A DNA stretch of 64,000 nucleotides from a virus: the IMG/VR virus record IMGVR_UViG_3300045988_102159, positions 32,001-96,000 of that record. The stretch is one strand, 5' to 3'. A program made the translations under genes and the position numbers. How positions within the stretch are numbered: position 1 is the stretch's first letter; every line of letters starts with the position of its first letter. Below, in pieces: positions 1 through 64,000 of this stretch. The notes beneath the pieces are model-generated. The model was given only the letters and a program-made list of their open reading frames with translations. It ran no database searches and was not told the origin of the DNA.

Positions 1-255
1 CCCGTTCTTAAAATCTCTTATGGTCTGTGCGAGTCTCAAGAGCGCTTTATGATGCTTGTCCAGATTCCAGAGTGTGGCGGCTTTGACCTAAACTTCGCCG
101 ATCGGTTAAGAAAATCTGTCGCAAAGAAGGACCCGGCTGGATACAAGGCTTGTGAAAAGGAATACTTTGAACGAGTCCAAGAACGCGGCTTGAGTAAAAA
201 CCTTTGCAATTACGTATGGAACGTATGTGTCGCAACAAGTCGAGGATATGGCTTT
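1..255 (+). CDS. dnaE: DNA polymerase III alpha (DnaE-like) replicase, upstream exon; 5' end outside window
   Basis: Frame 1 is open from nt 1 (..VWNVCVATSRGYGF) and stops follow at once. Joining to nt 541 gives ..RGYGF|NLSHTLAYS.., the conserved Pol III alpha YGF-N-x-SH block. Confidence 0.75.
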
Positions 256-540
256 AAAACGAATTGAAGCCCTATATAGTGATATATAGTACAAATTGCC
301 TAACATGCGGGAAACTCCTAAAACTTTATATTACTAAACTAATACAGCAATGTATTAGCGGCAAAGAGTAATGTCTGAGATATAGTAATAAGATATAAAG
401 ATATGTGGACAATCCGCAGCGAAGTTTCTATTTAAAATAGAAAAACGTTCAGAGACTATAATGGCACATCTTATATAAGATGAAGGTATAGTCCAGACAG
501 CAACCAGTTTACTGGGCTTATGAAAATTAGTGCTGTAAAG
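256..540 (+). ncRNA. group I self-splicing intron, ORF-less (285 nt), in dnaE-like gene
   Basis: Exon end GGCUUU pairs with guide GAAGCC (266-271, G.U at the splice site). The adjacent AAUU (262-265) pairs with the first exon-2 bases AAUU. A T4 td-intron-like block GACAATCCGCAGC lies at 408-420. The last base is G540 and all frames are stop-rich. Confidence 0.8.
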
Positions 541-1893
541 AATTTGAGCCATACTTTGGCTTACTCACTTGTAGCCCTTCAAGAAATGAATCTTGCTTAC
601 AAATACCCTATTATCTTTTGGAATTGCGCAAACTTAATTGTAGATAGTGGTACAATTGAAGGTATTGATGACAAAACATCTGATTATAATAAGATTGCAC
701 GTGCCGTCAATAAAAACAAATTAGCAGGAATTAAAGTATCGCTTATTGACATAAATAAGTCAGAGCTATCTTTCACGCCAGACGCAGAAACAAATACAAT
801 TCATTATGGTCTTGGCGGTTTACAAGGTGTAGGCAACGAAGTCGCGCAAACGATTATCAATAATCGCCCATATAATTCTATAGAAGATTTTATGGATAAG
901 ACAAAAGTAAATAAAACAGTTATGGTTTCCTTAATTAAATCTGGAGCTTTTGACCAATTCGGCAAACGCAAAGATATTATGAAGCAATATCTATATACTA
1001 CAATCAATCCCAAAAAACGTTTAACTATGCAGAACTTTAATGCACTTATCGAAAATAATCTTGTGCCGCAAAAACTCAAATTCCAAAAGCAAGTATTTAA
1101 TTTTAATAAAGGGCTGAAAAAAGATTACAAATATAATGCAGATTATTTTGCATTAGAGGGTGTTTACTACAAATTTTATGTTAAGTTTTTCAATGAAGAT
1201 AATATTGAACCAATAGACAATAAGCTATGTTTAAACAAAAAGGCATGGAAAAAAGAATATAATTCAGTAATGAGTGCGGCCAAACAATATATTGCGGATA
1301 ATCAACAAGAGCTATTAGATAAGTTAAACAATAAAATGTTAAAAGATGCTTGGAATAAATATGCGGCAGGTACAATTTCTCATTGGGAAATGGAAAGTCT
1401 AGGCATGTATTATCATAAGCATGAATTAGTTAATATTGATAGTTCATTATATGATATTGTAGATTATACGAAACTTAACCGCACGCCTATTGTAGATTAT
1501 ACATTTAAGCGTAACGGCGCGGAGATTCCAATTTTTAAAACTTTTAAAATTGCTGGAACAGTTATTGCAAAAGATGAAATGCACTCACAAATTACTTTAC
1601 TTACTACTACTGGCGTAGTGGAAGTTAAAATGTCTAAAGAATATTTTTCACAATACAATAAACGTATTAGTGAAGTCAGACCAGACGGCACTAAAAAAAT
1701 TATGGAACAAGGTTTCTTCCAGCGTGGCACAATGTTGGTATGCAATGGTATTAGACGTGGAGATACTTTCGTATTAAAGGCGTATAAACGTAAAGGAAAT
1801 GTACAGCATCAACTATATAAAATTACGAAAGTAAATAAAGATGGCACCATAGAAATGACCAATAATCGTTATGGCGAAAATGTTGACAATTAA
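541..1893 (+). CDS. dnaE: DNA polymerase III alpha (DnaE-like), downstream exon (C-terminal HhH/OB-fold region)
   Basis: Continuous frame from nt 541 (NLSHTLAYSLVALQEMNLAYKYPIIFW..). GLGGLQGVG and an OB-fold-like C-terminus are typical of DnaE. The ORF-track start at 520 lies inside the intron. Confidence 0.8.
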   Translation, partial: NLSHTLAYSLVALQEMNLAYKYPIIFWNCANLIVDSGTIEGIDDKTSDYNKIARAVNKNKLAGIKVSLIDINKSELSFTPDAETNTIHYGLGGLQGVGNEVAQTIINNRPYNSIEDFMDKTKVNKTVMVSLIKSGAFDQFGKRKDIMKQYLYTTINPKKRLTMQNFNALIENNLVPQKLKFQKQVFNFNKGLKKDYKYNADYFALEGVYYKFYVKFFNEDNIEPIDNKLCLNKKAWKKEYNSVMSAAKQYIADNQQELLDKLNNKMLKDAWNKYAAGTISHWEMESLGMYYHKHELVNIDSSLYDIVDYTKLNRTPIVDYTFKRNGAEIPIFKTFKIAGTVIAKDEMHSQITLLTTTGVVEVKMSKEYFSQYNKRISEVRPDGTKKIMEQGFFQRGTMLVCNGIRRGDTFVLKAYKRKGNVQHQLYKITKVNKDGTIEMTNNRYGENVDN

Positions 1894-1911
1894 ATAAAGT
1901 TATGTTATAAT
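1883..1911 (+). promoter_or_regulatory. sigma-A/sigma-70 type promoter
   Basis: TTGACA (1883-1888), 17-nt spacer, TATAAT (1906-1911), upstream of the gene starting at 1962. Confidence 0.55.
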
Positions 1912-1952
1912 ATAGGAGTAAACAAAAAGGAAATGTTTGCTCCTATATTTTT
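1911..1952 (+). terminator. intrinsic terminator after dnaE
   Basis: Hairpin TATAGGAGTAAACA / TGTTTGCTCCTATA (one G.U) followed by T5. The left arm overlaps the -10 box of the promoter above. Confidence 0.6.
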
Positions 1953-1961
1953 GGAGGTTTA

Positions 1962-2588
1962 ATGAAACCAATTGTAATTGGCATTTGCGGTAAGTCGAGT
2001 GCTGGCAAAGATTTTGTTGCCACTCGATTGGTTGAAGAGTATAAGAAGATTGGAATCCCAGCGAAAAAGGTAATCAGTTATACAACTCGTCCTCCAAGAG
2101 AGGGAGAAGTTGACGGCGTAGATTATCATTTCGTTGATTTAGAAACTTTTATTGAAATGCAATATGATAATAAGTTTATTGAACATACCGAGTTTCGCGG
2201 TTGGCGATATGGCACTGCTATTGATTCATTCGATGATGATTGTGTAAATATCTGCGTTCTTAATCCTACTGGTATGTACTCTTTACATAAATACTATCGT
2301 CATACTCGTTCAATTGCGGCATGTGAATTATTTTATCTTAAAGTTCCGTTCTTTACGCGACTTAAACGTTCTATAAAACGTGAACATACTTTTAAATGTG
2401 AGTTTATCAGACGAGCGTTTGCGGACAATCATGATTTCCTAGATTACGATGAATATTTTGGATATATGGAAAATGAGCATCTTCTTCCTTATTGTCATGG
2501 CCGCATAGATTTTGTATCCAAAATTATGAATAATGATAGACTAATTTATGAAACTTCAAAGTTAAAGCATCAACTTTTATCCAAATAA
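1962..2588 (+). CDS. guanylate kinase-like nucleoside monophosphate kinase
   Basis: P-loop GICGKSSAGKD plus the guanylate-kinase signature TTRPPREGEVDGVDYHFV and YGT. RBS GGAGG lies 6 nt upstream. Confidence 0.75.
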   Translation: MKPIVIGICGKSSAGKDFVATRLVEEYKKIGIPAKKVISYTTRPPREGEVDGVDYHFVDLETFIEMQYDNKFIEHTEFRGWRYGTAIDSFDDDCVNICVLNPTGMYSLHKYYRHTRSIAACELFYLKVPFFTRLKRSIKREHTFKCEFIRRAFADNHDFLDYDEYFGYMENEHLLPYCHGRIDFVSKIMNNDRLIYETSKLKHQLLSK

Positions 2589-2674
2589 ACGCATGGACAT
2601 AAGTTTAGAAAGTTTATTAACTAAATTTTATATAATAGAAAGAGGATAAAATGATTTTTCAAGTACGATAAGGA

Positions 2675-3032
2675 GTGTTTGAAACTAATTCAAGCTCAAC
2701 ACATACGTTAACTATCTGCTCAAAAGATGATTTTGACAAGTGGAAACATGGCGAGGTATTCTGGCTTGATAACGATTGGCACAAGTTAGATACAAATAAG
2801 AATTTTGTCACTCCAGAAGAACTGAAAGAGCTTGCGGAAAAGCCTTATGCCGCAAGATAAATGGGATATGTTCTATATGGGTGATGAAGGTAGCTCCACG
2901 ATGTATGTTGATATGGTCAATCGTGAGTTTGCGGCGAATTCTACGTCTGAAACTCGCTATCCTCTTTTGGACAATGTAGAAGATATGTTGAAAGTAATTC
3001 ACCAAGAGAAGAAGGGAAAAGATATTGACTAA
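2675..3032 (+). CDS. hypothetical protein (N-terminus MFETNSSSTH), reading frame interrupted (ORFs 2675-2860 and 2832-3032)
   Basis: Two ORFs overlap in frames offset by +1. The second frame is open only from 2826, so the switch lies in 2826-2858. Possible pseudogene, indel or recoding. Confidence 0.4.
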
Positions 3033-4224
3033 ATATATTACAAAGCGAAATGGAAATAAAGTAGAGTTCGATATTTCTAAGATTGAAAATGCGGTATTTC
3101 GTGCGGCATGTGATGTTTCTGGTACTCATGGATGGACATCAACGTTTTGTCATGAGGTTGCGAAAGATATTGCGCATGATTTTGAAAAAGCTGAGTATTA
3201 TCATGACGGCATGACGGTAGAAGAGATTCAAGATGCTGTTGAAGAACTGCTCATGGGCGATTTTCCGCATGTTGCAAAGTCATATATGATTTATCGTTAC
3301 GAACATCAGATTGCACGCCAGAAACAACTTGACAAAGAGTTTTTTGAAGTAATTGGCAACTATGAAGATGGCTATTGGGCAACAGAAAATTCAAATAAAC
3401 GAGCAGAATTAGTTACAACCCAACGAGACTACCTTGCCGGGGTTGTAAGTAGAGATATTGCAAGAAACTATATTTTCCCAAAAGATATTGTAAAAGCCCA
3501 TGATGAAGGTATTATTCACATTCATGATATGGATTATGCCGCGCAAAAAACCCTTACAAATTGTTGCTTAATTAACTTAGAAGATATGTTGCAGAATGGA
3601 ACCGTTATTAACGGAGTAACTATTGATAAACCACATCGTTTAATCACAGCTTCGACGATTGCAAGCCAAATTATTGCCTGCGTTGCTAGTTCACAATATG
3701 GTGGGTCGTCAATTACACTGACTCACCTTGCTCCTTTTGTTAGGGATAGTTACAATTTATATTTAGAAAAATATAAAAATCGTGGTTTTAGTGAAGAGCT
3801 ATCTATTAAATACGCTAAAGAAGACACAAAGAAAGAAATTGCTGATTCCATCCAGACTTTAAATTATCAAATCAATTCTTTAATGACTACAAATGGTCAG
3901 ACACCTTTCTTGACGATTTTCTTATATCTGAATGAAACCGAAGAGTACAAGGAAGAATTAGCGGCTTTAATTAAAGAAATGCTGAACCAACGAATCCTTG
4001 GCATGAAGAATCGTCAAGGCGTATATGTGACCGTTGCTTTTCCAAAATTAATTTATTGTCTTGAAGAAGATAATATTAAAGAGGGTACTAAATATTGGTA
4101 TCTTACTGAGCTTGCGGCAAAGTGTTCTGCTAAACGTTTAGTTCCAGATTATATTTCAGAAAAAGTTATGAAGCAGCTAAAAGTAGACAGTAATGGTAAC
4201 GGTCATTGCTTCCCTTCGATGGGT
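3025..4224 (+). CDS. nrdD: anaerobic ribonucleoside-triphosphate reductase NrdD, exon 1
   Basis: TTG start and an ATP-cone-like N-terminus (ITKRNGNKVEFDISKIENAV). Class III RNR core. The exon ends ..CFPSMG, exactly 400 codons. Confidence 0.9.
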
Positions 4225-4421
4225 CAGTGTAAACTATAGCCCATATAAAATCTTTTGAATTCGGATAGGACTTAGATTTAAGTTGAGTCCGAGCTAAATA
4301 AATGTGTATCGACTATCTGTGATGAATGTAACAGAGTAAAGTAGTTAAACTACTTGAAGAAAAAGACTATCCAATAAGATAGATGATATAGTCAGTGCGG
4401 CAGGTGACTGCCGATAACATG
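4225..4421 (+). ncRNA. group I intron, ORF-less, very small (197 nt), in nrdD
   Basis: Exon end AUGGGU pairs with guide GCCCAU (4239-4244). Blocks shared with the other introns are present (GAATTCGGATAGG, GAGTCCGAGC, TCGACTATC, GATATAGTC). It ends in G4421. Splicing restores PSMG|CRSFLSVW. Confidence 0.8.
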
Positions 4422-5072
4422 TGTAGAAGTTTCTTATCGGTATGGCCGAAAGATGAAAATAAGTTTTATGGACGTGCAAACATTGGAGTTTGTACAATTA
4501 ATTTACCAGATGCAGCCTTTTCTTCTAATGGTGATAAAGACAAATTCTGGCAACTATTAGATGAACGTGCTGAAATGTGCCACACAGTACACAAAATCAG
4601 GGCAAACCGTATTGCAAATACGCAAGCAAAGGTTGCTCCTATTTTATGGTGTGATGGCGCTTTAGCAAGATTAAAACCAGAAGATACTTTAGGTAAGCTG
4701 GTTTATAGCGGTTATCTTACCGCTTCTCTTGGTATGGCTGGCTTATACGAGTGTACTAAGTATATGACTGGTGAAAGTTTAAGCGAACCAAAAGGCAACG
4801 CATTTGGTAAACAGGTAATGAACTTTTTAAATAAAAAATGTGAAGAGTGGAAAGCCGAAGATGGTATCGCATATTCGCAATACGGTACTCCTTTAGAAAG
4901 CAGCACGTATACGTTTGCTAAAAGTTTAAGAAAGCGTTTTGGAAAAGTAAAAGGAGTAACGGACGATAGAGATTATATTACTAACTCTTATCATATTCCA
5001 GTATTTGAACATATTGACGCTTTCTCTAAGCTGTCTATCGAATCTGGTTTCCAGTCGCTTTGTCAGGGTGGT
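4422..5072 (+). CDS. nrdD: NrdD exon 2
   Basis: In frame (217 codons), CRSFLSVW..GRANIGVCTINLP..FQSLCQGG. The ORF-track Met at 4395 lies in the intron. Confidence 0.9.
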
Positions 5073-6062
5073 TAGATTCAATATAACCTTTTTGTAGCCA
5101 CCCAAAATCGCGTGAACTGTTATCCAACAGGTGTCTATTTAAAATAGGCTAACGGTAAAAATCATTTGACAATACCGTGCTAAATTATTATAATATAATA
5201 AAAAGTGTACAGACTAATTATTAGGTCGGGGATGGATGCCGTCCGAAGTGCGCGAGGTGTGAAGCAGTGTTTTCCTGCTACGCTAAGATATAGTCGAAAG
5301 GTAAAAAATGAAAAATCAATGTGAAATTTGTGGAAGAGAAACAAATAGAATTTATCACGTTTGGGGATATACTCTATGCTCTAAACATATGCATCAATAT
5401 CATAAATATGGAAAGTTTTTAGATAATAATCCAAGAACCAATAACGATTTAAACGACTTTTATCAAGACAAAGACAATCCAAACATTACATACTTTAATT
5501 TATATAATCAAAAGAATGAGTGCATTGGACGCTTTATTGTAGACACAGAAGACGTATCTAAAATTAGATATAAAAAATGGCGCAAAAGTCATGGTCACGT
5601 TGTAACGGGCTTACCAGCAAAAGGCACCCAACAAGACTTAACTCATATCCTTCTAGACTTTGACCCAAAAGAAGATAGATATATTGTTATTGACCATATT
5701 AACGGGGACGCTTTAGATAATAGAAAGCAGAATCTAAGAATTTGTACACAAGGAGAAAATTGTTGCAATAAAAAACTAGCTTCTAACAATACTAGTGGTT
5801 TTAATGGAATATCTTATAGAAAAGATAAAGATAGATATGACCCAGAAATTAGAATGCAAAACAAAAGATGTCATTTAGGCTACAGCAAAACGCTAGAAGA
5901 AGCAGTTTATAGACGATATGTGGCAGAAGAGCTTGTATTCGAAAACTATGTAAGAGAAGAAGAGCATGAAAAAGCTCGCCTTTTTACTCAAAATCTTCCG
6001 CAAAAGGAAAAAGAACGCTTAGAAAAAATTGTAAAAGCAAAATTAAAAGCTAAAGACCTTTG
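5073..6062 (+). mobile_element. group I intron (990 nt) carrying an HNH homing endonuclease gene, in nrdD
   Basis: Exon end GGGUGGU pairs with guide GCCACCC (5097-5103). GACAATACCGTGCTAAATT (5168-5186) nearly matches the T4 td intron P7-P3' segment. AGATATAGTC lies just before the ORF. It ends in G6062 and splicing restores ..CQGG|AISYIE. Confidence 0.8.
5166..5194 (+). promoter_or_regulatory. sigma-A type promoter inside the intron, upstream of the endonuclease ORF
   Basis: TTGACA (5166-5171), 17 nt, TATAAT (5189-5194). The -35 box overlaps the conserved ribozyme block. Confidence 0.55.
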
Positions 6063-6069
6063 GCAATAA
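5308..6069 (+). CDS. intron-encoded HNH homing endonuclease with AP2-like DNA-binding domain
   Basis: N-terminal Cys/His cluster, HNH motif DHINGDALDNRKQNLRICTQGEN, AP2-like SGFNGISYRKDKDRY..LGYSKTLEEA. The stop codon lies 7 nt beyond the predicted 3' splice site. Confidence 0.85.
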   Translation: MKNQCEICGRETNRIYHVWGYTLCSKHMHQYHKYGKFLDNNPRTNNDLNDFYQDKDNPNITYFNLYNQKNECIGRFIVDTEDVSKIRYKKWRKSHGHVVTGLPAKGTQQDLTHILLDFDPKEDRYIVIDHINGDALDNRKQNLRICTQGENCCNKKLASNNTSGFNGISYRKDKDRYDPEIRMQNKRCHLGYSKTLEEAVYRRYVAEELVFENYVREEEHEKARLFTQNLPQKEKERLEKIVKAKLKAKDLWQ

Positions 6070-6404
6070 GTTATATTGAAACTACAAATCTACAAGGTAA
6101 TATTAAAGCTGTAGAAAAAGTTATTCAATTTATTTATGACCATATTATGTATGCAGAACTAAATACTAAAAGCGATTATTGTCAAGTATGTGGGTACGAT
6201 GGTGAAATTGAATTAAAATATAATGAGGAACAACACAAACATTATTATCAATGCCCAAATTGTGGTAATAAAAATTTTGATAAAATGAATATTGCTCGCA
6301 GAGTTTGCGGTTATATTTCTACCAGCCTCCCAAACGAGGGCCGCTTAGGCGATATTGCAGATAGATATGTTCACATTGATGACCATGAGATTGGTGAAGA
6401 ATGA
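6063..6404 (+). CDS. nrdD: NrdD exon 3 (zinc ribbon and glycyl-radical C-terminus)
   Basis: AISYIETTN.., CQVCG..CPNCG zinc ribbon, and RVCGY glycyl-radical motif. Confidence 0.9.
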   Translation, partial: AISYIETTNLQGNIKAVEKVIQFIYDHIMYAELNTKSDYCQVCGYDGEIELKYNEEQHKHYYQCPNCGNKNFDKMNIARRVCGYISTSLPNEGRLGDIADRYVHIDDHEIGEE

Positions 6405-6925
6405 GATATTTTCAAATAAGGTCAATGGACATTAGCAATGGCATAGGCATTGGCACTAGCGTCTTTCTATCTGGCTGTCATTTCCATTGCAAGAATTGCC
6501 ATAACCAAGAGTTATGGGATTTTAATAGTGGCAATGAATATACCAATGATGCTAAGAATAAAATCTTAAAGACTATCCAACCAAAATGGGTAGAAAGATT
6601 TTCAATTCTAGGTGGAGAACCATTAGAAACAATTAATTTAAAAGAGCTATTAGCTCTTATTGAAAATATCAAGGTATTACGACCTGATATTAAGATTTGG
6701 ATTTATACTGGATACACCTATGAACAGCTCCAAGAGAGAATCAAAAAGAATAAAGACGATTATTATCTAGAACCCATTTTGCGACTCGCTGATGTTCTAG
6801 TAGATGGCCCATTTATCCAAGAGAAGAAAGACTTAACGCTTGCTTTTAAAGGCAGCTCTAATCAACGAGTAATTGACCTTCAAAAGACACATGCGGCAAA
6901 TGATATTGTGCTTTTGGATATTTAA
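6401..6925 (+). CDS. nrdG: anaerobic RNR activating protein NrdG (radical SAM)
   Basis: ATGA overlap with the nrdD stop. CHFHCKNC forms a CxxxCxxC cluster. Size and position are typical. Confidence 0.9.
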   Translation: MRYFQIRSMDISNGIGIGTSVFLSGCHFHCKNCHNQELWDFNSGNEYTNDAKNKILKTIQPKWVERFSILGGEPLETINLKELLALIENIKVLRPDIKIWIYTGYTYEQLQERIKKNKDDYYLEPILRLADVLVDGPFIQEKKDLTLAFKGSSNQRVIDLQKTHAANDIVLLDI

Positions 6926-6927
6926 GT

Positions 6928-6966
6928 ATGAGGGATAGATTTTATTCTATCCCTCATTTTTTTTTA
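6928..6966 (+). terminator. intrinsic terminator after nrdG
   Basis: Perfect hairpin ATGAGGGATAG / CTATCCCTCAT followed by a long T run. Confidence 0.8.
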
Positions 6967-6995
6967 TTGACTTTTACCTTTCAATCTGTTATAAT
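6967..6995 (+). promoter_or_regulatory. sigma-A type promoter
   Basis: TTGACT (6967-6972), 17 nt, TATAAT (6990-6995). Confidence 0.65.
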
Positions 6996-7026
6996 ATAAT
7001 AGAACAAAGAAGAGAAAGGAAACAGC

Positions 7027-7398
7027 TTGGACACTACTATTAATAATTACGAAATTAACAAAAAAATGTATGCCAAGATTACGCCACCTTCACAAGATGA
7101 AGTAAATGCAATGTTCGTCAATGTAGGGGCATGGCTTTCAACGCATCATAAAAAACATTATTATATGCTACTTAATAATGAACTTCATTATTACACTACC
7201 TTTAATCTTAAAAACCCAAATTATGATAAGATGATTCAAGAACTCAAAGAATGCCTTGCGTTCCGTGGCCGCATTCTCGACATTGAATATCAGCACGCCG
7301 AAGATACTTATCAGATTTGGATTAAAGAATATAAAACCGATAATGTTTATATGTTTATGCTATTTGAAGCAGAAGATTTTGTAATTGAGGTGGAATAA
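7027..7398 (+). CDS. hypothetical protein
   Basis: ORF with TTG start after AGAGAAAGGA. No recognisable motif. Confidence 0.55.
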   Translation: MDTTINNYEINKKMYAKITPPSQDEVNAMFVNVGAWLSTHHKKHYYMLLNNELHYYTTFNLKNPNYDKMIQELKECLAFRGRILDIEYQHAEDTYQIWIKEYKTDNVYMFMLFEAEDFVIEVE

Positions 7399-7646
7399 TG
7401 AATAAGCTAATCGTGGCGGCTTTTCCCGCATCAGCTATTAAGTTTATGGTACAAGGTGATACAGAGCAAGTTGATTCACAGAAGATGTGTTGGTTTCCTG
7501 AATTTGAGGAAAACTTCACTCCATACCTAGAGAAAGAATATGCTATCCAAGAAATTTATGTTCTTGGACCTAAGAGTTATATTCCAGAAGTAGTAAGTAA
7601 AATCAAGGGTCTTACGACTCTACCCGTTATTGAGGAAGGTATTTAA
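7398..7646 (+). CDS. hypothetical protein
   Basis: ATG overlaps the preceding stop (TAATG) and GAGGTGG RBS lies upstream. Confidence 0.6.
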   Translation: MNKLIVAAFPASAIKFMVQGDTEQVDSQKMCWFPEFEENFTPYLEKEYAIQEIYVLGPKSYIPEVVSKIKGLTTLPVIEEGI

Positions 7647-7648
7647 TT

Positions 7649-7960
7649 ATGCGCCATTACGTTATCAAGAACACTGCCGAGTATCGTGTTGAGACGATTG
7701 AAGATGTAGTAGCTTTTCGTGAAGAACTACAGAAGCAGGCCGCACAGGATGGTTATTCTCTATCTGCATTTAGCTATTCCGAAAAGCTAGTTAAGGAAAA
7801 GGGAATTGTGGTAGATTCGTTCTATCAAGTTAAAGCTGTATTTACTGTAAATGATATTAAGGAGCCTACAATCCCTATCTTTGATGTAGAGTTACCTTAC
7901 GCGGCAGAGTCTATGCTTTCTACTAATGACGATGATAGTGAGGATGATATTTTTGAGTAA
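7649..7960 (+). CDS. hypothetical protein with acidic C-terminal tail
   Basis: RBS GAGGAAGG upstream. The C-terminus is STNDDDSEDDIFE. Confidence 0.6.
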   Translation: MRHYVIKNTAEYRVETIEDVVAFREELQKQAAQDGYSLSAFSYSEKLVKEKGIVVDSFYQVKAVFTVNDIKEPTIPIFDVELPYAAESMLSTNDDDSEDDIFE

Positions 7961-8384
7961 TTCAGAAACTATTAAGATTCGTTATATTAATTCTCCTAAG
8001 CTAGAGCAGAATGAAAAAGGTGGTTGCATTGATTTATATAATGCAAATGAAATTACTTTAAAGAAAGGAGACTGGGGTTTTATTCATCTAGGCATTTCTA
8101 TGAAACTACCAGATGGATATGACGCTATTCTTCTGCCTAGGTCTTCAACCTTTAAGCGTTATGGTATTCTCTTAACGAACGGAGCTGGATATATCGACAA
8201 TAGTTTTAATGGGTCTGATGATGAATGGCTCGCTTGCGTATTAGCGACGCGAGATATTACAATTCCAAAAGGCGTTAGGTGCTTTCAATTCCGTTTACTT
8301 AAACAGCAGGCTGATATAACCTTTGAAGAAACAGATAGTTTGAATTTAAACAACAGAGGGTCGTATGGCAGCTCAGGGGTCTAA
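7926..8384 (+). CDS. dut: dUTP diphosphatase (trimeric dUTPase)
   Basis: Motifs LLPRSS, GAGYIDNSFNG and NRGSYGSSG. The true start may be an internal ATG or TTG (7944-7953) because the 5' end overlaps the previous gene. Confidence 0.85.
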   Translation: MTMIVRMIFLSNSETIKIRYINSPKLEQNEKGGCIDLYNANEITLKKGDWGFIHLGISMKLPDGYDAILLPRSSTFKRYGILLTNGAGYIDNSFNGSDDEWLACVLATRDITIPKGVRCFQFRLLKQQADITFEETDSLNLNNRGSYGSSGV

Positions 8385-9171
8385 TAAACGTTATAAATAT
8401 AACGACGGAGACGTAATAAACGGTTTCAAGTTAATACATCGTGGCCCAATGTCTAAAACTAAAAAGTCATGTATTAGCACTTTTGAATGTCCATTCTGCC
8501 ACAGAGAATTTCAAGCAGATTTGTATAATATTAGCGGCACAAAGTATCACTATAAATCTTGTGGATGCAAGAAAATAAATCCAGAAACCGGTTTGTCGGC
8601 CAACATAAAAGATTTAACCGGCAAACGTTTTGGTATGTTAACAGTTGATAAAATATCCGATAAACGAGTTCCGCATCCAAGTGGAGGCTATTACATTTAC
8701 TGGGATTGTACATGCGATTGCGGCAATAAAAAGACGGTTGCTGGAAATAAACTTGTATCAGGACGCGTCTTCACCTGTGGGAAACACAATTTATCAAAAG
8801 GCGAAATTAAAATAAAAAACATATTAGATAATTTAAATATAGAATATATTCATCAATATACAATAGACAATTGCAGAAATCCAAAAACAAATCATTTACT
8901 ATTTTTTGATTTTTATTTACCGCTATACGAAACTATCATTGAATTTGATGGAGAGCAACATTTTCATATTCCAAAAAATAAAAAATCAACATTTTTTACT
9001 CAAGAGGAAATTGATAATATTCAATATAGAGATATGATTAAAACAAAATATTGCGAGCAAAATGACTATGATTTAATTAGAATACCTTATATGAATTATG
9101 ATATTTTAGATGAAAATTATTTTACAAATAAACTTATTATCCATAAGGAAAGAGGAACATGGACAAGATAA
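8365..9171 (+). CDS. free-standing nuclease-like protein (Cys-rich N-terminal half plus PD-(D/E)xK-like C-terminal half)
   Basis: CPFCH..CGC, GKRFGMLTV, WDCTCDCG..TCGKH, then SKGEIKI..FFDFYLP..IIEFDGEQHF..IRIPY, which resembles Vsr/DUF559-type endonuclease cores. The assignment is tentative. Confidence 0.45.
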   Translation: MAAQGSNKRYKYNDGDVINGFKLIHRGPMSKTKKSCISTFECPFCHREFQADLYNISGTKYHYKSCGCKKINPETGLSANIKDLTGKRFGMLTVDKISDKRVPHPSGGYYIYWDCTCDCGNKKTVAGNKLVSGRVFTCGKHNLSKGEIKIKNILDNLNIEYIHQYTIDNCRNPKTNHLLFFDFYLPLYETIIEFDGEQHFHIPKNKKSTFFTQEEIDNIQYRDMIKTKYCEQNDYDLIRIPYMNYDILDENYFTNKLIIHKERGTWTR

Positions 9172-10010
9172 TTGAATCTACTATTAAAAAGCTAGAGACA
9201 GTTGCCATTGACCCATATCCTACACTTAATCCTACTCTTGGTGTTATCCATCGAGCTGATAATGCAGCCGCAGGCTCGTATCTTAGCTCCATTAGGCGTA
9301 ATGCTGCGAAATATGGTTCGACTATAATCTCAGCTCAATGCGATACAATTCAAGATGCAAGTCTACAAATTCGCAGATGGTCACAAAACCCTAATATCAA
9401 CGGAATCATTCTTATCTCAGATTATGGCGAAGCGACTCAATCATTATATAATATGATTCCAATGCGACTTGATATTGATGGTCTTTCTAATAAATCTGCG
9501 GCACATCTATATGGCAGTAAAGACCCTATCGCATATCGTAAAGCTCCATGCACTGCCGTTGCATGTTTAAAGATTATCCAAACTCTATACGACAATAATC
9601 TCGCAGGTCTTAATGTCGCCGTTGTTGGTAGGTCTATGCGAGTTGGGCGACCTCTCGCAGAGCTATTATTGCAGCAAGACTGTACTGTAACACTTTATCA
9701 CAGTAAAAGTAAATTTATTTCAACAGAAGGAATGAATAATTTTAGCGATAAAGATGTATTTGTTTCTGCTATTGGACAACCAAAGCATTTTAATACCTCT
9801 AATCTTGATGCTTTCCGTTTAAATATCATTGATGTTGGCATAAATTATGACGAACAAGGACATATTTGCGGCGATGTCGATTATGATAGTGTTAAAGATT
9901 TAGCTGATTATATCACACCAGTTCCAAATGGCGTAGGTGCTGTTACAAATACTGTGCTGTTTGCTAAGCTATATGCAAACAAACTTGACTTCACAGGGAT
10001 TGATGCTTAA
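9159..10010 (+). CDS. folD: bifunctional methylenetetrahydrofolate dehydrogenase/cyclohydrolase FolD
   Basis: VVGRSMRVGRPLAELLL, TLYHSKS, IIDVGIN and ITPVPNGVGAVTNTVL match FolD signatures. Confidence 0.85.
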   Translation: MDKIIESTIKKLETVAIDPYPTLNPTLGVIHRADNAAAGSYLSSIRRNAAKYGSTIISAQCDTIQDASLQIRRWSQNPNINGIILISDYGEATQSLYNMIPMRLDIDGLSNKSAAHLYGSKDPIAYRKAPCTAVACLKIIQTLYDNNLAGLNVAVVGRSMRVGRPLAELLLQQDCTVTLYHSKSKFISTEGMNNFSDKDVFVSAIGQPKHFNTSNLDAFRLNIIDVGINYDEQGHICGDVDYDSVKDLADYITPVPNGVGAVTNTVLFAKLYANKLDFTGIDA

Positions 10011-10504
10011 TGCGTCTCTTGGCACTCGACCAAGCTAGTCGAGTAACAGGCGTGGCAATTTTTGATGATGATAAATTAGTCAAATACGGCACTTTTGAAA
10101 TTAAGTCAAACCAAGAGCTAGGTAAAAGATTAACGCAGTTTCTTGAGAATCTAGATAAGCTATATGTGGCATATCACTTTGATGCTGTAGCCTATGAAGA
10201 TATTCAATTACAAATGGGTAATGTTGAAACGTATCGCCGTCTCGCATATATTCAGGCCATGATTCTCTTTTGGTGTGAGAAGCATGAAAAGAATCTATAT
10301 TGTCTTTCTCCATCACACTGGCGTAAGATTTTAAAAGATAAATATGGTATGTCATGGGGTAGAAAAAGAGCAGAACAAAAACAAACTGCAATTGATTTTA
10401 TCCAAGAGCACTACAAAAAAGAAGTAGATAGCGATACCGCAGATGCTATTTGTATTGGGTGTGCGGCCAATATTGAAATCAATAAAAATGAATCGGCTTT
10501 CTAA
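10010..10504 (+). CDS. ruvC: RuvC-like Holliday junction resolvase
   Basis: MRLLALDQASRVTGVAIF.. (catalytic D), ..YEDIQLQ.., ..DTADAICIG. TAATG coupling to folD. Confidence 0.8.
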   Translation: MRLLALDQASRVTGVAIFDDDKLVKYGTFEIKSNQELGKRLTQFLENLDKLYVAYHFDAVAYEDIQLQMGNVETYRRLAYIQAMILFWCEKHEKNLYCLSPSHWRKILKDKYGMSWGRKRAEQKQTAIDFIQEHYKKEVDSDTADAICIGCAANIEINKNESAF

Positions 10505-10510
10505 AGCCAT

Positions 10511-10556
10511 AAAAAAAGAGGGGTATTCTCAATTAAGAGAATACCCCTTATTTTAT
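10511..10556. terminator. bidirectional intrinsic terminator between the convergent blocks
   Basis: Hairpin AGAGGGGTATTCTC / GAGAATACCCCT flanked by A7 on the left and a T-rich run on the right. Confidence 0.8.
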
Positions 10557-10560
10557 TTAA

Positions 10561-11607
10561 TTAAAAAGGATTAGCATCAGAAATACAAACCTGTAGACGG
10601 TCAAGAGCTTCACCATACATGCCAGCGAAATCATCGCCACCGTATGTAGAGCCATCATCGCATACAGAGTTTAGCCAACCTTCACGGTCAACTGTTTGTG
10701 AACGATAGTATACTTGCTTATATTCTTCACCCTTTGGTGTAATATAATACATGCGGACACCATCAATCGCATGGCCACCAATACCAGCGCAGCCGTTAAC
10801 GAGGTCATTTTTGTTGCCCTGAGATACGTAGTCTAACCAGCCGTCCTGCTGGGTATGAACCTGGTACTTTAGAGTACCACGGTCAGCCCAAGCGCACAGA
10901 TAATCGTGCTTGCCGCAAGGCACACCAGCAAAGCCGTTGGAATCAGAATTATTAAAGTTGGTTACTGTATCATTCCAGCCGCCATTGAGGTTGCGTAGAG
11001 CATAGTGAACATTAACTAGAGCTTTACCCTGCGGAGCCTTGTTAGTAGGAGCAGGCGCAGGAACAGGTTTATTTGTAGAAGGAGCAGGAGCCGCTTCGGT
11101 GCCGTTCTTCATTGCATCATACCAAGCCTGCGCTCGACTCATATATTCAGCGTTTTGACTACCAGCTAGTTCGCCAGGACACGCCGTAGACGAAAAATAG
11201 CGATGTGGGAAGACATTGACTAGCCATTGAGGACGACCAAGATTGTAATAGAGGCAAAGAGCAGCGACAAGATGCGCACCAGACTCTAAAGCAGCAGGGA
11301 AGACTGTCCAAGGATTGCTGTTGTTATTAGCGTGCTCAATAGAGATAGTATGTGTATTTGCATACCAGTTGCCGCAAGCCCAAGCAGTATCCCAATCATT
11401 GACCATCTGGCCGATTTTGCCATCAGCCTGAACCGCATAGTGGGCCGAAGTCTGTGAATGGCTCCATAGATTATAGCACTGGTCGATAGAAAGATTACCA
11501 GCCATATGATGAATGGTAATACCAGTAATATTAGCACCTTCACGACCTGCGGTATAGTCGCAAGGCAGAATCTTGGTTACATCAGCTTGAATGTTTTTCC
11601 AATCCAT
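10561..11607 (-). CDS. endolysin: N-acetylmuramoyl-L-alanine amidase (Amidase_2/PGRP type) with C-terminal ChW-like wall-binding repeats
   Basis: GITIHHMAG, SAHYAV, ISIEHAN and FSSTACPG form the amidase core, followed by a Pro/Ala linker and three G-W-containing repeats (GGWND.., DGWLDYV.., EGWLNSV..). Confidence 0.9.
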   Translation of the reverse strand: MDWKNIQADVTKILPCDYTAGREGANITGITIHHMAGNLSIDQCYNLWSHSQTSAHYAVQADGKIGQMVNDWDTAWACGNWYANTHTISIEHANNNSNPWTVFPAALESGAHLVAALCLYYNLGRPQWLVNVFPHRYFSSTACPGELAGSQNAEYMSRAQAWYDAMKNGTEAAPAPSTNKPVPAPAPTNKAPQGKALVNVHYALRNLNGGWNDTVTNFNNSDSNGFAGVPCGKHDYLCAWADRGTLKYQVHTQQDGWLDYVSQGNKNDLVNGCAGIGGHAIDGVRMYYITPKGEEYKQVYYRSQTVDREGWLNSVCDDGSTYGGDDFAGMYGEALDRLQVCISDANPF

Positions 11608-11627
11608 AATTTTCCTTTCTATTGGAA

Positions 11628-11655
11628 ATAAAAAAGGGAGCCGTTAGGCTCCCTT
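11628..11655 (-). terminator. intrinsic terminator between holin and endolysin genes
   Basis: On the minus strand, AAGGGAGCC-uaac-GGCUCCCUU followed by a T-rich run. Confidence 0.6.
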
Positions 11656-11663
11656 GTGTAACA

Positions 11664-11954
11664 TTATTTAGATTCTTTATCGGAACCGTTGAGAAGATTT
11701 TTATAGGCTTCAAAAAGACCTGTACTTGCCAAACCACTACTTAATCCTGCAACTACAACATCAACAGTAATTGGAACACCTGTTGTGACGGCAGTAAAGA
11801 TTGTGGCGGCAACGCCAAGCACACCTACGATAAGAGGAATAAAACGGTTAATAGAATCATTTGGAATCAAGTTCTTAATAATGTAGCCGACCAAAAGACA
11901 TAGAATAACTACACTAGGAACAAGATAGGTAGAGATAGTTGATAAATCAAACAT
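11664..11954 (-). CDS. holin (putative)
   Basis: 96 aa with 2-3 hydrophobic segments (VVILCLLVGYII, FIPLIVGVLGVAATIFTAV) and a charged C-terminus, immediately upstream of the endolysin. Confidence 0.65.
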   Translation of the reverse strand: MFDLSTISTYLVPSVVILCLLVGYIIKNLIPNDSINRFIPLIVGVLGVAATIFTAVTTGVPITVDVVVAGLSSGLASTGLFEAYKNLLNGSDKESK

Positions 11955-11965
11955 TGTTAAATCTC

Positions 11966-12142
11966 CTATTCAGATTTATAATTCTTGAATTCCTCAAGAA
12001 TTTCATCAGCTTGAGCCTGAGATAGCTTAGGATAGCTAGCAAGAATATCATCAAGAGTTTCGCCACGGTCTAGACGAATCTTAACGGCTTTCTTAACGAT
12101 TTTAAAAGCGAGTGCGGAAACACCTTTAGTGGGACGTGCCAT
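11966..12142 (-). CDS. small XkdX/CD1375-like protein, paralog A (58 aa, below ORF-track cutoff)
   Basis: MARPTKGVSALAFKIVKKAVKIRLDRGETLDDILASYPKLSQAQADEILEEF... The ATG overlaps the upstream stop (TAATG). Paralog of 12300-12461. Confidence 0.55.
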   Translation of the reverse strand: MARPTKGVSALAFKIVKKAVKIRLDRGETLDDILASYPKLSQAQADEILEEFKNYKSE

Positions 12143-12297
12143 TATTCATCACTTCCTGATACAATCTCAGAAACAAGTTCATTAAGGTCATCAATGTCAG
12201 ATTCCATCTGGATAAAACGATTAACGACAAACTTCTTAACAGTGCCGATAATGGTAATTAGCAATGCACAAGCAATTACACCTAGAATAAAGTCCAT
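12142..12297 (-). CDS. small membrane protein (51 aa; XhlA/holin-accessory-like by position)
   Basis: MDFILGVIACALLITIIGTVKKF.. gives an N-terminal TM segment. The C-terminus SEIVSGSDE is shared with the 173-aa protein upstream. Confidence 0.5.
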   Translation of the reverse strand: MDFILGVIACALLITIIGTVKKFVVNRFIQMESDIDDLNELVSEIVSGSDE

Positions 12298-12299
12298 AA

Positions 12300-12461
12300 T
12301 TACTCACTTTCTTTTGGAGTATAGAATTCACGAAGTTCGGCAGTCTGCTCCGCAGACAGCTTAGGATAGCTGGCGAGAATGTCTTCCAGTTCTTCACCAC
12401 GCTCAAGACGGATTTGTACTGCACTTTTAACGATTTTAAAAGCCATTTTAGATACTGCCAT
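12300..12461 (-). CDS. small XkdX/CD1375-like protein, paralog B (53 aa)
   Basis: MAVSKMAFKIVKSAVQIRLERGEELEDILASYPKLSAEQTAELREF.. with TAATG coupling to the 173-aa ORF. Confidence 0.55.
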   Translation of the reverse strand: MAVSKMAFKIVKSAVQIRLERGEELEDILASYPKLSAEQTAELREFYTPKESE

Positions 12462-12982
12462 TATTCATCACTTCCTGCAACGATTTCAGATAACATGATA
12501 GTTAAGTCACCGATAGATGTAGTGTTGGATTCAAGCTGGTCAGGACCATTTTCCATAAAGGCAGCCTGCTTTGCCTGCTTTTCTTCCATTTCCTTACGTT
12601 CTTTAAGTTCGGCTTCGGTATATAGAACGTAACGCTGAATATCCTCATATTCATCATATGCGTCTTTATGTTCTACATGCTCTTGGTCAATTACAGACTT
12701 GATTTCCGCGCCATGATAGACATTACCTTCGCCTTGGTCTACGTATTCAAATACACCAGCTTGGTCATCAATGACTTTGACATGTGCATCCGTATTACCA
12801 TCAACAAACATCTGTGAACCATCTTCAAAAGCAAAACGGATTACTTCGTAATGCTTTTTCTCAGGAATTTCAGCTTGTTCCTCATGGTGTGCGACAAATT
12901 TCTTATCAGACTTTAGATAGCCCTTTGTGGTATCAACGTCAGATTCTTTAATCTCAACGTCTTCCTCGTTTAGAATTTTCAT
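12461..12982 (-). CDS. hypothetical acidic protein (XkdW-position)
   Basis: 173-aa ORF with an RBS and C-terminus ..LSEIVAGSDE. It sits between the fibre-type genes and the lysis cassette. Confidence 0.6.
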   Translation of the reverse strand: MKILNEEDVEIKESDVDTTKGYLKSDKKFVAHHEEQAEIPEKKHYEVIRFAFEDGSQMFVDGNTDAHVKVIDDQAGVFEYVDQGEGNVYHGAEIKSVIDQEHVEHKDAYDEYEDIQRYVLYTEAELKERKEMEEKQAKQAAFMENGPDQLESNTTSIGDLTIMLSEIVAGSDE

Positions 12983-13009
12983 TTATACTCCTTTTATTTC
13001 CTAGGATTT

Positions 13010-13987
13010 TTATCCCTTATTGATATATACAGCCTTAATCGTAGCCCCTTCTGGAATATTAACATAACAAATAGGTTGTAAAGCAACTTTAATATGAGTT
13101 GCGGCACTCCAATCAGAAGCAATTGAATTGTCATAATTATATATCCTAGCACGAACATAACAATTATTATTGTTCTTCAAACCCATAATAAATGAATTTA
13201 GTGAAGGGTCAGATGAACTTACAGATATAACATTGCCAGATGCAACCTGGAATTCAGACCAAGAAGACCCTCCATCAGTGGAATATTGCCATTCTATTTT
13301 TTCAGAAGGATATAGCGTATCTGTTTTATCACATGTAAAATTAAAACTTCCAGCAGAAGGAAAAATGACGCCAACAGGATTAACAATCGTCGGAGCTATA
13401 GGTGCTGTATAAATTGTATTCGTGCTTTGATGCGTGGATTGACCAGCAGAGTTATATGAATTGACTCTAAACTCATATTTATGGTTGACAGAGACATCAT
13501 ATGTCGTACTGGTAGCTTTTGTATTTAAAATATTTTCCCAGTCTTCATCATCAACTCTTACGTCAACATGATTTCCTGTAGGAGTGCTTGTACCAGAACC
13601 ATTATTCGTCCAAGAGATAGTGACAGTTGAACCAGATAATACCGCCTTTTGATTAGTTACTACAGGAGGGACTACAACAGACGGAGGTGTTGCAGGAACG
13701 CTAACAGTTGTACTTGCAGAGCTATTGTCGAAATTGCTCCAACTTGGCCCACCGGCACTTACTGAATATGTACGCACACTTGTACTGTTTCCTACGTTAT
13801 ACGAGTGAGTCCAAGAAAAACTAGCACCATAAGGAATAGTACGGTACATATATTGTCGCGTACCGTTACATTCAGTCCAAAAGGTTTCAGTCACATTACT
13901 ATAAGTGTAGCCATTATTTGTAAATGTACCTGTTACATTTACAGTATTCTGATTTGCGCTAGCAGAAACAGAATATCTACTTCCCAT
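13010..13987 (-). CDS. structural protein with fibronectin type III-like repeats
   Basis: Ser/Thr-rich. ..SGSTVTISWTNNG..YEFRVNSYNSAGQS.. is a classic FN3 pattern. RBS GGAAGGAGG. Confidence 0.7.
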   Translation of the reverse strand: MGSRYSVSASANQNTVNVTGTFTNNGYTYSNVTETFWTECNGTRQYMYRTIPYGASFSWTHSYNVGNSTSVRTYSVSAGGPSWSNFDNSSASTTVSVPATPPSVVVPPVVTNQKAVLSGSTVTISWTNNGSGTSTPTGNHVDVRVDDEDWENILNTKATSTTYDVSVNHKYEFRVNSYNSAGQSTHQSTNTIYTAPIAPTIVNPVGVIFPSAGSFNFTCDKTDTLYPSEKIEWQYSTDGGSSWSEFQVASGNVISVSSSDPSLNSFIMGLKNNNNCYVRARIYNYDNSIASDWSAATHIKVALQPICYVNIPEGATIKAVYINKG

Positions 13988-14042
13988 TCAGTTCCTCCTT
14001 CCATTTTTTAAATCGTATTTTACTAATATACATAAAAAATGG

Positions 14043-14079
14043 GCAGAACTATTTACATAATTCTGCCCAAAAACTTTAA
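14043..14079 (-). terminator. intrinsic terminator
   Basis: Minus strand UGGGCAGAA-loop-UUCUGCCCA followed by T6, directly after the stop at 14081. Confidence 0.7.
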
Positions 14080-14080
14080 G

Positions 14081-14374
14081 CTACTTATACATATCAATTA
14101 ATGTCTTGACATGTGCCACACCATCAATTATCTTCTTGTTTTGCCAATCAAACAGATTCTGCACTATATCAGTTTGTTCTCCAAGAGATTCATAAGCCTT
14201 GAGTAAATGTGAATGTAATATCTGTATGTGAGAATACTCTTGCTTAGACAAATCATTATACATATTAGATAGTTGCGGCGAATCGTCTTTCAATGACAGC
14301 GCTAGCTCCGCATATTCCTTTGCGCCGCATATTTCATCATCAACTTGGTCAAGTAGCGTTTTAAAAATTTCCAT
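14081..14374 (-). CDS. hypothetical helical protein (ferritin-like E..Y / E..H half-motifs)
   Basis: 97 aa with DEICGAKEYAELA and SKQEYSHIQILHSHL. The assignment is weak. Confidence 0.5.
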   Translation of the reverse strand: MEIFKTLLDQVDDEICGAKEYAELALSLKDDSPQLSNMYNDLSKQEYSHIQILHSHLLKAYESLGEQTDIVQNLFDWQNKKIIDGVAHVKTLIDMYK

Positions 14375-14781
14375 TACGCAATCTTTACTACAATAATGTT
14401 GGCGATACGGACGCTTGTAGCGTTTAATGCCTTGACATTAATTGTAGCCTGCGGAGCATTGCAAGGAACTGTGACAAGTGCTGAAAACGCCTGAGACGCA
14501 AGATTACCTACTGCGGCACCTGTATCAATAGCATGTGCCGCTGGAAGAGCGTTGCCGTTGCGATACATTTGTGTTTCTATTGGTCCTTCTGCTGTTGCGG
14601 CAAATGTGAAATTTGCCATAATCTGATAAAGACCGCTATTGTTAATAGTGATGTTCTTACCATCGCACGAGATGCACTTATTAGATACTGTGGAGCTAGG
14701 TACTGGAATGGTGTCGCCAGCAGCTAGTGTAAGCGCCGTAGCGCTATCATAAGTGAATCTGCCTACTGTTTTGATGCCCAT
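14374..14781 (-). CDS. C1q/TNF-like (BclA C-terminal-domain-like) jelly-roll protein
   Basis: NITINNSGLYQIMANFTFAA..QMYRNGNALP..ATINVKALNATSVRIANIIVVKI fits the BclA-CTD/C1q strand pattern. Confidence 0.5.
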   Translation of the reverse strand: MGIKTVGRFTYDSATALTLAAGDTIPVPSSTVSNKCISCDGKNITINNSGLYQIMANFTFAATAEGPIETQMYRNGNALPAAHAIDTGAAVGNLASQAFSALVTVPCNAPQATINVKALNATSVRIANIIVVKIA

Positions 14782-14806
14782 AATAAACTCCTAAAGATAG
14801 ATAGGA

Positions 14807-15424
14807 TTAAAAAGTAGCTCCATTGCAACCGCAGCCACAAGGAGTAGCGAAGTTAGGTACTACGCCATAACCATAAGGGGAAATACGAGGTACGCCGCAG
14901 AACATATTCTGGGTTTTAAGCTCGGAAACTTGAGCCTGTAGAGACTCAATCTTATCCTGTGCAAGAGCATCTAGAATCTTTTGGGTCTGTGCGGTGGTGT
15001 TCTCGTTGATAGAAGCGGTGTTCATTGCAGCACTGTATTTAAGGTCTGCCGTGGCCTGCTTATTCTCGCAGCAACAATTCGCTAGCTGGCTAGAAAGCGC
15101 ATAGTTACCATCTTTGATAGCATCCTGAGTAGATGCGAAGTTGCGTAAATTCTCATAGCCAACAGATGCTAGACCTTGTGAAGTCTGCATGAACTGTGTT
15201 TGCATTAGGTCAGACAGACGGCCAACGCTATTTTCAAGGTTATTGAAATTCATAGCGCTGCAAAGGTCTGCTTCGGTAACAGGCTGTTCAGTGGTGTTGC
15301 GATTCCAGCCATTACCATACATAAATAGGAAAAGAACAATAATCCAAATCCAGCCACCAGCACCGCCCCAATTGTCGTTGTCTTTGGTGACTGCCGCAAT
15401 ATCGGATAGAGACATATTTTCCAT
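14807..15424 (-). CDS. membrane-anchored coiled-coil protein with Cys-rich C-terminus
   Basis: Contains the TM segment GGWIWIIVLFLFMYG, an internal CCC, a coiled coil, and the terminal PCGCGCNGATF. Confidence 0.6.
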   Translation of the reverse strand: MENMSLSDIAAVTKDNDNWGGAGGWIWIIVLFLFMYGNGWNRNTTEQPVTEADLCSAMNFNNLENSVGRLSDLMQTQFMQTSQGLASVGYENLRNFASTQDAIKDGNYALSSQLANCCCENKQATADLKYSAAMNTASINENTTAQTQKILDALAQDKIESLQAQVSELKTQNMFCGVPRISPYGYGVVPNFATPCGCGCNGATF

Positions 15425-15486
15425 AATAATCTTCTTTCTATCGTGGTGTATAGAAATATTTTATCCTGTGCGCACAAGAGGATAAA

Positions 15487-15696
15487 CTAATTGAAGAATT
15501 TAGCTATATTCATAGCCTGTTGTTTTAGTGTCTCAAACTGCTGTTGAGACATTTGCCCAGAAGAGATAAGAGACTGAACTTTCTCTTGGGCTTGTTGAGG
15601 TGTGATGTTACTACTTTTAATGAAGTCCAACAACTCGGTCATTGGGTTGTTTTGCGGCATTTGTGTTTGCTGCAAGGTTTGAAATAATTGATTCAT
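15487..15696 (-). CDS. small Gln-rich protein
   Basis: The internal ATG at 15696 is preferred (AAGGAG 4 nt upstream, MNQLFQTLQQ..). It overlaps the upstream gene by 80 nt. Confidence 0.5.
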   Translation of the reverse strand: MNQLFQTLQQTQMPQNNPMTELLDFIKSSNITPQQAQEKVQSLISSGQMSQQQFETLKQQAMNIAKFFN

Positions 15697-16000
15697 ACTG
15701 CTCCTTCCATTTGTTGAATTCATCTTTTGTTATATAGTTATCCGCAGTTTGCGGCTCAACTTTTTTGAAGGAGTATTCTGAAATGGTAGATATACCATTC
15801 ATATCAGTTTCTTTTAAATAAAAAATATCCTTATTTGAATCCATAAGCAACGCTTTCGTTCCGCGAGGAACGGCACAGCTTTCCGCTTCTTGACGATTAG
15901 ACACAAATCTAACGCCTTGAATTTGATTTGCGGGTGTGTACGCGCTATTCTGCATAGGCATATATGGCGCATATGGATTGAAATAAGGATATTCGTTCAT
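15617..16000 (-). CDS. hypothetical protein (Pro/Tyr-rich N-terminus)
   Basis: 127-aa ORF with RBS AAGGAGAA upstream. Confidence 0.6.
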   Translation of the reverse strand: MNEYPYFNPYAPYMPMQNSAYTPANQIQGVRFVSNRQEAESCAVPRGTKALLMDSNKDIFYLKETDMNGISTISEYSFKKVEPQTADNYITKDEFNKWKEQYESIISNLAANTNAAKQPNDRVVGLH

Positions 16001-16044
16001 GGTGTTCTCCTTAGTGATATGTAGTAATACATATATATATAAAA

Positions 16045-16111
16045 GAAGATATGGTAAGATTTAATCTATAGTGTGGTATGGAATCTGATTTAACTTCATT
16101 ACCATATCTTC
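16045..16111 (-). terminator. large inverted repeat, possible terminator or operator
   Basis: 13-bp arms GAAGATATGGTAA / TTACCATATCTTC separated by 41 nt and followed by a T-run on the minus strand, in the 188-nt gap between genes. Confidence 0.35.
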
Positions 16112-16188
16112 GTAGTGTCTTTAAGATTTTTCTCTCTACTATACCTAAAAATTAAAGGGTAAAAATTATAATACTTTGCCCAAATATT

Positions 16189-16770
16189 TTAAATTTTAAT
16201 CCAAATTTTGCATGTATCGCTAGTAGGTTGTGTGCTAGATATGATTATAATATCGTTCGCTGCTTTGGCATTGAGCTTTGTATTTATTTCACTTTCAGTG
16301 TAATAGCGGTCATCGTGAGTATGACCAGTATCAGACTTACCGTCAAGTGCAGATTTAACAACCTTACTTTGAACTGGATTGGTAGAATTAGCAACAAATG
16401 ATGCATCTACAACGGTCTTGTTTGCGCCAGTAGCAACACTATCAAGTTTAGACTTATCTGCGGCAGACATAAGACCATCTGCACTGGCAGTAGCATTATT
16501 ATATATAGTATTTGAATCTGTAACGTTAACAGAACTACCGTCACTACCTTTGAGAGTAATTGTGCTGCCACTCTTGGTTAAAGTGTAAGTAGTATTTGTA
16601 TTGATATTATCTTTAATCTGAATCAGAGAGGACGAAGAAATACCCATCCACAAAGTGCCGGTATCAGTTGCAACATATAATGCACCATCCAATACTTTGT
16701 TTTCGGCAGTGAGTGCTTTGATATTAGGTTCTTTATCTCTGATAAATTTTACTCTTGCTATCTTGCTCAC
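16189..16770 (-). CDS. short fibre-like structural protein
   Basis: GTG start. Contains ..DGLMSAADKSKLDSVATGAN.. and ..GHTHDDRYYTESEINTKL.. fibre motifs and ends KIWIKI. Confidence 0.7.
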   Translation of the reverse strand: MSKIARVKFIRDKEPNIKALTAENKVLDGALYVATDTGTLWMGISSSSLIQIKDNINTNTTYTLTKSGSTITLKGSDGSSVNVTDSNTIYNNATASADGLMSAADKSKLDSVATGANKTVVDASFVANSTNPVQSKVVKSALDGKSDTGHTHDDRYYTESEINTKLNAKAANDIIIISSTQPTSDTCKIWIKI

Positions 16771-16785
16771 ATCCTTTCTGATATA

Positions 16786-16985
16786 TTATTTGATAGAAGA
16801 CCAAATTAAATCATCTGGCGTAGCAAAGCCAGAAGCAATTTTAATATCACAACTGTATTTGATATTATTTTCATGATACTCGTGATATCTAAAAGAAAAT
16901 AGACGCAGTTGGGGTCTACGAAAATAGACCCCAACGCATCATACTCTGATTGCACGCCTGTGTAAAATTTAATATCAGCAGACAT
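16786..16985 (-). pseudogene. mini fibre-N-terminal-module ORF needing a -1 frame change
   Basis: The 59-aa ORF (16806-16985) begins MSADIKFYTGVQSEYDALG..NCVYF, like the neighbouring fibre N-termini. The homologous continuation RYHEYHENNIKYSC..LIWSSIK is in the -1 frame after the T-runs at 16891-16899. Confidence 0.4.
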
Positions 16986-17009
16986 ACAATCTCTTTAATT
17001 TAATTTAAA

Positions 17010-18422
17010 TTAGAGCGTCTGCCACTCAATTAGGCTGTTAGCATACTCCTTAGCAGATTTAAGAGCATCGTCGGCCTTTTTAGTAGCGTCTGTAGCAGCA
17101 GCGTCAACAGCTTCGGTCTTCTTTGTGTCGGCATAAGTCTTAGCTTCAGAAAGAGCGCCAGCAGCAGCACCAGAAGCATCAAAGGCACCGCTGTTTTGAT
17201 AGGCAGCAGAACCTAGACCCTTAACAGCAACGTCTGTACCTTTGACAGAGATTGTGCCGTTAGCGGTACCAGAAATAACGTCAGCGGCCTGAACAGCAGT
17301 ATCAGCCTTAGCGCCCTGAGCAGCGGTAGCATAATTCTTAGCTAGACCATCGGAATAAGCCTTGGCATCTTCAAGAGCCTTGTCAGCCTTTTTACCAGCT
17401 TCGGTGATAGCAGCATCCTTAGCGGCATCAGCCTTTGTGGTGGCATCGGTCGCGGCAGCAGCAATAGCAGCATCCTTGGCGGCATCGGCTTTCTCCTGAG
17501 CATCTGTAGCAGCTTCGCTCTTAGCAGTAGCAATAGCACCAGTTACTTCGTCCTTAGTAAAGTAATTGCTGAGGTCTGCGTCAGAAGTACCAATACGCTC
17601 AAAAGCACCATTGATAAGCATGTATTCAGTATAAACAGACTTGTTGGAGCCTGCGGCATCGGTGCTACCAGCATCGGGAACCATATAGATAGTATCTTCG
17701 TTGGCTTCTGAAACCTCGGGAAGAACGCTAACGATTTCACGCTTGAGGTGGTGCGCATTAGCTACGGCAGCAGCAATAGCGGTATTGGCTTCATCCTTTG
17801 TATAGGCATCGGCGATACCGTAACCAGCAAGAGTAGTAGCTTTGTTAGATTTCTTGTCGATGTTGGCCTGTAGCTCGGTTTTAGCAGCGGTAACCTGACG
17901 GGTTGTTTCAGCAGCAGCTGCTTCAATAGCTTCTGTCTTCTTAGTGGCAGAATCAGCTTTGGCATCTTCTAGAGCTTTGTCGGCTTTAGAAGTAGCGTCT
18001 GTGGCAGCGGCGTCAATAGCAGCCTGCTTAGCATCAGCAGCAGCTTTCTTGATAGAGCCTTCGCCTTCACCTTGAATAACTGTTAATTTTTCATCTGCGG
18101 CAGAAATATTATTTTCAGCAGTAGTAACGCGCTGGGTAAGAGCAGAAAGGTCTGCAGAAACGGTTGTTGGCTTAACAACTGTGATATACTTAGTGCCATC
18201 CCAATAGGCAACATTATCTCCTTTGTCACCTACAATATATAGAGTATTAATTTTACCTTGTTCTGGAAGTGCACTTACTTTCTCATAAATGCCACCAGAG
18301 TATGGGGTATTACCTTTGTAAATGCGCTGCTCTTCTTCTACAAAATAAAGAGTATTAGCATCTTTATTTTCAAGACCTTGATAGCCAGCAAGAGTAGCAG
18401 CTACAAATTTAACTTGACTCAT
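17010..18422 (-). CDS. tail fibre protein with Ala-rich trimeric coiled-coil repeats
   Basis: Has the N-terminal module VKFVAATLAGYQGL..NTLYF..IYKG, KAD/ATDAT repeats, and TTLAGYGIADAYTK, the P2/Mu/T-even fibre GYGI(T/A)DA motif. Confidence 0.8.
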   Translation of the reverse strand: MSQVKFVAATLAGYQGLENKDANTLYFVEEEQRIYKGNTPYSGGIYEKVSALPEQGKINTLYIVGDKGDNVAYWDGTKYITVVKPTTVSADLSALTQRVTTAENNISAADEKLTVIQGEGEGSIKKAAADAKQAAIDAAATDATSKADKALEDAKADSATKKTEAIEAAAAETTRQVTAAKTELQANIDKKSNKATTLAGYGIADAYTKDEANTAIAAAVANAHHLKREIVSVLPEVSEANEDTIYMVPDAGSTDAAGSNKSVYTEYMLINGAFERIGTSDADLSNYFTKDEVTGAIATAKSEAATDAQEKADAAKDAAIAAAATDATTKADAAKDAAITEAGKKADKALEDAKAYSDGLAKNYATAAQGAKADTAVQAADVISGTANGTISVKGTDVAVKGLGSAAYQNSGAFDASGAAAGALSEAKTYADTKKTEAVDAAATDATKKADDALKSAKEYANSLIEWQTL

Positions 18423-18433
18423 TCATATCTCCT

Positions 18434-18856
18434 TTAAATAGTTGTCCATTCTGTATTATTAGCAACACACATATATGTATGAAGGGCCGCATTCCATTTA
18501 TAAATTGCTTTATCGGCAATATATATCATAGTTTCTTTTCCTTCTTTTGGAAAATCTTTAACAGAAGTACCAAAAGTTATGGTTTGTAAATTAGAAGGAG
18601 TAAGCTGTTTCCACCCGTCTTTATAACGCCACATTACGCCAGTTTCTTCTACATAATAGTAGCCTTCAACTGGCGCTAATTTATCAATTCTATCTTTGTC
18701 TGTAGGAAATTCTTGGATACAATTGTATTTAATTCGTAGACCGTTATAATCTAAATAGAGGTGACGTGTATCGGAAACAAAAACTAAATTTCCATCGCTA
18801 ACTGGTAATTTATTTAATTTTGCGGCCACAGTTGTATATACACGAACTACAGCCAT
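18434..18856 (-). CDS. fibre-associated structural protein
   Basis: The N-terminal module (..GNLVFVSDTRHLYLDYNGLRIKY) is shared with the neighbouring fibres. Confidence 0.65.
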   Translation of the reverse strand: MAVVRVYTTVAAKLNKLPVSDGNLVFVSDTRHLYLDYNGLRIKYNCIQEFPTDKDRIDKLAPVEGYYYVEETGVMWRYKDGWKQLTPSNLQTITFGTSVKDFPKEGKETMIYIADKAIYKWNAALHTYMCVANNTEWTTI

Positions 18857-18864
18857 TTTAACTC

Positions 18865-20217
18865 CTAAAATTCTACAATTGTTAAAGCGTTATCCGTGTA
18901 AGTTTTAGAAGTTTCAATGGCTTCTTTCTTTGCTGCTGCAATTGCTTCTGCACTAGCAGTTCCACCGGAACCTACGCTTGTATCAATATACTGCTTAATA
19001 GTAGTACCTTCGGCAATGTCACCGACTTTTTCAGAAAGAATAGTCTTTACTTGAGCAGCATCGACTTTAGTATTTAAATTCTCTTGGATGGGAGAAATTT
19101 GACTATCGGTATATGCTTTAGCTTGTTCAAGTGTCGTGGCATCTTGAGTGTCAGTATATGCTTTTGCATCTTCAAGAGCCTTTGCAGCGGCGCCTGCTTT
19201 TTCATAATTGGCAGCAAGACCGTCGGCATATTCTTTTGCGCTTATCAGAGTGACAGTATCTTTTTCAACAGCAGCGGCAATGGCGGCAGCTTGAGCCGCA
19301 TCTGCTTTCTTCTGTGCTTCTGCAATAGCGGCAGCTTGAGCGGCATCAGCCTTGGTTGTCGCATCAGCGGCAGCAGCGTCAACAGCATCTTGCTTGGCAG
19401 TTGTAACTTCATCTTTAGTCGCGTAACCAGAAAGGTCTACCTTGCTATCACCGATTTTTTCAAATTTCTTAACTTCGCCAGCTACAACGAGAATATATTC
19501 ATCATAATGGTCATCAACTGGAACCATATAGATAGTATTAGCATCAGCTTCATCGACAACAGGGAGAGCATCGACAATAGCGCGCTTTAAGTGGTCTGCT
19601 TTCGCAATAGCAGAAGCGATTGCAGTATCAGTTGCTTCTTTTGTATAAGCATCAGCAATGCCGTATCCAGCCAAAGTAGTTGCTTTATCAGCCTTGCCAG
19701 CGACAGTAGTATCTGTATATGCCTTTGCATCTGCAAGAGCTTTCTTTACAGAGCCTTCACCTTCACCGGTTAAGCTATCTAATTTAGCTTGAATGGCTTC
19801 AATGATTGCTTTAAGATTCTCAACTTGTTCAAAAATTACTTTGAAACCAGAACCGGTATAAATATATCCTTTGTTATCTGTAGTATTAATATAGATAACA
19901 CCTTGTTCTTGGTCGGTTTCTGGAAGAGCTTCTACTACCTTAACATACTCTTTTACCTTGGTTGGGTCAATTTCACCATCAATTCCAATAGGAGAAAGAT
20001 TAAAACCTGTACCCTCAGCTTTTGGTTGAAGCATATATGCTTTATACTTACCATCAACCAATGCGGTAATGACTTGACCGCCATAAGCAATAGCTGAATC
20101 TGCATAGGTCTGTGCGGCTGCTAGCGTCTCATGGACACTTGAAGCATCAAGTGGAAGAGCATTACCACGAGAATAGGCTTTTACAGCAACCAATAGTTTT
20201 GTGCTATCAATAGCCAT
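18865..20217 (-). CDS. tail fibre protein, paralog of 17010-18422
   Basis: Shares TTLAGYGIADAYTKE, HLKRAIVDALP..TIYMVP and Ala-rich KADAAQAAAIA repeats. Confidence 0.8.
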   Translation of the reverse strand: MAIDSTKLLVAVKAYSRGNALPLDASSVHETLAAAQTYADSAIAYGGQVITALVDGKYKAYMLQPKAEGTGFNLSPIGIDGEIDPTKVKEYVKVVEALPETDQEQGVIYINTTDNKGYIYTGSGFKVIFEQVENLKAIIEAIQAKLDSLTGEGEGSVKKALADAKAYTDTTVAGKADKATTLAGYGIADAYTKEATDTAIASAIAKADHLKRAIVDALPVVDEADANTIYMVPVDDHYDEYILVVAGEVKKFEKIGDSKVDLSGYATKDEVTTAKQDAVDAAAADATTKADAAQAAAIAEAQKKADAAQAAAIAAAVEKDTVTLISAKEYADGLAANYEKAGAAAKALEDAKAYTDTQDATTLEQAKAYTDSQISPIQENLNTKVDAAQVKTILSEKVGDIAEGTTIKQYIDTSVGSGGTASAEAIAAAKKEAIETSKTYTDNALTIVEF

Positions 20218-20233
20218 AGTTTATAACTCCTTT

Positions 20234-21238
20234 CTAAATGGTTACTGTAAATGTCATTGGAGCTGCGGCAGGAGCAGCCATAGCGTAACTATAAACTTTA
20301 TAGTTTGCAGCTGTTGCTCCGTTGGCACCTTCGACAGACACGGTTTGCTTGGTAAAGCTAGAAGCCATACCAATATCATTTGTTTCTTCATATTTAACTT
20401 GGCTTACATCACGAAGAGTCGCAGGATAAGCAAAAATAATATACTGCTGTCCCTGAGCAACTTTAATAGTAAGTTTGGTACCAGCAGTAGGATTAAGAGT
20501 CTTACCAGTAAGACCACGTACAATTGCAGAATTTAATTCAGGGACAGAGCCTACGCCAGTACCATAAAAAGCGTTCCGCTTTCCAATATAAGAAAGTACA
20601 TTTGATGTAATAGAGCCAGCAGTAATATGACCAGCTGGGGAATCGTCCCCAAGATTATCCTGCTTGATTGCACCCTCGGCATAAGAAGCAATAGCTTTAA
20701 AAGAAGTGGTACCTTCTCCAATAGTAATTGAATGGTCAGATAGAACTAGTGGGCTAGTAGTACCCTCAAGTACGTCTACAGTACCATCAGAAATTTTAAT
20801 TGCGGTAAGAGCGCCAGCATCTTGCTTCGTAAAGTTTGCTGTCATGGTTGCTGTAAGTGAGGTGCCGACTTCATAATTGCCCGGTTGAGCGCCTTTTGAA
20901 ACCGCAAGAGAAATCTTAGGTGCAATATATGTAGCAGGTACACGTTTCATAATAATCTTTTTAATTAATGCATCTAAATCAGTACCAGCTTCAATAACAT
21001 CACCAGTCTTGATACCTCCAACACTTCCACCAACACCTAGTTGAACAGTGTGAGCCTGTTTAGACTTAGCATTGCCAAGAGTATGCGGTACTTTAGAATC
21101 ATCTACATAAATCATATTATCTTCTGTAGAAATAACGACACTATTTGTACCAATAGTCCCAGCGGTAATACTGTCATTTAGTTTTGTTTCAGAACCATGA
21201 AAAAAACTAATTTTTTTTGCATTTTCTGCATCAGCCAT
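20234..21238 (-). CDS. fibre or baseplate-attached structural protein
   Basis: 334 aa, beta-rich, with the N-terminal module ISFFHGSETKL..NMIYVDD. Confidence 0.65.
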   Translation of the reverse strand: MADAENAKKISFFHGSETKLNDSITAGTIGTNSVVISTEDNMIYVDDSKVPHTLGNAKSKQAHTVQLGVGGSVGGIKTGDVIEAGTDLDALIKKIIMKRVPATYIAPKISLAVSKGAQPGNYEVGTSLTATMTANFTKQDAGALTAIKISDGTVDVLEGTTSPLVLSDHSITIGEGTTSFKAIASYAEGAIKQDNLGDDSPAGHITAGSITSNVLSYIGKRNAFYGTGVGSVPELNSAIVRGLTGKTLNPTAGTKLTIKVAQGQQYIIFAYPATLRDVSQVKYEETNDIGMASSFTKQTVSVEGANGATAANYKVYSYAMAAPAAAPMTFTVTI

Positions 21239-21301
21239 ATGTTTGTAACCCCTCTCTATTGAGTATAAAAATTTTTATATATATAAAAATAAACCATATA
21301 G

Positions 21302-21910
21302 CTAAAATTCTCGAATCTTAACTTCTGCGCTGATAGCTATCTGGTCTAATTTATTTTCTACTGAAACGGCTTTATCATATGCACTTGTTGCAATTTGTTT
21401 GATTTCTTTTGTTTCCTTTGTCCATTCTTGAAATTCTTTACGTTGTTCATCCATTTGTTTTTCCATCTTGTCTCCAAGAGTAGCAAGATGGATTACAGCA
21501 TTTTGAAAAGCGCTAAAATCATCAGAAACGACAAACGCAGAGCCGTCATTTGGGTCGGACAATACATGTACAAGAAAATTCGTACTAGAAGCAATTGATA
21601 CCGAATCAACTAATTCGACACAACAAAGCACGTCTCCTTCATGTAACATGGCTTGCGGCCATTTAATTTCCCATACGATAGGGTCTTCATGTGTTTTTGT
21701 AAAAACATTATATCCTTTTATATCTAGTTGAACATGCCGCCAACTCAAATAAACTTTTGTATCTGCGACACATTGCGCAGCAGCTTCTTGGTCGAAAATA
21801 ATTCTAAAAGTACGACCGTTCGCATCTGCGCCGCCAGCTACAATAGGGTCTTTAATATCTTGGTCAAGAGACTTTAAATTGACTGTAACTGTTTTCAATT
21901 CCTGACTCAT
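21302..21910 (-). CDS. BppU-N-terminal-like baseplate protein
   Basis: ..GADANGRTFRIIFDQ..KVYLSWRHVQLDIKGYN..WEIKWPQAML.. resembles the BppU_N domain and has a coiled-coil C-terminus. Confidence 0.55.
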   Translation of the reverse strand: MSQELKTVTVNLKSLDQDIKDPIVAGGADANGRTFRIIFDQEAAAQCVADTKVYLSWRHVQLDIKGYNVFTKTHEDPIVWEIKWPQAMLHEGDVLCCVELVDSVSIASSTNFLVHVLSDPNDGSAFVVSDDFSAFQNAVIHLATLGDKMEKQMDEQRKEFQEWTKETKEIKQIATSAYDKAVSVENKLDQIAISAEVKIREF

Positions 21911-22435
21911 TTATTCACTCCTTTCATTGCTCTTTTGGCTTACAATAAATTGTGGATTGGAAAGATTGATTCTCGGTAGTTCGCGTATCTCTTCCATTAA
22001 GCCATCAATGAATGAGTTGCCGCCTGCCGCTTTGTAATATAAATATCTGCGCTCCAGAGATTCTAGATTAAGGTCATCAATAGCCTTGATTTCATAGCAA
22101 AAATAGTGATGCTTGTCAATGATATAACTGCGAGAATTTTCCTGCAATCTTTCAAGAGTAAGTTTTTCATGCTCTTGTAGTGTTTTAATATCATTCGATT
22201 GATTGCTAATTTCTTGACTAAGTTTTTTAATATCTGCTTGCAACGAAGCAATACTTTCTATAATCTCAGAGTGCTTTGTATCTTTAAGTGTCTGATAGTT
22301 GAAATATTTTTTTAATTTATCATAAAAATATTCCAATAGCTCACTTAAAAATTTAAAAGCGACAGCTAAAGTCACAACTAGCATAACGATAGCTCCGAAA
22401 GAGTATTGCGACACCAGTTGCGACAAAGCATCCAT
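21911..22435 (-). CDS. membrane-anchored coiled-coil protein
   Basis: The start is taken at Met 22435 (MDALSQLVSQYSFGAIVMLVVTLAVAF..), downstream of the terminator. The longer ORF-track version overlaps the collar gene and the terminator. Confidence 0.55.
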   Translation of the reverse strand: MDALSQLVSQYSFGAIVMLVVTLAVAFKFLSELLEYFYDKLKKYFNYQTLKDTKHSEIIESIASLQADIKKLSQEISNQSNDIKTLQEHEKLTLERLQENSRSYIIDKHHYFCYEIKAIDDLNLESLERRYLYYKAAGGNSFIDGLMEEIRELPRINLSNPQFIVSQKSNERSE

Positions 22436-22513
22436 TCTCGGCAATATCCCTTCTTCTCTACATAGTCTAATATAATATGAAAATAATTTGCATTTGATTT
22501 TAGGAATTTGCCC

Positions 22514-22547
22514 ATAAAAAAACGAGGGAAACATAAAGTTTCCCTCG
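22514..22547 (-). terminator. intrinsic terminator closing the collar-gene cassette
   Basis: Perfect 10-bp hairpin CGAGGGAAAC / GUUUCCCUCG followed by T7 on the minus strand. Confidence 0.75.
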
Positions 22548-22553
22548 AATAAA

Positions 22554-23030
22554 TTAAGCTGTACGTCTGTACATATTACAGGTGATGTATGCGGGGCGTG
22601 AATCCCAATATAACTCTTTTGTAACCATAACAGGATGTGATATAGAACCAACAGAACTTGCAATATTAGCATTACAACTATGGTTATATTGAGAATGTAC
22701 CTTTGTATCGTCTGCCAACTTAATAATATTATCAGTATATTTCTTTGAATTAGAAACATTCACAAAATTACATAATGATATATCTATGTCTGCATTCCAA
22801 GTTGGAACGATTGTGCCATACCAAGCACCATATACATACGAAAAGCCGATATTACCAGAAAAGCCACCAGTAGAATTCAGGGCATTGTTTTCACTAGAGG
22901 ATTGTAAAAATTTCCCATCAATCTTTTCCCAAGAGCCACCAACTGAATCTACTGGAGATACATCGCTAAAAGTAATATATACCGAACCAATAGGATAAAC
23001 AATGTCTAGGAGGTTAACAAAATTTGACAT
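22554..23030 (-). CDS. tail-collar-domain family protein P5 (divergent)
   Basis: N-terminus MSNFVNLLDIVYPIGSVYITF..SPVDSVGGSWEKI and C-terminus ..RPAYITCNMYRRTA. RBS AGGAGG. Confidence 0.75.
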   Translation of the reverse strand: MSNFVNLLDIVYPIGSVYITFSDVSPVDSVGGSWEKIDGKFLQSSSENNALNSTGGFSGNIGFSYVYGAWYGTIVPTWNADIDISLCNFVNVSNSKKYTDNIIKLADDTKVHSQYNHSCNANIASSVGSISHPVMVTKELYWDSRPAYITCNMYRRTA

Positions 23031-23054
23031 TATGCAACACCTCCTAGCATATAG

Positions 23055-23453
23055 CTAGGCTGTTCGGAAATAGATGTTAAAAGCCCTGTACTTTGGACGA
23101 TTGTCAAACGGCTTATAAGAATATTGCGCATCTTGGTTCTTGCCATCAGCAACGCGTGACACATCAAAACCATAAACACCGTTGCCCGGAGCAAAGAAAC
23201 TAATAGTTTTTGGTAATCCAAACGCGTCGCAAGTGCCGCCTGTAACCCAAACATTTGACGGCAGATTTGCGACAGAAAGTTTACCTTCATTTGTTCCACC
23301 TGTTGCACCGGGCGTTCCATTGCAAATGAAAGTGTCGCTGTCGAGCTTCGTCCATGTTCCACCAATTGAATCTGCTGGTGAGACTGAATTATTTGAGATA
23401 AATACTGACCCAACTGGGTAGACAATATCCAAGAGGTTAACGTAGTTAGACAT
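23055..23453 (-). CDS. tail-collar-domain family protein P4 (divergent, lacks His cluster)
   Basis: MSNYVNLLDIVYPVGSVF..SPADSIGGTWTKL at the N-terminus and ..RPKYRAFNIYFRTA at the C-terminus. Confidence 0.75.
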   Translation of the reverse strand: MSNYVNLLDIVYPVGSVFISNNSVSPADSIGGTWTKLDSDTFICNGTPGATGGTNEGKLSVANLPSNVWVTGGTCDAFGLPKTISFFAPGNGVYGFDVSRVADGKNQDAQYSYKPFDNRPKYRAFNIYFRTA

Positions 23454-23471
23454 ACGCCACCTCGCTTAGAT

Positions 23472-23852
23472 TTAAGCGGTTCGATACCAGATGAAGCAAG
23501 TTGTGTAGGGCGGCAAGTTGTTGTGTGCTGCCCCCCCCCCTGTAAAGTTACCTTGATTGTCATTCGCTGATAAATAATTACTACTGCTATTAGAGCAGGT
23601 CACGCTAGAACCACCAAAAGCTGATGCCCATGTTGATACCCATAATCTATGATGATGATTAGGCATTTCATCAATAGTCAAGGTATGCGTTGCTTCGCCG
23701 CCAGTTTGATTTGCAGTATCAGCACCATAAAGGAATGTCTTAATCTGTGTCCATGTACCACCAATAAAATCAGCAGGTGATGTTGCATCCATGCTTTGAT
23801 AAATTGAGCCTACTGGATATACAATATCCAATAGGTTTACAAAATTACTCAT
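23472..23852 (-). CDS. tail-collar-domain protein P3 (complete collar motifs; contains the G10 tract)
   Basis: YPVGSIY..GGTW..GGEATHTLTIDEMPNHHH..GGGAAHNNLPPY..WYRTA matches the Phage_Tail_Collar pattern (P.G, GG..H.LT...P.H.H, H.N.PPY). Confidence 0.8.
   Translation of the reverse strand: MSNFVNLLDIVYPVGSIYQSMDATSPADFIGGTWTQIKTFLYGADTANQTGGEATHTLTIDEMPNHHHRLWVSTWASAFGGSSVTCSNSSSNYLSANDNQGNFTGGGAAHNNLPPYTTCFIWYRTA
23531..23540 (-). repeat. homopolymeric G10 tract (C10 on the + strand) inside P3
   Basis: Read directly. It encodes the GGG of ..FTGGGAAHNN.., 77 nt upstream of the P4 start codon. Confidence 0.95.
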
Positions 23853-23896
23853 TTATATCCTTTCTAATTTAATAGAAAGAATATTATAAAATCTTC

Positions 23897-24352
23897 TTAG
23901 GCTGTTCTCTTATATACATTTATAGAATAGTGATATGGAATATGTTGCTGTTGGTCTGTTACAAAATTACCATTATCATCAATTCTCCAAGTATCTTTAG
24001 TCCACAAATTCCAACCAGAATCGCCGCCATCTGCTCCGCCATATGACAAGAATTGCCATGCGTTGCCAGTAGCAGCATTAGTGAGCCAAAAACCAATATT
24101 GGCGTATTGCGCCTTAGCACTATGCCAAGCAAAAACCTGGTGTTGATGGTCTGGAATGGCGAGCTTAGAAATCGTATCACTGCCAGAAAAACGCCCAGCT
24201 AAACTGTAAGTATCGCCACTTGCCGCAAGCAAGCAATTTTCAATTTGTTCCCAAGTTCCGCCGATAGAATCAGCAGGAGAAGTGGCATTGGTAGTAATAT
24301 AGATACTTCCAACTGGATAAATAATGTCAAGAAGATTTACAAAATTAGACAT
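23897..24352 (-). CDS. tail-collar-domain family protein P2
   Basis: MSNFVNLLDIIYPVGSIYIT..SPADSIGGTWEQI, ..IPDHQHQ.., ..HIPYHYSINVYKRTA. Confidence 0.75.
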   Translation of the reverse strand: MSNFVNLLDIIYPVGSIYITTNATSPADSIGGTWEQIENCLLAASGDTYSLAGRFSGSDTISKLAIPDHQHQVFAWHSAKAQYANIGFWLTNAATGNAWQFLSYGGADGGDSGWNLWTKDTWRIDDNGNFVTDQQQHIPYHYSINVYKRTA

Positions 24353-24396
24353 GGCAAACCACCATGCCTAGAACAGCCATTGAAGAAGAAGCTACA

Positions 24397-24444
24397 TTAC
24401 TGTAGCCCCCCCCAATGACTGTGATTAGTCATTAAGTTTTTCAT
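24397..24444 (-). CDS. leader ORF 2 (15 codons, MKNLMTNHSHWGGLQ) containing the G8 tract
   Basis: AAAGGA RBS 4 nt upstream of the ATG. A 7-bp hairpin AATGACT/AGTCATT abuts the tract. Confidence 0.4.
   Translation of the reverse strand: MKNLMTNHSHWGGLQ
24406..24413 (-). repeat. homopolymeric G8 tract (C8 on the + strand) between P1 and P2
   Basis: Read directly. It lies 53 nt upstream of the P2 start codon. Confidence 0.95.
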
Positions 24445-24487
24445 AATATCCTTTCATTTAGGATATTAGATAAGTTAATGTGAGTAA

Positions 24488-24886
24488 TTATGCGGTTCTA
24501 CGATACATATGAACTGTTATATATGGTGGCATATTATTATGAGCTTGGCTACCGCCCCTAACTGGATTCGCTGTTATATCCGTATTGCCACCGCCGCCTG
24601 AGACGCCGCCTATGCTATAACCTCCTGAATTGAAATTATAAGATACAGACCAGGCCCATACATTGTCTCTAAACTCGTGATGATGCGCAGGAATTTCATT
24701 AATAGTTAGCTTGTGCGTTTCTTCGCCACCAGTAATACCAGTGGTACCAGCAGAGCCATACAAGAAAGTATTTTCTAATAATTCCCATGTGCCGCCAATA
24801 ACATCTGTCGGAGACGTTTCATTGAATGTTATATATACGCTGCCAACTGGATATATGATATCAAGCAGATTTACAAAATTACTCAT
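24488..24886 (-). CDS. tail-collar-domain protein P1 (complete collar motifs)
   Basis: YPVGSVY..GGTW..GGEETHKLTINEIPAHHH..GGSQAHNNMPPYITVHMYRRTA. RBS GGAGGG. Confidence 0.8.
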   Translation of the reverse strand: MSNFVNLLDIIYPVGSVYITFNETSPTDVIGGTWELLENTFLYGSAGTTGITGGEETHKLTINEIPAHHHEFRDNVWAWSVSYNFNSGGYSIGGVSGGGGNTDITANPVRGGSQAHNNMPPYITVHMYRRTA

Positions 24887-24909
24887 ATAACCCTCCTAGG
24901 TCGAGAGCA

Positions 24910-24966
24910 TTAACTAAGAGGAATGCCCCCCCCCAGAAGAGTATGATTCTTCATGGTATCTAACAT
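24910..24966 (-). CDS. leader ORF 1 (18 codons, MLDTMKNHTLLGGGIPLS) containing the G9 tract
   Basis: AAAGG RBS upstream. There is a second in-frame ATG at 24954 (MKNHTLLGGG..). A 5-bp hairpin GAAGA/TCTTC lies just before the tract. Confidence 0.4.
   Translation of the reverse strand: MLDTMKNHTLLGGGIPLS
24926..24934 (-). repeat. homopolymeric G9 tract (C9 on the + strand) upstream of P1
   Basis: Read directly. It lies 39 nt upstream of the P1 start codon. Confidence 0.95.
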
Positions 24967-25101
24967 CTTTAATTACCTTTCTTATATAATGTTAAATAAA
25001 ATTTTAATAATCTATTGGAAAAGCTCCGCAGAAATTAATTCATTAAACTTATTCACATAAAACTCCTTTTCTTTCTTAGAATTATATTCTATATCTATAT
25101 G

Positions 25102-25135
25102 AAAAAAGGGCAAAACCCATAATAGGATTTTGCCC
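25102..25135 (-). terminator. intrinsic terminator after the long tail fibre gene
   Basis: Minus strand GGGCAAAA-loop-UUUUGCCC followed by T6. Confidence 0.7.
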
Positions 25136-25144
25136 AAAACTATA

Positions 25145-26674
25145 TTAGATTTTAACCCATAGTTTAATATGCTCTTCTGTAGGAGTATCAGTGCCAACAT
25201 ATACAGTACCAACATCATCCGCAAGTTTAGAATTAGTAACAGCTTTATCTGCAATTTTAGCAGACGTAACTTTACCGTCACCAATAGTAGTAGTCATTGT
25301 AATAGGATTTACTGTATTAAAACTTGTGGTAGATGTTGTGATATCACCACTTAATGCAACAGTATTATTAAACTTGTTCGCAGATTGAGCATTGGTGGCG
25401 CTAGTCGCATTACCCTCTACATTACCAGTTAGATTGCCGACAAACTTTGTGGCATATACATAGCTCCATTTAGCATTAGAAGCACCAAGATTATAAGAGT
25501 TATCAACGCTTGGTGTCATTGTTCGGCCAATCAGATTACCAGTTAAAGTACCGCCAGATAGCTTTAAATAGCTTGTATCGTGATTGTGGTTAGCAGTTGC
25601 AGCGCCGATATTAGCGCAAGTAAGATTAACGTTACCCTTACGATAACTTGTCTCAGCATCGCCCTTAACACCCATGACCTCGCCAGCGATTTGCCATGTA
25701 CCATCTCCACAAAGGAACTTATTGTGATTTCCAGCCGCAGGAGCCGGGACAAGACCAGCATTTCCAGCAGAAGAAGCAGTAGCACCTTTCATTATATCTG
25801 GTTTAGTGTTATCTACATCAAACGAAACAGCAGAAGACCCATCAAAAGTAATAGCTTGAGTAGTTGTAGTAGTACCTGTACCGCTAATAAGATTTACTGA
25901 TAAACTATGACTAACTTTACCAGCAGTAGTAGCATTAGTAGCATTATCTGCATTGGCAGCATGAGTGGCTTCAAGCGCTGTACCAGCTTTGTACTCTTGG
26001 TATCCTGCATCAGAATTTAGTTTACTATCATCAACGACAATATACATAACACCAGTATCATCTTGGATAACACTATCGCCAGTCTGTACTTGAGTGTTAG
26101 TTAATTGAAAACGTGCAGTTTTATTTGCAACATGGACTAATCGCTCTAATGCACCGTGTGGAATTGTATTTAAAGGTAACACTCCAGTGACACTTGCGGC
26201 ATCAATTGATGGAATTGTAATAGAGATATTTCCAGAACCATCAAAATTAGCACTGCCTGTGCCACCATTATTGCCGCCTTTAACGCTAATTGAGCGTGCG
26301 TTTTTTAATTTTGTAGCAGTATCAGCATTACCAGTAACGTTACCAGTAAGATTTCCAGTGAATCCGCCATTACCAGTAACCCTACCTGCGAAAGTCGTAG
26401 GAGAGGTAACTGATTGCGCGTTAGTAGTTGTCTTATCTAACTTATTATTTGCGTTATCATTAACAGCCTTTACTGCTTTTGGTGTCGCGGCAACAACTCC
26501 TGTAGCTGCACTATCTGTAGCATCTATAGCATCCGAAAGCCAGACTTCACCGCGCTTGTTGTTGGTAGCATCTGGCGCAACGTAAATCGGCCTATATGTT
26601 TTAAGCGTAGGGTCATACACTTTGGCAACAAAATTATTTTTCATTGTAGAATCATTTGGATTACCTTTAGCCAT
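25145..26674 (-). CDS. long tail fibre protein
   Basis: KRGEVWLSDAIDATDSAATGVVAATPKAVKAV is the P2 H / Mu S-type fibre N-terminal motif. Has repeated GNLTGNVTGNA.TATKL units and ends KLWVKI. Confidence 0.85.
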   Translation of the reverse strand: MAKGNPNDSTMKNNFVAKVYDPTLKTYRPIYVAPDATNNKRGEVWLSDAIDATDSAATGVVAATPKAVKAVNDNANNKLDKTTTNAQSVTSPTTFAGRVTGNGGFTGNLTGNVTGNADTATKLKNARSISVKGGNNGGTGSANFDGSGNISITIPSIDAASVTGVLPLNTIPHGALERLVHVANKTARFQLTNTQVQTGDSVIQDDTGVMYIVVDDSKLNSDAGYQEYKAGTALEATHAANADNATNATTAGKVSHSLSVNLISGTGTTTTTQAITFDGSSAVSFDVDNTKPDIMKGATASSAGNAGLVPAPAAGNHNKFLCGDGTWQIAGEVMGVKGDAETSYRKGNVNLTCANIGAATANHNHDTSYLKLSGGTLTGNLIGRTMTPSVDNSYNLGASNAKWSYVYATKFVGNLTGNVEGNATSATNAQSANKFNNTVALSGDITTSTTSFNTVNPITMTTTIGDGKVTSAKIADKAVTNSKLADDVGTVYVGTDTPTEEHIKLWVKI

Positions 26675-26685
26675 TCGCTACCTCC

Positions 26686-27039
26686 TTACTCATTAGCATC
26701 TTTATAGATAACGTCTACAATTGTCTCTGGCGGCATACTCTTCTCAAAAGTGAATTTTAGCTTTGAACCAAAATCACCATCAAACTCAAGAATACCTGTT
26801 TCATTCACTTTATATGAAAATTCACTCTCGTTCGTAGTGATTGTAATATCATAATCAGGAATTTGCGGGAACAGGAGAAGTTCTTCTTTACCTTCATTTA
26901 ACGCACGATATTCAGAATACGCAATAGGCTGACGCTTTGGAATCTGAATACCAATATGCACATAAGAATTACCCGCACCAGCATTAAATGTATGACTTGA
27001 TTTTATGGAAAATGGACCTTTAATTTGTTCAAGTTTCAT
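26686..27039 (-). CDS. small baseplate/fibre-associated structural protein
   Basis: 117-aa ORF tightly packed between structural genes. Confidence 0.6.
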   Translation of the reverse strand: MKLEQIKGPFSIKSSHTFNAGAGNSYVHIGIQIPKRQPIAYSEYRALNEGKEELLLFPQIPDYDITITTNESEFSYKVNETGILEFDGDFGSKLKFTFEKSMPPETIVDVIYKDANE

Positions 27040-27041
27040 AT

Positions 27042-29357
27042 CTATGCTCCAAACTGATAGGTACTAGACCAATAGGAAGGAATTGCATTGTCTGAAACTG
27101 TTACAGAATTCTGCAAGAAAGCAAGACCTTCTGATGTTAAAGTTTTAAGGCTCTCGTAACTGGCCGCACTTTCATCCATTAGCTTTACATCACGCATACC
27201 AGTATCCGCAATCTTACCAAGATAATACCACGTACTTAAATTATAATCAAATGCATAAAACTCTTTATCGCTCTTGGCATCATCTTGCGGTTGATAGGTA
27301 ACAATTTTGCCTAAATTAGATTGGCCACCGGGCTGATTTTGCGCACCCGTAAGACCGAACGGGAATTCACGATTTAAATAAGTAATAATATCTGCATCAG
27401 TAAGTCCTGCGGCAGTTAATTGTGCTTTAGTAATATTAAAGCCAATTAGAATACCAGCTTGGTCTTTAATAGTGCCAAGGTCTTTCCAGTATACATCTAC
27501 ACCATAATCAGGAATAGAGGTATCATATTTCATTGCATCGTTATTTGAAATCCAACCATCTGTTGCAACTTTGACACGATGCGATGGGTCACTATAAAGA
27601 ACAAATAGATGCCAGTCGGAAGGACGAACTACAAGACGCTCAATTGAATTAATCGGTTCACTAACTTTAACAGGATTTGGATTGCTATTATATTTTACCC
27701 AAATATTCTTATCAGCATTGATACCTTCGTCCATATAAATTGATTGAACTGTGGTAATCTTATAATTCTCGCCACCATCAGAGGTTTTTAATGTAATTTC
27801 TTCACCAGTATTGAATACAAGTGTAGTTTCACCAATATCATTAACACGTGCGGCAGTTAAGAGTTTTAATTTTGCTGGGCTGATTTTATCGCCAGTAGTC
27901 GTGTTAATTGTAATCTGACCATTTGCTTGATTAATCGTAATATCTTTTACCCAAGTCAGTCTATTTTGAGCAGCAATACCACCATCATTAAAGGTACAAA
28001 CAAAATCGCCAGTATTTTCATCTAGCGAAACAGAGCTAATCCATCGAATGTGTTTAAGTATTTTTTTACCGCTAGCAGGCACTTTTCCTCCGTCAGTTCC
28101 TGCAAAGGTTCCGATAACATCGCCGTTATCTTGAATCTCAAGACCCTTTACCCATGTAAGGTCTGTCTCATATGCTGGCGAATCATTATTGAAATCCATC
28201 TTGAAATGACCGCCTGCGGCACCATCGCCAGTAGATAGAGCAACTCCTGTTACCCATTTAATTTTCTTGGTAAATACAGTGTCATCATTATGAGTATAAG
28301 ATACAGTTAAAGTACCTTTATCATCAACGGTAATATTTTTGATGATATTAAAATCACCCAGATAAATTAAAATTGGGTCTGGGTTAACCTGTTTATCATA
28401 AATATATAATTCATATACTACAATCTGACGATGTTTAGCAATATCGTCTTCCATATCAATACCGTTGGCATCATCCGTATAATCAGCAGTGCCTTTAACG
28501 GTCGCAAGACCAGTAATTGGGTCAACGATAATATTTTTTGTAGAATAAACTTTACCACGCATCTCGTCAGTCATTTTAATAACTTTAAGATTACGTAATG
28601 TATCACCTTTTAAGCCTTTTGGAATACCCATATCCCAGTATTCCCAGAATGGATGTGTCTTATCATCAATGCGGCTAATAGAAGTCATATCAGCATCTTT
28701 TTTAATATTACCTGCCGCATCATATTGAGAAACTGCGTGAGCCTTATAGTCAATTACTGTATATGGAAACTTCATTCCTACATAGAACCAAGAATCCGCG
28801 TCTTCATCGTCCTTGCGGATATTGACCCATGTATATTCAATGTCATCGTTGAAAGATTCCCCGTCTTTACCAGGAACTAGTGTACGATTTTGAACATTAA
28901 ATTTAAAATCTTTTTTAAGCGTACCGCCAACATCTTGCCAATTACCGCTAGCATCTTGTTTCCAATTGGTAACAACAGTGCCGTCAGCGTTTTGGCTGAC
29001 TGGATACCTGCGATAAGTGTTCTCTTCAAGAGTCTTTGTTGAAATCTTTTCTACATTATCAATCGTGTCTACTTGGAAGAAAGGCGTTCCGCTAGACGGA
29101 CCAACGATTTGTCCAATTGCAATACTGCCAGCTGTCTGCGCATTCTGATAGTCTAAGCCGCGTCTAAAAATTTTTCCGTTATCAGGATGGTTCTTATTTT
29201 TCGTGGAGATAAGGCAATACTCGCCGTACCAGACTTCGGTGAAATTACTACCTTGCGAGAACTTCTGCTTCATCTCGTCTACGGAACTAAAAGAAGCCTT
29301 GATTACAAAGCTAACTCCTTCATGTCCACCATAAAGTGAATTCATCAGTCTATTCAC
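27042..29357 (-). CDS. large baseplate/tail structural protein
   Basis: 771-aa ORF in the late operon. Function is assigned by position only. Confidence 0.65.
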   Translation of the reverse strand: MNRLMNSLYGGHEGVSFVIKASFSSVDEMKQKFSQGSNFTEVWYGEYCLISTKNKNHPDNGKIFRRGLDYQNAQTAGSIAIGQIVGPSSGTPFFQVDTIDNVEKISTKTLEENTYRRYPVSQNADGTVVTNWKQDASGNWQDVGGTLKKDFKFNVQNRTLVPGKDGESFNDDIEYTWVNIRKDDEDADSWFYVGMKFPYTVIDYKAHAVSQYDAAGNIKKDADMTSISRIDDKTHPFWEYWDMGIPKGLKGDTLRNLKVIKMTDEMRGKVYSTKNIIVDPITGLATVKGTADYTDDANGIDMEDDIAKHRQIVVYELYIYDKQVNPDPILIYLGDFNIIKNITVDDKGTLTVSYTHNDDTVFTKKIKWVTGVALSTGDGAAGGHFKMDFNNDSPAYETDLTWVKGLEIQDNGDVIGTFAGTDGGKVPASGKKILKHIRWISSVSLDENTGDFVCTFNDGGIAAQNRLTWVKDITINQANGQITINTTTGDKISPAKLKLLTAARVNDIGETTLVFNTGEEITLKTSDGGENYKITTVQSIYMDEGINADKNIWVKYNSNPNPVKVSEPINSIERLVVRPSDWHLFVLYSDPSHRVKVATDGWISNNDAMKYDTSIPDYGVDVYWKDLGTIKDQAGILIGFNITKAQLTAAGLTDADIITYLNREFPFGLTGAQNQPGGQSNLGKIVTYQPQDDAKSDKEFYAFDYNLSTWYYLGKIADTGMRDVKLMDESAASYESLKTLTSEGLAFLQNSVTVSDNAIPSYWSSTYQFGA

Positions 29358-30297
29358 CTACCTCTTCTGTGTCTTTATTTGAGAATTCATAGTCTACTGT
29401 GAATGAATCATTAAAATCACGAGCGACTACACCAAGAGAAGAAATAGGAACTTCTGATAGCTCATAAAATCCACTTGGTCCAATTTTAATCTCTTCGCCG
29501 TTAATAGCCATCATCAAACCGGAATGGCCCCAAACGCCAATCCTGTCTAGATTCGCATTTGAATTCATGCTATTAACAAGATTGTTTACTTTATAAAGTT
29601 CACATACAGTTTTATCAATATCTAGTATGCGGCCATATTCAGTACCATTCTGTGTAGTATGCTGAATATTATAATCCTCAGATTGCCTTGTCATAGACAA
29701 AACAATAGATACAAAACTTTCTTCTATTGGTCTAAAAATCATTTCAAATAAGCCGTATCTCTCGCTAACATCAGTTTTCCATGATGCAGTAAGAGCTACG
29801 ATATTACACTTATCTGTCTGTTCATATCCTGTGCTACCTGTACCAAGATAATATTTTTTATCTGTTTCTCGATAATACAATGCACCATTGATATTGCTTT
29901 GCCCATATTTAAGAGGAATCATGGCATTTATGCTGCCATCTTTTTTCTCGTATAGAGCAACACTATATACATTAGTCCCGTCTCCACCAGCATTAACATT
30001 AACGGTCTTGATATACTGATAAGAACCTTGATTAGTATCCTTATTTTTCATTAGCTTAATAGTGAATTCCATAGAATAGTTCATGTCTTGCGGAATCTTC
30101 ACTTTTAAATAATAATCTTGACCTTTTGAAAACTGCTCGTCGGGAATGATAGCAACATCTTTGAAACCTGTATTTTTTTCATCTAATCCAGTAATATCAA
30201 TGTTGGAGCTTACATATTCTTTCTTGAAAGACATACTTGTAATACAATTACTACTTGCACCAGCATATCTATACTGACCGATATTTGTGGTCGCCAT
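29350..30297 (-). CDS. baseplate structural protein
   Basis: 315-aa ORF with RBS AAGGAGGGG and an 8-nt overlap with the next gene. Confidence 0.65.
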   Translation of the reverse strand: MATTNIGQYRYAGASSNCITSMSFKKEYVSSNIDITGLDEKNTGFKDVAIIPDEQFSKGQDYYLKVKIPQDMNYSMEFTIKLMKNKDTNQGSYQYIKTVNVNAGGDGTNVYSVALYEKKDGSINAMIPLKYGQSNINGALYYRETDKKYYLGTGSTGYEQTDKCNIVALTASWKTDVSERYGLFEMIFRPIEESFVSIVLSMTRQSEDYNIQHTTQNGTEYGRILDIDKTVCELYKVNNLVNSMNSNANLDRIGVWGHSGLMMAINGEEIKIGPSGFYELSEVPISSLGVVARDFNDSFTVDYEFSNKDTEEVGE

Positions 30298-30336
30298 TTC
30301 CCCTCCTTTTATCTCTAAAACATAACCTAATATAAA

Positions 30337-30375
30337 ATAAAAAATAGGGCAAACCGATTATACGGTTTTGCCCTA
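30337..30375 (-). terminator. intrinsic terminator
   Basis: Minus strand UAGGGCAAAACCG-loop-CGGUUUGCCCUA followed by T6. Confidence 0.65.
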
Positions 30376-30378
30376 TTA

Positions 30379-32679
30379 CTAGAATCTCTCTATTGACTGA
30401 TTGCATGAGACAGTCATTGCATTGCCCGGTCCAAGAGGAATAGAAAGTGTGTTTAAATTATAGTCACCATATGTATTAGTAGAGGTATCATTTAATTCAA
30501 TTCTAGAATTAGGCTCTAAGTAGAACACTGGTAGTCCAGTAATTGATACCGAGTTTTGATAAGTTGTATGCAGATATAATTCATATTTCACTTGGTCAAA
30601 TGCACCATTTTTATAACCACCAGTAGCAAGATTATAAAAAATTTCACCACGCACCTGAGTATATGGCATACCATTATCTTCACATTCCTGTTGCTTTGTC
30701 CTGCCTTTGTCATCTTCATCAGCATTGATAAATACGATGTTTGGAATTTCAGGCGCGAATAGGCAATTCACAGTATCAGATGATACTGCATCTGTTCTGC
30801 GGCCAATAGCAGAAACAGAGAATTGACCTAAATCGGATGTTGAAGAATCAATAAAATCTAAGAAGTAATTACCATCTGTCAACGAAGACGTAAGTAATTC
30901 CGCATTTTCTTTTTCTCTAATAAACTTTTGGTCTACAAGGTCATAAACTTGCGGCCAAAACGCATCAAGCTCTTCAAAATAATAATCAGTATCTATCCTA
31001 CAATTATGTGCATATTGTAGAACATCTCCTTGCCAACCAGCAATACTATCAATTTTTGCATAATAATTACCAGAATCAATACCATTCTTTTTAGCTAACA
31101 TGCCTTCAAGATAAAGCTCAGTACGCCAGTCTTTAACAAGATAACCTCCATTGACTATTGGAGCTGGTACTGGCTTATCTTCTTCTTTAGTGTCCTCAGA
31201 ACTAGTTTCCGCAATAGTAGATACTGACAACGTATCTACTGCTGGATAATATGCTGAACATTTTAAAGACTTATATGTATCGTCTTTCCAATAGTAAGCA
31301 AACTTATTTGTGGCATCGAAATAAATAGTATTAAATTCACCAATAGAAGGAAAATCATTCTTCGTTGTATACACCGTAGGAAATGCGGCTTTTATTTCTT
31401 GGGTAGACTCTTCTGTATATAATAATAAATTATAATATGTATTATAATAATTATTACCACGTTCATCTGATGTAACAGGCAAAGGTTTGCGGTCAATACA
31501 AAGATGATAACGAACGTCTACTTGCTGTTGACTATTTGTACCTTGGCGTTTGCCTTGAATAATAAAATCATTTTTAATATTATTAAATTGAGGTGTTTTG
31601 CTAATACTGATAATATTGTCTTTGTCACTAAAAGTATATACACTTTTACCTGTAGTCGTTTCTACAAGATAATCGTGTTTCTTCATATCATTTACTAAAG
31701 TAGTTGCTTGCGTGGTATTAAGATAATTCTTAACTTCCCTAAAATGAAATACACCAAATTCATCATAGAAATATTCAAAATTACCAAGATAGCTTTTAAT
31801 CTTATCGAGTACAGATGTTACGCTTTCGCCAAGATTGGCAGACAGTTCAGAATCATATACAAAATCATCATAAACATAACCACAGTCTTGACCACTTAAA
31901 ATCTCAATAGTACCATCTTCTAATGTTTCTGGTTTGTCAATATATGCCGCATACCATATAACTCCAGCGCTACCACTTTGTTTGGGCACGAGATACAACG
32001 GGTTAGAACCTGTCCATTTCATTACCCTTTTAATGCGGCGAGGTACATCCTCAATAACGATATTGTTTAAATCTTCACCACCATAATGATTCACTAGCTC
32101 TTTGATAATGTCATAGATTAATACCTTTTTAGTAACATATGCGCCACTTGCGTCCTGCGTATCCATTTCATCGAAGATAACAGCCGCGGGTAATGTACCA
32201 GAAACATCACCAGATAAACCGCACATCTTATCTTTCAGTGTCAGCTGTAAAGATACCGCAGATGAAACAGAAGATGATGCACTTGCACTTGCAATAAAGA
32301 AAACACCTTGAGGAAACCATAAGATAGGATAATTTAGAAATTGATTGCTATGGTTTTCAACGCCAATTTCAATAAAAATTTTCTTGTTGATTGCAAAATC
32401 ATATGACATATTTTCAATATCATATTCACCGCTATCAATAGATGCGGTCAATGAGCAAGTGCGTCTGATAGACGAAGAACCGTCTTTAGAAAGACTGCCA
32501 GACGCAATAACGCCTTGAATCTCCTTTAACGGTTCTTCGTTCCAATTGAGGAGGGTTAGCCGTACATACTGTTTTTGATTTACAAAATTATCAATAGTCT
32601 TGAGAAAATTTCTACGCTTTAATGCACTATTGGCATCTTCATAAAAGCTGTCATTTAAATAAGGATATGTCCTTCTCAT
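30379..32679 (-). CDS. baseplate/tail-tip structural protein
   Basis: 766-aa ORF. The N-terminal region (..GVIASGSLSKDGSSSIRRTCSLT..) resembles prophage tail/baseplate hub proteins. The family is not certain. Confidence 0.6.
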   Translation of the reverse strand: MRRTYPYLNDSFYEDANSALKRRNFLKTIDNFVNQKQYVRLTLLNWNEEPLKEIQGVIASGSLSKDGSSSIRRTCSLTASIDSGEYDIENMSYDFAINKKIFIEIGVENHSNQFLNYPILWFPQGVFFIASASASSSVSSAVSLQLTLKDKMCGLSGDVSGTLPAAVIFDEMDTQDASGAYVTKKVLIYDIIKELVNHYGGEDLNNIVIEDVPRRIKRVMKWTGSNPLYLVPKQSGSAGVIWYAAYIDKPETLEDGTIEILSGQDCGYVYDDFVYDSELSANLGESVTSVLDKIKSYLGNFEYFYDEFGVFHFREVKNYLNTTQATTLVNDMKKHDYLVETTTGKSVYTFSDKDNIISISKTPQFNNIKNDFIIQGKRQGTNSQQQVDVRYHLCIDRKPLPVTSDERGNNYYNTYYNLLLYTEESTQEIKAAFPTVYTTKNDFPSIGEFNTIYFDATNKFAYYWKDDTYKSLKCSAYYPAVDTLSVSTIAETSSEDTKEEDKPVPAPIVNGGYLVKDWRTELYLEGMLAKKNGIDSGNYYAKIDSIAGWQGDVLQYAHNCRIDTDYYFEELDAFWPQVYDLVDQKFIREKENAELLTSSLTDGNYFLDFIDSSTSDLGQFSVSAIGRRTDAVSSDTVNCLFAPEIPNIVFINADEDDKGRTKQQECEDNGMPYTQVRGEIFYNLATGGYKNGAFDQVKYELYLHTTYQNSVSITGLPVFYLEPNSRIELNDTSTNTYGDYNLNTLSIPLGPGNAMTVSCNQSIERF

Positions 32680-32687
32680 TTTCCCTC

Positions 32688-35600
32688 CTATTGATAATTC
32701 GTAGTCATTACAGTACCATAGTAGTTAATCATACCCTCTACTGGCATTGCGGCAATACCAATACGCTCTGTCGATGTATTTCCATCAATCGTATCAATTG
32801 ATGCAAATGCAAAATCATACCACTGATAATTATAGTATAATTTCAACTCATTGTTAATATTATACACGGTATTTAAAACAGGTTTTTTAATTTCATCTAT
32901 TGAATTATACATTTGAGTGCCAGCGTCCATGCCAATAGCATTCCATGTCTCATCAAAGGAATCTTGCGGCTCTTGCTCGTCTTGAATAACTGAAACTGGT
33001 TGTTTCGTATCAGTATTATCTATTACAGTAAACCAATTAAGAGCTGTGGCATTAGTTGCGCCGACAGACGAATCAAGTCTAAATTCATTCTCTTGGAGAT
33101 ACTTTTTCTTATTTGTAAGTTTCATTCGTATACCCAAGAAACATATATCATCTACTGGAACGTCTCTCAGCATATGCAAAACGCCTGTTCCGCCGACAAG
33201 ATAATTCTTATATTCATCTTCATTATGATACTTGATACTAGCAACCGCATAAGGAGTAACATCTAAACAGATGCCTTTCCAATATTTCATGCGTTTACTA
33301 GAAAGCATAACATCACCATTCATTTGAATAAAATTATATTTATTTCTAATCTTATTGCCAAGATAAGCGTTAGGTTTAAATACGCCACTCTCCTGACCTA
33401 CAAGTGTGCGGTCAATTGATGCACCAGATACAGCTTCTTTTGCGCTAGAACGTTCTTTATAGCAAAGCGTGTATTCAATGGTAACAACATCGCCGATTTG
33501 GAAATAAAGACCAGTAACGTCTAGCTTGTTTGGAATTTGGTAATAACCACGTTCATTTACAAAGATATTATGATTACCATCGCTACCACGAGTAATAACG
33601 CCAAAATAATATCCACGCTGAACCTGATTTTGATTCAGCATTTCCGCAAGGCCATTTGTGTTTTCAGTAATTTCTGTTAGACCATCTGAATTTGCTTGAA
33701 ATGTATAATAGCGAGGTTTAGAATGATAAAAAATCTTAACATTTTTAAGAACAATATCCTCTGCTTTATATCCGGCTAAAACGCCACTATACTTCTTTGA
33801 TAGGGCATCGTTAATTTCATTCCTAATATCATTGTTATTTGTCACTGTCATCTTATACATCTGTGCAGGTTTAATTACTTCAATATAATCTTTAGGGTCA
33901 TCTTCTGAATCATGATTGCCGCCATTGATTGAACCAATCATTTTGCGGTTATAGATACCAAGAGTATCAAGAGTATCTAGAGAAGAAGCATCCTCAATCT
34001 CATAAACGGTAGCAGAAAAATTCCATAGCCTGCGGCCAACTGTAGAATTAGGTGTCAATGTAACATCTGTAAGCATTACAACCATTGAACCCTCTGCCAT
34101 TGAACGATATAGCTTAGGCTCACCATCATTTAACCATGCAATTAGCTTTTCACGGAATTCACGCTCGTAGAGCCAATCGTTTGTAGTAGTTGTTAGATAC
34201 TCCTGTGACGTTACACTAGAAATAGGTCCACTGGGATACTGATTTCCTCCAGTCTTTTCATAATTCTTAAAATCATTACGAATTAAATCTTTAACACCAG
34301 TTTCATCTTTATATTCTGAATATAGGTCTTTAAGAGTATCATTATTATGATGAATAAGTTCTGTCTTATTTGCAAATTCAGAATAAACATCAGACTCAGC
34401 ACTAATCAAACCTGAAATACTAAACTGCTTATAATTCAATACAGCATTTTCCGCAAACTTAGGATATTTACCACCAAGAGTATCAATCTTAGCTCTGTTG
34501 ACTACTGGCTTAAAGCTACTAACCTGATAATTATATCTTACCGCATATTGCTCCATACCACGAGAAAAATAAGCGTCATAGAATTGCGGCAAAACCACTT
34601 TTGACATAGTTGGTTTGGCAATAGACATTCCAGTAGAAGTAAGAGCTTCTACGCGATAACGATACCATGTCAGACTTTCTACAGTATTATCTACAATTGA
34701 AAAATCAATTTGCTGTAGCTTTGCGCTATAGATTGTCTCCCATTCTTTAAAGTTATCTTTATTAGATGCGCGTCTTACATATACAGATACACCGTCACTA
34801 AAAGAATATTCATTTTTAACCGAAACCTTAATTGACGCAGTTTCATCGTTGACTTCTGCGGCAATTGTAGGCTGCCATTCATCAGCACCAGTATATTCTC
34901 CAATTTGGAATTTATATTCTTTGCTAAGCTGATACTGATTCTTTGTGCGGCAAGTGATGCGGCATACATAATATGTACTAGTAGGGTCTGATGTAGAACC
35001 ATCCGCGCTGTTCTTTAAAGATGAAAAATCAATATTATATACAATATTATTTGGATTAAGATTTTCACCAGTGTAAATAGTGGGAGTAGAGAATAATACA
35101 TTATTTGAATCATCTAGAATGTCAAATTGATATGCTTCAAGTGTTTCGGTTTCAGTATTTAAAATTACTTCTTCGCCACTTTCATTTTTAGTGACAAAAA
35201 TAAGACCGCCCGCAATTTGCGTTAAGCCTTTATTAAAAGTCATATATGAATTGCCTGTATAGTTTTCAAATACAGACAGATAAATTTTAGGTTGGTGAAT
35301 AGGTCTAATTAGACAAACAGAAGACCATTCTGAAAAATATTGCGTATGTGATAAAAGATAACTATTCTTCTTTGCTTCATCATTAATAGGCACTTCATCA
35401 GTTCCATTATAGCTGTCAAATCGAATCTGAACTTTATAGAACTGATTCGTATTGAAAGCATTGCCCTCGATATAAGCGGTAGGTATCGTTACATAATACA
35501 TACCGCTTACTTTATCGAATTGTAAATCTTCAATTAGAATGCCCGAAAGTTTATTCAAGGCATTCTCATTATTAAGCTGATTTACGCAACTGACATGTAC

Positions 35601-35729
35601 GTGCTTAATCTCAGATGCAGAATTAAAAGAAGAAAGAGTAAAATACACAACAGCATCTTCTGTGTTTACAAAAGCATTTTGAAATGTTGAAACCACAGGT
35701 GGATACAGTGTACTAACGACTGTTGCCAT
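32688..35729 (-). CDS. large baseplate/tail-tip structural protein
   Basis: 1013-aa ORF assigned by position. Confidence 0.6.
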   Translation of the reverse strand: MATVVSTLYPPVVSTFQNAFVNTEDAVVYFTLSSFNSASEIKHVHVSCVNQLNNENALNKLSGILIEDLQFDKVSGMYYVTIPTAYIEGNAFNTNQFYKVQIRFDSYNGTDEVPINDEAKKNSYLLSHTQYFSEWSSVCLIRPIHQPKIYLSVFENYTGNSYMTFNKGLTQIAGGLIFVTKNESGEEVILNTETETLEAYQFDILDDSNNVLFSTPTIYTGENLNPNNIVYNIDFSSLKNSADGSTSDPTSTYYVCRITCRTKNQYQLSKEYKFQIGEYTGADEWQPTIAAEVNDETASIKVSVKNEYSFSDGVSVYVRRASNKDNFKEWETIYSAKLQQIDFSIVDNTVESLTWYRYRVEALTSTGMSIAKPTMSKVVLPQFYDAYFSRGMEQYAVRYNYQVSSFKPVVNRAKIDTLGGKYPKFAENAVLNYKQFSISGLISAESDVYSEFANKTELIHHNNDTLKDLYSEYKDETGVKDLIRNDFKNYEKTGGNQYPSGPISSVTSQEYLTTTTNDWLYEREFREKLIAWLNDGEPKLYRSMAEGSMVVMLTDVTLTPNSTVGRRLWNFSATVYEIEDASSLDTLDTLGIYNRKMIGSINGGNHDSEDDPKDYIEVIKPAQMYKMTVTNNNDIRNEINDALSKKYSGVLAGYKAEDIVLKNVKIFYHSKPRYYTFQANSDGLTEITENTNGLAEMLNQNQVQRGYYFGVITRGSDGNHNIFVNERGYYQIPNKLDVTGLYFQIGDVVTIEYTLCYKERSSAKEAVSGASIDRTLVGQESGVFKPNAYLGNKIRNKYNFIQMNGDVMLSSKRMKYWKGICLDVTPYAVASIKYHNEDEYKNYLVGGTGVLHMLRDVPVDDICFLGIRMKLTNKKKYLQENEFRLDSSVGATNATALNWFTVIDNTDTKQPVSVIQDEQEPQDSFDETWNAIGMDAGTQMYNSIDEIKKPVLNTVYNINNELKLYYNYQWYDFAFASIDTIDGNTSTERIGIAAMPVEGMINYYGTVMTTNYQ

Positions 35730-35745
35730 ATTTCACTCTTCCTTT

Positions 35746-36003
35746 CTATTGGTTAGAAGAACTTGTGTCAATCCAAATGCCAACATGAGTATTAGTAGGC
35801 TGTGTTTTGCCAGTATATACAAATGTTGTATTTTTCATGTAGTCCATGTAATTGTCAAAGAATTGGGCAAGAGAATAATTACCCTTATCTTTACGTGTGT
35901 CCACTACGTTGTCAAAGCCAACTCCAAATTCAGAGTAAGGCAAAGTAAGTGAACCATCTTTGGCCTTTTGACCAACCTTTTTAACAAAGGATTTTACTGC
36001 CAT
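35746..36003 (-). CDS. small structural protein
   Basis: 85-aa ORF with an ATG/stop overlap with its neighbour. Confidence 0.55.
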   Translation of the reverse strand: MAVKSFVKKVGQKAKDGSLTLPYSEFGVGFDNVVDTRKDKGNYSLAQFFDNYMDYMKNTTFVYTGKTQPTNTHVGIWIDTSSSNQ

Positions 36004-36260
36004 TATTTAACTTCCTTCTCTTTAGGAGTGGCTTTTTGCTCCACTTGATTGACTTCTTGCTCCTGCTGTTGAGCTTTAGCCGCAACATCCATATCAATAG
36101 CTCTCAGCATTTCTCCTTGAACTTTTGGATAAAGACTGACAAGAATAGAATTAAGAGCATCTACCATAGCAGTAGCGCTAATTTCGTTTCTTAGCATAAA
36201 ATCGTCAATCATATCTTTTGCGAGAGCATGAACCCTCATACGTACTTCTAATTCGTTCAT
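36003..36260 (-). CDS. small helical protein
   Basis: 85-aa ORF with a Gln/Glu-rich C-terminus. Confidence 0.55.
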   Translation of the reverse strand: MNELEVRMRVHALAKDMIDDFMLRNEISATAMVDALNSILVSLYPKVQGEMLRAIDMDVAAKAQQQEQEVNQVEQKATPKEKEVK

Positions 36261-36282
36261 ATCCTTTTATCTCCTTTTTAAT

Positions 36283-39200
36283 CTATTGAGCAGTAGATGT
36301 TATAACTCTATGACTACCAGCAGTAGATGTATTAATAATATCAACAACTGTTGTGTCTGCGTCTCCGCCCTTATGCCCAACAACTTTAATAGTACCATAG
36401 GCAAAAGTATGAGTGTGGTTCTTATCAATTTTGCTATTAGCAGTAGCTTGCGCAGCATTAGCCGCAGCATGTGCCGCATTTGCTTTTGCTCTAGCATCAT
36501 TTACATCAGACTTGCGGGCATTTACTTCATTGTTAATCTGTGTTTGCAGATTATTTAACAAATCATAAATACAACCTAGGTGGTCTGAAACCTTAGTTGA
36601 AGTTCTATTAGCACCCATACAATTATGTGAATAAGCATTGTTATAACAATATTCATTACTATAATTCCAACCACTGATACTACGTATATCTCGTTCAGCA
36701 GTAAGTGATGTAGTTGATTGTGAATCAGGCGTACCTGTGAATACACCCCAGTTTGAAACAACACCATGACCAATGCTAACATAAGTTCGTTTACCGACAT
36801 GCGGTACTTCATCATAATTAGACTGAATGGTACCAGTACCAGACCTAATATAGAAAGCACCATTGCCACCAGACTGTGGAATAAGACTAATGCTTACACC
36901 ACCTTGCGCTTCGTTGTCTTTAATAGCGGTAGCAACTAATTTAATGCCATCAGGTGAAGTATCACTTACGATATTTACACCATTATTTTCAGCATTGAAT
37001 TTAAGACCTTCGCCAACAAGTGTAGTATTCTGTCCTTTATTGTTATTCAATGTCAAAACAGCTTTGGCATTGTTTGCGCCAATAGTAAAAGTACCATCTT
37101 CATTATTTGCAACAGAAGAGAAAGCCTTTGAATACATTAAATAGTCTTCGCCAGCTTTAATTTGGAAATCTTTATCTGCAATATTCGTAATCGAATTTGT
37201 TGCATTGAGTCTTAGATTGCCACCAATTGCATAAGTATAATTTCCATCTTCATCTGTCTTATCATCTTTTGGAGTACCAATAGCAGAAAGAGTAAAATCA
37301 CCAGTAGACATGGTAGTTTTTCTGTCTTTTGGATTCATAAACTCAAAATTATTATTAAGATATAAAACAGATGTCTTAGTCTTTTCATCTGTTATATCAT
37401 CTGCCGCAGATAAAGCAGATAATCTTAAATAAGAATTTTCGTGACCAATAATAGCCTGCTCTGAATCTATATGAATCCTATGCGTTGAACTATCCGCAGA
37501 CTCTTTGCCCAAATCTGGCGCATAAAGGTTAACGTATTTACCATAGACGTTGAAACCTCTTGGATATTCATTATTGGTACCTGTACCAGTAGAAAGATAA
37601 AGGTCTGTACTAGCTTTTTCAGAATTCTTAACTGTACCATCAACAAAGAATTTAAATAGATTAGTATTAGACCAACCAAACTGCGCACCAATATATTTGT
37701 TATCAGCAGCGCTTTTTCCAAAGGCACCAATCTTACCAATGCCCATTGAAGAATCTTGGTCTTGAATGGCATTAGTATAAAATTGCCCGAAAGCGTTAAT
37801 ACCTACAAGAGGATATCTATCCCATTCACCTTTTTCATTTTTATAGTGCCTAAAAATAGAAAATGTAGACGCCTTTGCTGGGTCAATTTCAACTTCAAGG
37901 CTATCTCCTTCTTTAAGAGCGCAATTTGCACCTGTAAAATCAATACCACTAGACTTCCCAAAAAGTGGCTTGCCTTTTACAGAAATATATGCTGGATTAG
38001 CACCAAGAATCAGACCTTGCTGATTATGTGGAACAGCAAATTGAGAACCAACAACTTTTCTCTTATCGGTATATCCTCCAACAAGAACAGATGGGCCATC
38101 AAAAACTTGGTTGCCATTTTCATCTACTTCGTTCTGTTCTGTTCTTGCAATATTATATAATGCGCGAGAACCGATTCTCCATGCGCCAATATAACTTTCG
38201 CCACCTGGAACTAGTTTAATGCGGCCTTCCTCAAAATGATTATTCTGCGATGCCTGCTGCTCTGGCAAACCAAAAGTAGCTGAACCATCTTTAGCATCTA
38301 AGAAAATAGACTGCTTACCTTCTGAGAACCCCATTAAACCAATTTGAGATTCATCTGAATCATAAGTCTTTGAAGTTCCCATTACAACGCCAGTGAATTG
38401 ATTGTTCTTATTCTTTTCACCAGCGCCAATTTGCGGCGCAAGGATGTAATTTTCATCTTCATTGATTTCTAGGTGCGTTCCATCCCAGTCATTCAAAGAT
38501 TTAAGACCATAAGTATTCAGTGACATATAGATAGGAATATATAGCTCAACAACAGGATTAGCCGCATCTGCTGACGTATAAACTTTACAATGAACTAAAT
38601 TATTTCCATACTCACCATCATACACGTCATTTGGAAGAATATAGATTTGACTTAATCCTTTTGTGCGAACTGTCTTTTGCACACCATCTGACGTATTCTT
38701 TTCTGTAATAATCTTAAAGCAAGCACTTAATGGATTCTCGTCATATATTTGACTAGTTTTTGAAGGCTCGCCGCCCTCAGCTATCCATTCAATAAATAAA
38801 TCTTCAATGTCAGAGCCAATAAGCGTAACACCTTGATTCTTGTTATATAGCGGATTACGTCCATCTGCGTTATAAGTAATAGACTTTAAAAGAGAAGTTT
38901 TGTCAATTTGAATATCAGTATCTGCGTATTTCTTAATTACTGGAATGCCATAAAAAGCATAATACTTATATGAAGAATCTCCAACGGTATAAGTCGTTTG
39001 AGCCTTAACGATTTGGTTCATAAACTTCCGCTTATCCGCATCGGTCGCATTCCAAGAGACAACGCCATCATTACAACTCATATATTTGCTTTGACCGTAG
39101 CCCATAGACCAATAGACAGCAGAATCGTCATTGATTTTCTCATTGCGCTGATAGAGCTGAAATTGCAAAACTTGTTGCGAGATTGCTTGCCCTGTATTCC

Positions 39201-41424
39201 ACGCAACTTTATTATTCTTATCAATAATAAGCGCAAGCATTTTATTCTTTAGACTCTTGGAAGTAGGAGAAATCTTAGCAACAATATCTGTGCCATTTGT
39301 GCCATTCTCGCCTACCTTAGTAAATAGAAAATCAGTCATTTGACTATATGTAACACCTTGGTATGTTACGATAGCTTCAATCTGATTTGATACAGCGGAA
39401 TAGTCAAAGTTTGCGGCAATCGCCATAGGGTAAATTTGTGAAGTACAATATTCAATTTTCTGATTAGATTGATTAAGTACCATTCCTTCTTTTGGAATAG
39501 TAATCATTGAATCTGTTAATGGTACTCGCCATTTAATATCATATGTATCTTTGTTAACTTCAAGCCCAGCCGGGTCGAAGAAATGGCAAGTAAGTGGTTT
39601 AACCTCTAATGGGTCTTCATATCTATCATCATCAGGTGATACACCAGATTCACTATACTGGAATACTTGGTCGCCATTTTCAATAGTGATATAATAATCA
39701 GTAGGGTTTGCGGCAGTTGCATTCTTTAAAGTAAGTGTCGCAACACCGATATTATATTCAACATCTTCTACAGATTCATCTTTTGAAGGCTCCCTATCGC
39801 GCAAATAGACCGCGCATTTGAAAGCAGCCTTAGAGTCAATGCCTTTAACTGGATAAGTAAGCGTATTTTTATCCCATGACGCACCTTCAAGCGCATTCAT
39901 TTGATTCTTTAAAGCAGACAGGCTATTATATCCGATACCCTGCTTCATACCATCTTCGTAGCGCTTCTTTAACTCTTCAACTGTCTCGTTGAAAGATAAT
40001 GTTTGACCATAATCGTCAACTTTAGACCAAACAAATCTAAAGAAATTATCTGGATGCCCATTTGCTTTACCTGCTTCAAAGCTAGAAGATTTGCCGTCCA
40101 AGAGACAGGTTAAAGTTGGTTTACCACGGTCAAAACTAAAACTAACTCCAAGAGAAGAAGTAATTTCAATATCACGTTTTGCTGCTTCATTATATAAAAT
40201 AAAATAATCTTTTAAAACCATTTGCTCTTTATAGACGCAAACGCACATATATTTATTTTCATAAGCACGATTTTCCGCACCAGTAGTAACAAAGCCATAC
40301 TTATTGCCTTTGGCTTCAAGATAAGACCAGCCAGCTCCACCGTACATCTTATAATCTTTTGAGCTTGCGGTTACTCGTCCATCTTCTTTGAACCAGTAAA
40401 ACATAGCATCGCCTGATAAGTCTTCGTTTTTATGACGAAGAGTGCTGACAACGCTTAAAGAAGAGTTTTCAGTTAAGTCTCTAAGAGTTGAACCTTTCGG
40501 CATAGACAAGTGCATCTGATAATCACCATTTGCCGCACTAATCTTTTTCAGACCATAGAATTCAATATCTTTAATAAAAATATCATCGCCCCAGCCAATC
40601 GGCCTATCTTGTGATTGAATTGGGTCTGTTGTTTCTACGAAGTCTTTACAATAGAAGATAATCTGGTCAATATATAAGAAATTTTCAACATCTATTGGAA
40701 AAATCTGATATTGGTCAAAATAGTTTTGATATTTAAGTGGCGAACCTGTCATGCTATTGCTGTCGATAGTATACGACAGTTTTTTAACTAGCGCCTGACC
40801 GTTATCATCTGTAGCGTCTCCGTCTTTAAAAGCTAAGATAAAAGTAATACCATATTCGCCAGTCTTTGTAAGTTTATGCTCTCGCGGCAGAGATGTGCGG
40901 AAAGACGCTTCAATCAGCACCGCTTCTGCCTGTTTAATATTATTCTCTAGCTCTTGGGTATCAATAGATAAGAACTTAGGCTGAGAGCCACTTACATCTT
41001 CATCTTTCTTATATAGAACTTTGTAATCTTCCTTCTTATAAGAACGAAGTCCCGCAGGCATGACTTGATTTTTATCACTAAGGCAATTGCGGCCAATGAG
41101 ATTGTAGTTACTAATGGCCGAAGATACGAAACTGATATTATTATCATCTTCTGCCGCCTGTGCAACACCTACGATATTCTTTTTCTTGGTGAAATCACCT
41201 TCTGGAATAAGGACATACACTGATTGACCTTGAGTATATGTGTTTCCTTCTTGGGCATATGCTTTTAATTTGCCACCATTATAGGAAACGAGATATTCAC
41301 CTGTAAGTGAATTAGTACAGCCAGCGACAGTGGCGGTAACTGTTTTATCCGTAGCTATCTGTTCTATTCTATTGGATACAATTGTATCCACAGCTTCAAG
41401 AACAACGTCCTGTAGATTCGCCAT
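36283..41424 (-). CDS. giant tail-tip protein (first gene after the tape measure; Dit/Tal position)
   Basis: 1713-aa uninterrupted ORF with an Ala-rich coiled coil near the C-terminus (ANAAHAAANAAQATAN). Confidence 0.7.
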   Translation of the reverse strand: MANLQDVVLEAVDTIVSNRIEQIATDKTVTATVAGCTNSLTGEYLVSYNGGKLKAYAQEGNTYTQGQSVYVLIPEGDFTKKKNIVGVAQAAEDDNNISFVSSAISNYNLIGRNCLSDKNQVMPAGLRSYKKEDYKVLYKKDEDVSGSQPKFLSIDTQELENNIKQAEAVLIEASFRTSLPREHKLTKTGEYGITFILAFKDGDATDDNGQALVKKLSYTIDSNSMTGSPLKYQNYFDQYQIFPIDVENFLYIDQIIFYCKDFVETTDPIQSQDRPIGWGDDIFIKDIEFYGLKKISAANGDYQMHLSMPKGSTLRDLTENSSLSVVSTLRHKNEDLSGDAMFYWFKEDGRVTASSKDYKMYGGAGWSYLEAKGNKYGFVTTGAENRAYENKYMCVCVYKEQMVLKDYFILYNEAAKRDIEITSSLGVSFSFDRGKPTLTCLLDGKSSSFEAGKANGHPDNFFRFVWSKVDDYGQTLSFNETVEELKKRYEDGMKQGIGYNSLSALKNQMNALEGASWDKNTLTYPVKGIDSKAAFKCAVYLRDREPSKDESVEDVEYNIGVATLTLKNATAANPTDYYITIENGDQVFQYSESGVSPDDDRYEDPLEVKPLTCHFFDPAGLEVNKDTYDIKWRVPLTDSMITIPKEGMVLNQSNQKIEYCTSQIYPMAIAANFDYSAVSNQIEAIVTYQGVTYSQMTDFLFTKVGENGTNGTDIVAKISPTSKSLKNKMLALIIDKNNKVAWNTGQAISQQVLQFQLYQRNEKINDDSAVYWSMGYGQSKYMSCNDGVVSWNATDADKRKFMNQIVKAQTTYTVGDSSYKYYAFYGIPVIKKYADTDIQIDKTSLLKSITYNADGRNPLYNKNQGVTLIGSDIEDLFIEWIAEGGEPSKTSQIYDENPLSACFKIITEKNTSDGVQKTVRTKGLSQIYILPNDVYDGEYGNNLVHCKVYTSADAANPVVELYIPIYMSLNTYGLKSLNDWDGTHLEINEDENYILAPQIGAGEKNKNNQFTGVVMGTSKTYDSDESQIGLMGFSEGKQSIFLDAKDGSATFGLPEQQASQNNHFEEGRIKLVPGGESYIGAWRIGSRALYNIARTEQNEVDENGNQVFDGPSVLVGGYTDKRKVVGSQFAVPHNQQGLILGANPAYISVKGKPLFGKSSGIDFTGANCALKEGDSLEVEIDPAKASTFSIFRHYKNEKGEWDRYPLVGINAFGQFYTNAIQDQDSSMGIGKIGAFGKSAADNKYIGAQFGWSNTNLFKFFVDGTVKNSEKASTDLYLSTGTGTNNEYPRGFNVYGKYVNLYAPDLGKESADSSTHRIHIDSEQAIIGHENSYLRLSALSAADDITDEKTKTSVLYLNNNFEFMNPKDRKTTMSTGDFTLSAIGTPKDDKTDEDGNYTYAIGGNLRLNATNSITNIADKDFQIKAGEDYLMYSKAFSSVANNEDGTFTIGANNAKAVLTLNNNKGQNTTLVGEGLKFNAENNGVNIVSDTSPDGIKLVATAIKDNEAQGGVSISLIPQSGGNGAFYIRSGTGTIQSNYDEVPHVGKRTYVSIGHGVVSNWGVFTGTPDSQSTTSLTAERDIRSISGWNYSNEYCYNNAYSHNCMGANRTSTKVSDHLGCIYDLLNNLQTQINNEVNARKSDVNDARAKANAAHAAANAAQATANSKIDKNHTHTFAYGTIKVVGHKGGDADTTVVDIINTSTAGSHRVITSTAQ

Positions 41425-41444
41425 TGTCAGCTCCTTTTCAATCC

Positions 41445-41480
41445 AAATAAAAAACGGGAGAACATAAAGTTCTCCCGTTT
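41445..41480 (-). terminator. intrinsic terminator/attenuator after the tape measure gene
   Basis: 12-bp hairpin AAACGGGAGAAC / GUUCUCCCGUUU with a T-run on the minus strand. Confidence 0.6.
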
Positions 41481-41543
41481 ATAAAATTATGCTCTAAGAC
41501 ATATCAAAACCACAAATATTCGATTATAAAATTTTGCCCATGT

Positions 41544-44500
41544 TTATCTAAACTTATAGGCGTATTGAATTGCTCTATCGTTCAGAGACATAAGCGCAGA
41601 TTCGATTTCTGCTGCATTGTTCGCAGCTGGGAATTCAGCTGTGATATGTACGTTTTGGTCAATTGTCTCAGATGCGTTATTTGCTTTCGCGCCATTTACC
41701 GCTCCAAGAGCAGTAGAAAGTGATTGCGCAAGACTTGTAGATTTAAGTTTGTCCGCAAAAGACCTTACGGATTCAACTGCTGCAAGAATATTTTGCGTAT
41801 CTGTAGCATTAAGGACAAGTTCTTTTTGATGTAGGAATGCAAGTTTACCATTCTTAGCATCCGCTGTCTTGTCAGACCAAGAACCTGTGTAGCCGCCTGT
41901 ATCATATCCGATTAGATTCTTTGAGCTATATTTCATAGAACCGTAATCAACAAGTTTACCAGACCTAGAATATTGGTCGATAATATCCTGAACGTGGCGG
42001 GCAAAAGCGGTACCGTATGCGCCAGTCAGCTTGCTGGAACGTACAGGGTCATTGCCCCAGCCAGAAGCCCAGCCATAAGTCCAAATCGCCTTAGCAATGC
42101 CCCAAGCAGTATCTTCATTGGCGCCAGCTCCACCGCCGCCACCGCCAGATGAAGGACCGTTAGCGTTACCATAGTGTTCATAATTATAGTTCTTTTGCTC
42201 AGCCTGCTTTAGAGCTTCACTTAGATTAGCATTTTCTTGCTCTTTCTTGGCCAGCTTATTAGCAGTTTCATCAGCGAGTTGCTTGAATGCCTGCATATTG
42301 TTGTTAGCATCTGTAATACGATTGGCGTAATCAGTCATCGTAGATTCGGTCTTTTTGACTTCACCAGATACATCTTTAAGAATGTTAATAAATTCTTTTG
42401 TGCTGTCCGCAAGTTCTTTTGTCTTATCCGTTGTGCCGCTGATACTATTGGAAATATCATCAAAGTTAGTCTTGGCTATGTCTGCGATAGTCTTTGTACC
42501 ATCCGCATAATCTTTACCAGCTTGCGTCAAATCACCAAGCATCTTATCAGTGTCGGCTTTGAACTGGTCCATATTCTGTAACCAAGAGGTCAAAGAAGTA
42601 GACCAACGTGTATCAATCTGGTCAAAAGCATCGGTACTACCATTAACAATCTGGTCGTATACGTCTTGTAGATTATCTTTGTTCTCGCCAGTAAGCATAT
42701 CGCACATGCCGATGAAATCATTGATAATGTTCTTCTGGGATGTGCTTAGCTGTTCACTGGTTCCAGCGAGATATTCTTTGAGTGAGTCAATGATGGCCTG
42801 CGTTCTCTTAGTCTTCTCTTCAAGAGACAGATTAGCATTGTTCCAAATGTCATTGACTGTAGACTGGGCATCCTGTAGAGCAGACAGTGAATCCGCCTGA
42901 GTTTGCTTCATCTGGTCTTTAGACATATTGTATGCGTTGTTCTGTGCATCTAGAAGGTCAGACTGCGCGGAACGGACATTATCATCATTCGCTGTATAGA
43001 CATATGAATAGTTACCCTGAGTATCCCTGCGAAGTTTCATTTGAGACTTATTGCGCTGGGCTTCTTCAAGTGCAATTTGCTTCTGTAAGATTTCAAGCTG
43101 TGCATTTGCATAGTTTACATCATATTCAGATAGCTTAGTCTTATCACGCAGATATTCAAGCTGTTCTTTCATCTGTGCTGAAATCTTTTGCTGGATAGCC
43201 AAATCATTTGAACCATCCAAGAGGTCAAGATACTTGCTCTGTAGCTTTTGGATGTTATAGGATTTATTAACGTCATCGAGATAGTAATCAGCGTTGCGAT
43301 TGATTAGCTCCCACTGTGTATTCATCCAATCGAGGTCAGTGCCGACAGCTTTGGTTCCCCATGCTTTAGTAATCTTTGAAACTGTATTTGAATACTGCTT
43401 TTGTAGATTCTCTAAGGAGTTTTGAATAAGGTCATTAATGTCAGAAGTAGCATCTTTAATCTTGTCAGATACTTCATTCCACTCTTCCGAACCTTCTTTC
43501 ATGGAGCCAAGCATATCTTTCCAAATATCACGTTGCTGCATTAACTCATTCAACTGTGCTTTGTAATTATTCTGCTGCGCGCCAAGGATGGTATTTAAAT
43601 CATCGTAAGACTCTTCGCCATGTAGAAGTTCTGTAATATCTAACCAATGTTCAAGTTCATCTGTGATAGCTTCATACTGGTCTTTACGTCTATCCATCTT
43701 ATCGCTAATATCATCAATCATATCCATAACATTGTCATGGAGACTTTCAATTAATGACCAATAGTCCTGAGCAAGTCCTGCGGCCTGTTCATATACTGTC
43801 TTAGCCACGTCATAGAGGTCTGCGGAATTCTCACCGAAAATATCAGATTTACCAGTCTCTTCAAACTGCTTCATCTGAGCGTTAATATCAGTTAGATTCT
43901 TCATAGACATATCGAAATAACCAGTGCCGTAGTAGTCTACACTCTTGTCACCATTGAGCGCACGCTGTTTGGCAGCTTTAAGTTCCTCTACGCGGCCTGC
44001 TGACCATTTCTTGTATGCGTCAGATGCGCCTTTAGCATTTGCAGCATCCTCTTGCTTCTTGATAAGATTATCGTAGTATTCGTCAACGCTCATTGTTGCA
44101 ACATCAAAATATTTGCCGAGTTTGGCAACATTATCTGCTGCTTCTTGATAAGGCGTTAGCTGAATACCGCGATTGAACGCACGGTCGAAATCAACTAGAC
44201 TTTCTTGAATATCTTTAAGATTATCAAGCGATTCAATTTGAGTCTTTAATACGTTGATACGCAGGTCTTCAATTTCATCATTGAGGTCTTCAATTTGCTG
44301 GATTGTATCTCTTAAATCACTTGAAATCAAAGTGTCATAACGCTGATATAAAGTCTTAAATTTATCAAGGTTATCATTAGCCGCGTCAATTTGGTCATTA
44401 ATAGCATCTTGAGCTTCTTCTGTACCAGCCGCATTATATTGGTTAATAAGATTATTAACATTATCAATTAATCCTTGATGAATCTTTGCATAGTTAGAAA

Positions 44501-47500
44501 TATAACCTTCATCATCAAATTGAATACCATATCCAGATAATTTAGATTGCAGTTCATTCATTTCATCATTCTGGATACTTAACTTTTCTTTCTGTAAGTC
44601 AATTTGACGTTTTAAAAGTGAAGTCTGCTTAGAAAGATTCTCAACTAATTTATCACCAGTTAAGCGTTCCTGCTCTTTATTGATACGTTCATAGTCATTT
44701 GCGATTGCTTCAAGAAGTGTATTAACACGTTCATAACGGTCAATTTCATCATCAAGAGCTTCTTTAGTATCAGGAGTGAAGGAGCCACCGCCACCTCCAC
44801 CACCGCCGCCACCTCCGCCGCCTGAGCCAGACGAAGGAAATCCAAAGTTTGACGGTGGCACAGCGCCACCAACACCAGAAGGCGCCCAATCTTTAATGCT
44901 AGGAGTTGAAGACCCAAATAGTGAGCTTAGACCCTTTGCAAGTTGCTTAGAATGTTCTTTAATAGATGCTTGCGAACCTGTAGTAGCATTTGACCAAGTA
45001 GATTTGCCAGTAAATTTATTAACGTATTCTTCTTGAACAATTCCGTCAGCAGTAGTTCTTGTTTTACCAGTAGAAGTAAGATTCTTATTTCTGCTTGCAG
45101 CAGAACCATTAGAAGTAGAGTTATTGGTTCCTTTGATGTGCATCTTAAAGTTTGGAACAGTAATGGTACCTACTTTGTCTGTACCTTTTCCATCCTCGGT
45201 AGACTTAATATCATAGGTAGAAGCTGTAACTTCTTCTGTACTACTGCTAACGTCACCATCAATGCCACCAAACATAGCCATAATATCAGAAATAATACCT
45301 GATATGCCATCTGCCATATTTGAAACTGCGCCTTCGGCTTCTGCCATTGTTCCTTGCATCGCCGCACCAGCAACTTCACTATTGGACATCATAGCTTTTG
45401 CTAAGCCCTGTCCTGTAGTAAGCATGGTATATGCTTGGTCAAGTGTCATTGCTCCAGTAGACGCAATTGAAGCAGCTGTGTTTTTCGCGGCATCGGTATT
45501 TGTCTGATAAAAAGTTGTCATTGAACTAGCTAAGCCAGAAATGGTATCAGCATATTGCTCTTTAATGCCACCCATTTCATTTGTTGCGCTAGTAGCTACT
45601 TTACCAGTATCCTCAAATACTTCATTAATTTTTTCAAAATTGTCTGTAACAAAATTATTAAAATCAGCAGCAGCATCAAGATTTTTCATGCTCTTGGCTA
45701 GTTTATTAATTTGTTTGGCGGCATCTCTCTGCTTTTTTGACATACCAGCAGTAACATTGCTAATATCCCTAGAATTCTTAATTTGCTCAACTTGTTCATC
45801 AGTTAAACCACTAGTTGCCTGTTCCATTTTAATAGATTGCTGTGCAGCTTTTTTCATTGTATTGGAATACTGAGTAACATTCATTTTGCCACTCTTGAAC
45901 TGCTTATTAGCTTGCTGCAAGCCAGTATACAGTTCATTTGTCATAATCTGAGCAAAATTAGAAATATCATCATCGTTTAATACGTCAGCAAGTTTCTGAC
46001 CGCTGTTAACAGCGTTATCAATTTTGCTTGCTAAAGTATCAAAACCAGAATTTAACCTATCTAAGAAATCTGTGTTTGAAATAGCGCCATTAGTAAGTAA
46101 GTCATTAAGTTGTTGTATTTCTTGAAGTGGTTGTTGTAAATCAAGATTATTATTAGAAAGGTTCTGGTATGCCGCAAGAATGTCTGTATTCGCTTGAGAC
46201 ATATTAATGGCTTCGCCAGTTGCTTCTTTCATCGCAGCGGTCTGTTCACGTGTTTTTTGTGTCCACTGTTCAACCGCACGCTGATTCAGCTGATATTGGT
46301 CGCCAACCTTTTGCAAGAATTCAACATACCCTGGATGTTCTACCATAATATTAGCGGCTTCATCTTCTGTAAAACCACCGTTCTTTTGGTAAGCAGTTTG
46401 ATAGTCTTCAAGAACGTCTTTCATTGAAGACTTGCTCTTGACCGCACTCTCTAGGTTATCTGTTGAAATATCAGAACTTAATCCTGCCATAACAGAATTT
46501 TTAACATCGTCCTTGCCACCTTGCATAGCAGAAACGAGTCCGTCGATATATTCTTGTCCAGCTTCTTTTCCAAGAGACTGATATTTAGCTTTAATAGCTT
46601 CATTATCTAGAAGAGAATCTTCAATTTCTTTCTTAGATTTATTAACAAAATCACTCTTATTCAATCCGTCTTCTGCGGCACTAGCCATATTGTCAATAAT
46701 GGTTTTTGCATTAGCAATATTTTCGTCATTTAAGTAATCCTGAGCATCAGAAACATGTTGTTTTGCTTCATCTAGCTTTGACTTTGTATGTTCATACATA
46801 ACATCGTCTTTGCTCATGCTATTAAGTTTTTTCTGATACTTATCTACTTCTTTTTGAGCTTTAGCAGATGCTTCTGTAACATTACCGATTTTCTCTTGGA
46901 TAGATAATCCGCTAGTATCTTGACCAATCCAATTTGTAGTTAAACCAGCCTGATTGCTTAAAAAGTCATTCTCAAATGCAATTCTAGCGGCATTATTAAC
47001 AAAAGGCGTATAAGTAGAAGCTCCTTTATCTAGTGCAGTTAAAGCTTGCTTACCTTGTGACGCGGCTAATTCTTTAGATGCCGTACTAGCTTTACTAATT
47101 TTTTCGGCTAAAGTATCAAAGTCTCCTGAATTTTCAAGCGCCTTACCACCCGCGATGTCAAGAGAATCAATTAGATTATCAGTAGCACTCTTTAATTCAT
47201 CAGTAACTTCCCCAGTTTGCTTATACGAAGCATATGCCGCATCAAAGGAAGAGGTATCAACAGATGCCATCTGTTGAGTATTTGTATATGTCTCAACTTG
47301 TTTGTCTCTTTCAGCTTGATTTTTTTGATGAAGAAAATTGAGCAAAGCGCCACCAGCGGTAGCGATTCCAATAGTTGCCATACCAAGAGGACTACTTAAA
47401 CCTTCGATAAGCGCTTTAAATACTTGAAGACCAGCAGATGCAATTTTTGCTCCTGCACCAAAAGCCTTAAACTTAATAGTAGTTGCTGTAAGTCCATTCG

Positions 47501-49373
47501 CAAAAGAGCCAAGTTGCATTGAATCTAATGCTGTTTGCATTTTTGCAACTTCATTTGTTTTAATGGATGCAAAAAGGTTTCCAAAATCTAACTTTGATGC
47601 TTCTTTAAGCTCAATAAAACTAGAAATCAACTGTGGAACAGTCATAGAAAGATTCATTATAGTCTGTTCAACTTTTTCTCCAGTAGTTAAATCAGCATTT
47701 GCCCATATAGAACCTAAGTTTTGGAAAGATTGCCAAGCAAAACTAAGTTGCCCAATAGCAGCTGTAGCTTGAACAATATTTTGTACGTCCATTTGCTTTT
47801 TCAGCGTATCTTCAAGACCTTCGTTTTGACCTATAACTCCTCCAAGTACAGCATGTGCGCCAGTAACTTTTTGATTTTTACGGGTCAAATCGCCAGCTGA
47901 ACCTACAGCAACACGACTTTTAACTGATGGATTATTTGCTTTATCTAAAGCCCCTTCTGCTGTTTGGTAAACTTCATTCAAATATTCTTGAAGTTCATCT
48001 ATTAAACCTAAACCTTCACCTAAATTATCAGAATTTAAACCATTCTTTTTACCATTAGCAAGTATTGAAAGTTGACGTAATACTTTAATAACTTTATAAA
48101 TCGGCTGTAAACATTCAGTAGCTTGTTCATCTAACACTGCAAAAATAGAATCTTTTCCTGCAATATTAGTTTCAGTTATACCGTAGGCTTTAAGTAACTT
48201 TTTAGTATCATTATATATAATTCGTAAGCTTGACCGACCATCTGTAGCAATTTTTGTATTGTCAGAATCAGCACCAAGTGCAGCAATTTTATCACGATGT
48301 TTTGGAATGGTTACTGAACTAATACCAGAAGATTCATTTGCAATTCCTTGGAGTCTTTGCTTTGCTTCGTTGGAAGAAATATTTTTATATAAATCTTCTC
48401 TGCCAGCATTTACATTGTTATAATACTCTTGAGTACCTCTTGCTTGAAGGACTCCATTTTCGTCTCTTAAAAGCTGAATATATTCTTTATATTCACCAGT
48501 TGCCGCGCCAATAGCCATATTAGTTTCATTAACGGATTCACGAAGTTTGGCTTCTGCATCAGTAACGCCATTAATTGCGTGGCTTGTGTCAATAAGTAGT
48601 TTATTATATTGTGTTTGCTGTTCATTGCTCATGACTGATTGGTAATTTGTTCCAACATCAATCATATTTTTCAACGGGTCTAAAGACTTATCGTCAATCT
48701 TTTGATAACCCATTGCGTTAAGTTTTTCTTTTCTTACTTTGGCATTATTTTCTTTAATCTGCCCAAGTGAGAAATTCTGTGCCATCGCTGTTAAACCATG
48801 TGCTATCTGTTTACTAAATACTCTTGAAGCAGTAGCACCAAACAAAGTTAGTGCGGCAGAACCGCCACCAATAGAATCTATCAATTTCTGCATTAAATCT
48901 AATGCAGTAGATAATCCATCAATGAATCCATAAAAATCAGAAGAATTGCCAAGACTATTGATAATACCTTCAAAAGTAGTCTGTAATTTATTTAATTTTC
49001 CTTGTAATGAATCAACATACTTTTCATTCATTACATCTAGCGTACCGCTAGCATTTTCAGAACCAGCCTTATATTGATTATATAAGTCTGAACGATTCAT
49101 CAATGCTTCAAAACGTGTAAGCTGGAATTTACCAGCAAGCGTTTGACCTACGGCAGCTTTTTGCGTAGCATCAATAGAATCCCAAACTTTCATAAGGTCT
49201 TCCATGATGTTACCAACACCACGCATCTTTCCATCGCCGTCTGTGACTTGTACACCAATTTTCTCTAATGTGGATGTGACTTTTCCTAAGTCTACTCCGT
49301 CGTCTAGAGTCTTACCCATTGATAGGTCTGAAAAGCGTGCATAAAGTGTCTTTAATCCATTACCGATTTGTTC
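41544..49373 (-). CDS. tail tape measure protein, exon 2
   Basis: Begins ..EQIGNGLKTLYARFSDLSMGKTLDDG.. (a conserved TMP block). Long helical repeats, a Gly13 run, and the C-terminal ..YDTGGYTGSW..LHQKELVLNATDT.. block typical of Firmicutes-phage TMPs. Confidence 0.85.
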   Translation of the reverse strand, partial: EQIGNGLKTLYARFSDLSMGKTLDDGVDLGKVTSTLEKIGVQVTDGDGKMRGVGNIMEDLMKVWDSIDATQKAAVGQTLAGKFQLTRFEALMNRSDLYNQYKAGSENASGTLDVMNEKYVDSLQGKLNKLQTTFEGIINSLGNSSDFYGFIDGLSTALDLMQKLIDSIGGGSAALTLFGATASRVFSKQIAHGLTAMAQNFSLGQIKENNAKVRKEKLNAMGYQKIDDKSLDPLKNMIDVGTNYQSVMSNEQQTQYNKLLIDTSHAINGVTDAEAKLRESVNETNMAIGAATGEYKEYIQLLRDENGVLQARGTQEYYNNVNAGREDLYKNISSNEAKQRLQGIANESSGISSVTIPKHRDKIAALGADSDNTKIATDGRSSLRIIYNDTKKLLKAYGITETNIAGKDSIFAVLDEQATECLQPIYKVIKVLRQLSILANGKKNGLNSDNLGEGLGLIDELQEYLNEVYQTAEGALDKANNPSVKSRVAVGSAGDLTRKNQKVTGAHAVLGGVIGQNEGLEDTLKKQMDVQNIVQATAAIGQLSFAWQSFQNLGSIWANADLTTGEKVEQTIMNLSMTVPQLISSFIELKEASKLDFGNLFASIKTNEVAKMQTALDSMQLGSFANGLTATTIKFKAFGAGAKIASAGLQVFKALIEGLSSPLGMATIGIATAGGALLNFLHQKNQAERDKQVETYTNTQQMASVDTSSFDAAYASYKQTGEVTDELKSATDNLIDSLDIAGGKALENSGDFDTLAEKISKASTASKELAASQGKQALTALDKGASTYTPFVNNAARIAFENDFLSNQAGLTTNWIGQDTSGLSIQEKIGNVTEASAKAQKEVDKYQKKLNSMSKDDVMYEHTKSKLDEAKQHVSDAQDYLNDENIANAKTIIDNMASAAEDGLNKSDFVNKSKKEIEDSLLDNEAIKAKYQSLGKEAGQEYIDGLVSAMQGGKDDVKNSVMAGLSSDISTDNLESAVKSKSSMKDVLEDYQTAYQKNGGFTEDEAANIMVEHPGYVEFLQKVGDQYQLNQRAVEQWTQKTREQTAAMKEATGEAINMSQANTDILAAYQNLSNNNLDLQQPLQEIQQLNDLLTNGAISNTDFLDRLNSGFDTLASKIDNAVNSGQKLADVLNDDDISNFAQIMTNELYTGLQQANKQFKSGKMNVTQYSNTMKKAAQQSIKMEQATSGLTDEQVEQIKNSRDISNVTAGMSKKQRDAAKQINKLAKSMKNLDAAADFNNFVTDNFEKINEVFEDTGKVATSATNEMGGIKEQYADTISGLASSMTTFYQTNTDAAKNTAASIASTGAMTLDQAYTMLTTGQGLAKAMMSNSEVAGAAMQGTMAEAEGAVSNMADGISGIISDIMAMFGGIDGDVSSSTEEVTASTYDIKSTEDGKGTDKVGTITVPNFKMHIKGTNNSTSNGSAASRNKNLTSTGKTRTTADGIVQEEYVNKFTGKSTWSNATTGSQASIKEHSKQLAKGLSSLFGSSTPSIKDWAPSGVGGAVPPSNFGFPSSGSGGGGGGGGGGGGGSFTPDTKEALDDEIDRYERVNTLLEAIANDYERINKEQERLTGDKLVENLSKQTSLLKRQIDLQKEKLSIQNDEMNELQSKLSGYGIQFDDEGYISNYAKIHQGLIDNVNNLINQYNAAGTEEAQDAINDQIDAANDNLDKFKTLYQRYDTLISSDLRDTIQQIEDLNDEIEDLRINVLKTQIESLDNLKDIQESLVDFDRAFNRGIQLTPYQEAADNVAKLGKYFDVATMSVDEYYDNLIKKQEDAANAKGASDAYKKWSAGRVEELKAAKQRALNGDKSVDYYGTGYFDMSMKNLTDINAQMKQFEETGKSDIFGENSADLYDVAKTVYEQAAGLAQDYWSLIESLHDNVMDMIDDISDKMDRRKDQYEAITDELEHWLDITELLHGEESYDDLNTILGAQQNNYKAQLNELMQQRDIWKDMLGSMKEGSEEWNEVSDKIKDATSDINDLIQNSLENLQKQYSNTVSKITKAWGTKAVGTDLDWMNTQWELINRNADYYLDDVNKSYNIQKLQSKYLDLLDGSNDLAIQQKISAQMKEQLEYLRDKTKLSEYDVNYANAQLEILQKQIALEEAQRNKSQMKLRRDTQGNYSYVYTANDDNVRSAQSDLLDAQNNAYNMSKDQMKQTQADSLSALQDAQSTVNDIWNNANLSLEEKTKRTQAIIDSLKEYLAGTSEQLSTSQKNIINDFIGMCDMLTGENKDNLQDVYDQIVNGSTDAFDQIDTRWSTSLTSWLQNMDQFKADTDKMLGDLTQAGKDYADGTKTIADIAKTNFDDISNSISGTTDKTKELADSTKEFINILKDVSGEVKKTESTMTDYANRITDANNNMQAFKQLADETANKLAKKEQENANLSEALKQAEQKNYNYEHYGNANGPSSGGGGGGAGANEDTAWGIAKAIWTYGWASGWGNDPVRSSKLTGAYGTAFARHVQDIIDQYSRSGKLVDYGSMKYSSKNLIGYDTGGYTGSWSDKTADAKNGKLAFLHQKELVLNATDTQNILAAVESVRSFADKLKSTSLAQSLSTALGAVNGAKANNASETIDQNVHITAEFPAANNAAEIESALMSLNDRAIQYAYKFR

Positions 49374-49739
49374 CTTGTGTCTTAAACTCGGTCGTTAATC
49401 GAGTCCATATATAAATCCTATATGCTTCTCGTTTCCAAGAAGAAGAGACTATATTTTCTATAAAAATAGAACATTCTTTCGGATAGACTTCTATCCTATC
49501 AGAGCCAATCCTGATAGTCGTTGAACCTTTTACTAAATAGCAAAGTGGCTGCGGATTATCCAATTTTTATATCTTTTTACTATACCTAAGACATTACTCT
49601 TCGCCAATATTATATCACTATAATATTTTAGTAATATAAAACTCTAAGGATTTTCCCGCAATTTAATATTTTTCTTATAATTTAAATTATAAGCCCAATA
49701 TTTTCACTTATATATTTTAAGCAACAAGTAAAATCTTTT
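49374..49739 (-). ncRNA. group I intron (366 nt) in the tape measure gene
   Basis: Shares blocks with the tail-gene introns (AAATTGCGGGAAAATCC, GGATAATCCGCAGCC at 49547-49561, GGTTCAACGACTATC, ATATAGTCTC). Boundaries were chosen by the U/G rule and reading frame (..TREAP|EQIGNG..) and are uncertain by a few nt. Confidence 0.7.
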
Positions 49740-50708
49740 AGGGGCTTCTCGCGTAACGGATTCAATTGTCGCAATCTGGGCGTTTAATTGGTCTGTAGAA
49801 ACTCCAAGCGTAGCTGCCGCTGATGCAGCTTTCTGGGATGCTTCTGCCAACTCTCCAACATCCGCAGCAGAAATATTTGCTACGTTAGCCCAAGAGTCTA
49901 GTGCAGCATTAAGTTTATCAATATTATTATCAAGACCATAAGCATTCATGTATGCTGTGATTTGGTCCGACGTTGTAGCAGTGTCTTGTTGAGAGGCATT
50001 AGCTAATTTAGTTGACATCTCCGCAAGCTGCTGAGATTTGTTTAGGTCAAAACCTTGCTGGCCGAAGATAAGGGTACTATTCGTCATAGCAACAGTTGTA
50101 GAGCCAAGAGCCTTTGCAGCTTCATTAGCCTGCTTAGCATACTGAACCATCGAGTCACGTGAATAGTCAGTAACAAGCATAATTTGTGTCAGCGAATCAT
50201 CAAGGTCTTTTGCATATTCAACAGATTGACGAATAGAATCAGTAACGCCGTTAAAGGCGCTTGACATAATACCCCAACGGACTGTGTTGCCCATTGTGTT
50301 AAATAATTTATCTACCATTGAGCTGGTACTTTTGATACCAGTATCAATTTTACCCAATTGAGCAAGAACGTCTGTAAAGGCAATTTTACCAGTAGACTCT
50401 GCCATAGAAAATGAATTTTGCAGATTACGTAATGAAAGTCCACTCTCATTTAGCTGGCTAGTCAACTTTGTCATATCGAGCATTCCAATTTTAGTGTTAA
50501 AGCTCGAATTTAATGCTTTCTGAAATTTTTGAATATTGTTGATAGCCGCAGAAGCTTGCGTATTATCAATAATATCCCGAGACTGCATTTCCTTTAGCTG
50601 AACAGAAACTTTATTAAGCTCAGTCTGTAATTGAGTCAAACCAGAACGGTCTAATGTAGTTCGTAGATTATACTCAATAGTATTTGAATATTTACTAATG
50701 GTAATCAC
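49740..50708 (-). CDS. tail tape measure protein, exon 1
   Basis: ORF (GTG start) with TMP-type coiled-coil sequence ending ..LNAQIATIESVTREAP before intron-derived stops. Confidence 0.8.
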
Positions 50709-50780
50709 CTACCTTATATTTATCTGTACGATTCATAATCGTACCTCCTTTTATATCTTTATTAACGTTAATATAGGCAT

Positions 50781-50815
50781 AAAAAAAAGAGCCTACTTTA
50801 TATAAAAGTAGGCTC
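50781..50815 (-). terminator. intrinsic terminator
   Basis: 10-bp hairpin GAGCCUACUU / AAGUAGGCUC followed by T8 on the minus strand. Confidence 0.75.
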
Positions 50816-50837
50816 ATAATGATTATTGAATTTTGTA

Positions 50838-51488
50838 CTAAAGCTCGAACAGAGGACCTTCCTCTTGTTCGCTATCTTCTTTAACCTCTTTATTTTCTGT
50901 TGGTACGGCAGAAAGATAATCAGTAGCAGCTTTAATTGCATCATTGACTTGTTCAGGAGTTGCCATAGCCTTAACTTTAACTTTCTCCTTTAATTTACTT
51001 TCATCCTTTGGTGTATTATTCATACCCCACTTGTCAGCAATTTCAAGAACTGTCTTAGCATCACTTTCACTAAAAGCATCTTTAAAACGATTTACAGTAG
51101 ACTCTACAATATCGCCACTAAAAGTTTGAAATGTAGAGAAAATACCACGAGCAGATTGTAGATATTTAATATAATCATCAAGCCATACGCTACCAATACG
51201 ACCAAGAGCATCCATATCTACCGCAAAGTTTTTATTCATATCTTCGATAGTGCCATCAGCCAGAAGAGCATCCCAAGCATCTAAAATATTATTTGAAACC
51301 ATGCGGCCAACCTCTTCCTTACGGTCAGGATATAGAATAATCGCCGCATACGCATATAGCGCACGTTCAAAAACAAACTGATTGACAAAGCCATTATCCT
51401 CGGCAGACTGTGCCGCAAAATGGATAATGTCATACATGTCTTGAGAGGTTAGCTTTTTAGCCGTCTCTGTTTCAAAAAGAATTGCCAT
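50838..51488 (-). CDS. tail assembly chaperone-like protein (by position)
   Basis: 216 aa with an acidic C-terminal tail, immediately upstream of the tape measure gene. Confidence 0.45.
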   Translation of the reverse strand: MAILFETETAKKLTSQDMYDIIHFAAQSAEDNGFVNQFVFERALYAYAAIILYPDRKEEVGRMVSNNILDAWDALLADGTIEDMNKNFAVDMDALGRIGSVWLDDYIKYLQSARGIFSTFQTFSGDIVESTVNRFKDAFSESDAKTVLEIADKWGMNNTPKDESKLKEKVKVKAMATPEQVNDAIKAATDYLSAVPTENKEVKEDSEQEEGPLFEL

Positions 51489-51552
51489 AAAATCTCCTTT
51501 TATCTCTATACCTATATGGTTGTATTATACCATACTTTTAAAACAATGTCAA

Positions 51553-53079
51553 CTAAGATTTAAAAATATCTGGCGTAAATAAATGGCCCATATTAAGTGT
51601 GATACTAATCTTAGTATTATTCAATACCTTGTAGGCAAGTTTATTACGATTTAACGCCATGCGGAAAACGTTATCTCCTTTCTGTGACGGCATAACTTTA
51701 CTTCTTAAAGTACCTAAGTCAAAACCTTCAACAAGATAATATTTGTTGCCGCCATACTTCAAAATAGTATCTGAATTATCGTAAATCTTTCTAAGAATAT
51801 CATAAATTGAAAATATCTTATTATTTACAATAAGTAAAGTTGAATAATCTCCTTTGATACCACTGCCAGCAATAGCATCCACAAGGCTTAAAGCGCCAGC
51901 TGCCTGTCTGATATTGTACCAATCCATAGCATCAACTGTAGTACCAAGAGCACCGACAAGACTATATCCATATTGACCAGCACCGGGCACAAAAGCATTT
52001 AATTTTTTTGCCAACTGCTGATATGTCATACTTCTGGCAACAAATCCTTCAACACCAAGAGCACGAGAACCTGGGCCACTGCCTTGAAATGGCGCACTTT
52101 CACGTAATTTGACATTGCCGCCAAATTCAAGTATTATACCATCTTTATTCCAATAAATATGAACGTCTTCCTTGGACTCTTTACCTTCAAGAGTATCAGT
52201 TATCTGTTGTGCTGTCCAACTTGAATAAAATTTACCATCTGCGGCAGATACAATCTGCTTTATCTTTTCGTCATTTTCCATAATAAGCTGTTGACCTTCA
52301 TTTGCGGCAACATTAATTGCATGTGCTTCTGCCATTTCGTGAACTGTGCCGCCAATAGAGTTGAAAGCAGCAGCGATAGAATCCACAGCAGATTGAAAAC
52401 TATTCTGAATATCCGCAACACCGCCATTGCCAAGAGAAGCAAGAATATCTAAGTTTTCACGTACCTTCTCCATTGCTAAAACCATCTTAGTTTCAGACTC
52501 TTTGACCATTCCCGCACTAATACTTGCGTCTGTTGGAATACCTTGTAAATCTGATGGTACATTTCCATTTGTGTAATAAGCATCTACTAAGCGTGCGGCA
52601 ACTAAAAATTCATAGTTATATGCAAGCGTCCAAATAATATTATTAACAGCTTCATTGACAGCTGTAGTAATGCTCGATACGTGCTCTAAACAGTCCTGCA
52701 CAGATGCATTAAACGCGGAACCAGCATTTGCCAGACTGACACCATCGACAAAAATATCGCCAGATGTACTATATGACTTAGCAATACCTTTGCTGTCAAA
52801 GTTCGCAATATTTTGCATTGCCTTATCAATATTTTGACCTATTACGCCGCCATTTGAAATCCAGTTATCCATCATAGATTTAATCTGTCTACCAGTATAT
52901 TTTTTGCCACTGGCCGCATTCACCTGATTAAATCTCTGAGTAAATGTACTTACTTGGCGTTTCATAATACGGTACATCGTGTCATTATCAATATCGGCTT
53001 GCCCTCTGGCAATAGTATAAGCAAGATACTCTTTACCGCCATTGTATGCTTGGACAGCACGCCAATTGAAATTGCTCAT
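51553..53079 (-). CDS. hypothetical tail-module protein
   Basis: 508-aa ORF with RBS AGGAGG. No motif recognised. Confidence 0.6.
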   Translation of the reverse strand: MSNFNWRAVQAYNGGKEYLAYTIARGQADIDNDTMYRIMKRQVSTFTQRFNQVNAASGKKYTGRQIKSMMDNWISNGGVIGQNIDKAMQNIANFDSKGIAKSYSTSGDIFVDGVSLANAGSAFNASVQDCLEHVSSITTAVNEAVNNIIWTLAYNYEFLVAARLVDAYYTNGNVPSDLQGIPTDASISAGMVKESETKMVLAMEKVRENLDILASLGNGGVADIQNSFQSAVDSIAAAFNSIGGTVHEMAEAHAINVAANEGQQLIMENDEKIKQIVSAADGKFYSSWTAQQITDTLEGKESKEDVHIYWNKDGIILEFGGNVKLRESAPFQGSGPGSRALGVEGFVARSMTYQQLAKKLNAFVPGAGQYGYSLVGALGTTVDAMDWYNIRQAAGALSLVDAIAGSGIKGDYSTLLIVNNKIFSIYDILRKIYDNSDTILKYGGNKYYLVEGFDLGTLRSKVMPSQKGDNVFRMALNRNKLAYKVLNNTKISITLNMGHLFTPDIFKS

Positions 53080-53140
53080 ATTACCTCCTAAATAACATTA
53101 GTATATATTGCAATAGCAATACATATTATTGCTATTTAAA

Positions 53141-53175
53141 AAGAAAAAGGGTGTCCCAGTTAAGGAACACCCTTT
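53141..53175 (-). terminator. intrinsic terminator after the major tail gene
   Basis: AAAGGGUGU-loop-ACACCCUUU followed by a T-rich run on the minus strand. Confidence 0.7.
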
Positions 53176-53178
53176 AGC

Positions 53179-53319
53179 TTATTTAGCTACAGACCTCTTT
53201 AGCTTAGAAACACTGGGAGTAGTCTCAGCTCCTGAAGTCTTAGTAGTCGAATCAACTGCGTTAGCAGTTACGTCTGAATGTTGTTCATCAGCCGCAGATT
53301 CAGTTGACGTTGCGGCCTT
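53179..53319 (-). other. -1 frame open extension (46 codons) beyond the tail-gene stop
   Basis: The -1 frame reads KAATSTESAADEQHSDVTANAVDSTTKTSGAETTPSVSKLKRSVAK and ends 3 nt before the terminator hairpin. Confidence 0.35.
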
Positions 53320-53524
53320 TATTCCCCCGCTGCTTCTGAGAAGACAGACTTAGAATACCAACTATCTACATCGGAATCCTTTGTGCGGCCATCGTGACCA
53401 AGGACATCCTTATTCTTGTAGTTGTGGGTCGTATCAGTCTTATCAACAACCTGTAGCGTAGCCATAACCTTCTTCTTCTTGTTGAACTTGGTGTAGGCAG
53501 GCATACAGTCAATAGTGAATGTAA
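53319..53524 (-). CDS. major tail (tube-type) protein candidate, exon 5
   Basis: ..(F)TFTIDCMPAYTKFNKKKKVMATLQVVD..SEAAGE. In frame with exon 4 only through the junction ACCU|UUACA. Confidence 0.7.
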
Positions 53525-53781
53525 CATTATGTTATCTTATAGTTTCCTATAAGTTCAGACTATATCTTCACCTCTAATAATAGAGGGTTTTCCACTTCGC
53601 TTTGTTATAAAGCTACTCCATAAAGGATAGTCGTTGAACGTACTCGTTCGCTGCTGATTACCAGTTAAGGCTTCCAGCAATTCAAAAAAGATTTTACAAC
53701 GCATCGCTGCGCAGGTACCCGAACATCACTTTAAAAGACTACTAACAGACCAATTAAAGACTAATAGCAGACATTCTAGAC
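53525..53781 (-). ncRNA. group I intron D (257 nt)
   Basis: Contains the blocks GAATTGCTGGAAGCC, GGTAATCAGCAGC, GTTCAACGACTATC and AGATATAGTCT. Exon end GUACCU can pair with GGGUAC (53715-53720). It ends in G. Confidence 0.7.
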
Positions 53782-54431
53782 AGGTACTTGGATCGCCATT
53801 GTTCGCCATAGAGAACGTAAAGTTACTCTGGATTTTACCACGAGGAATGACGAATTCGGCAGGAAGGTCTACGCCAGTCTCTTCATCACGGAAAAGTGTA
53901 GACGCTTCAATGTAATAGTAACCAGCGAAGTTCTCAGCATCAATCTGCATCTCATAGGCTTCATCGTAATGAACCTCATAGCAGTCAATGCGGACGGTAT
54001 CGCCAGCCTTTACAGCGGCATCTTGCTTGCTATCGCCGGGTTCATCGGCGGCAAGCTGGAAAGCGATAGTTTTACCTTCGGCTTGAATCTCACCATGATC
54101 GCCAAGGGTGGCGGCAGCTAGGGTCTTGCCATCATTGATAACAAAGACCTGCTTGTCGGTGACAGCAGAAAGGTAATTAGCTTGAGCACCAGCACTATCA
54201 AGAGTAACAGGATAGATAGGAGCTTCTTTTGTAACGATGATAGTCGCGCCATTGCGGTCTTCATCGGTTAACTTGGCGATAATCTTATCGCCAGAGGTTT
54301 CGGCAACCATATCATATGTAGCATGGACATAGATAGGAGTCTTATTTTCACCAGTTTTCTTACCGTGTACTAGACCAGCACCAGACAGCATAGCGAAACT
54401 GGTAGGACTCATTAGAGAGTCTTCAAGAGTG
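53782..54431 (-). CDS. major tail protein candidate, exon 4
   Basis: (L)TLEDSLMSPTSFAMLSGAGLV..FAGYYYIEASTLFRDEETG..FTFSMANNGDPST. Beta-rich structural sequence. Confidence 0.8.
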
Positions 54432-54658
54432 CTTTTTAAACATATATACTTTCATATATAAACAGACTATATCTTATCTTTCGATTTTCTCACTTCCTTG
54501 CTTACAGCAAGTACACCTATACAGGTTAGTCGTTGAACCATTTTATTTGGCTGCGGATTGTCTAATTCTTATGGATTATTACTATAAAATAGTACCATAA
54601 AACTCTAAAGAGGTTCCCGCAATTCAAGAAATTTAATGACCCCCACATTTGTTAATTA
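54432..54658 (-). ncRNA. group I intron C (227 nt)
   Basis: Exon end GACCCU pairs with GGGGUC (54638-54643). The adjacent GUG (54644-54646) pairs with exon-4 start CAC. Blocks GAATTGCGGGAACC, GACAATCCGCAGCC, GTTCAACGACTAAC and AGATATAGTCT are present. It ends in G. Confidence 0.75.
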
Positions 54659-54679
54659 AGGGTCAGAGTCTTTTCACCA
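54659..54679 (-). CDS. major tail protein candidate, micro-exon 3 (about 21 nt)
   Basis: u GGU GAA AAG ACU CUG ACC Cu encodes (D)GEKTLT(L). It is bounded by a preceding G and a terminal U. Confidence 0.6.
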
Positions 54680-54912
54680 CATTTGTATTATCTGTATCTT
54701 TATATATACATACAGCTTAGACTATATCTTTATTCTTTTAGAATATCTTGCACTTCGGATTGTAGCATCCTACACCTTAAAGGTTAGTCGTTGAACTTTA
54801 CTAAAAGTCTTAGCTGCGGATTCCCCTCGAAAGGGCTTTCCCGCAATTCACAAAATTTATTTCATTCTTAATGGTATACAAGCATTAAGCGGCCTGAGCA
54901 GTGAAGAAACTT
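54680..54912 (-). ncRNA. group I intron B (about 233 nt)
   Basis: Blocks GAATTGCGGGAAAGCC, GGAATCCGCAGCT, GTTCAACGACTAAC and AGATATAGTCT are present. The guide CUCAGGC (54892-54898) pairs with exon GCCUGGG. The 5' junction is uncertain by about 3 nt. Confidence 0.65.
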
Positions 54913-54935
54913 TCCCAGGCGATTAGACGAGGATT
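54913..54935 (-). CDS. major tail protein candidate, micro-exon 2 (about 23 nt)
   Basis: AAU CCU CGU CUA AUC GCC UGG GA encodes NPRLIAW(D), continuing ..VYAQGGKG from exon 1. Confidence 0.6.
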
Positions 54936-55676
54936 CATAATATTCTAAATAGGTCGTTACTCTATTTATTGTTTACACAACTATATATTGCTATATAGAT
55001 TAGACTATATCTTATGCTAGATTACTAACATTTTCCTATTTCAAGCTACTTAGCTTTACTTCCTTGCGGAATAGTCGTTGAACTTTATTGAGTTATCCAC
55101 CTATAACCTCCTGTAGTATGACGTTTACCGCTACAAACAAGGCTAATTTTGCTAACACTACAACCTGTCTGACGATGCGCTTCTGACATACTTTTAAATT
55201 CACCAATAACATTTCCATTTAAATCAAGTTGGTAAACAGGAATCTCTGGATAACTTCCACTATTTACTTTATGCTGAACATAGCTATCATTCTTTTGACG
55301 AATAACCCAACGTAAATTTGTCAAATTATTGTCATCTCGAATTTCGTTTATATGATGACATTCCTCTCCTTCTAATGGAGGGCGAAGAAAAGTCTCAAGA
55401 ACCAAACGATGAATACGCCAATGTTTATAAGTGTTATTCTCTGTATTATATAACTTTACATACTGGTATCCATCTTTGTCATATTGAGGTTTCAACATAC
55501 GTTTAGTTGAAACAGTTCTAATTTCACCATGTTCATTTACCTCATAATAAGGAAAATCTTTTACAACTTTCCACATAAATAGCGCTCCAATCTTAGATGC
55601 TGATTGTCTTATAATACTTATATTATATCATAAGAGTTTCCAGCAGTCAAGGAAATTTTACAAGAGCAATCTATTT
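54936..55676 (-). mobile_element. group I intron A (741 nt) carrying an HNH endonuclease gene
   Basis: Exon end CAAGGGU pairs with GCUCUUG (55661-55667). The adjacent GAUU (55668-55671) pairs with exon-2 start AAUC. Blocks GACTGCTGGAAAC, GACAATCAGCATC, GTTCAACGACTAT and AGATATAGTCT are present. It ends in G54936. Confidence 0.75.
55085..55576 (-). CDS. intron-encoded HNH homing endonuclease (NUMOD4 / HNH_3 / IENR1-like)
   Basis: WKVVKDFPYYEVNEHGEIR (NUMOD4-like), ECHHINEIRDDNNLTNLRW (HNH), and C-terminal ..SMSEAHRQTGCSVSKISLVCSGKR (helix-turn-helix module). Confidence 0.85.
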   Translation of the reverse strand: MWKVVKDFPYYEVNEHGEIRTVSTKRMLKPQYDKDGYQYVKLYNTENNTYKHWRIHRLVLETFLRPPLEGEECHHINEIRDDNNLTNLRWVIRQKNDSYVQHKVNSGSYPEIPVYQLDLNGNVIGEFKSMSEAHRQTGCSVSKISLVCSGKRHTTGGYRWITQ

Positions 55677-55850
55677 ACCCTTGCCTCCTTGTGCATAAAC
55701 AGTAGTAGCAGCACCCTCAAGGCTAGAAGTCTTGGCAGTATCAATGTAAAGCATAGGCTGACCAGCATCGAAGTGCTGACCACCAAGGTCTACGGATGTT
55801 AGTGGCTTGAAGACCACATCACAAATCTCGCGCACACCAAAACGATTCAT
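55677..55850 (-). CDS. major tail protein candidate, exon 1 (58 codons, below ORF-track cutoff)
   Basis: AAGGAG RBS 7 nt upstream. MNRFGVREICDVVFKPLTSVDLGGQHFDAGQPMLYIDTAKTSSLEGAATTVYAQGGKG, then an in-frame stop in the intron. Confidence 0.75.
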
Positions 55851-55958
55851 AGATTTCTCCTTACGTTTAGGAATTTGTATACAGTTTCCTTAGTCATAGA
55901 AACATAACGCGCTAATTTCTATGTCTATTATATAAACGCGGCAAAACCACGATTATAC

Positions 55959-56729
55959 TCAGTAAATACCATCCATCCAATTATCAGGTTCATCCATCTT
56001 ACTAACATCCATCATTGGAGTAGTAGCAACTTTCTGATATAAGTCGTATGCCATTTTAAGTGTATACCTCTTAATACTGTCAAACAACTGAAATGGAGTA
56101 TAGTTATATATGACATTAATATCAATTGCCAAACCAATAGAAAGAGCAGAAGCATAATTACCAAATATACTATTAGCTTTTTTCTTGTCTTTATCGCTCT
56201 TTATCTGATTTCGTATTTCTCGACCACGTTGAAGTTTGGCCGCAATCTCGGCAGCTGCGTCATTAGCAGGGTTAAATTCTTCTTCATACTTATCAGTGCC
56301 TACTGGTAAAAACAACTCTTTCAATGTAATTCTGAAATTTTCAAAATTCATAGGATTAAGTTGCCCTACTATTGGCCCACTCTCCTGTACCCTAAAATTA
56401 ATGCACCCAGCGTCATATTCAACTATATAATCAGGGAAAATAAGGCCAAAAAGATTATCTACATTTCTTTTTGTATTTTCGTCCTGTTGGATGATTACTA
56501 ATAATATTTGAAAATCGTCCATATACCCTAATTGACTTTTGCCCACGTTTTTCATTTCTGCGGCAAGTTCTTTTGCCTTGACAAAAAGCTCAACGGACAT
56601 AAGAAACGAATCTTCACCAAAAGCGCAAATATCTTTAATAGACGGCTGCGAGATAGCAATATTAGCTCCCGCAACCGTCACTGGCATTCCAGAAAGATAT
56701 TTACCTAAATCTCCTTGTAACTCTGACAT
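55959..56729 (-). CDS. tail/connector-module hypothetical protein
   Basis: 256-aa ORF in the late operon. Confidence 0.6.
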   Translation of the reverse strand: MSELQGDLGKYLSGMPVTVAGANIAISQPSIKDICAFGEDSFLMSVELFVKAKELAAEMKNVGKSQLGYMDDFQILLVIIQQDENTKRNVDNLFGLIFPDYIVEYDAGCINFRVQESGPIVGQLNPMNFENFRITLKELFLPVGTDKYEEEFNPANDAAAEIAAKLQRGREIRNQIKSDKDKKKANSIFGNYASALSIGLAIDINVIYNYTPFQLFDSIKRYTLKMAYDLYQKVATTPMMDVSKMDEPDNWMDGIY

Positions 56730-56741
56730 GCCGCACCAGCT

Positions 56742-57353
56742 TTATAAATCTTGCGGCGCAGGCTTAGTATTATCAATATTCTCTGAATCGTCCGCTTCAC
56801 TATGGGAGGAAGAATAGCGTAACATCACGCCACCTAAATATTCATTCAAGACTAGCTGTTGCGCACCTAGGAATTGTAGCTTGCCAATACCAGATAGACG
56901 AGTATCATTCATAATGCCGTCAACATATCCAGCAATCATCCAAGGACGTAACTGATAATCATCTAGTTCCCAATAGTCAAGTTGTGAGATAATTGTAAAG
57001 CTAATAACGCAATTGCGATAGCGAGGATTCTCAGAAGGAGAAAAATCATCAAAGTCTAACATGATATAAGATTTAACCTCTTCATGCTCCCCAAAAGAGA
57101 GTTTAGGAGTAGCCTTAATATATTGATTATCATGTAGGTCTTTAATAGTATATTGTTCAATCTTACGCTGATATTGGTCTTGCGTTTTGTCAAGACAATC
57201 AGGCGTATTGATAATAAGTAATTTTTTTAGCATATCGCTATAAGGTCTACTTTCAACAAAGAGTTTGCGCCAAATGGTTTCTTGGTCTTCTGCGTGTGAA
57301 AGAAAAGTAGACTTATAATTAGTTCGTAAGATATTAGAAGCAACGTGTTTCAT
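56742..57353 (-). CDS. tail/connector-module hypothetical protein
   Basis: 203-aa ORF. Confidence 0.6.
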   Translation of the reverse strand: MKHVASNILRTNYKSTFLSHAEDQETIWRKLFVESRPYSDMLKKLLIINTPDCLDKTQDQYQRKIEQYTIKDLHDNQYIKATPKLSFGEHEEVKSYIMLDFDDFSPSENPRYRNCVISFTIISQLDYWELDDYQLRPWMIAGYVDGIMNDTRLSGIGKLQFLGAQQLVLNEYLGGVMLRYSSSHSEADDSENIDNTKPAPQDL

Positions 57354-57367
57354 GTAACCTCCAATCC

Positions 57368-58504
57368 TTATAACGATTTAATCTTAACTGGTAAATCTGT
57401 TTCAACATCACCATATGCCGCATGAATAACAAATTTACCTTTCTTGCCAGATACAATCTCTACTTTGCAAGAATCATTATTGAAATCTATAATCTTAGCC
57501 ATAGATTCATCATCAATAGAGAATGAAACTCTTTCACCTTCTGGAAGTTTCTTAATCCAATAGGTATGAATATCATATGGATAAACTTCTTGAGGCCCTT
57601 GGATTAACGGTTTCTGCCATTCGATAATTACAGTCTGGAAGAAATCTCCATAGCAAATATCAAAAGTTTTGATTGCACCTGCATATACTTTAACCTTACA
57701 CATGCGGCCATTCTCATATTCATCAAGTATTTTTACTCTTGGATTATTCTTAACTTCCCAATGAATCTTGGGGTCATATGCTTCATTAGAAATAGCATAT
57801 CCAACAATAGTATCTTGCTTAGCAGTTGTCGCACCGCTAATAACATTGATAGGTGTAGTTTCGTCTTTGAGAATACTGGGCAGCTCTGCGATGCTGTTAT
57901 CATAATACTCTTGGATTTCAAGCTCTAAAATACCCGGTACTGTAATCGAATCTGTAACTTGTACTTCCCATGTATGTCCCGCAAGTTTAATATGGGTAAA
58001 ACGATGAAAAAAGTTTCTAGTATTTTCATCATTCTTAATATAGATGCGGCTAGACAAGTTAAGTTCATTGACATTAATGTTATTCTTAATGAACCATCGG
58101 AGGTCTGTTTCTACGGGTCCACGCATATACACCCAGTATTCTTTACCGTTTACATCAAGTGTATAATCACAGCGAATAATCTCAGACCGCAGATAAGCCG
58201 TCTCTGTAATCACTGGCAGATAGACCATCCAATGAGTTCCACTGTCTAATAGCTCAAAAGTTTCACCAGCTTTTAAACCGCTCTTGAAATCTACAGAGAT
58301 ATACTTTTTATCGTAATCAGATTTTAAGCCTCCTGACATGGAATTAATAAGACAAGGCCAAGACTGATTATTGAATTTAATCATTCTTTTATTATAGTCA
58401 TTTTTTAAAGCCGCTTGAAAAGACCTATACTTAGACTGATTAATTCTTCCCATGTTATCGCCGCCAAGATAATTAAGACGAGCACCTAGTGTCTGCATAC
58501 TCAT
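57368..58504 (-). CDS. structural protein with C-terminal Ig-like (Big_2-type) region
   Basis: 378 aa. The C-terminus ..SFSIDDESMAKIIDFNNDSCKVEIVSGKKGKFVIHAAYGDVETDLPVKI resembles bacterial Ig-like domains. Confidence 0.6.
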   Translation of the reverse strand: MSMQTLGARLNYLGGDNMGRINQSKYRSFQAALKNDYNKRMIKFNNQSWPCLINSMSGGLKSDYDKKYISVDFKSGLKAGETFELLDSGTHWMVYLPVITETAYLRSEIIRCDYTLDVNGKEYWVYMRGPVETDLRWFIKNNINVNELNLSSRIYIKNDENTRNFFHRFTHIKLAGHTWEVQVTDSITVPGILELEIQEYYDNSIAELPSILKDETTPINVISGATTAKQDTIVGYAISNEAYDPKIHWEVKNNPRVKILDEYENGRMCKVKVYAGAIKTFDICYGDFFQTVIIEWQKPLIQGPQEVYPYDIHTYWIKKLPEGERVSFSIDDESMAKIIDFNNDSCKVEIVSGKKGKFVIHAAYGDVETDLPVKIKSL

Positions 58505-58821
58505 AGGCTCTCCCTAATATCGTTGGAAATATTACATGCTTCAAAAATCATGCGGCGAAAAAGCATAAATTCAATATCTTTTCCTTGTTCTTTAATGCCT
58601 TGCAGCTTATATACGAGTTGATAAAGTTTTGGCACATTAGGAGTTACAAGAGCCATGCCTGTAATCTCTATAACTAGAGTATCTAATGGCTTAATCCAAT
58701 CTTTACCACTCTCAAATGTAGGTAGAAGTTTAAAAATTTGATTTGTTATGCGCTCTAAACTATCCTTTACATTTTCTACCTGATAGTTTAAAATCCTATC
58801 ATCTATTACTATTAATGCCAT
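58501..58821 (-). CDS. head-tail connector-module small protein
   Basis: 106 aa with an ATGA overlap with the next gene. Confidence 0.55.
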   Translation of the reverse strand: MALIVIDDRILNYQVENVKDSLERITNQIFKLLPTFESGKDWIKPLDTLVIEITGMALVTPNVPKLYQLVYKLQGIKEQGKDIEFMLFRRMIFEACNISNDIRESL

Positions 58822-58822
58822 T

Positions 58823-59332
58823 TTACTTCACTGGTTCCATAATCATGCCAAAAGAAGAACGAACATTGCCTTTCTTATCAACATATCTACGGCAATAAAG
58901 CCGCTGAGCGTGAAAGGCTTTCTGTTCATACTCCTGCTTCATTGTAATAAGTGAGCGCATATGATTGGCCTGAGAAGTGAATGCAAAATCAGAACTTGAA
59001 TATTTCTGACGAATAAGGTCAACAGTGGCAAGCTGATAACTAATCCATTCGGCAATCATATAGTAACGAATGATAATCTTTTCCTCTACAGTAAGGCATG
59101 TAGAGAAACATTTATTTTCATAGTCTAAAGTAAATGGGTGCGCCCAATGCGGAAACTCAAATTTAGGAACTGCCGCAATCAGAATTTCCTCAAGCAGCTT
59201 TTCAGTATCCTCTTTTGTAAGTTCCATAAACATATCATCGGTAACGCCCGCTAGGAAAAACTCATACATCTCCTGAAAAGAAGTTGGAGGTATGACTTCC
59301 ATATCTTTATCAATATCTGTATCTTGTGGCAT
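58823..59332 (-). CDS. head-tail connector-module protein
   Basis: 169-aa ORF. Confidence 0.55.
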   Translation of the reverse strand: MPQDTDIDKDMEVIPPTSFQEMYEFFLAGVTDDMFMELTKEDTEKLLEEILIAAVPKFEFPHWAHPFTLDYENKCFSTCLTVEEKIIIRYYMIAEWISYQLATVDLIRQKYSSSDFAFTSQANHMRSLITMKQEYEQKAFHAQRLYCRRYVDKKGNVRSSFGMIMEPVK

Positions 59333-59358
59333 TGGGCAAACCTCCTACTTATTTCATA

Positions 59359-59928
59359 TTACTCGGTAGTTGCTTTGACACGGCGCTTGCGTGGCTCGGC
59401 AGCTTTCTGAACTCGGCGCTGACGTGGTTTATCAGCAACATTGGTATCGCTATTATCATAAGCATGTTTATTCTTAATAGCGGCATCAATATCGACACCT
59501 GTCTTTTCCGCAATAGCTTTAATTTTAGCACGGTCATTGATTTCAAGTTCAATAGCCTTATCTTTAAGAGTCTCTACAATACCTTGCGGCGCAAAATCAA
59601 GAGCGTCCAAGAGTACATCAATCTCATCTTCAAGCAAACACTTCTTTACGTCTGCTTCTGTCCAATTATATTCAATGGCATCACAAGGGACGCCAAATTC
59701 TGCGGCAAGTGACTTATTTCCTACATTGATATAGTTCTGTAGAAGAATAGAGCCACCGGGCTGGAAAAATAATTCACGTAGCTCACCTGCGGAAACACGC
59801 ATAGTAACGCCCGGAATAAGACGGCGTGCGCGACCAGAAGACGAAAGAATATAACCAGTCTCGCAGTTTACAATATTGCGGATAGGAACTAGTGTATCAT
59901 CGCTAATTAGTTCAACTTCATTACTCAT
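59359..59928 (-). CDS. hypothetical protein with basic C-terminal tail
   Basis: The start is taken at Met 59928 (AAGGAG upstream, MSNEVELISDD..). The C-terminus is KPRQRRVQKAAEPRKRRVKATTE. The longer ORF-track version overlaps the terminator and the upstream gene. Confidence 0.6.
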   Translation of the reverse strand: MSNEVELISDDTLVPIRNIVNCETGYILSSSGRARRLIPGVTMRVSAGELRELFFQPGGSILLQNYINVGNKSLAAEFGVPCDAIEYNWTEADVKKCLLEDEIDVLLDALDFAPQGIVETLKDKAIELEINDRAKIKAIAEKTGVDIDAAIKNKHAYDNSDTNVADKPRQRRVQKAAEPRKRRVKATTE

Positions 59929-59952
59929 ATTATATTTTCTCCTTTTAAATCT

Positions 59953-59982
59953 AAAAAAAGAAGGGACGCAGAGCGCCCCTTC
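59953..59982 (-). terminator. intrinsic terminator closing the capsid operon
   Basis: GGAAGGGGCGC-loop-GCGUCCCUUC followed by T7 on the minus strand. Confidence 0.7.
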
Positions 59983-59992
59983 CAATAATTTA

Positions 59993-60895
59993 TTATTTGA
60001 AATTAACAACGGGGTCGTTAACTCCATCAGCAAGGATTCCCTGAGTGTCGGCATATACATAATATACCTTATCCATTCCTTCACCTTTCTCCATGAGCTT
60101 CTTAGAGCCACGAACAAGGTTGTCGAAATTGATTGTAAACTTAGAGAAATCTTGCTTGCTGCCAGCCTTAGAATAATCCTGTAGCAGCATAAAAGCAGTA
60201 TAACCATCAGCATTTGGCGTATCACTATTGAATGAATACGTGGTATCCTTAAAATTAAAGATAGCAGAGACATTCTTAGGATTGCTTAGACGAATTGGGT
60301 TATTACTTACGTCAATATCTTCAAATACGTTACCCACAAAGTTTACGGTAGCACCTTCGGCAAGATTATAAAGGCTTACGCCGTTATTCTTTAGCTTACC
60401 CTTGAACGTATTATTCTTAAAGGTGACATCCGCAATATCACGTGCATTGCTGATGCTAAACTCAACCATATTGTAAATATTCTTATCGCCAGCATCGAAT
60501 ACGTTGTTCTCAAATACAATCTTGCCAGAAGTCATGACAGATAGTGCGGTGTGGGTAGTACCTGAAATTTCACTATTCTTTAGCGTGAAAGGCTTCGTAC
60601 CGTTAACCTTGACGGCAAGTGTCTTGTCATTAGCATCTGCGCCAGTAGCTACAAGTTTAACATTATCAAATGTAACTGCTGCATCTGAAACCACTACTGG
60701 TTTTTCAAAGGTTACACCATTACCCTTAACAGTAATATCATTATTAAAAGTTACAGGCTCTTCGATTGCAGCGGTTCCCGCAGGGACAAACAGTGTGCCA
60801 CCAGCGGGAACATTTGCGATTGCTTCTGAGATAGTATCATAATCGCCAGCATTTACCTCGTCTTTCCCAGGTGTGGGAGGTTCTGGGTCAGGCAT
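59993..60895 (-). CDS. right-handed parallel beta-helix (pectate-lyase-like repeat) protein, possibly made only as a frameshift extension of the capsid protein
   Basis: Repeats of the V.F.NN.F.G/N type (VTFNNDITVKGNG, VTFDNVKLVA, IVFENNVFDAG, VTFKNNTFKG, VNFVGNVFED). Pro-rich N-terminus MPDPEPPTPGK. No RBS upstream of the ATG. Confidence 0.7.
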   Translation of the reverse strand: MPDPEPPTPGKDEVNAGDYDTISEAIANVPAGGTLFVPAGTAAIEEPVTFNNDITVKGNGVTFEKPVVVSDAAVTFDNVKLVATGADANDKTLAVKVNGTKPFTLKNSEISGTTHTALSVMTSGKIVFENNVFDAGDKNIYNMVEFSISNARDIADVTFKNNTFKGKLKNNGVSLYNLAEGATVNFVGNVFEDIDVSNNPIRLSNPKNVSAIFNFKDTTYSFNSDTPNADGYTAFMLLQDYSKAGSKQDFSKFTINFDNLVRGSKKLMEKGEGMDKVYYVYADTQGILADGVNDPVVNFK

Positions 60896-60906
60896 TGGAG
60901 TTGGGT

Positions 60907-61953
60907 TTAGCGAGTTGCTTTTTTTAGTGCTGTGTTCTGATAAGAGCAGATAGAAGGATTAGAGAATACAGCGACACCAAACTTCTTGTAAGTTTGGAGG
61001 TCGGTTGACCAATCGTCATTATCAGAAACTGTACGAACGGCAGTCTGACCCTCGAAGACAATCTTGACAGGCTTTTCGCCAACAGAAGCAAAGATGTAAG
61101 CCTGAGAGGGGTCAACAACCTTTTCGGCATTAGTTTCATCAACCATAGATTGCTGGAGGATGATTACAGGGTGACCCTTATAATCCGCGAAGAAGCCCTT
61201 GCGGAAAAGCTCTTCTTTCATGGAATCAGAAGCCCAGTCAGCAGAAGCAGGCTTCATAGTAGAAGCAAACTCACGAGTGCAGTAGATGGTAGAAGTACCA
61301 TTGCCGTAGGCGTCGGAAATAGCAAGCAGTTCGTCCATCTTAGTCTCGTCAAAGCCAGCGCCGACATACTTGTTAGCAGTAGGTAGCTGTTCGACAGTCT
61401 GTGTAAGAGCCTTTAGAATTTCAGCATAGATGTATTCATCGACACCTTCAAGCATGATATTAGTGAAGTCAGCGAATGAATAACGACCATCAAGGAATTC
61501 CTCAAAGCCAATGCGGATAGCATAGCCAATAGCGCTAGTAGCAACTTCGAGTTCCTTACCATCAAGCATCATTGTCTCATAACGACCAGCAAGGCCGACA
61601 CGAGTTACGAAAGCCTTGGCACGCTTACGAGCAGCTTCAGTAATGCGGAGCTTGAAGACGGCCTTATCGCCCTGAGCGATTGTCTGAACGTCAGCGAACT
61701 GTTCAAATTGCTGCATAACCTTGACGGGAAGAATCTCGTCAATGGTATTCTCAATTAGTTCGTAGACAGCGACCTCGTTGCGACGGAAGAGACGATAATC
61801 GCCAGCAAGTAGATTGAACTGTTCACGAAGAGTACGGTTAACGGTATCAACGTCAAATGATTCCTCGTTGCCATTTACTGAAAAAGTAAGGGGAGCATTC
61901 TTGGTAGCGGCACGAGCGAGCTTTTTAAGTTCGTCAAATTTCATTAGTTCCAT
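60907..61953 (-). CDS. major capsid protein (HK97-fold type)
   Basis: 348 aa, following the protease/scaffold and a small head protein. The sequence pattern is typical of phage major capsid proteins. Confidence 0.75.
   Translation of the reverse strand: MELMKFDELKKLARAATKNAPLTFSVNGNEESFDVDTVNRTLREQFNLLAGDYRLFRRNEVAVYELIENTIDEILPVKVMQQFEQFADVQTIAQGDKAVFKLRITEAARKRAKAFVTRVGLAGRYETMMLDGKELEVATSAIGYAIRIGFEEFLDGRYSFADFTNIMLEGVDEYIYAEILKALTQTVEQLPTANKYVGAGFDETKMDELLAISDAYGNGTSTIYCTREFASTMKPASADWASDSMKEELFRKGFFADYKGHPVIILQQSMVDETNAEKVVDPSQAYIFASVGEKPVKIVFEGQTAVRTVSDNDDWSTDLQTYKKFGVAVFSNPSICSYQNTALKKATR
60919..60925 (-). promoter_or_regulatory. candidate -1 programmed frameshift heptamer A_AAA_AAA
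   Basis: Minus strand CUA AAA AAA GCA ACU CGC UAA. The -1 frame continues open into the beta-helix ORF. Confidence 0.5.
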
Positions 61954-61972
61954 TATCTATCTTACTCCTTTC

Positions 61973-62497
61973 TTATTCAGCGATGACTTGTAGTTTAAGG
62001 CCGGGCTGACCATCAGGCATGGTGGTGAGCTTAGCAACCTTGACGGCTAGACCTTCGCCCTTAGCGCCTTTCTCAAGAACACCATTAGTGCCGGGGACGA
62101 GAACGTCACCTAGGTCATAATCGTCAGCCTTGACGTTATTTGTGGTGAAAATATCACCAGCATACATGCGGAAAACACGAGGTGTCATAACGCCGTCATA
62201 GAAGTCAGACTTCTTCATGGCGTAGTCACGGTGCATCTGCTTACGCTCGTCATAGAGCTTTTCTTCATTGAAGACCATCATCCAAGGGCCTTCACCAGTG
62301 AAGTTAATTTTGCCAGCAGCATAATCGTACTTAACGAAAGTGCCCTGTTCAAGCATTGTAATAGAATCATCAGCGGGGAGCTGACCATAAACGCCACCAC
62401 TGCGGGGAGCAGAGAGGTGGTTAGGCTCGACAACTGAATAATTGTCGTGGCCTGTAAGCTGAACCTTAGTGTCAGCGCGGTCTACATGTAGAGCCAT
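61973..62497 (-). CDS. small head protein (decoration/cement candidate by position)
   Basis: 174-aa ORF between the scaffold/protease and capsid genes. Confidence 0.5.
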   Translation of the reverse strand: MALHVDRADTKVQLTGHDNYSVVEPNHLSAPRSGGVYGQLPADDSITMLEQGTFVKYDYAAGKINFTGEGPWMMVFNEEKLYDERKQMHRDYAMKKSDFYDGVMTPRVFRMYAGDIFTTNNVKADDYDLGDVLVPGTNGVLEKGAKGEGLAVKVAKLTTMPDGQPGLKLQVIAE

Positions 62498-62510
62498 TTA
62501 ATCCTCCTAT

Positions 62511-63854
62511 TTAATAGTTTTGTGCTTCGCGGAGAGCAGATAGCATTGGGTCAGCATCTTCCGCAATAGTTTCATCGTCTAAAGAGAATGTCGTAAGAGG
62601 TGTAGAATCTACCTCTTCCTCTTCATCAAAGTTAACATTCTTCTGAACGTATAGTAAAGCGAGCTTGCTTTCAATCTCGCCAAGAGTGAATTTATCTTTA
62701 TCAGCGATAATTTCCGCTTTGTCTTCGTCAGAGAGCATATGATATTTAGCAATCATAGCATCCTTGTCGGCATCAATGCGCTCTGCCTTAAACTTACGAA
62801 GCTCTTCTGCTTCTGCTTCGAGAGCCGTAAACTTATCTGTAAGCTCTTTTAGCTGTTCAGAAAGTTCAGAAACCTGATTCTCAAGCTCATGCTTTTTCTC
62901 TGGCTTCTTTTCATCTTCCTTATCATCAGAATCATTAGAATCGTCATCTGATTCATCTTCATTATCTTCGGAATCAGAGTCTTCTTTATCTTCTTTCTTC
63001 TCTTCTTCCTTAGCAAAAGTTTCTTCGGCGGAGTCTTCGCTAGATTCAACGTCTTCATTTGTCTCAACGTTTTCAGCAAACTCTTCTGCCGCAGGAGTTT
63101 CTTCCTCAGCTGTGGCAGTAGGCTCTACCTCAACGCTTTCAACGTTTTCTTTCGGCATAGACCCTCCTTTTGTCAACGCACTTTTTAATTCATTCATCAT
63201 AGCAAATAAAGTATGCGAAAATTCTTTATTATAAGAGAAATGTTCGCTTACTTCTGGGCTAGTGACAGATGCGCCCTCAAAACAAGGTTCTACATCATCG
63301 CCCAAGATACAAAGTTTTGTAAAGATTGCATCATTTATAATAAAAAACTCAATATCGTTGCTATCGGTAGTCCAATGTCCGTCAACGTCATCAATTTCCA
63401 TTGACTGTCCTTGGCCTTGGTTGATACATTTATCCAATTCAGGATACTGCCCAGTCCATAGATAACCAGTAGTCATCATGTATTCACGTGTAGTGGTTTC
63501 ACCGAATTCATTTGTATCATCGAATTTCTGAAACCATACTTCTGCATCTGGAGCAACGAAACCGTAAGGAACGGTCTTGCAAGAGAATTTTACTTCCCCA
63601 TCTTCAATGTGAAGAACTTCACCGTGGTCACCAAAGTCTTCTTTGTTCTCATTATAGGCAGCTACAATTGGCGTAGCAGGTAATGAGTTCGCCATCTGGA
63701 TGGCCGTGTTCTTATCAATGAAAGAACCGTTGCGGTTCTTACCAAGATACATGACCTTAATCTCACATTTAGAAATACCGGGGTTGATAGCATCTGGTGC
63801 TAGATTAATGAATTCTGGACTATCAATTGTAGCCACAGACCTATTTCTTAGCAT
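62511..63854 (-). CDS. prohead protease/scaffolding-like protein
   Basis: 447 aa. A globular N-terminal half is followed by a very acidic low-complexity region and a coiled coil (..ELENQVSELSEQLKELTDKFTALEAEAEELRK..), as in scaffolds. Confidence 0.55.
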   Translation of the reverse strand: MLRNRSVATIDSPEFINLAPDAINPGISKCEIKVMYLGKNRNGSFIDKNTAIQMANSLPATPIVAAYNENKEDFGDHGEVLHIEDGEVKFSCKTVPYGFVAPDAEVWFQKFDDTNEFGETTTREYMMTTGYLWTGQYPELDKCINQGQGQSMEIDDVDGHWTTDSNDIEFFIINDAIFTKLCILGDDVEPCFEGASVTSPEVSEHFSYNKEFSHTLFAMMNELKSALTKGGSMPKENVESVEVEPTATAEEETPAAEEFAENVETNEDVESSEDSAEETFAKEEEKKEDKEDSDSEDNEDESDDDSNDSDDKEDEKKPEKKHELENQVSELSEQLKELTDKFTALEAEAEELRKFKAERIDADKDAMIAKYHMLSDEDKAEIIADKDKFTLGEIESKLALLYVQKNVNFDEEEEVDSTPLTTFSLDDETIAEDADPMLSALREAQNY

Positions 63855-63860
63855 TTAATT

Positions 63861-64000
63861 CTATCCTTCCGCTTCTATATTAGCGATTGTTTTATCAGAC
63901 TTCTCGGAATCTGGCTTCTCAGGGCGACCACCCTTATTGCCCGAAGATGGAGTCTGCTGTTGTTTTGTCTTCGCGGTAGTATCTCCATTGCCGCCATTGC
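63861..64000 (-). CDS. C-terminal end of an upstream head gene (portal candidate), truncated by the window
   Basis: The open frame reaches the window edge (..NGGNGDTTAKTKQQQTPSSGNKGGRPEKPDSEKSDKTIANIEAEG, then stop). Confidence 0.45.
   Translation of the reverse strand, partial: NGGNGDTTAKTKQQQTPSSGNKGGRPEKPDSEKSDKTIANIEAEG

Follow-up and report, generated by a model that had tools for sequence, protein, structure and literature searches.

Poly-G tracts within a cassette of small tail-fibre-tip genes in a human-gut siphovirus probably act as phase-variable contingency loci, with one intragenic and one leader-based form of wiring, which would switch the tip proteins that are putatively displayed. 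The phage genome is about 140–142 kb in size, and the window analysed here is a 64-kb stretch of it. The cassette comprises five minus-strand paralogs (P1–P5) directly downstream of the tail fibre gene, flanked by two terminators (Table 1). Its tracts are restricted to the cassette, vary in length among relatives and occur naturally as ON and OFF alleles. Tracts upstream of tip genes sit within short Shine-Dalgarno (SD)-led upstream open reading frames (uORFs), which may be a new form of switch wiring.

Phage and host

The phage encodes its own DNA polymerase and an endolysin of Gram-positive type. The endolysin and the relatives of the capsid protein suggest that the host is probably a Gram-positive member of the Bacillota. 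No tRNAs were found in the 64-kb window, a 10-kb nucleotide search returned no match, and an exact-protein look-up for the same phage elsewhere led back to this sample alone, in which tract lengths were identical. TAG recoding, as in the distant relative phAss-1, was rejected: code 11 leaves the long late ORFs uninterrupted, and a group I intron-like insert accounts for the split in the tape-measure gene. The clade of ~140 kb human-gut phages that share the poly-G strategy is widespread and uncultured.

Cassette organization

Mapping of the five ORFs (126–158 aa) confirms the tandem paralog array reported in a preliminary description of this DNA, as well as the terminators said to bound it, which are terminator-like hairpins followed by T-runs. 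All five proteins begin with MSN(F/Y)VNLLDI(I/V)YP(V/I)GS and end with (Y/F)(R/K)RTA. Over the first 20 codons the paralogs differ by 6–12 synonymous and 1–5 non-synonymous changes, in agreement with the synonymous divergence noted earlier for the shared N-terminal codons. The tail fibre protein ends with ..HIKLWVKI, a motif that the ORF map also places in extra fibre-like cassette genes of relatives, and the terminator/promoter module at the fibre gene end is kept in four relatives (L006, L008, L023 and L026). Tracts have also been lost from the window. Its "class A" leader lacks both the poly-G tract and the downstream gene of the intact class A leaders of relatives, and its P2 copy lacks the internal tract that precedes ..QDYIPYHY in P2-type genes of relatives. 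No known RNA families were found in the cassette. Dual coding across P4 was also considered; openness of the 177-aa alternative-frame ORF had P = 0.2 in a synonymous-codon shuffle within the gene, so overprinting of P4 is not claimed.

Table 1. Features of the tail-fibre-tip cassette (window coordinates)
Feature	Position	Strand	Remarks
Tail fibre gene, 509 aa	25145..26674	-	Pfam Phage_fiber_2 repeat; PHROG tail fibre families
Intrinsic-terminator-like hairpin and T-run closing the fibre gene	25108..25135	-	
Promoter-like TTGCCC-16-TAGAAT	25113-25086	-	Overlaps 3' arm of the 25108..25135 hairpin
Degenerate class A leader uORF	25012..25056	-	AAGGAG-N6-GTG; peptide VNKFNELISAELFQ, then stop
P1 leader uORF	24910..24966	-	MLDTMKNHTLLGGGIPLS, then stop; G9 tract 24926-24934
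P1, 132 aa, Gp10_C-type tip protein	24488..24886	-	HHH motif; Pfam E=1.8e-19; PHROG tail families
P2 leader uORF	24397..24444	-	MKNLMTNHSHWGGLQ, then stop; G8 tract 24406-24413
Long P2-leader hairpin	24373..24422	-	Predicted fold; poly-G paired with CUUCUUCUUC
Hairpin sequestering P2 weak SD (GGUGG) and AUG	24346..24370	-	Predicted fold
P2, 151 aa, tip protein	23897..24352	-	
P3, 126 aa, tip protein	23472..23852	-	G10 tract 23531-23540
P4, 132 aa, tip protein	23055..23453	-	Own SD (GAGGTGG); without tract
Alternative-frame ORF across P4, 177 aa	23030..23563	-	Ends TAATG at P5 start
P5, 158 aa, tip protein	22554..23030	-	Without tract
Terminator-like hairpin and T-run closing the cassette	22523..22547	-	

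The tip proteins had initially been assigned to Phage_Tail_Collar. The Pfam family that all five match is instead Gp10_C (PF21939; 33.6–77.2 bits, cut-off 27), and no match to Phage_Tail_Collar (PF07484) was obtained at E ≤ 0.01 for any of P1–P5. The Gp10_C match is full length in P1, P3 and P5 and covers only the N-terminal part of P2 and P4. In PHROG, the matches fall on the C-terminal ends of tail proteins and tail-fibre proteins. The predicted tip-protein structure is a monomer model (pLDDT 74.8), and the top Foldseek matches of the P3 model are T4 and KP1 gp10 chains, with probabilities of 0.97–0.98 and a TM score of only about 0.39. Like the T4 gp10 C-terminal domain, which is related to the head domains of gp11 and gp12, the tip proteins carry the motifs ..D(I/V)(I/V)YP(I/V)G(S/T)IY..PAD..G.W.. 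and ..N(L/I)(P/Q)PY.T...W.R(T/I). Unlike T4 gp10, they are standalone proteins without a stalk, encoded by five tandem paralogs with unrelated central inserts.

Confinement of poly-G tracts

Three plus-strand C runs, C10 (23531–23540), C8 (24406–24413) and C9 (24926–24934), are poly-G on the coding strand. Described earlier as the only G/C runs of at least 8 nt in the 64 kb, they are the sole G/C runs even at a threshold of at least 6 nt. A Markov-1 model predicts 0.12 runs of at least 8 nt, against the three observed, and 3.5 runs of at least 6 nt, of which the window has none beyond these three. The distances given before from tract to ATG (39 nt for P1, 53 nt for P2 and 77 nt for P4) are exact. 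Confinement extends to related viruses: in 27 related viral contigs (580 kb), each of the 73 G-runs of at least 6 nt is on the coding strand of the cassette, with no such run elsewhere. In a set of 112 tracts, 86 are in upstream ORFs and 26 are intragenic. A single cassette contains up to five tracts, and some relatives have a second fibre locus with the same strategy. GGG is otherwise the rarest glycine codon (3.1% of Gly codons) and encodes 0 of 72 Gly-Gly pairs in late genes as GGG-GGG, which argues for selection for the tract itself. Contingency loci are recognized by homopolymers of about 7 nt or more that lie within or just upstream of coding regions and are more frequent there than across the remaining genome, and the tracts described here have these properties.

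Length variation and intragenic alleles

At orthologous sites, tract length spans G7 to G11 with a mode of 9, apart from a single G20; lengths were read from assemblies, and some between-assembly differences could be homopolymer consensus errors. A global indel census between loci was too noisy to use, with alignment gaps in divergent regions. Tract length nevertheless differs between near-identical genomes. Across 22,292 nt, L006 and L007 show 18 SNPs and a single indel, which is in a tract (G11 versus G10). The P2-leader tract has G7, G8, G9, G10 or G11 across 23 loci (the window and 22 others) with near-identical flanks.

Slipped-strand mispairing during phage DNA replication would add or remove one G in runs of G8–G10, so that progeny would differ heritably in the tail-fibre-tip proteins they make, each apparently a standalone domain resembling the C-terminal domain of T4 gp10. 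In the intragenic wiring proposed for P3, the tract encodes Gly3 about 20 codons upstream of the stop; one phase in three would retain the conserved C-terminal strands (ON), and the other two would swap these strands (OFF), with the shifted ORF stopping at the next or next-but-one gene start. The P3 tract codes GGG just upstream of the conserved AHNNLPPYTTCFIWYRTA. In the assembled genome P3 is in frame (ON) at G10. At G11 its tail would become ..STQQ..SEVAYV, with a stop on the P4 ATG, and at G9 reading enters the 177-aa alternative frame, into which the -1-shifted P3 alleles of L032, L033, L036 and L038 also read. Thirteen of the 26 intragenic tracts are out of frame, and gain or loss of one G restores the full conserved C-terminus in each. 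A frameshift located precisely at the Gly run is found in 33 of the best 120 P3 homolog clusters (29 into the first shifted frame and 4 into the second). At intragenic tracts, length switches the frame of otherwise intact genes. Polymorphic lengths, in-frame and out-of-frame alleles and clade-wide confinement give comparative support to the stochastic poly-G switch of tail-tip genes put forward in the preliminary description.

Two other explanations bear on these alleles. If RNA polymerase slipped, or ribosomes shifted frame, on the G-run, the outcome would be non-heritable, with a mixture of products in each infected cell. Transcriptional slippage is possible at long homopolymers and is established for A/T runs. 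Either process is improbable as the main source of heterogeneity here: rG:dC hybrids would be expected to be the least slippage-prone, and the abundant DNA-level length polymorphism suffices to explain ON and OFF alleles. It is scarcely credible that the tracts are sequencing or assembly artefacts, a weakness foreseen when the tracts were first described, or that shifted genes are decaying pseudogenes. Assemblies are error-prone in homopolymer length, and one Logan contig stops 30 nt past the P3 tract. However, more than 40 independent contigs (JGI, ENA and Logan) from different pipelines and samples carry the tracts at orthologous positions in codon phase, and the tracts are therefore not assembly artefacts; OFF alleles are free of other lesions and keep conserved C-terminal coding in the shifted frame. 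Heritable slippage at the DNA level remains our preferred reading.

Leader uORFs and RNA folds

The preliminary description offered no mechanism for the two upstream tracts in the window; both lie within short uORFs and not in promoter spacers. There are about ten leader types, in each of which an SD and a start codon are followed by 5–11 codons and then poly-G. Exactly one frame reaches the downstream start in 9 of 10 leader types; shuffles give P = 0.24–0.52 per leader type for exactly one open frame, and with spacers of this length it is unremarkable that one or more frames are open (product P = 0.14). The anatomy for translational coupling, judged from sequence, is present in one tract phase in three in 9 of 10 leader types. 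At G9 the P1 uORF stops 23 nt upstream of the P1 ATG, and at G8 or G11 it would run to a TAA that overlaps the P1 start (ATGAGTAA). The P2 uORF stops 44 nt upstream of the P2 ATG at G8; with G7 or G10 it would extend as far as a TAA that overlaps the P2 start (ATGTCTAA). Both leaders are in a non-read-through phase in the assembled genome.

Predicted folding is strong for the whole P2 leader (MFE -42.4 kcal/mol, z = -6.7) and the class A leader (z = -5.0) and weak for the P1 leader (z = -1.8). Class A and P1 leaders each carry an anti-SD immediately 5' to the tract; in the P1 leader this is ACUCUUCU, which can pair with the P1 SD AGGAGGGU. In the P2-leader consensus for both hairpins (29 pairs × 22 sequences), 2 of 638 pair cells are broken; stem variation is otherwise wobble-compatible, and no double-sided compensatory changes were found in these hairpins among the 22 sequences.

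In the leader wiring proposed for P1 and P2, the tract inside a short SD-led uORF would set where that uORF ends. In two phases the stop would precede the tip gene by 20–80 nt, and the SD or AUG of that gene would stay enclosed in a hairpin; in the third, ribosomes would traverse the hairpin and terminate on the tip start codon (TAATG, ATGNNTAA, GTGGCTGA or GTGA), and read-through of this kind should unmask the start, couple translation and give high tip-gene expression. From sequence we infer that upstream uORFs may provide phase-variable translational coupling and that leader tracts may affect expression of the downstream tip gene. Read-through phase is found in only 15 of 71 pure leader tracts, which counts against the leader model, as do the weak P1-leader fold, the lack of double-sided compensatory changes and the ordinary chance of one or more open frames. 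Interrupted ("locked") tracts, with related alleles collapsed, number about 6 in read-through and 9 in early-stop phase, which is uninformative as a test of whether read-through equals ON. The presence of locked alleles in both phases implies that the non-read-through state is probably not fully OFF or that the effect may run in the opposite direction.

Locked leader tracts in both phases are also what would be expected if intragenic tracts alone were switches and leader tracts were by-products at module recombination junctions (G-run plus "ctactgcggtagc" microhomology) with little effect on expression. The 5' and 3' halves of leaders reassort at the tract (c-3, c-4, c-1, d-4, e-4, e-5, p-6 and p-2), and the interval bounded by the fibre gene and the conserved downstream gene contains 2 to 7 genes, depending on the locus. 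We consider this explanation unlikely because an SD and start codon precede every leader tract, nearly all leader types have just a single phase that ends on the downstream start, and strong SD/AUG-sequestering hairpins are conserved. Switch and junction roles of leader tracts are, moreover, not mutually exclusive.

Somewhat less likely again is a leader effect through transcription or RNA structure (promoter spacing, attenuation, or mRNA stability from pairing of poly-G with C/U-rich sequence) rather than through uORF phase. An RNA-level role is suggested by the presence of G on the mRNA-sense strand in 112 of 112 tracts, by predicted folds that pair poly-G with CUUCUUCUUC or CUCUC, and by non-synonymous changes in uORF peptides that nevertheless preserve RNA pairing. 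Conversely, the hairpins lack terminator U-runs, and no sigma-70-like -35/-10 hexamer pair brackets any tract, on which ground a promoter-spacer model for the upstream tracts was rejected. Since both C and U are pairing partners of G, gain or loss of one G should barely alter helix stability, yet it changes uORF phase completely. We favour uORF phase as the variable that leader tracts would control.

Comparison with known systems

As in contingency loci of Campylobacter, Helicobacter, Neisseria and Haemophilus, where homopolymer slipped-strand mispairing toggles reading frames involved in surface interactions, the modal tract here is G9 and interrupted tracts correspond to locked alleles. Unlike those bacterial loci, this one is in a virus with its own DNA polymerase. 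Classic bacterial contingency tracts lie in the 5' coding region or in a promoter spacer. We know of no tract inside a separate coupling uORF, and a literature search for that arrangement found none. With ermC-type leaders and phage stop-start overlaps the cassette leaders share a short leader ORF, an SD/AUG-sequestering hairpin and overlapping codons (TAATG, ATGA-like); the difference is that a heritable DNA repeat sets leader phase here, in place of antibiotic-induced stalling or constitutive coupling. Diversity-generating retroelements (DGRs; BPP-1) and invertible segments (Mu G, P1 C) likewise diversify receptor-binding tips stochastically from one genome. Between 21800 and 26800, however, no convincing inverted repeats flank the cassette, and the only family of direct repeats there stems from the N-terminal coding region that the paralogs share; nor did the window ORFs scanned show a reverse transcriptase or invertase.

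Fletchervirus tracts are reportedly intragenic, whereas 86 of 112 tracts here are in upstream ORFs and not in receptor-binding genes; tracts here also coincide with module junctions and number up to five per cassette. Campylobacter Fletchervirus phages reportedly encode several receptor-binding proteins, some of them switched by 7–11 G tracts, with phenotypically mixed phage populations as a result (Sørensen et al. 2021, Cell Rep 35:109214). Tract length here has the same range of 7–11 (mode 9). The view that no equivalent had been described must be given up accordingly: poly-G-switched phage receptor-binding proteins are already known, and the present locus is not an unprecedented system. It shares the Fletchervirus mechanism outside the Fletchervirus lineage, in an unrelated ~140 kb gut siphovirus with a different host type and a Gram-positive-type endolysin. 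The switched proteins are also unrelated. A tblastn search of P3 against 50,697 phage records matched 153 records (Streptococcus, Vibrio, Lactobacillus and others), and Campylobacter is absent among the ten organism names listed for these matches (one further name is not displayed). Homopolymer repeats in T-even and other coliphages mutate at a high rate and have been linked to bet-hedging; they are scattered, mostly A/T runs of at least 6 nt, and under-represented in tail fibre genes (Gomez, Barrick & Waters, bioRxiv 2025.10.21.683753). G-runs here, in contrast, occur only in the tail-tip cassette and are absent elsewhere.

Implications

The anatomy of the cassette, the confinement of its tracts, their length polymorphism and the naturally occurring ON and OFF alleles are observed, whereas we infer how fast and how reversibly the tracts switch, which way the leader effect runs, display on virions and any influence on host range. 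A broader reading, which we advance tentatively, is that the leader is a portable, heritable three-phase translational switch whose tracts double as junctions for the shuffling of receptor-binding modules between phages and that, together with intragenic tracts, whose two OFF frames stop at different downstream start codons, would give combinatorial, bet-hedged tip display in a widespread gut-phage clade. If true, this would be the first simple-repeat phase variation that acts via translational coupling. The uORF wiring, if confirmed, would be a compact and transferable means of making the translation of any gene stochastically heritable and would widen the known repertoire of contingency-locus mechanisms. 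To our knowledge, experimental demonstration of phase-variable receptor-binding proteins is limited to one phage genus; the same poly-G strategy is used more heavily in this ~140 kb human-gut clade with Gram-positive-type hosts. Annotation pipelines will label poly-G-switched genes as truncated or fused, and the host-range potential of these phages is understated by single consensus genomes.

The tip-gene cassette

The tail fibre gene is followed, between two terminators, by five tandem paralogs with shared termini (P1–P5), as the preliminary description had them. All five begin with MSN(F/Y)VNLLDI(I/V)YP(V/I)GS and end with (Y/F)(R/K)RTA. Their first 20 codons differ by 6–12 synonymous and 1–5 non-synonymous changes, and because these differences are mostly synonymous, the earlier view that the paralogs are old and under selection is upheld. 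Their assignment to Phage_Tail_Collar needs correction: P1–P5 have no match to that Pfam family at E <= 0.01, and all five instead exceed Pfam's gathering score for a match to Gp10_C (PF21939), the C-terminal head domain of the T4 baseplate protein gp10. In PHROG, they match tail and tail-fibre proteins at the C-terminal ends of the latter. The best PDB matches of a P3 model (pLDDT 74.8) are gp10 chains of T4 and Klebsiella phage KP1, with probabilities of 0.97–0.98, yet with low TM. P3 homologs P0001, P0043 and P0065 are named “microcystin-dependent protein” (MdpB-type) by JGI, which is a misleading inherited label for Gp10_C/collar-like domains. A C-terminal motif, (C)K(L/I)W(I/V)K(I/V), occurs in the main fibre (25145-25170, KLWVKI) and in all extra fibre-like cassette genes of relatives (L003–L027), which end CK(L/I)W(I/V)KI; it may act as a signal by which the stalk-less tip proteins dock or assemble.

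Features of the window and of one relative (L034)
Feature	Position	Strand	Remarks
Tail fibre gene, 509 aa	25145-26674	minus	Phage_fiber_2 repeat; five tandem ORFs come next
P1	24886..24488	minus	
P2	24352..23897	minus	
P3	23852..23472	minus	
P4	23453..23055	minus	
P5	23030..22554	minus	
Terminator-like hairpins	25135-25108 and 22547-22523		either end of cassette
G9 tract	24926-24934		G on coding strand; 5' of P1
G8 tract	24406-24413		G on coding strand; 5' of P2
G10 tract	23531-23540		G on coding strand; within P3
P1 leader uORF, MLDTMKNHTLLGGGIPLS-stop	24966-24910	minus	own SD and start codon; contains G9
P2 leader uORF, MKNLMTNHSHWGGLQ-stop	24444-24397	minus	own SD and start codon; contains G8
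Alternative-frame ORF, 177 aa	23563..23030	minus	spans all P4; ends TAATG at P5 start
Degenerate class A leader	25056-25012	minus	no tract, no gene
Group I introns	53536-53767, 54443-54668, 54698-54916	minus	Rfam
Two HNH or homing-endonuclease genes	5308-6069, 8365-9171	+	among early genes
Second-locus leaders, two of three genes	L034 11488-11495 (G8), 12600-12609 (G10)	oriented copy	

Restriction and length variation of poly-G tracts

The tract coordinates and their distances to start codons proved exact on recheck, and the claim that these are the only G/C runs of at least 8 nt in 64 kb extends to a threshold of at least 6 nt. In the window (37.8% G+C), a first-order Markov model predicts 0.12 runs of at least 8 nt and 3.5 of at least 6 nt; outside the cassette, none of at least 6 nt was observed against the 3.5 expected. 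Relatives were recovered as 27 viral contigs with the neighbouring 771-aa protein (amino-acid identity 51–97%) and as 15 further metagenome loci by scanning for the P2-leader pattern. Across the 27 contigs (580 kb), 73 of 73 G-runs of at least 6 nt lie inside the cassette, defined as the stretch between the fibre gene and a conserved downstream gene, and all 73 read as G in the coding sense; the ~480 kb outside contain neither G nor C runs of this length. Such absence suggests selection against runs elsewhere, as expected if phage replication slips on them.

Tract length varies among relatives. The 112 tracts of at least 7 nt in the 42 loci and the window comprise G9 (66), G10 (20), G8 (13), G11 (6), G7 (6) and G20 (1). 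Across 23 loci, the P2-leader tract is G7, G8, G9, G10 or G11 between nearly identical flanks. Over 22,292 nt, viral contigs L006 and L007 are separated by 18 substitutions and a single indel, G11 versus G10. Coding needs do not explain the GGG-GGG-GGG-G of P3 because GGG is so rare in late genes, where it is the rarest glycine codon (24/786, 3.1%) and GGG-GGG accounts for 0 of 72 Gly-Gly pairs. Some genomes carry locked tracts, in which other bases break the poly-G (GGAGGTGGC-type interruptions, e.g., GGTGGGGGG and GGGGTGGGG), and one locus (L043) has no pure tract. The G20 tract, in viral contig L026 (14220-14239), lies in the leader 3' of the fibre gene; it is ~2x the usual length and in read-through phase. 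A separate assembly made from the window's own sample (Logan contig ERR1137442_1479, L029) ends exactly 30 nt past the P3 G10. Heterogeneous reads around the tract might explain this break, but its position does not match a simple G9/G10 bubble at k=31.

The pattern first described is real and non-random, and its best-supported explanation is a contingency cassette in which poly-G tracts act on several tail-tip genes. The tracts are very likely hypermutable switches of these genes.

Probable switches within genes

P3-type tracts encode GGG directly N-terminal to a conserved AHNNLPPYTTCFIWYRTA, and in relatives' P2-type genes the tract precedes QDYIPYHY..RTA; the window's P2 has lost it. Intragenic tracts are evenly divided, 13 of 26 being in frame (including the window's P3, with G10) and 13 out of frame. 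In every out-of-frame allele, a change of +/-1 G (equivalently -/+2) restores the full conserved C-terminus, with no other lesion. Among the best 120 P3 homolog clusters in a 5.8-billion-protein collection, 33 are frameshifted exactly after the Gly run, 29 into the +1 frame (..GGGASTQQLAALHNLLHLV..SEVAYV) and four into the -1 frame (..GGGQHTTTCRPTQ..). The +1 product of P3 stops on the next gene's ATG (ATGTCTAA). The -1 product crosses P4 in an alternative frame, up to the TAATG where P5 starts. In the window this frame is the 177-aa ORF, and the -1 alleles of P3 in four loci (L032, L033, L036 and L038) enter it. This ORF is treated as a curiosity because its openness is not statistically compelling (P=0.2 for synonymous shuffling within the gene), although it is unusual against genome codon usage (P=0.014).

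Leader uORFs and predicted RNA structure

For the leader tracts of P1 (G9) and P2 (G8), a promoter-spacer reading was rejected because no hexamer pair brackets either of them. Both tracts lie within short upstream ORFs (uORFs). About 10 sequence-unrelated leader types in the clade, 5' of tip genes and also of fibre-like genes, have one grammar: SD, start codon, 5–11 codons and poly-G. In nine of 10 types, exactly one tract phase is open to the downstream start with an overlapping stop (TAATG, ATGNNTAA, GTGGCTGA or GTGA, with true GTG starts recognised); in the remaining two phases, the uORF stops 20–80 nt upstream of that start. At least one open frame is by itself not unusual for such spacers. 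Exactly one arises in shuffled spacers with a probability of 0.24–0.52 per leader type, which makes the joint pattern unlikely by chance. The uORF peptides are not conserved in sequence.

The P2 leader has a predicted 22-bp hairpin in which poly-G pairs with CUUCUUCUUC, and a second predicted hairpin (24370-24346) that buries GGUGG and the P2 AUG; the leader as a whole folds at -42.4 kcal/mol (z = -6.7). Values of z are -5.0 for class A leaders, another leader type, and -1.8 for the P1 leader, and in both the pyrimidines just 5' of the tract (ACCUCUCU, ACUCUUCU) are predicted to pair with the downstream SD. Among 22 P2-leader sequences, pairing is lost in just 2 of 638 pair cells; stem variation is all wobble-compatible, and no double compensatory changes occur in these stems. 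Downstream ribosome-binding sites are predicted to be occluded. In read-through phase, translating ribosomes would unwind the hairpin and terminate on the tip gene's start codon, which would couple translation of the two, and the other phases would leave the tip gene poorly translated. Such uORF coupling is proposed tentatively as the specific mechanism, with the balance lying slightly against it. Both window leaders are non-read-through, and read-through would require G8 or G11 in the P1 leader and G7 or G10 in the P2 leader. Since read-through phase accounts for only 15 of the 71 pure leader tracts, the modal G9 is non-read-through in every leader type, and locked leader alleles are found in both phases, the non-read-through state is probably one of low rather than no expression, or else the sign of the effect may be reversed.

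Modules and a second fibre locus

Cassettes hold two to seven genes across loci. A leader's 5' half goes with the gene before it and its 3' half with the gene after it, and the halves occur in differing combinations, joined at the tract. Because the halves reassort at the tract and a degenerate leader remains in the window, tracts also mark recombination junctions, a role that can coexist with phase variation and adds to it. One lineage of relatives has a second fibre locus ~7 kb downstream with two more uORF-poly-G leaders and genes of 445, 330 and 243 aa ending CK(L/I)WIK(V/I). The L034 G10 leader is in read-through phase, with its stop within ATGGCTGA.

Genome, host and known systems

The window is identical to part of a 142.6 kb human-gut metagenome scaffold (ENA ERZ28662543, sample SAMEA3665086). 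The phage encodes a 2591-aa tape-measure protein, its own DNA polymerase, NrdD and an Amidase_2 endolysin that is closest to those of phages of Eggerthella, Lactococcus (949-group) and Lacticaseibacillus. Its capsid-region protein shares 48.5% identity with the counterpart in gut phage phAss-1, and 39.5% with the counterparts in ~140 kb Enterococcus phages. A 10 kb nucleotide search of 50,697 deposited phage genomes gave no match. The phage is probably a large uncultured siphovirus with a Gram-positive (Bacillota) host. A ~1.4 kb stretch of the late region holds three group I catalytic introns, which at 61–80 bits exceed the Rfam gathering threshold. A stop-rich insert divides the tape-measure gene into parts of 334 aa (50708..49704) and 2591 aa (49319..41544); the insert is ~390 nt long, and within it 49425-49715 (minus strand) matches Intron_gpI at 41.2 bits (E=4.8e-9) against a gathering score of 50; it is probably a fourth self-splicing intron. 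The HNH or homing-endonuclease genes fit an intron-rich genome.

No inverted repeats suggesting an invertible segment occur at the cassette (21800-26800). The preliminary description knew of no equivalent, which is wrong because, according to papers that cite Sørensen et al. 2021, tracts of 7–11 G drive phase-variable receptor-binding proteins in Campylobacter Fletchervirus. Reports of poly-G tracts exist for BPP-1 and PB1-like phages too, and homopolymer contingency loci, under-represented in tail fibres, were recently reported in T-even phages. This phage and its tip proteins are unrelated to those of Fletchervirus; P3 matches 153 phage records by tblastn, and Campylobacter is absent from the ten organism names listed for them. 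Compared with known systems, the host is of Gram-positive type, there are many tracts per cassette, G/C runs are strictly excluded from the rest of the genome, and tracts coincide with module junctions; most also lie within uORFs that may act by coupling. We found no literature description of simple-repeat phase variation via a uORF, nor of this gut-phage cassette.

Follow-up and report, generated by a model that had tools for sequence, protein, structure and literature searches.

A tail-tube gene of a 143-kb human-gut phage is split by four predicted group I introns that leave micro-exons

Introduction

The group I introns of orf142 in Staphylococcus phage Twort were reportedly described by Landthaler & Shub in 1999. 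The gene encodes a tail-tube protein (PMC11878797) and contains a 23-nt exon that is subject to skipping (PMC10136302). From record AF132670.1 we derived its exons as 359–703, 1029–1069 (41 nt), 1322–1344 (23 nt) and 1631–1650 (20 nt). IA-type group I introns, at most three per gene, are described for the DNA polymerase and terminase genes of Bastillevirinae in the available text of PMC11878797 (NAR 2025), which also gives exon skipping in the SIOphi polymerase gene. Outside phages, two different group I introns border a 34-nt exon in the 23S rRNA gene of Coxiella burnetii, and skipping was observed there as well, as cited in PMC10136302.

Here we describe a comparable locus on a 142,586-bp metagenomic contig (IMG/VR record IMGVR_UViG_3300045988_102159). 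The window analysed is the 64,000-nt stretch of this record from position 32,001 to 96,000, and all window features given below lie on its minus strand. It is very probable that four independent phage-type group I introns interrupt a tail-tube gene of the YomU_Tube family in this uncultured siphovirus.

Results and discussion

Gene layout and host protein

The predicted gene starts downstream of a ribosome-binding site, AAGGAG (55857–55862), which was read from the sequence 6 nt 5' of the start codon. Exon 1 (55677–55850; 174 nt, MNRF...AQGGKG) ends in CAAGGGU, the 7-nt P1 partner of the guide of intron A, and reading through it gives GGT^AAA TAG (^, splice junction), that is, a stop one codon past the splice site. 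The strong ribosome-binding site and the in-frame stop that the first-pass annotation had seen at exon 1 are thus both present. Intron A (54936–55676; 741 nt) is followed by exon 2 (54913–54935), a 23-nt micro-exon (AAUCCUCGUCUAAUCGCCUGGGA) that encodes NPRLIAW plus GA. Intron B (54680–54912; 233 nt) separates it from exon 3 (54659–54679), a 21-nt micro-exon (UGGUGAAAAGACUCUGACCCU) read as U plus GEKTLT plus CU, after which come intron C (54432–54658; 227 nt) and exon 4 (53782–54431; 650 nt), which holds the gene-caller ORF 54412–53726 and would supply the central part of the tail-tube protein. Intron D (53525–53781; 257 nt) precedes exon 5 (53319–53524; 206 nt including the stop), which reads UU-ACA..., for (F)TFTIDCMPAY...AAGE and the stop. 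Introns B, C and D are without an ORF.

The insertion points fall after nucleotides 174, 197, 218 and 868 of the coding sequence, and an in-frame stop can be read 1, 9, 2 and 18 codons into introns A, B, C and D, respectively. Joined, the five exons amount to 1074 nt, or 357 codons plus stop, and the ~39 kDa product has the predicted junction peptides GNPR, LIAWDGEK, TLTLTLEDSLMSPTSFAMLSGAGLVHGK and ...NNGDPSTFTFTIDCMPAYTK.

The assignment of the host gene to siphovirus tail-tube (major tail) genes of the YomU_Tube family is supported by several lines of evidence, in agreement with the major tail-type gene that had been proposed. Specifically, a precomputed match to PF27173 (YomU_Tube) was found on the called exon-4 ORF of the source contig and on all 120 homologs listed, while the spliced protein gave no matches to an older Pfam copy that predates PF27173. 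PHROG 2729 ('virion structural protein') matched the protein at 1e-52, and in Bacillus phages the homologs carry the annotation tail tube or major tail protein. In gene order, the host gene precedes the tape-measure gene and stands two genes upstream of a 2591-aa ORF. A sequence search of PDB gave no match. For structural comparison, a model was built from a 99%-identical intronless homolog (P0001), and its best 11 Foldseek matches in PDB (E 3e-6 to 2e-4) were all siphophage tail-tube proteins, including 8xkn, 9jgh, 6xgr (YSD1) and 8vhx (Chi), with TM-scores of 0.22–0.38. Because the model is of low confidence in the tube core (pLDDT 65, pTM 0.47), the fold match supports the assignment but does not decide it.

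Group I identity and core features

All four introns matched the group I intron model RF00028 on the minus strand, with 80.1 bits for B (E 1e-18), 76.1 for D, 61.0 for C and 41 for A (E 2e-8). Introns B, C and D thus score above the curated gathering score of 50 bits and intron A below it, which we attribute to the 492-nt HNH ORF that interrupts its P6. An ORF-less intron at site A of a related locus (L021) reaches 70.2 bits and aligns with both the 5' and the 3' parts of the window intron, so that the four group I introns called in the first-pass annotation are confirmed here. When the ends of the Rfam matches were tried as 3' splice sites for A (54981) and D (53536), they gave stops or an arginine-rich nonsense frame.

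The core sequences GUUCAACGACUA (J6/7-P7) and AAGAUAUAGUC (J8/7-P7') were found in 4/4 window introns (in intron A at 55083–55072 and 55013–55003), and these suggest phage-type introns that are IA2-like. Introns of subgroup IA2 in phages of Gram-positive hosts, such as Twort and 812, have these two cores and additional P7.1/P7.2 helices. A terminal G (omega-G) closes the 3' end of all four and of 19/19 introns mapped in relatives (23 in total). P1 helices with U.G at the cleavage site can be drawn for A (CAAGGGU/GCUCUUG), C (GACCCU/GGGGUC) and D (GUACCU/GGGUAC). In intron A, the P10 strand GAUU (55671–55668) directly precedes the guide (55667–55661), and in intron C the P10 strand GUG and the guide GGGGUC lie together at 54646–54638. 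P10 of intron C covaries among relatives (CAC/GUG, CAGUC/GACUG, AAC/GUU). The guide of intron D lies at 53720–53715 and pairs with the exon across an unusually long P1 loop of ~55 nt that holds a hairpin. Since no intron at exactly site D was found among the relatives mapped, P1 and P10 of this intron rest on one sequence, without covariation.

Intronless alleles and splice junctions

An uninterrupted copy of the gene is present in ~16 closely related phage contigs. In 15 close relatives (~90–92% nucleotide identity), the intronless alleles read exactly across all four junctions, as ...AAGGGT^AATCC...TGGGA^TGGTGA...ACCCT^GACT... and ...CAACAT^TTACATTC..., with a 3-nt indel as the one difference in relative L012. 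What has been inserted thus corresponds exactly to the four introns given above. This agreement is far beyond chance. The coordinates and the five-exon, 357-codon solution, which had been derived from a single sequence, are accordingly colinear in DNA with natural uninterrupted copies.

Megablast against GenBank phages gave a 34-nt chance match only for the locus, and no match for 24 kb of the window. When viral contigs were scanned for an exact pattern from the core of intron B, the same four known contigs and unrelated sequences were returned. A metagenome scan with CGTCTNATCGNNTGGGAA, too degenerate a pattern, gave 120 matches, all due to chance and none of them a tail-tube gene.

An adenine at the 5' splice site of intron B

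In group I introns, a U preceding the 5' splice site, in a U.G pair with the guide, is near-universal. Intron B departs from this rule: the last base of the upstream exon is A (GGGA^UGG), and the predicted joint of exons 2 and 3 reads ...UGGGAUGGUGAA... The guide of intron B is G-CUCAGGC (54899–54892) and its P10 strand is UUCAC (54905–54901). The first-pass annotation had proposed this junction with a doubt of about 3 nt, and the intronless alleles fix it where it was drawn. Shifts of the junction by −4 to +2 nt gave stops, an intron end other than G or the loss of conserved G67. The A at −1 opposite a conserved guide G recurs in 5/5 introns at site B (the window and four relatives), where P1 is a 7-bp helix that covaries (GCCUGGG/CUCAGGC, GCUUGGG/CUCAAGC, GGCUGGG/CCCAGCC). 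C.A in place of U.G at the splice site was reportedly studied by Doudna, Cormack & Szostak in 1989, and the neighbouring site A0 shows an isosteric U.G to C.A swap. Searching the literature for natural departures from U.G at this position gave nothing useful.

Alternatively, intron B might be cut at the U four bases upstream (GCCU^GGGA), this U pairing with a guide A and the 3' site moving two bases downstream, after AAAUGUG; or it might be an inefficient ribozyme that depends on a protein or on its neighbouring introns. We regard such explanations as unlikely. The upstream cut would give the U that the group I rule calls for and keeps the reading frame in each of the five site-B introns, and none of the in-frame junctions that combine U at −1 with a terminal intron G reproduces the intronless sequence. 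However, the resulting protein (..LIACEK..) would be two residues shorter and would lack the invariant W65 and G67, the U would form a Watson-Crick U-A pair, which is likewise non-canonical, and the block inserted at B is exactly AAG...AUG according to the intronless alleles. The G opposite the A is moreover kept in every site-B intron, as expected of a cleavage-site partner, and P10 of relative L033 (GGUGAA/UUCAUC) abuts that G with one mismatch between (+1 C opposite U). Cleavage after the A thus remains our preferred reading; if confirmed, the conserved A would break the U.G rule in natural introns, and the gene family would be a natural test bed for 5' splice site recognition.

Micro-exons and the order of splicing

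The sequences suggest that the window introns are self-splicing. Each would fold into a ribozyme whose guide forms P1 with the last 6–7 nt of the upstream exon; an exogenous G would attack the 5' splice site, and docking of the intron's terminal G would be followed by exon ligation. The expected outcome is a 1074-nt mRNA with a layout identical to that of the uninterrupted alleles of sister phages.

Each micro-exon would have to serve two introns. In exon 2, nucleotides 1–4 belong to P10 of intron A and 16–22 to P1 of intron B; in exon 3, nucleotides 3–7 belong to P10 of intron B and 16–21 to P1 of intron C. The two strands do not overlap in either exon, and the four guides are mutually orthogonal, as none matched the 3' end of a non-cognate upstream exon. 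Base pairing would consequently impose no fixed order of splicing on the window introns.

It is also conceivable that splicing is deliberately heterogeneous, with exons left out in the way known from Twort orf142 and the SIOphi polymerase gene, and that the intron cluster regulates tail-tube supply. Products would be truncated forms or, since skipping of the 21-nt exon 3 keeps the frame (..UGG GAC ACU..), an isoform shorter by seven residues. Skipping is documented for the 23-nt exon of Twort, for a 24-nt exon flanked by engineered Tetrahymena introns (PMC10136302) and for SIOphi (PMC11878797), and because micro-exons between the Twort introns can be skipped, the mRNA population of the window gene may be heterogeneous too. 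We nevertheless consider regulated skipping improbable. The window introns are 49–63% identical in all pairs, as opposed to the near-identical Twort I2 and I3, which makes a chimeric ribozyme unlikely, and the orthogonal guides do not fit non-cognate exon ends; in engineered tandem Tetrahymena introns, differentiated splice-site recognition elements favoured exon inclusion (PMC10136302). The segment lost with exon 3 holds the invariant G67, K69 and T72, and alleles without introns are frequent and evidently suffice (a single cluster at 90% identity has 626 member sequences). Inclusion of both micro-exons is therefore the outcome that we favour.

Selection, homing and distribution among relatives

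When compared with an intronless allele (L004), the spliced coding sequence showed 78 synonymous and 4 non-synonymous codon differences, and among relatives the micro-exons vary at synonymous third positions only. The spliced frame is thus under strong purifying selection, which implies that the introns must be removed. We find it very hard to credit that the locus is a decaying pseudogene of a defective phage or an assembly chimera, even though the contig is a metagenome assembly with no isolate, given that the spliced frame is maintained with its micro-exons intact, an identical exon-4 ORF occurs on three contigs, the independent contigs L021 and L035 share the micro-exon layout, and the source contig is as large as related complete phages.

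The ORF of intron A (55085–55576; 163 aa) lies in the P6 loop, has its own ribosome-binding site (GGAG) and is, by its domain set, a predicted I-HmuI-like HNH homing endonuclease. It matched Pfam NUMOD4 (PF07463, 1e-8), HNH_3 (PF13392, 5e-7) and NUMOD1 (PF07453, 7e-9), PHROG 59 (HNH endonuclease, 2e-34) and, under that model's cut-off, I-HmuI_NUMOD-like (PF22083, 3e-4). HNH ORFs were also found in introns of relatives at sites A0, B, D1 and D2. Homing of the window introns is likewise suggested: endonucleases such as that of intron A target conserved DNA, and the ORF-less introns B, C and D have ORF-bearing relatives in sister phages. The window introns lie at AQGGKGNPRLIAWDGEKTLT and GDPSTFTF, the best-conserved motifs of the protein, and the insertion sites mapped across relatives, at least 10, are clustered near the 5' end and at these two motifs.

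Alleles of the gene family carry 0, 1, 2, 3 or 4 introns, and two related metagenomic contigs likewise have four. The clustered introns A, B and C are 53–59% identical, and in relatives each can be found by itself or in different combinations, which bears out the three independent insertions suggested in the first-pass annotation. Taken jointly, we lean towards the view, with some reserve, that the intron B lineage cleaves after an A opposite a guide G and that the YomU-type tail-tube gene is an arena for homing introns at the population level.

Implications for phage annotation

On the source contig, gene callers gave ORFs of 59, 228 and 61 aa plus the HNH gene. As this essential gene is fragmented in that way, tail-tube genes of this gut-phage group, which is abundant, would be annotated wrongly if introns are not taken into account. 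With 0–4 introns at no fewer than 10 sites, the gene and its relatives provide a natural series for understanding homing dynamics and the loss of endonuclease ORFs, and for asking how ribozymes tethered by exons of 21–23 nt fold and splice without skipping.

Comparison with known systems

In the literature that we searched, the four introns of the window gene appear to exceed the maximum reported for any phage gene. The Coxiella burnetii case concerns two introns in a bacterial rRNA gene, whereas the window gene is protein-coding. Cluster J mycobacteriophages, also siphoviruses, resemble the window phage in having introns in virion structural genes (capsid and tail genes); the title and abstract of PMC3706429 do not indicate multi-intron clusters or micro-exons. 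In Bastillevirinae, many introns carry HNH/NUMOD4 homing endonucleases of PHROG 59, the group that the ORF of intron A also matched. The Bastillevirinae introns occupy DNA-metabolism and terminase genes, a bias stressed by the authors, in contrast to the tail-tube gene of the window, and consecutive micro-exons are not described in the part of that source available (PMC11878797).

Twort orf142 is the closest parallel, and it corrects the first-pass annotation, which knew of no phage gene with such an architecture: orf142 has three introns, two internal exons (41 and 23 nt) and documented skipping. The four-intron micro-exon layout is thus striking but not unprecedented. The two genes differ in several respects. 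The tube protein of Twort, a myovirus, has 142 aa, and the introns of orf142 are grouped at its 3' end; the window gene belongs to a siphovirus and has 357 codons, three of its four introns lying near codons 58–73 and the fourth at codon 290. High similarity is reported for Twort I2 and I3, unlike any pair in the window, and one intron of the window gene has an A at −1. The 3' half of intron A matched a Twort orf142 intron in a weak blastn alignment (72% over ~105 nt, E 1e-3) and, equally weakly (72%, ~105 nt), tmpA introns of Staphylococcus phages, e.g., 812. A tblastn search of 50,697 phage records with the window protein gave 69 matches, 0 of them in Staphylococcus phages. We therefore treat the two host genes as probably analogous, the likeness being one of architecture and not of demonstrated descent. 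That likeness is considerable: the Twort introns are self-splicing and of the phage IA2 type, both genes are tail-tube genes with several group I introns within a few dozen coding nucleotides, and both have two consecutive very short internal exons (41/23 nt in Twort, 23/21 nt in the window).

Structure of the interrupted tail-tube gene

The minus-strand gene at 55850-53319 starts at an ATG (55850) behind a strong ribosome-binding site (AAGGAG, 55862-55857), and translation from it ends one codon beyond ...GGC AAG GGT (GGT followed by AAA TAG). Translation of five concatenated segments (exons 1-5: 55850-55677, 54935-54913, 54679-54659, 54431-53782 and 53524-53319) gave 1074 nt, that is, 357 codons plus a stop. 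Our comparisons bore out this five-exon solution, which the first-pass annotation had proposed, as the joined frame is colinear with intronless alleles of related phages.

Against those alleles the intervening sequences are inserted blocks on the minus strand: intron A (55676-54936, 741 nt), B (54912-54680, 233 nt), C (54658-54432, 227 nt) and D (53781-53525, 257 nt). The proposal that all four are group I introns agrees with minus-strand matches to the Rfam group I model RF00028 for B (54916-54698; 80.1 bits, E 1e-18), D (53767-53536; 76.1 bits), C (54668-54443; 61.0 bits) and, at a permissive threshold only, A (55235-54981; 41 bits, E 2e-8). The low score of intron A arises because a 163-aa HNH ORF in its P6 loop (55576-55085, minus strand; NUMOD4, HNH_3 and NUMOD1 domains; PHROG 59, 2e-34) makes the model mis-align the 5' half. 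In the related locus L021, the intron that occupies this very site is 216 nt long and ORF-less; it scored 70.2 bits and aligns to both flanks of intron A. Phage-type core sequences (GUUCAACGACUA and AAGAUAUAGUC) and a terminal G were found in all four introns, whose mutual identity is only 49-63%. The G+C content of the spliced coding sequence (CDS) is 46.6%, compared with 37.8% for the window and 31-37% for the introns, so that the exons are compositionally distinct from both the introns and the remaining genome.

The spliced protein matched PHROG 2729 (virion structural protein; E 1e-52), and thousands of its homologs bear a precomputed assignment to Pfam PF27173, named YomU_Tube on the source contig; in Bacillus phages, the annotation of homologs is tail tube or major tail protein. 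An AlphaFold model, made on a 99%-identical intronless homolog and of modest confidence (pLDDT 65), had siphophage tail-tube proteins as all of its best 11 PDB matches (including 8xkn, 9jgh/9jgi, 6xgr YSD1 and 8vhx Chi; E 3e-6 to 2e-4, TM-scores 0.22-0.38). These matches are in line with the original call of a major tail-type gene. Two genes downstream of it is a 2591-aa ORF (49319-41544), presumably the tape-measure protein. The contig to which the window belongs is scaffold_46 (142,586 bp) of ENA assembly ERZ28662543. No close relative of the window was found at the DNA level among GenBank phages. Hosts of the relatives are Enterococcus, Lactococcus and Bacillus. A homolog in the TAG-recoded (code 15) gut Phage Phass-1 (L003; OQ749652.1, 42820-44436) is 538 aa long with a large mid-protein insertion, and keeps both conserved motifs that host introns elsewhere.

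Two further group I introns were detected in the window. The fifth (49374-49739, minus strand, 366 nt; RF00028 41.2 bits) interrupts the presumed tape-measure gene, in which ORF 50708-49704 and the 2591-aa ORF are one gene split by the intron; L004 and other intronless relatives are contiguous here (GAAGCCCCU joined to GAACAAAUC). It has U at -1 (the last exon base) and a terminal G, and the same intron occurs in L016. The sixth (256-540, plus strand; 62.9 bits), missed under default Rfam filters, is inserted in a DnaE-like DNA polymerase III alpha gene (downstream exon HHH_6, 1.5e-21) between GYGF and NLSH of a conserved motif. Its P1, the helix of exon end and intron guide, is GGCUUU/GAAGCC with U.G at the splice site, and the ATG chosen by the ORF finder at 520 falls inside the intron.

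Intronless alleles and selection

Scanning IMG/VR with the spliced protein recovered 74 loci. In 15 close relatives (90-92% nucleotide identity) the gene is a single uninterrupted 1071-nt ORF; an additional close relative, L012, has a 3-nt indel. The DNA of the 15 reads ...GGTAAGGGT AATCCTCGTCTAATCGCCTGGGA TGGTGA(A/G)AAGACTCTTACC(C/T)T GACT... across the A-C junctions and ...CCATCAACAT TTACATTC... across the D junction, with GGTAAGGGT followed directly by AATCC at the intron A site of L004. Because these alleles read across all junctions, the inserted blocks are exactly the four introns originally delimited. The window's own spliced strings are GGAGGCAAGGGTAATCCTCGTCTAATCGCCTGGGATGGTGAAAAGACTCTGACCCTCACTCTTGAAGAC (exons 1-4) and GATCCAAGTACCTTTACATTCACT (exons 4-5), separated from the intronless alleles by SNPs (CTGACCCTCACT vs CTTACCCTGACT; CCAAGTACCT vs CCATCAACAT). 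Distant uninterrupted homologs are likewise colinear, in MT835936 (GGKGNTNLIAWEGEKTLTFTVEDALLSPISF and GDPSTFTFTMDAMPGY) and in Enterococcus phage EF1 (GGRGNARLLAWEGDKTVTF).

Of the 82 codons that differ between the spliced CDS and that of L004 (86 nucleotide differences), just 4 change the amino acid. This comparison shows strong purifying selection on the spliced frame; micro-exon changes among relatives are confined to third codon positions. Taken together, these patterns argue that the gene is in use and that the introns must be removed.

Guide pairings and the intron B splice site

For intron A, P1 is formed by exon CAAGGGU and GCUCUUG with U.G at the splice site, and P10 (intron strand with the start of the downstream exon) by exon 2 AAUC and GAUU, the strand directly upstream of the guide. 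Intron C has P1 GACCCU/GGGGUC and a P10 that covaries among its copies: CAC/GUG (window, L029), CAGUC/GACUG (L021) and AAC/GUU (L035). In intron D, P1 is GUACCU/GGGUAC with a loop of ~55 nt, and P10 is ACAU/AUGU; no mapped relative has an intron at exactly this site, so the pairing rests on one sequence.

The intron B junction had been considered uncertain by about 3 nt. When every shifted junction was checked, none but the proposed one reproduced the intronless TGGGATGGTGA with an intron-terminal G. Placing a U at -1 needs a 5' site between GCCU and GGGA (a U-A pair) and a 3' site two bases downstream, with loss of the invariant W65 and G67; this candidate was rejected. The 7-bp P1 of the retained junction covaries convincingly in the sequences compared: GCCUGGG/CUCAGGC (window, L021), GCUUGGG/CUCAAGC (L017, L035) and GGCUGGG/CCCAGCC (L033). 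At each of the five site-B introns the -1 base is A, facing the conserved G with which the guide begins. This A is very probably genuine at the DNA level; it is the one real anomaly of the locus.

In L071 (2916-4000), L072 and L074, whose homologs are 39% identical, an intron is inserted 4 nt further downstream than site B. The sole frame-preserving junction with a terminal G joins TGG GAA GGG to GAA AAA, the intron ending in AUG, and gives G at -1; no convincing guide pairing was found for this intron.

Site A0, 9 nt upstream of the intron A site, is occupied by introns of a separate lineage, which follow CAGGG(U/C). Their cleavage pair is U opposite G in L018 and L019, and C opposite A in L016, L023, L024 and L035. 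Exchange of U.G and C.A is a classical isosteric swap, of which this alternation is a natural example, and it supports the cleavage-site pair assigned in these introns.

Micro-exons and splicing order

Exon 2 (23 nt) contributes nt 1-4 to the intron A P10 and nt 16-22 to the intron B P1, and exon 3 (21 nt) nt 3-7 to the intron B P10 and nt 16-21 to the intron C P1. The pairings do not overlap, leaving linkers of 8-11 nt, and the four window guides cannot pair with upstream exon 3' ends other than their own; therefore, base pairing would impose no splicing order. Non-overlapping pairings, orthogonal guides and low intron identity would together favour exon inclusion. Inclusion was promoted when the splice-site recognition elements of engineered tandem Tetrahymena introns were differentiated (PMC10136302). 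Skipping of exon 3 is predicted to stay in frame with the loss of 7 residues, and skipping of exon 2, or of exons 2 and 3, to give early stops.

Intron sites across relatives

At least ten insertion sites were mapped in relatives (numbered on the window's spliced CDS). Two lie near the 5' end: N (17/18; L021, L024, L025, L033) and N' (26/27; L023). The others are A0 (165/166; the six loci named earlier), A (174/175; window, L021), B (197/198; window, L017, L021, L033, L035), B' (~201/202; L071, L072, L074), C (218/219; window, L021, L029, L035), D2 (855/856; L023, L035), D1 (864/865; L022, L024, L029, L070) and D (868/869; window only). Sites other than N and N' fall on the two most conserved protein stretches, with invariant residues Y52, A53, G55, G56, G58, R61, L62, W65, G67, K69 and T72, and G285, D286, P287, S288 and F292. 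The site D1 P1 covaries with a serine codon (CCAUCU/GGAUGG, CCCUCU/GGAGGG, CCAAGU/GCUUGG).

L021 (N, A, B, C) and L035 (A0, B, C, D2) likewise have four introns, and their micro-exons are again 23 and 21 nt long; the window gene is one variant within a polymorphic population. HNH endonuclease ORFs are present in many intron copies of relatives, and homing endonucleases aimed at conserved DNA would yield such clustering of sites on conserved stretches.

The proteins encoded by the site-C introns of L021 (2604-4008) and L029 (2798-3999) are 303-378 aa long and have repeated Cys-rich CKCDCG motifs, a conserved C-terminus (PLPFDFAIF...ELNG...QQKHD) and no Pfam match; these may be an uncharacterised type of homing endonuclease. 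In L025 and L033 (~3600-4000), the site N intron after codon 6 bears an ORF with the C-terminus ..FLESLLDILKKEAGVQGG..KFGKKD.., which by eye looks like that of a LAGLIDADG-type endonuclease.

Comparison with known multi-intron phage genes

The first-pass annotation knew of no phage gene with this architecture, a claim that Staphylococcus phage Twort contradicts. Its orf142 has three self-splicing group I introns, with a 23-nt exon between introns 2 and 3 that is sometimes skipped (PMC10136302, citing Landthaler & Shub 1999), and was later recognised as a tail-tube gene (PMC11878797). From AF132670.1 we derived exons at 359-703, 1029-1069 (41 nt), 1322-1344 (23 nt) and 1631-1650 (20 nt), which places the three introns inside the final 84 coding nucleotides. 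Introns likewise interrupt tmpA, the tail-tube gene of Staphylococcus phages such as 812, and Bastillevirinae polymerase and terminase genes have up to three each (PMC11878797). In the literature that could be searched, three introns per phage gene was the reported maximum and introns in YomU-type tail-tube genes were not described.

The earlier observation is confirmed and its interpretation supported, the novelty claim excepted. Both the kind of arrangement and the mechanism are already known. Four features set the window gene apart from known multi-intron phage genes: its four introns, two consecutive micro-exons (each <=23 nt), one non-U splice site and a tube protein that is of siphovirus type and apparently unrelated. 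The locus offers a good natural setting in which to study tandem-ribozyme splicing and the dynamics of homing.
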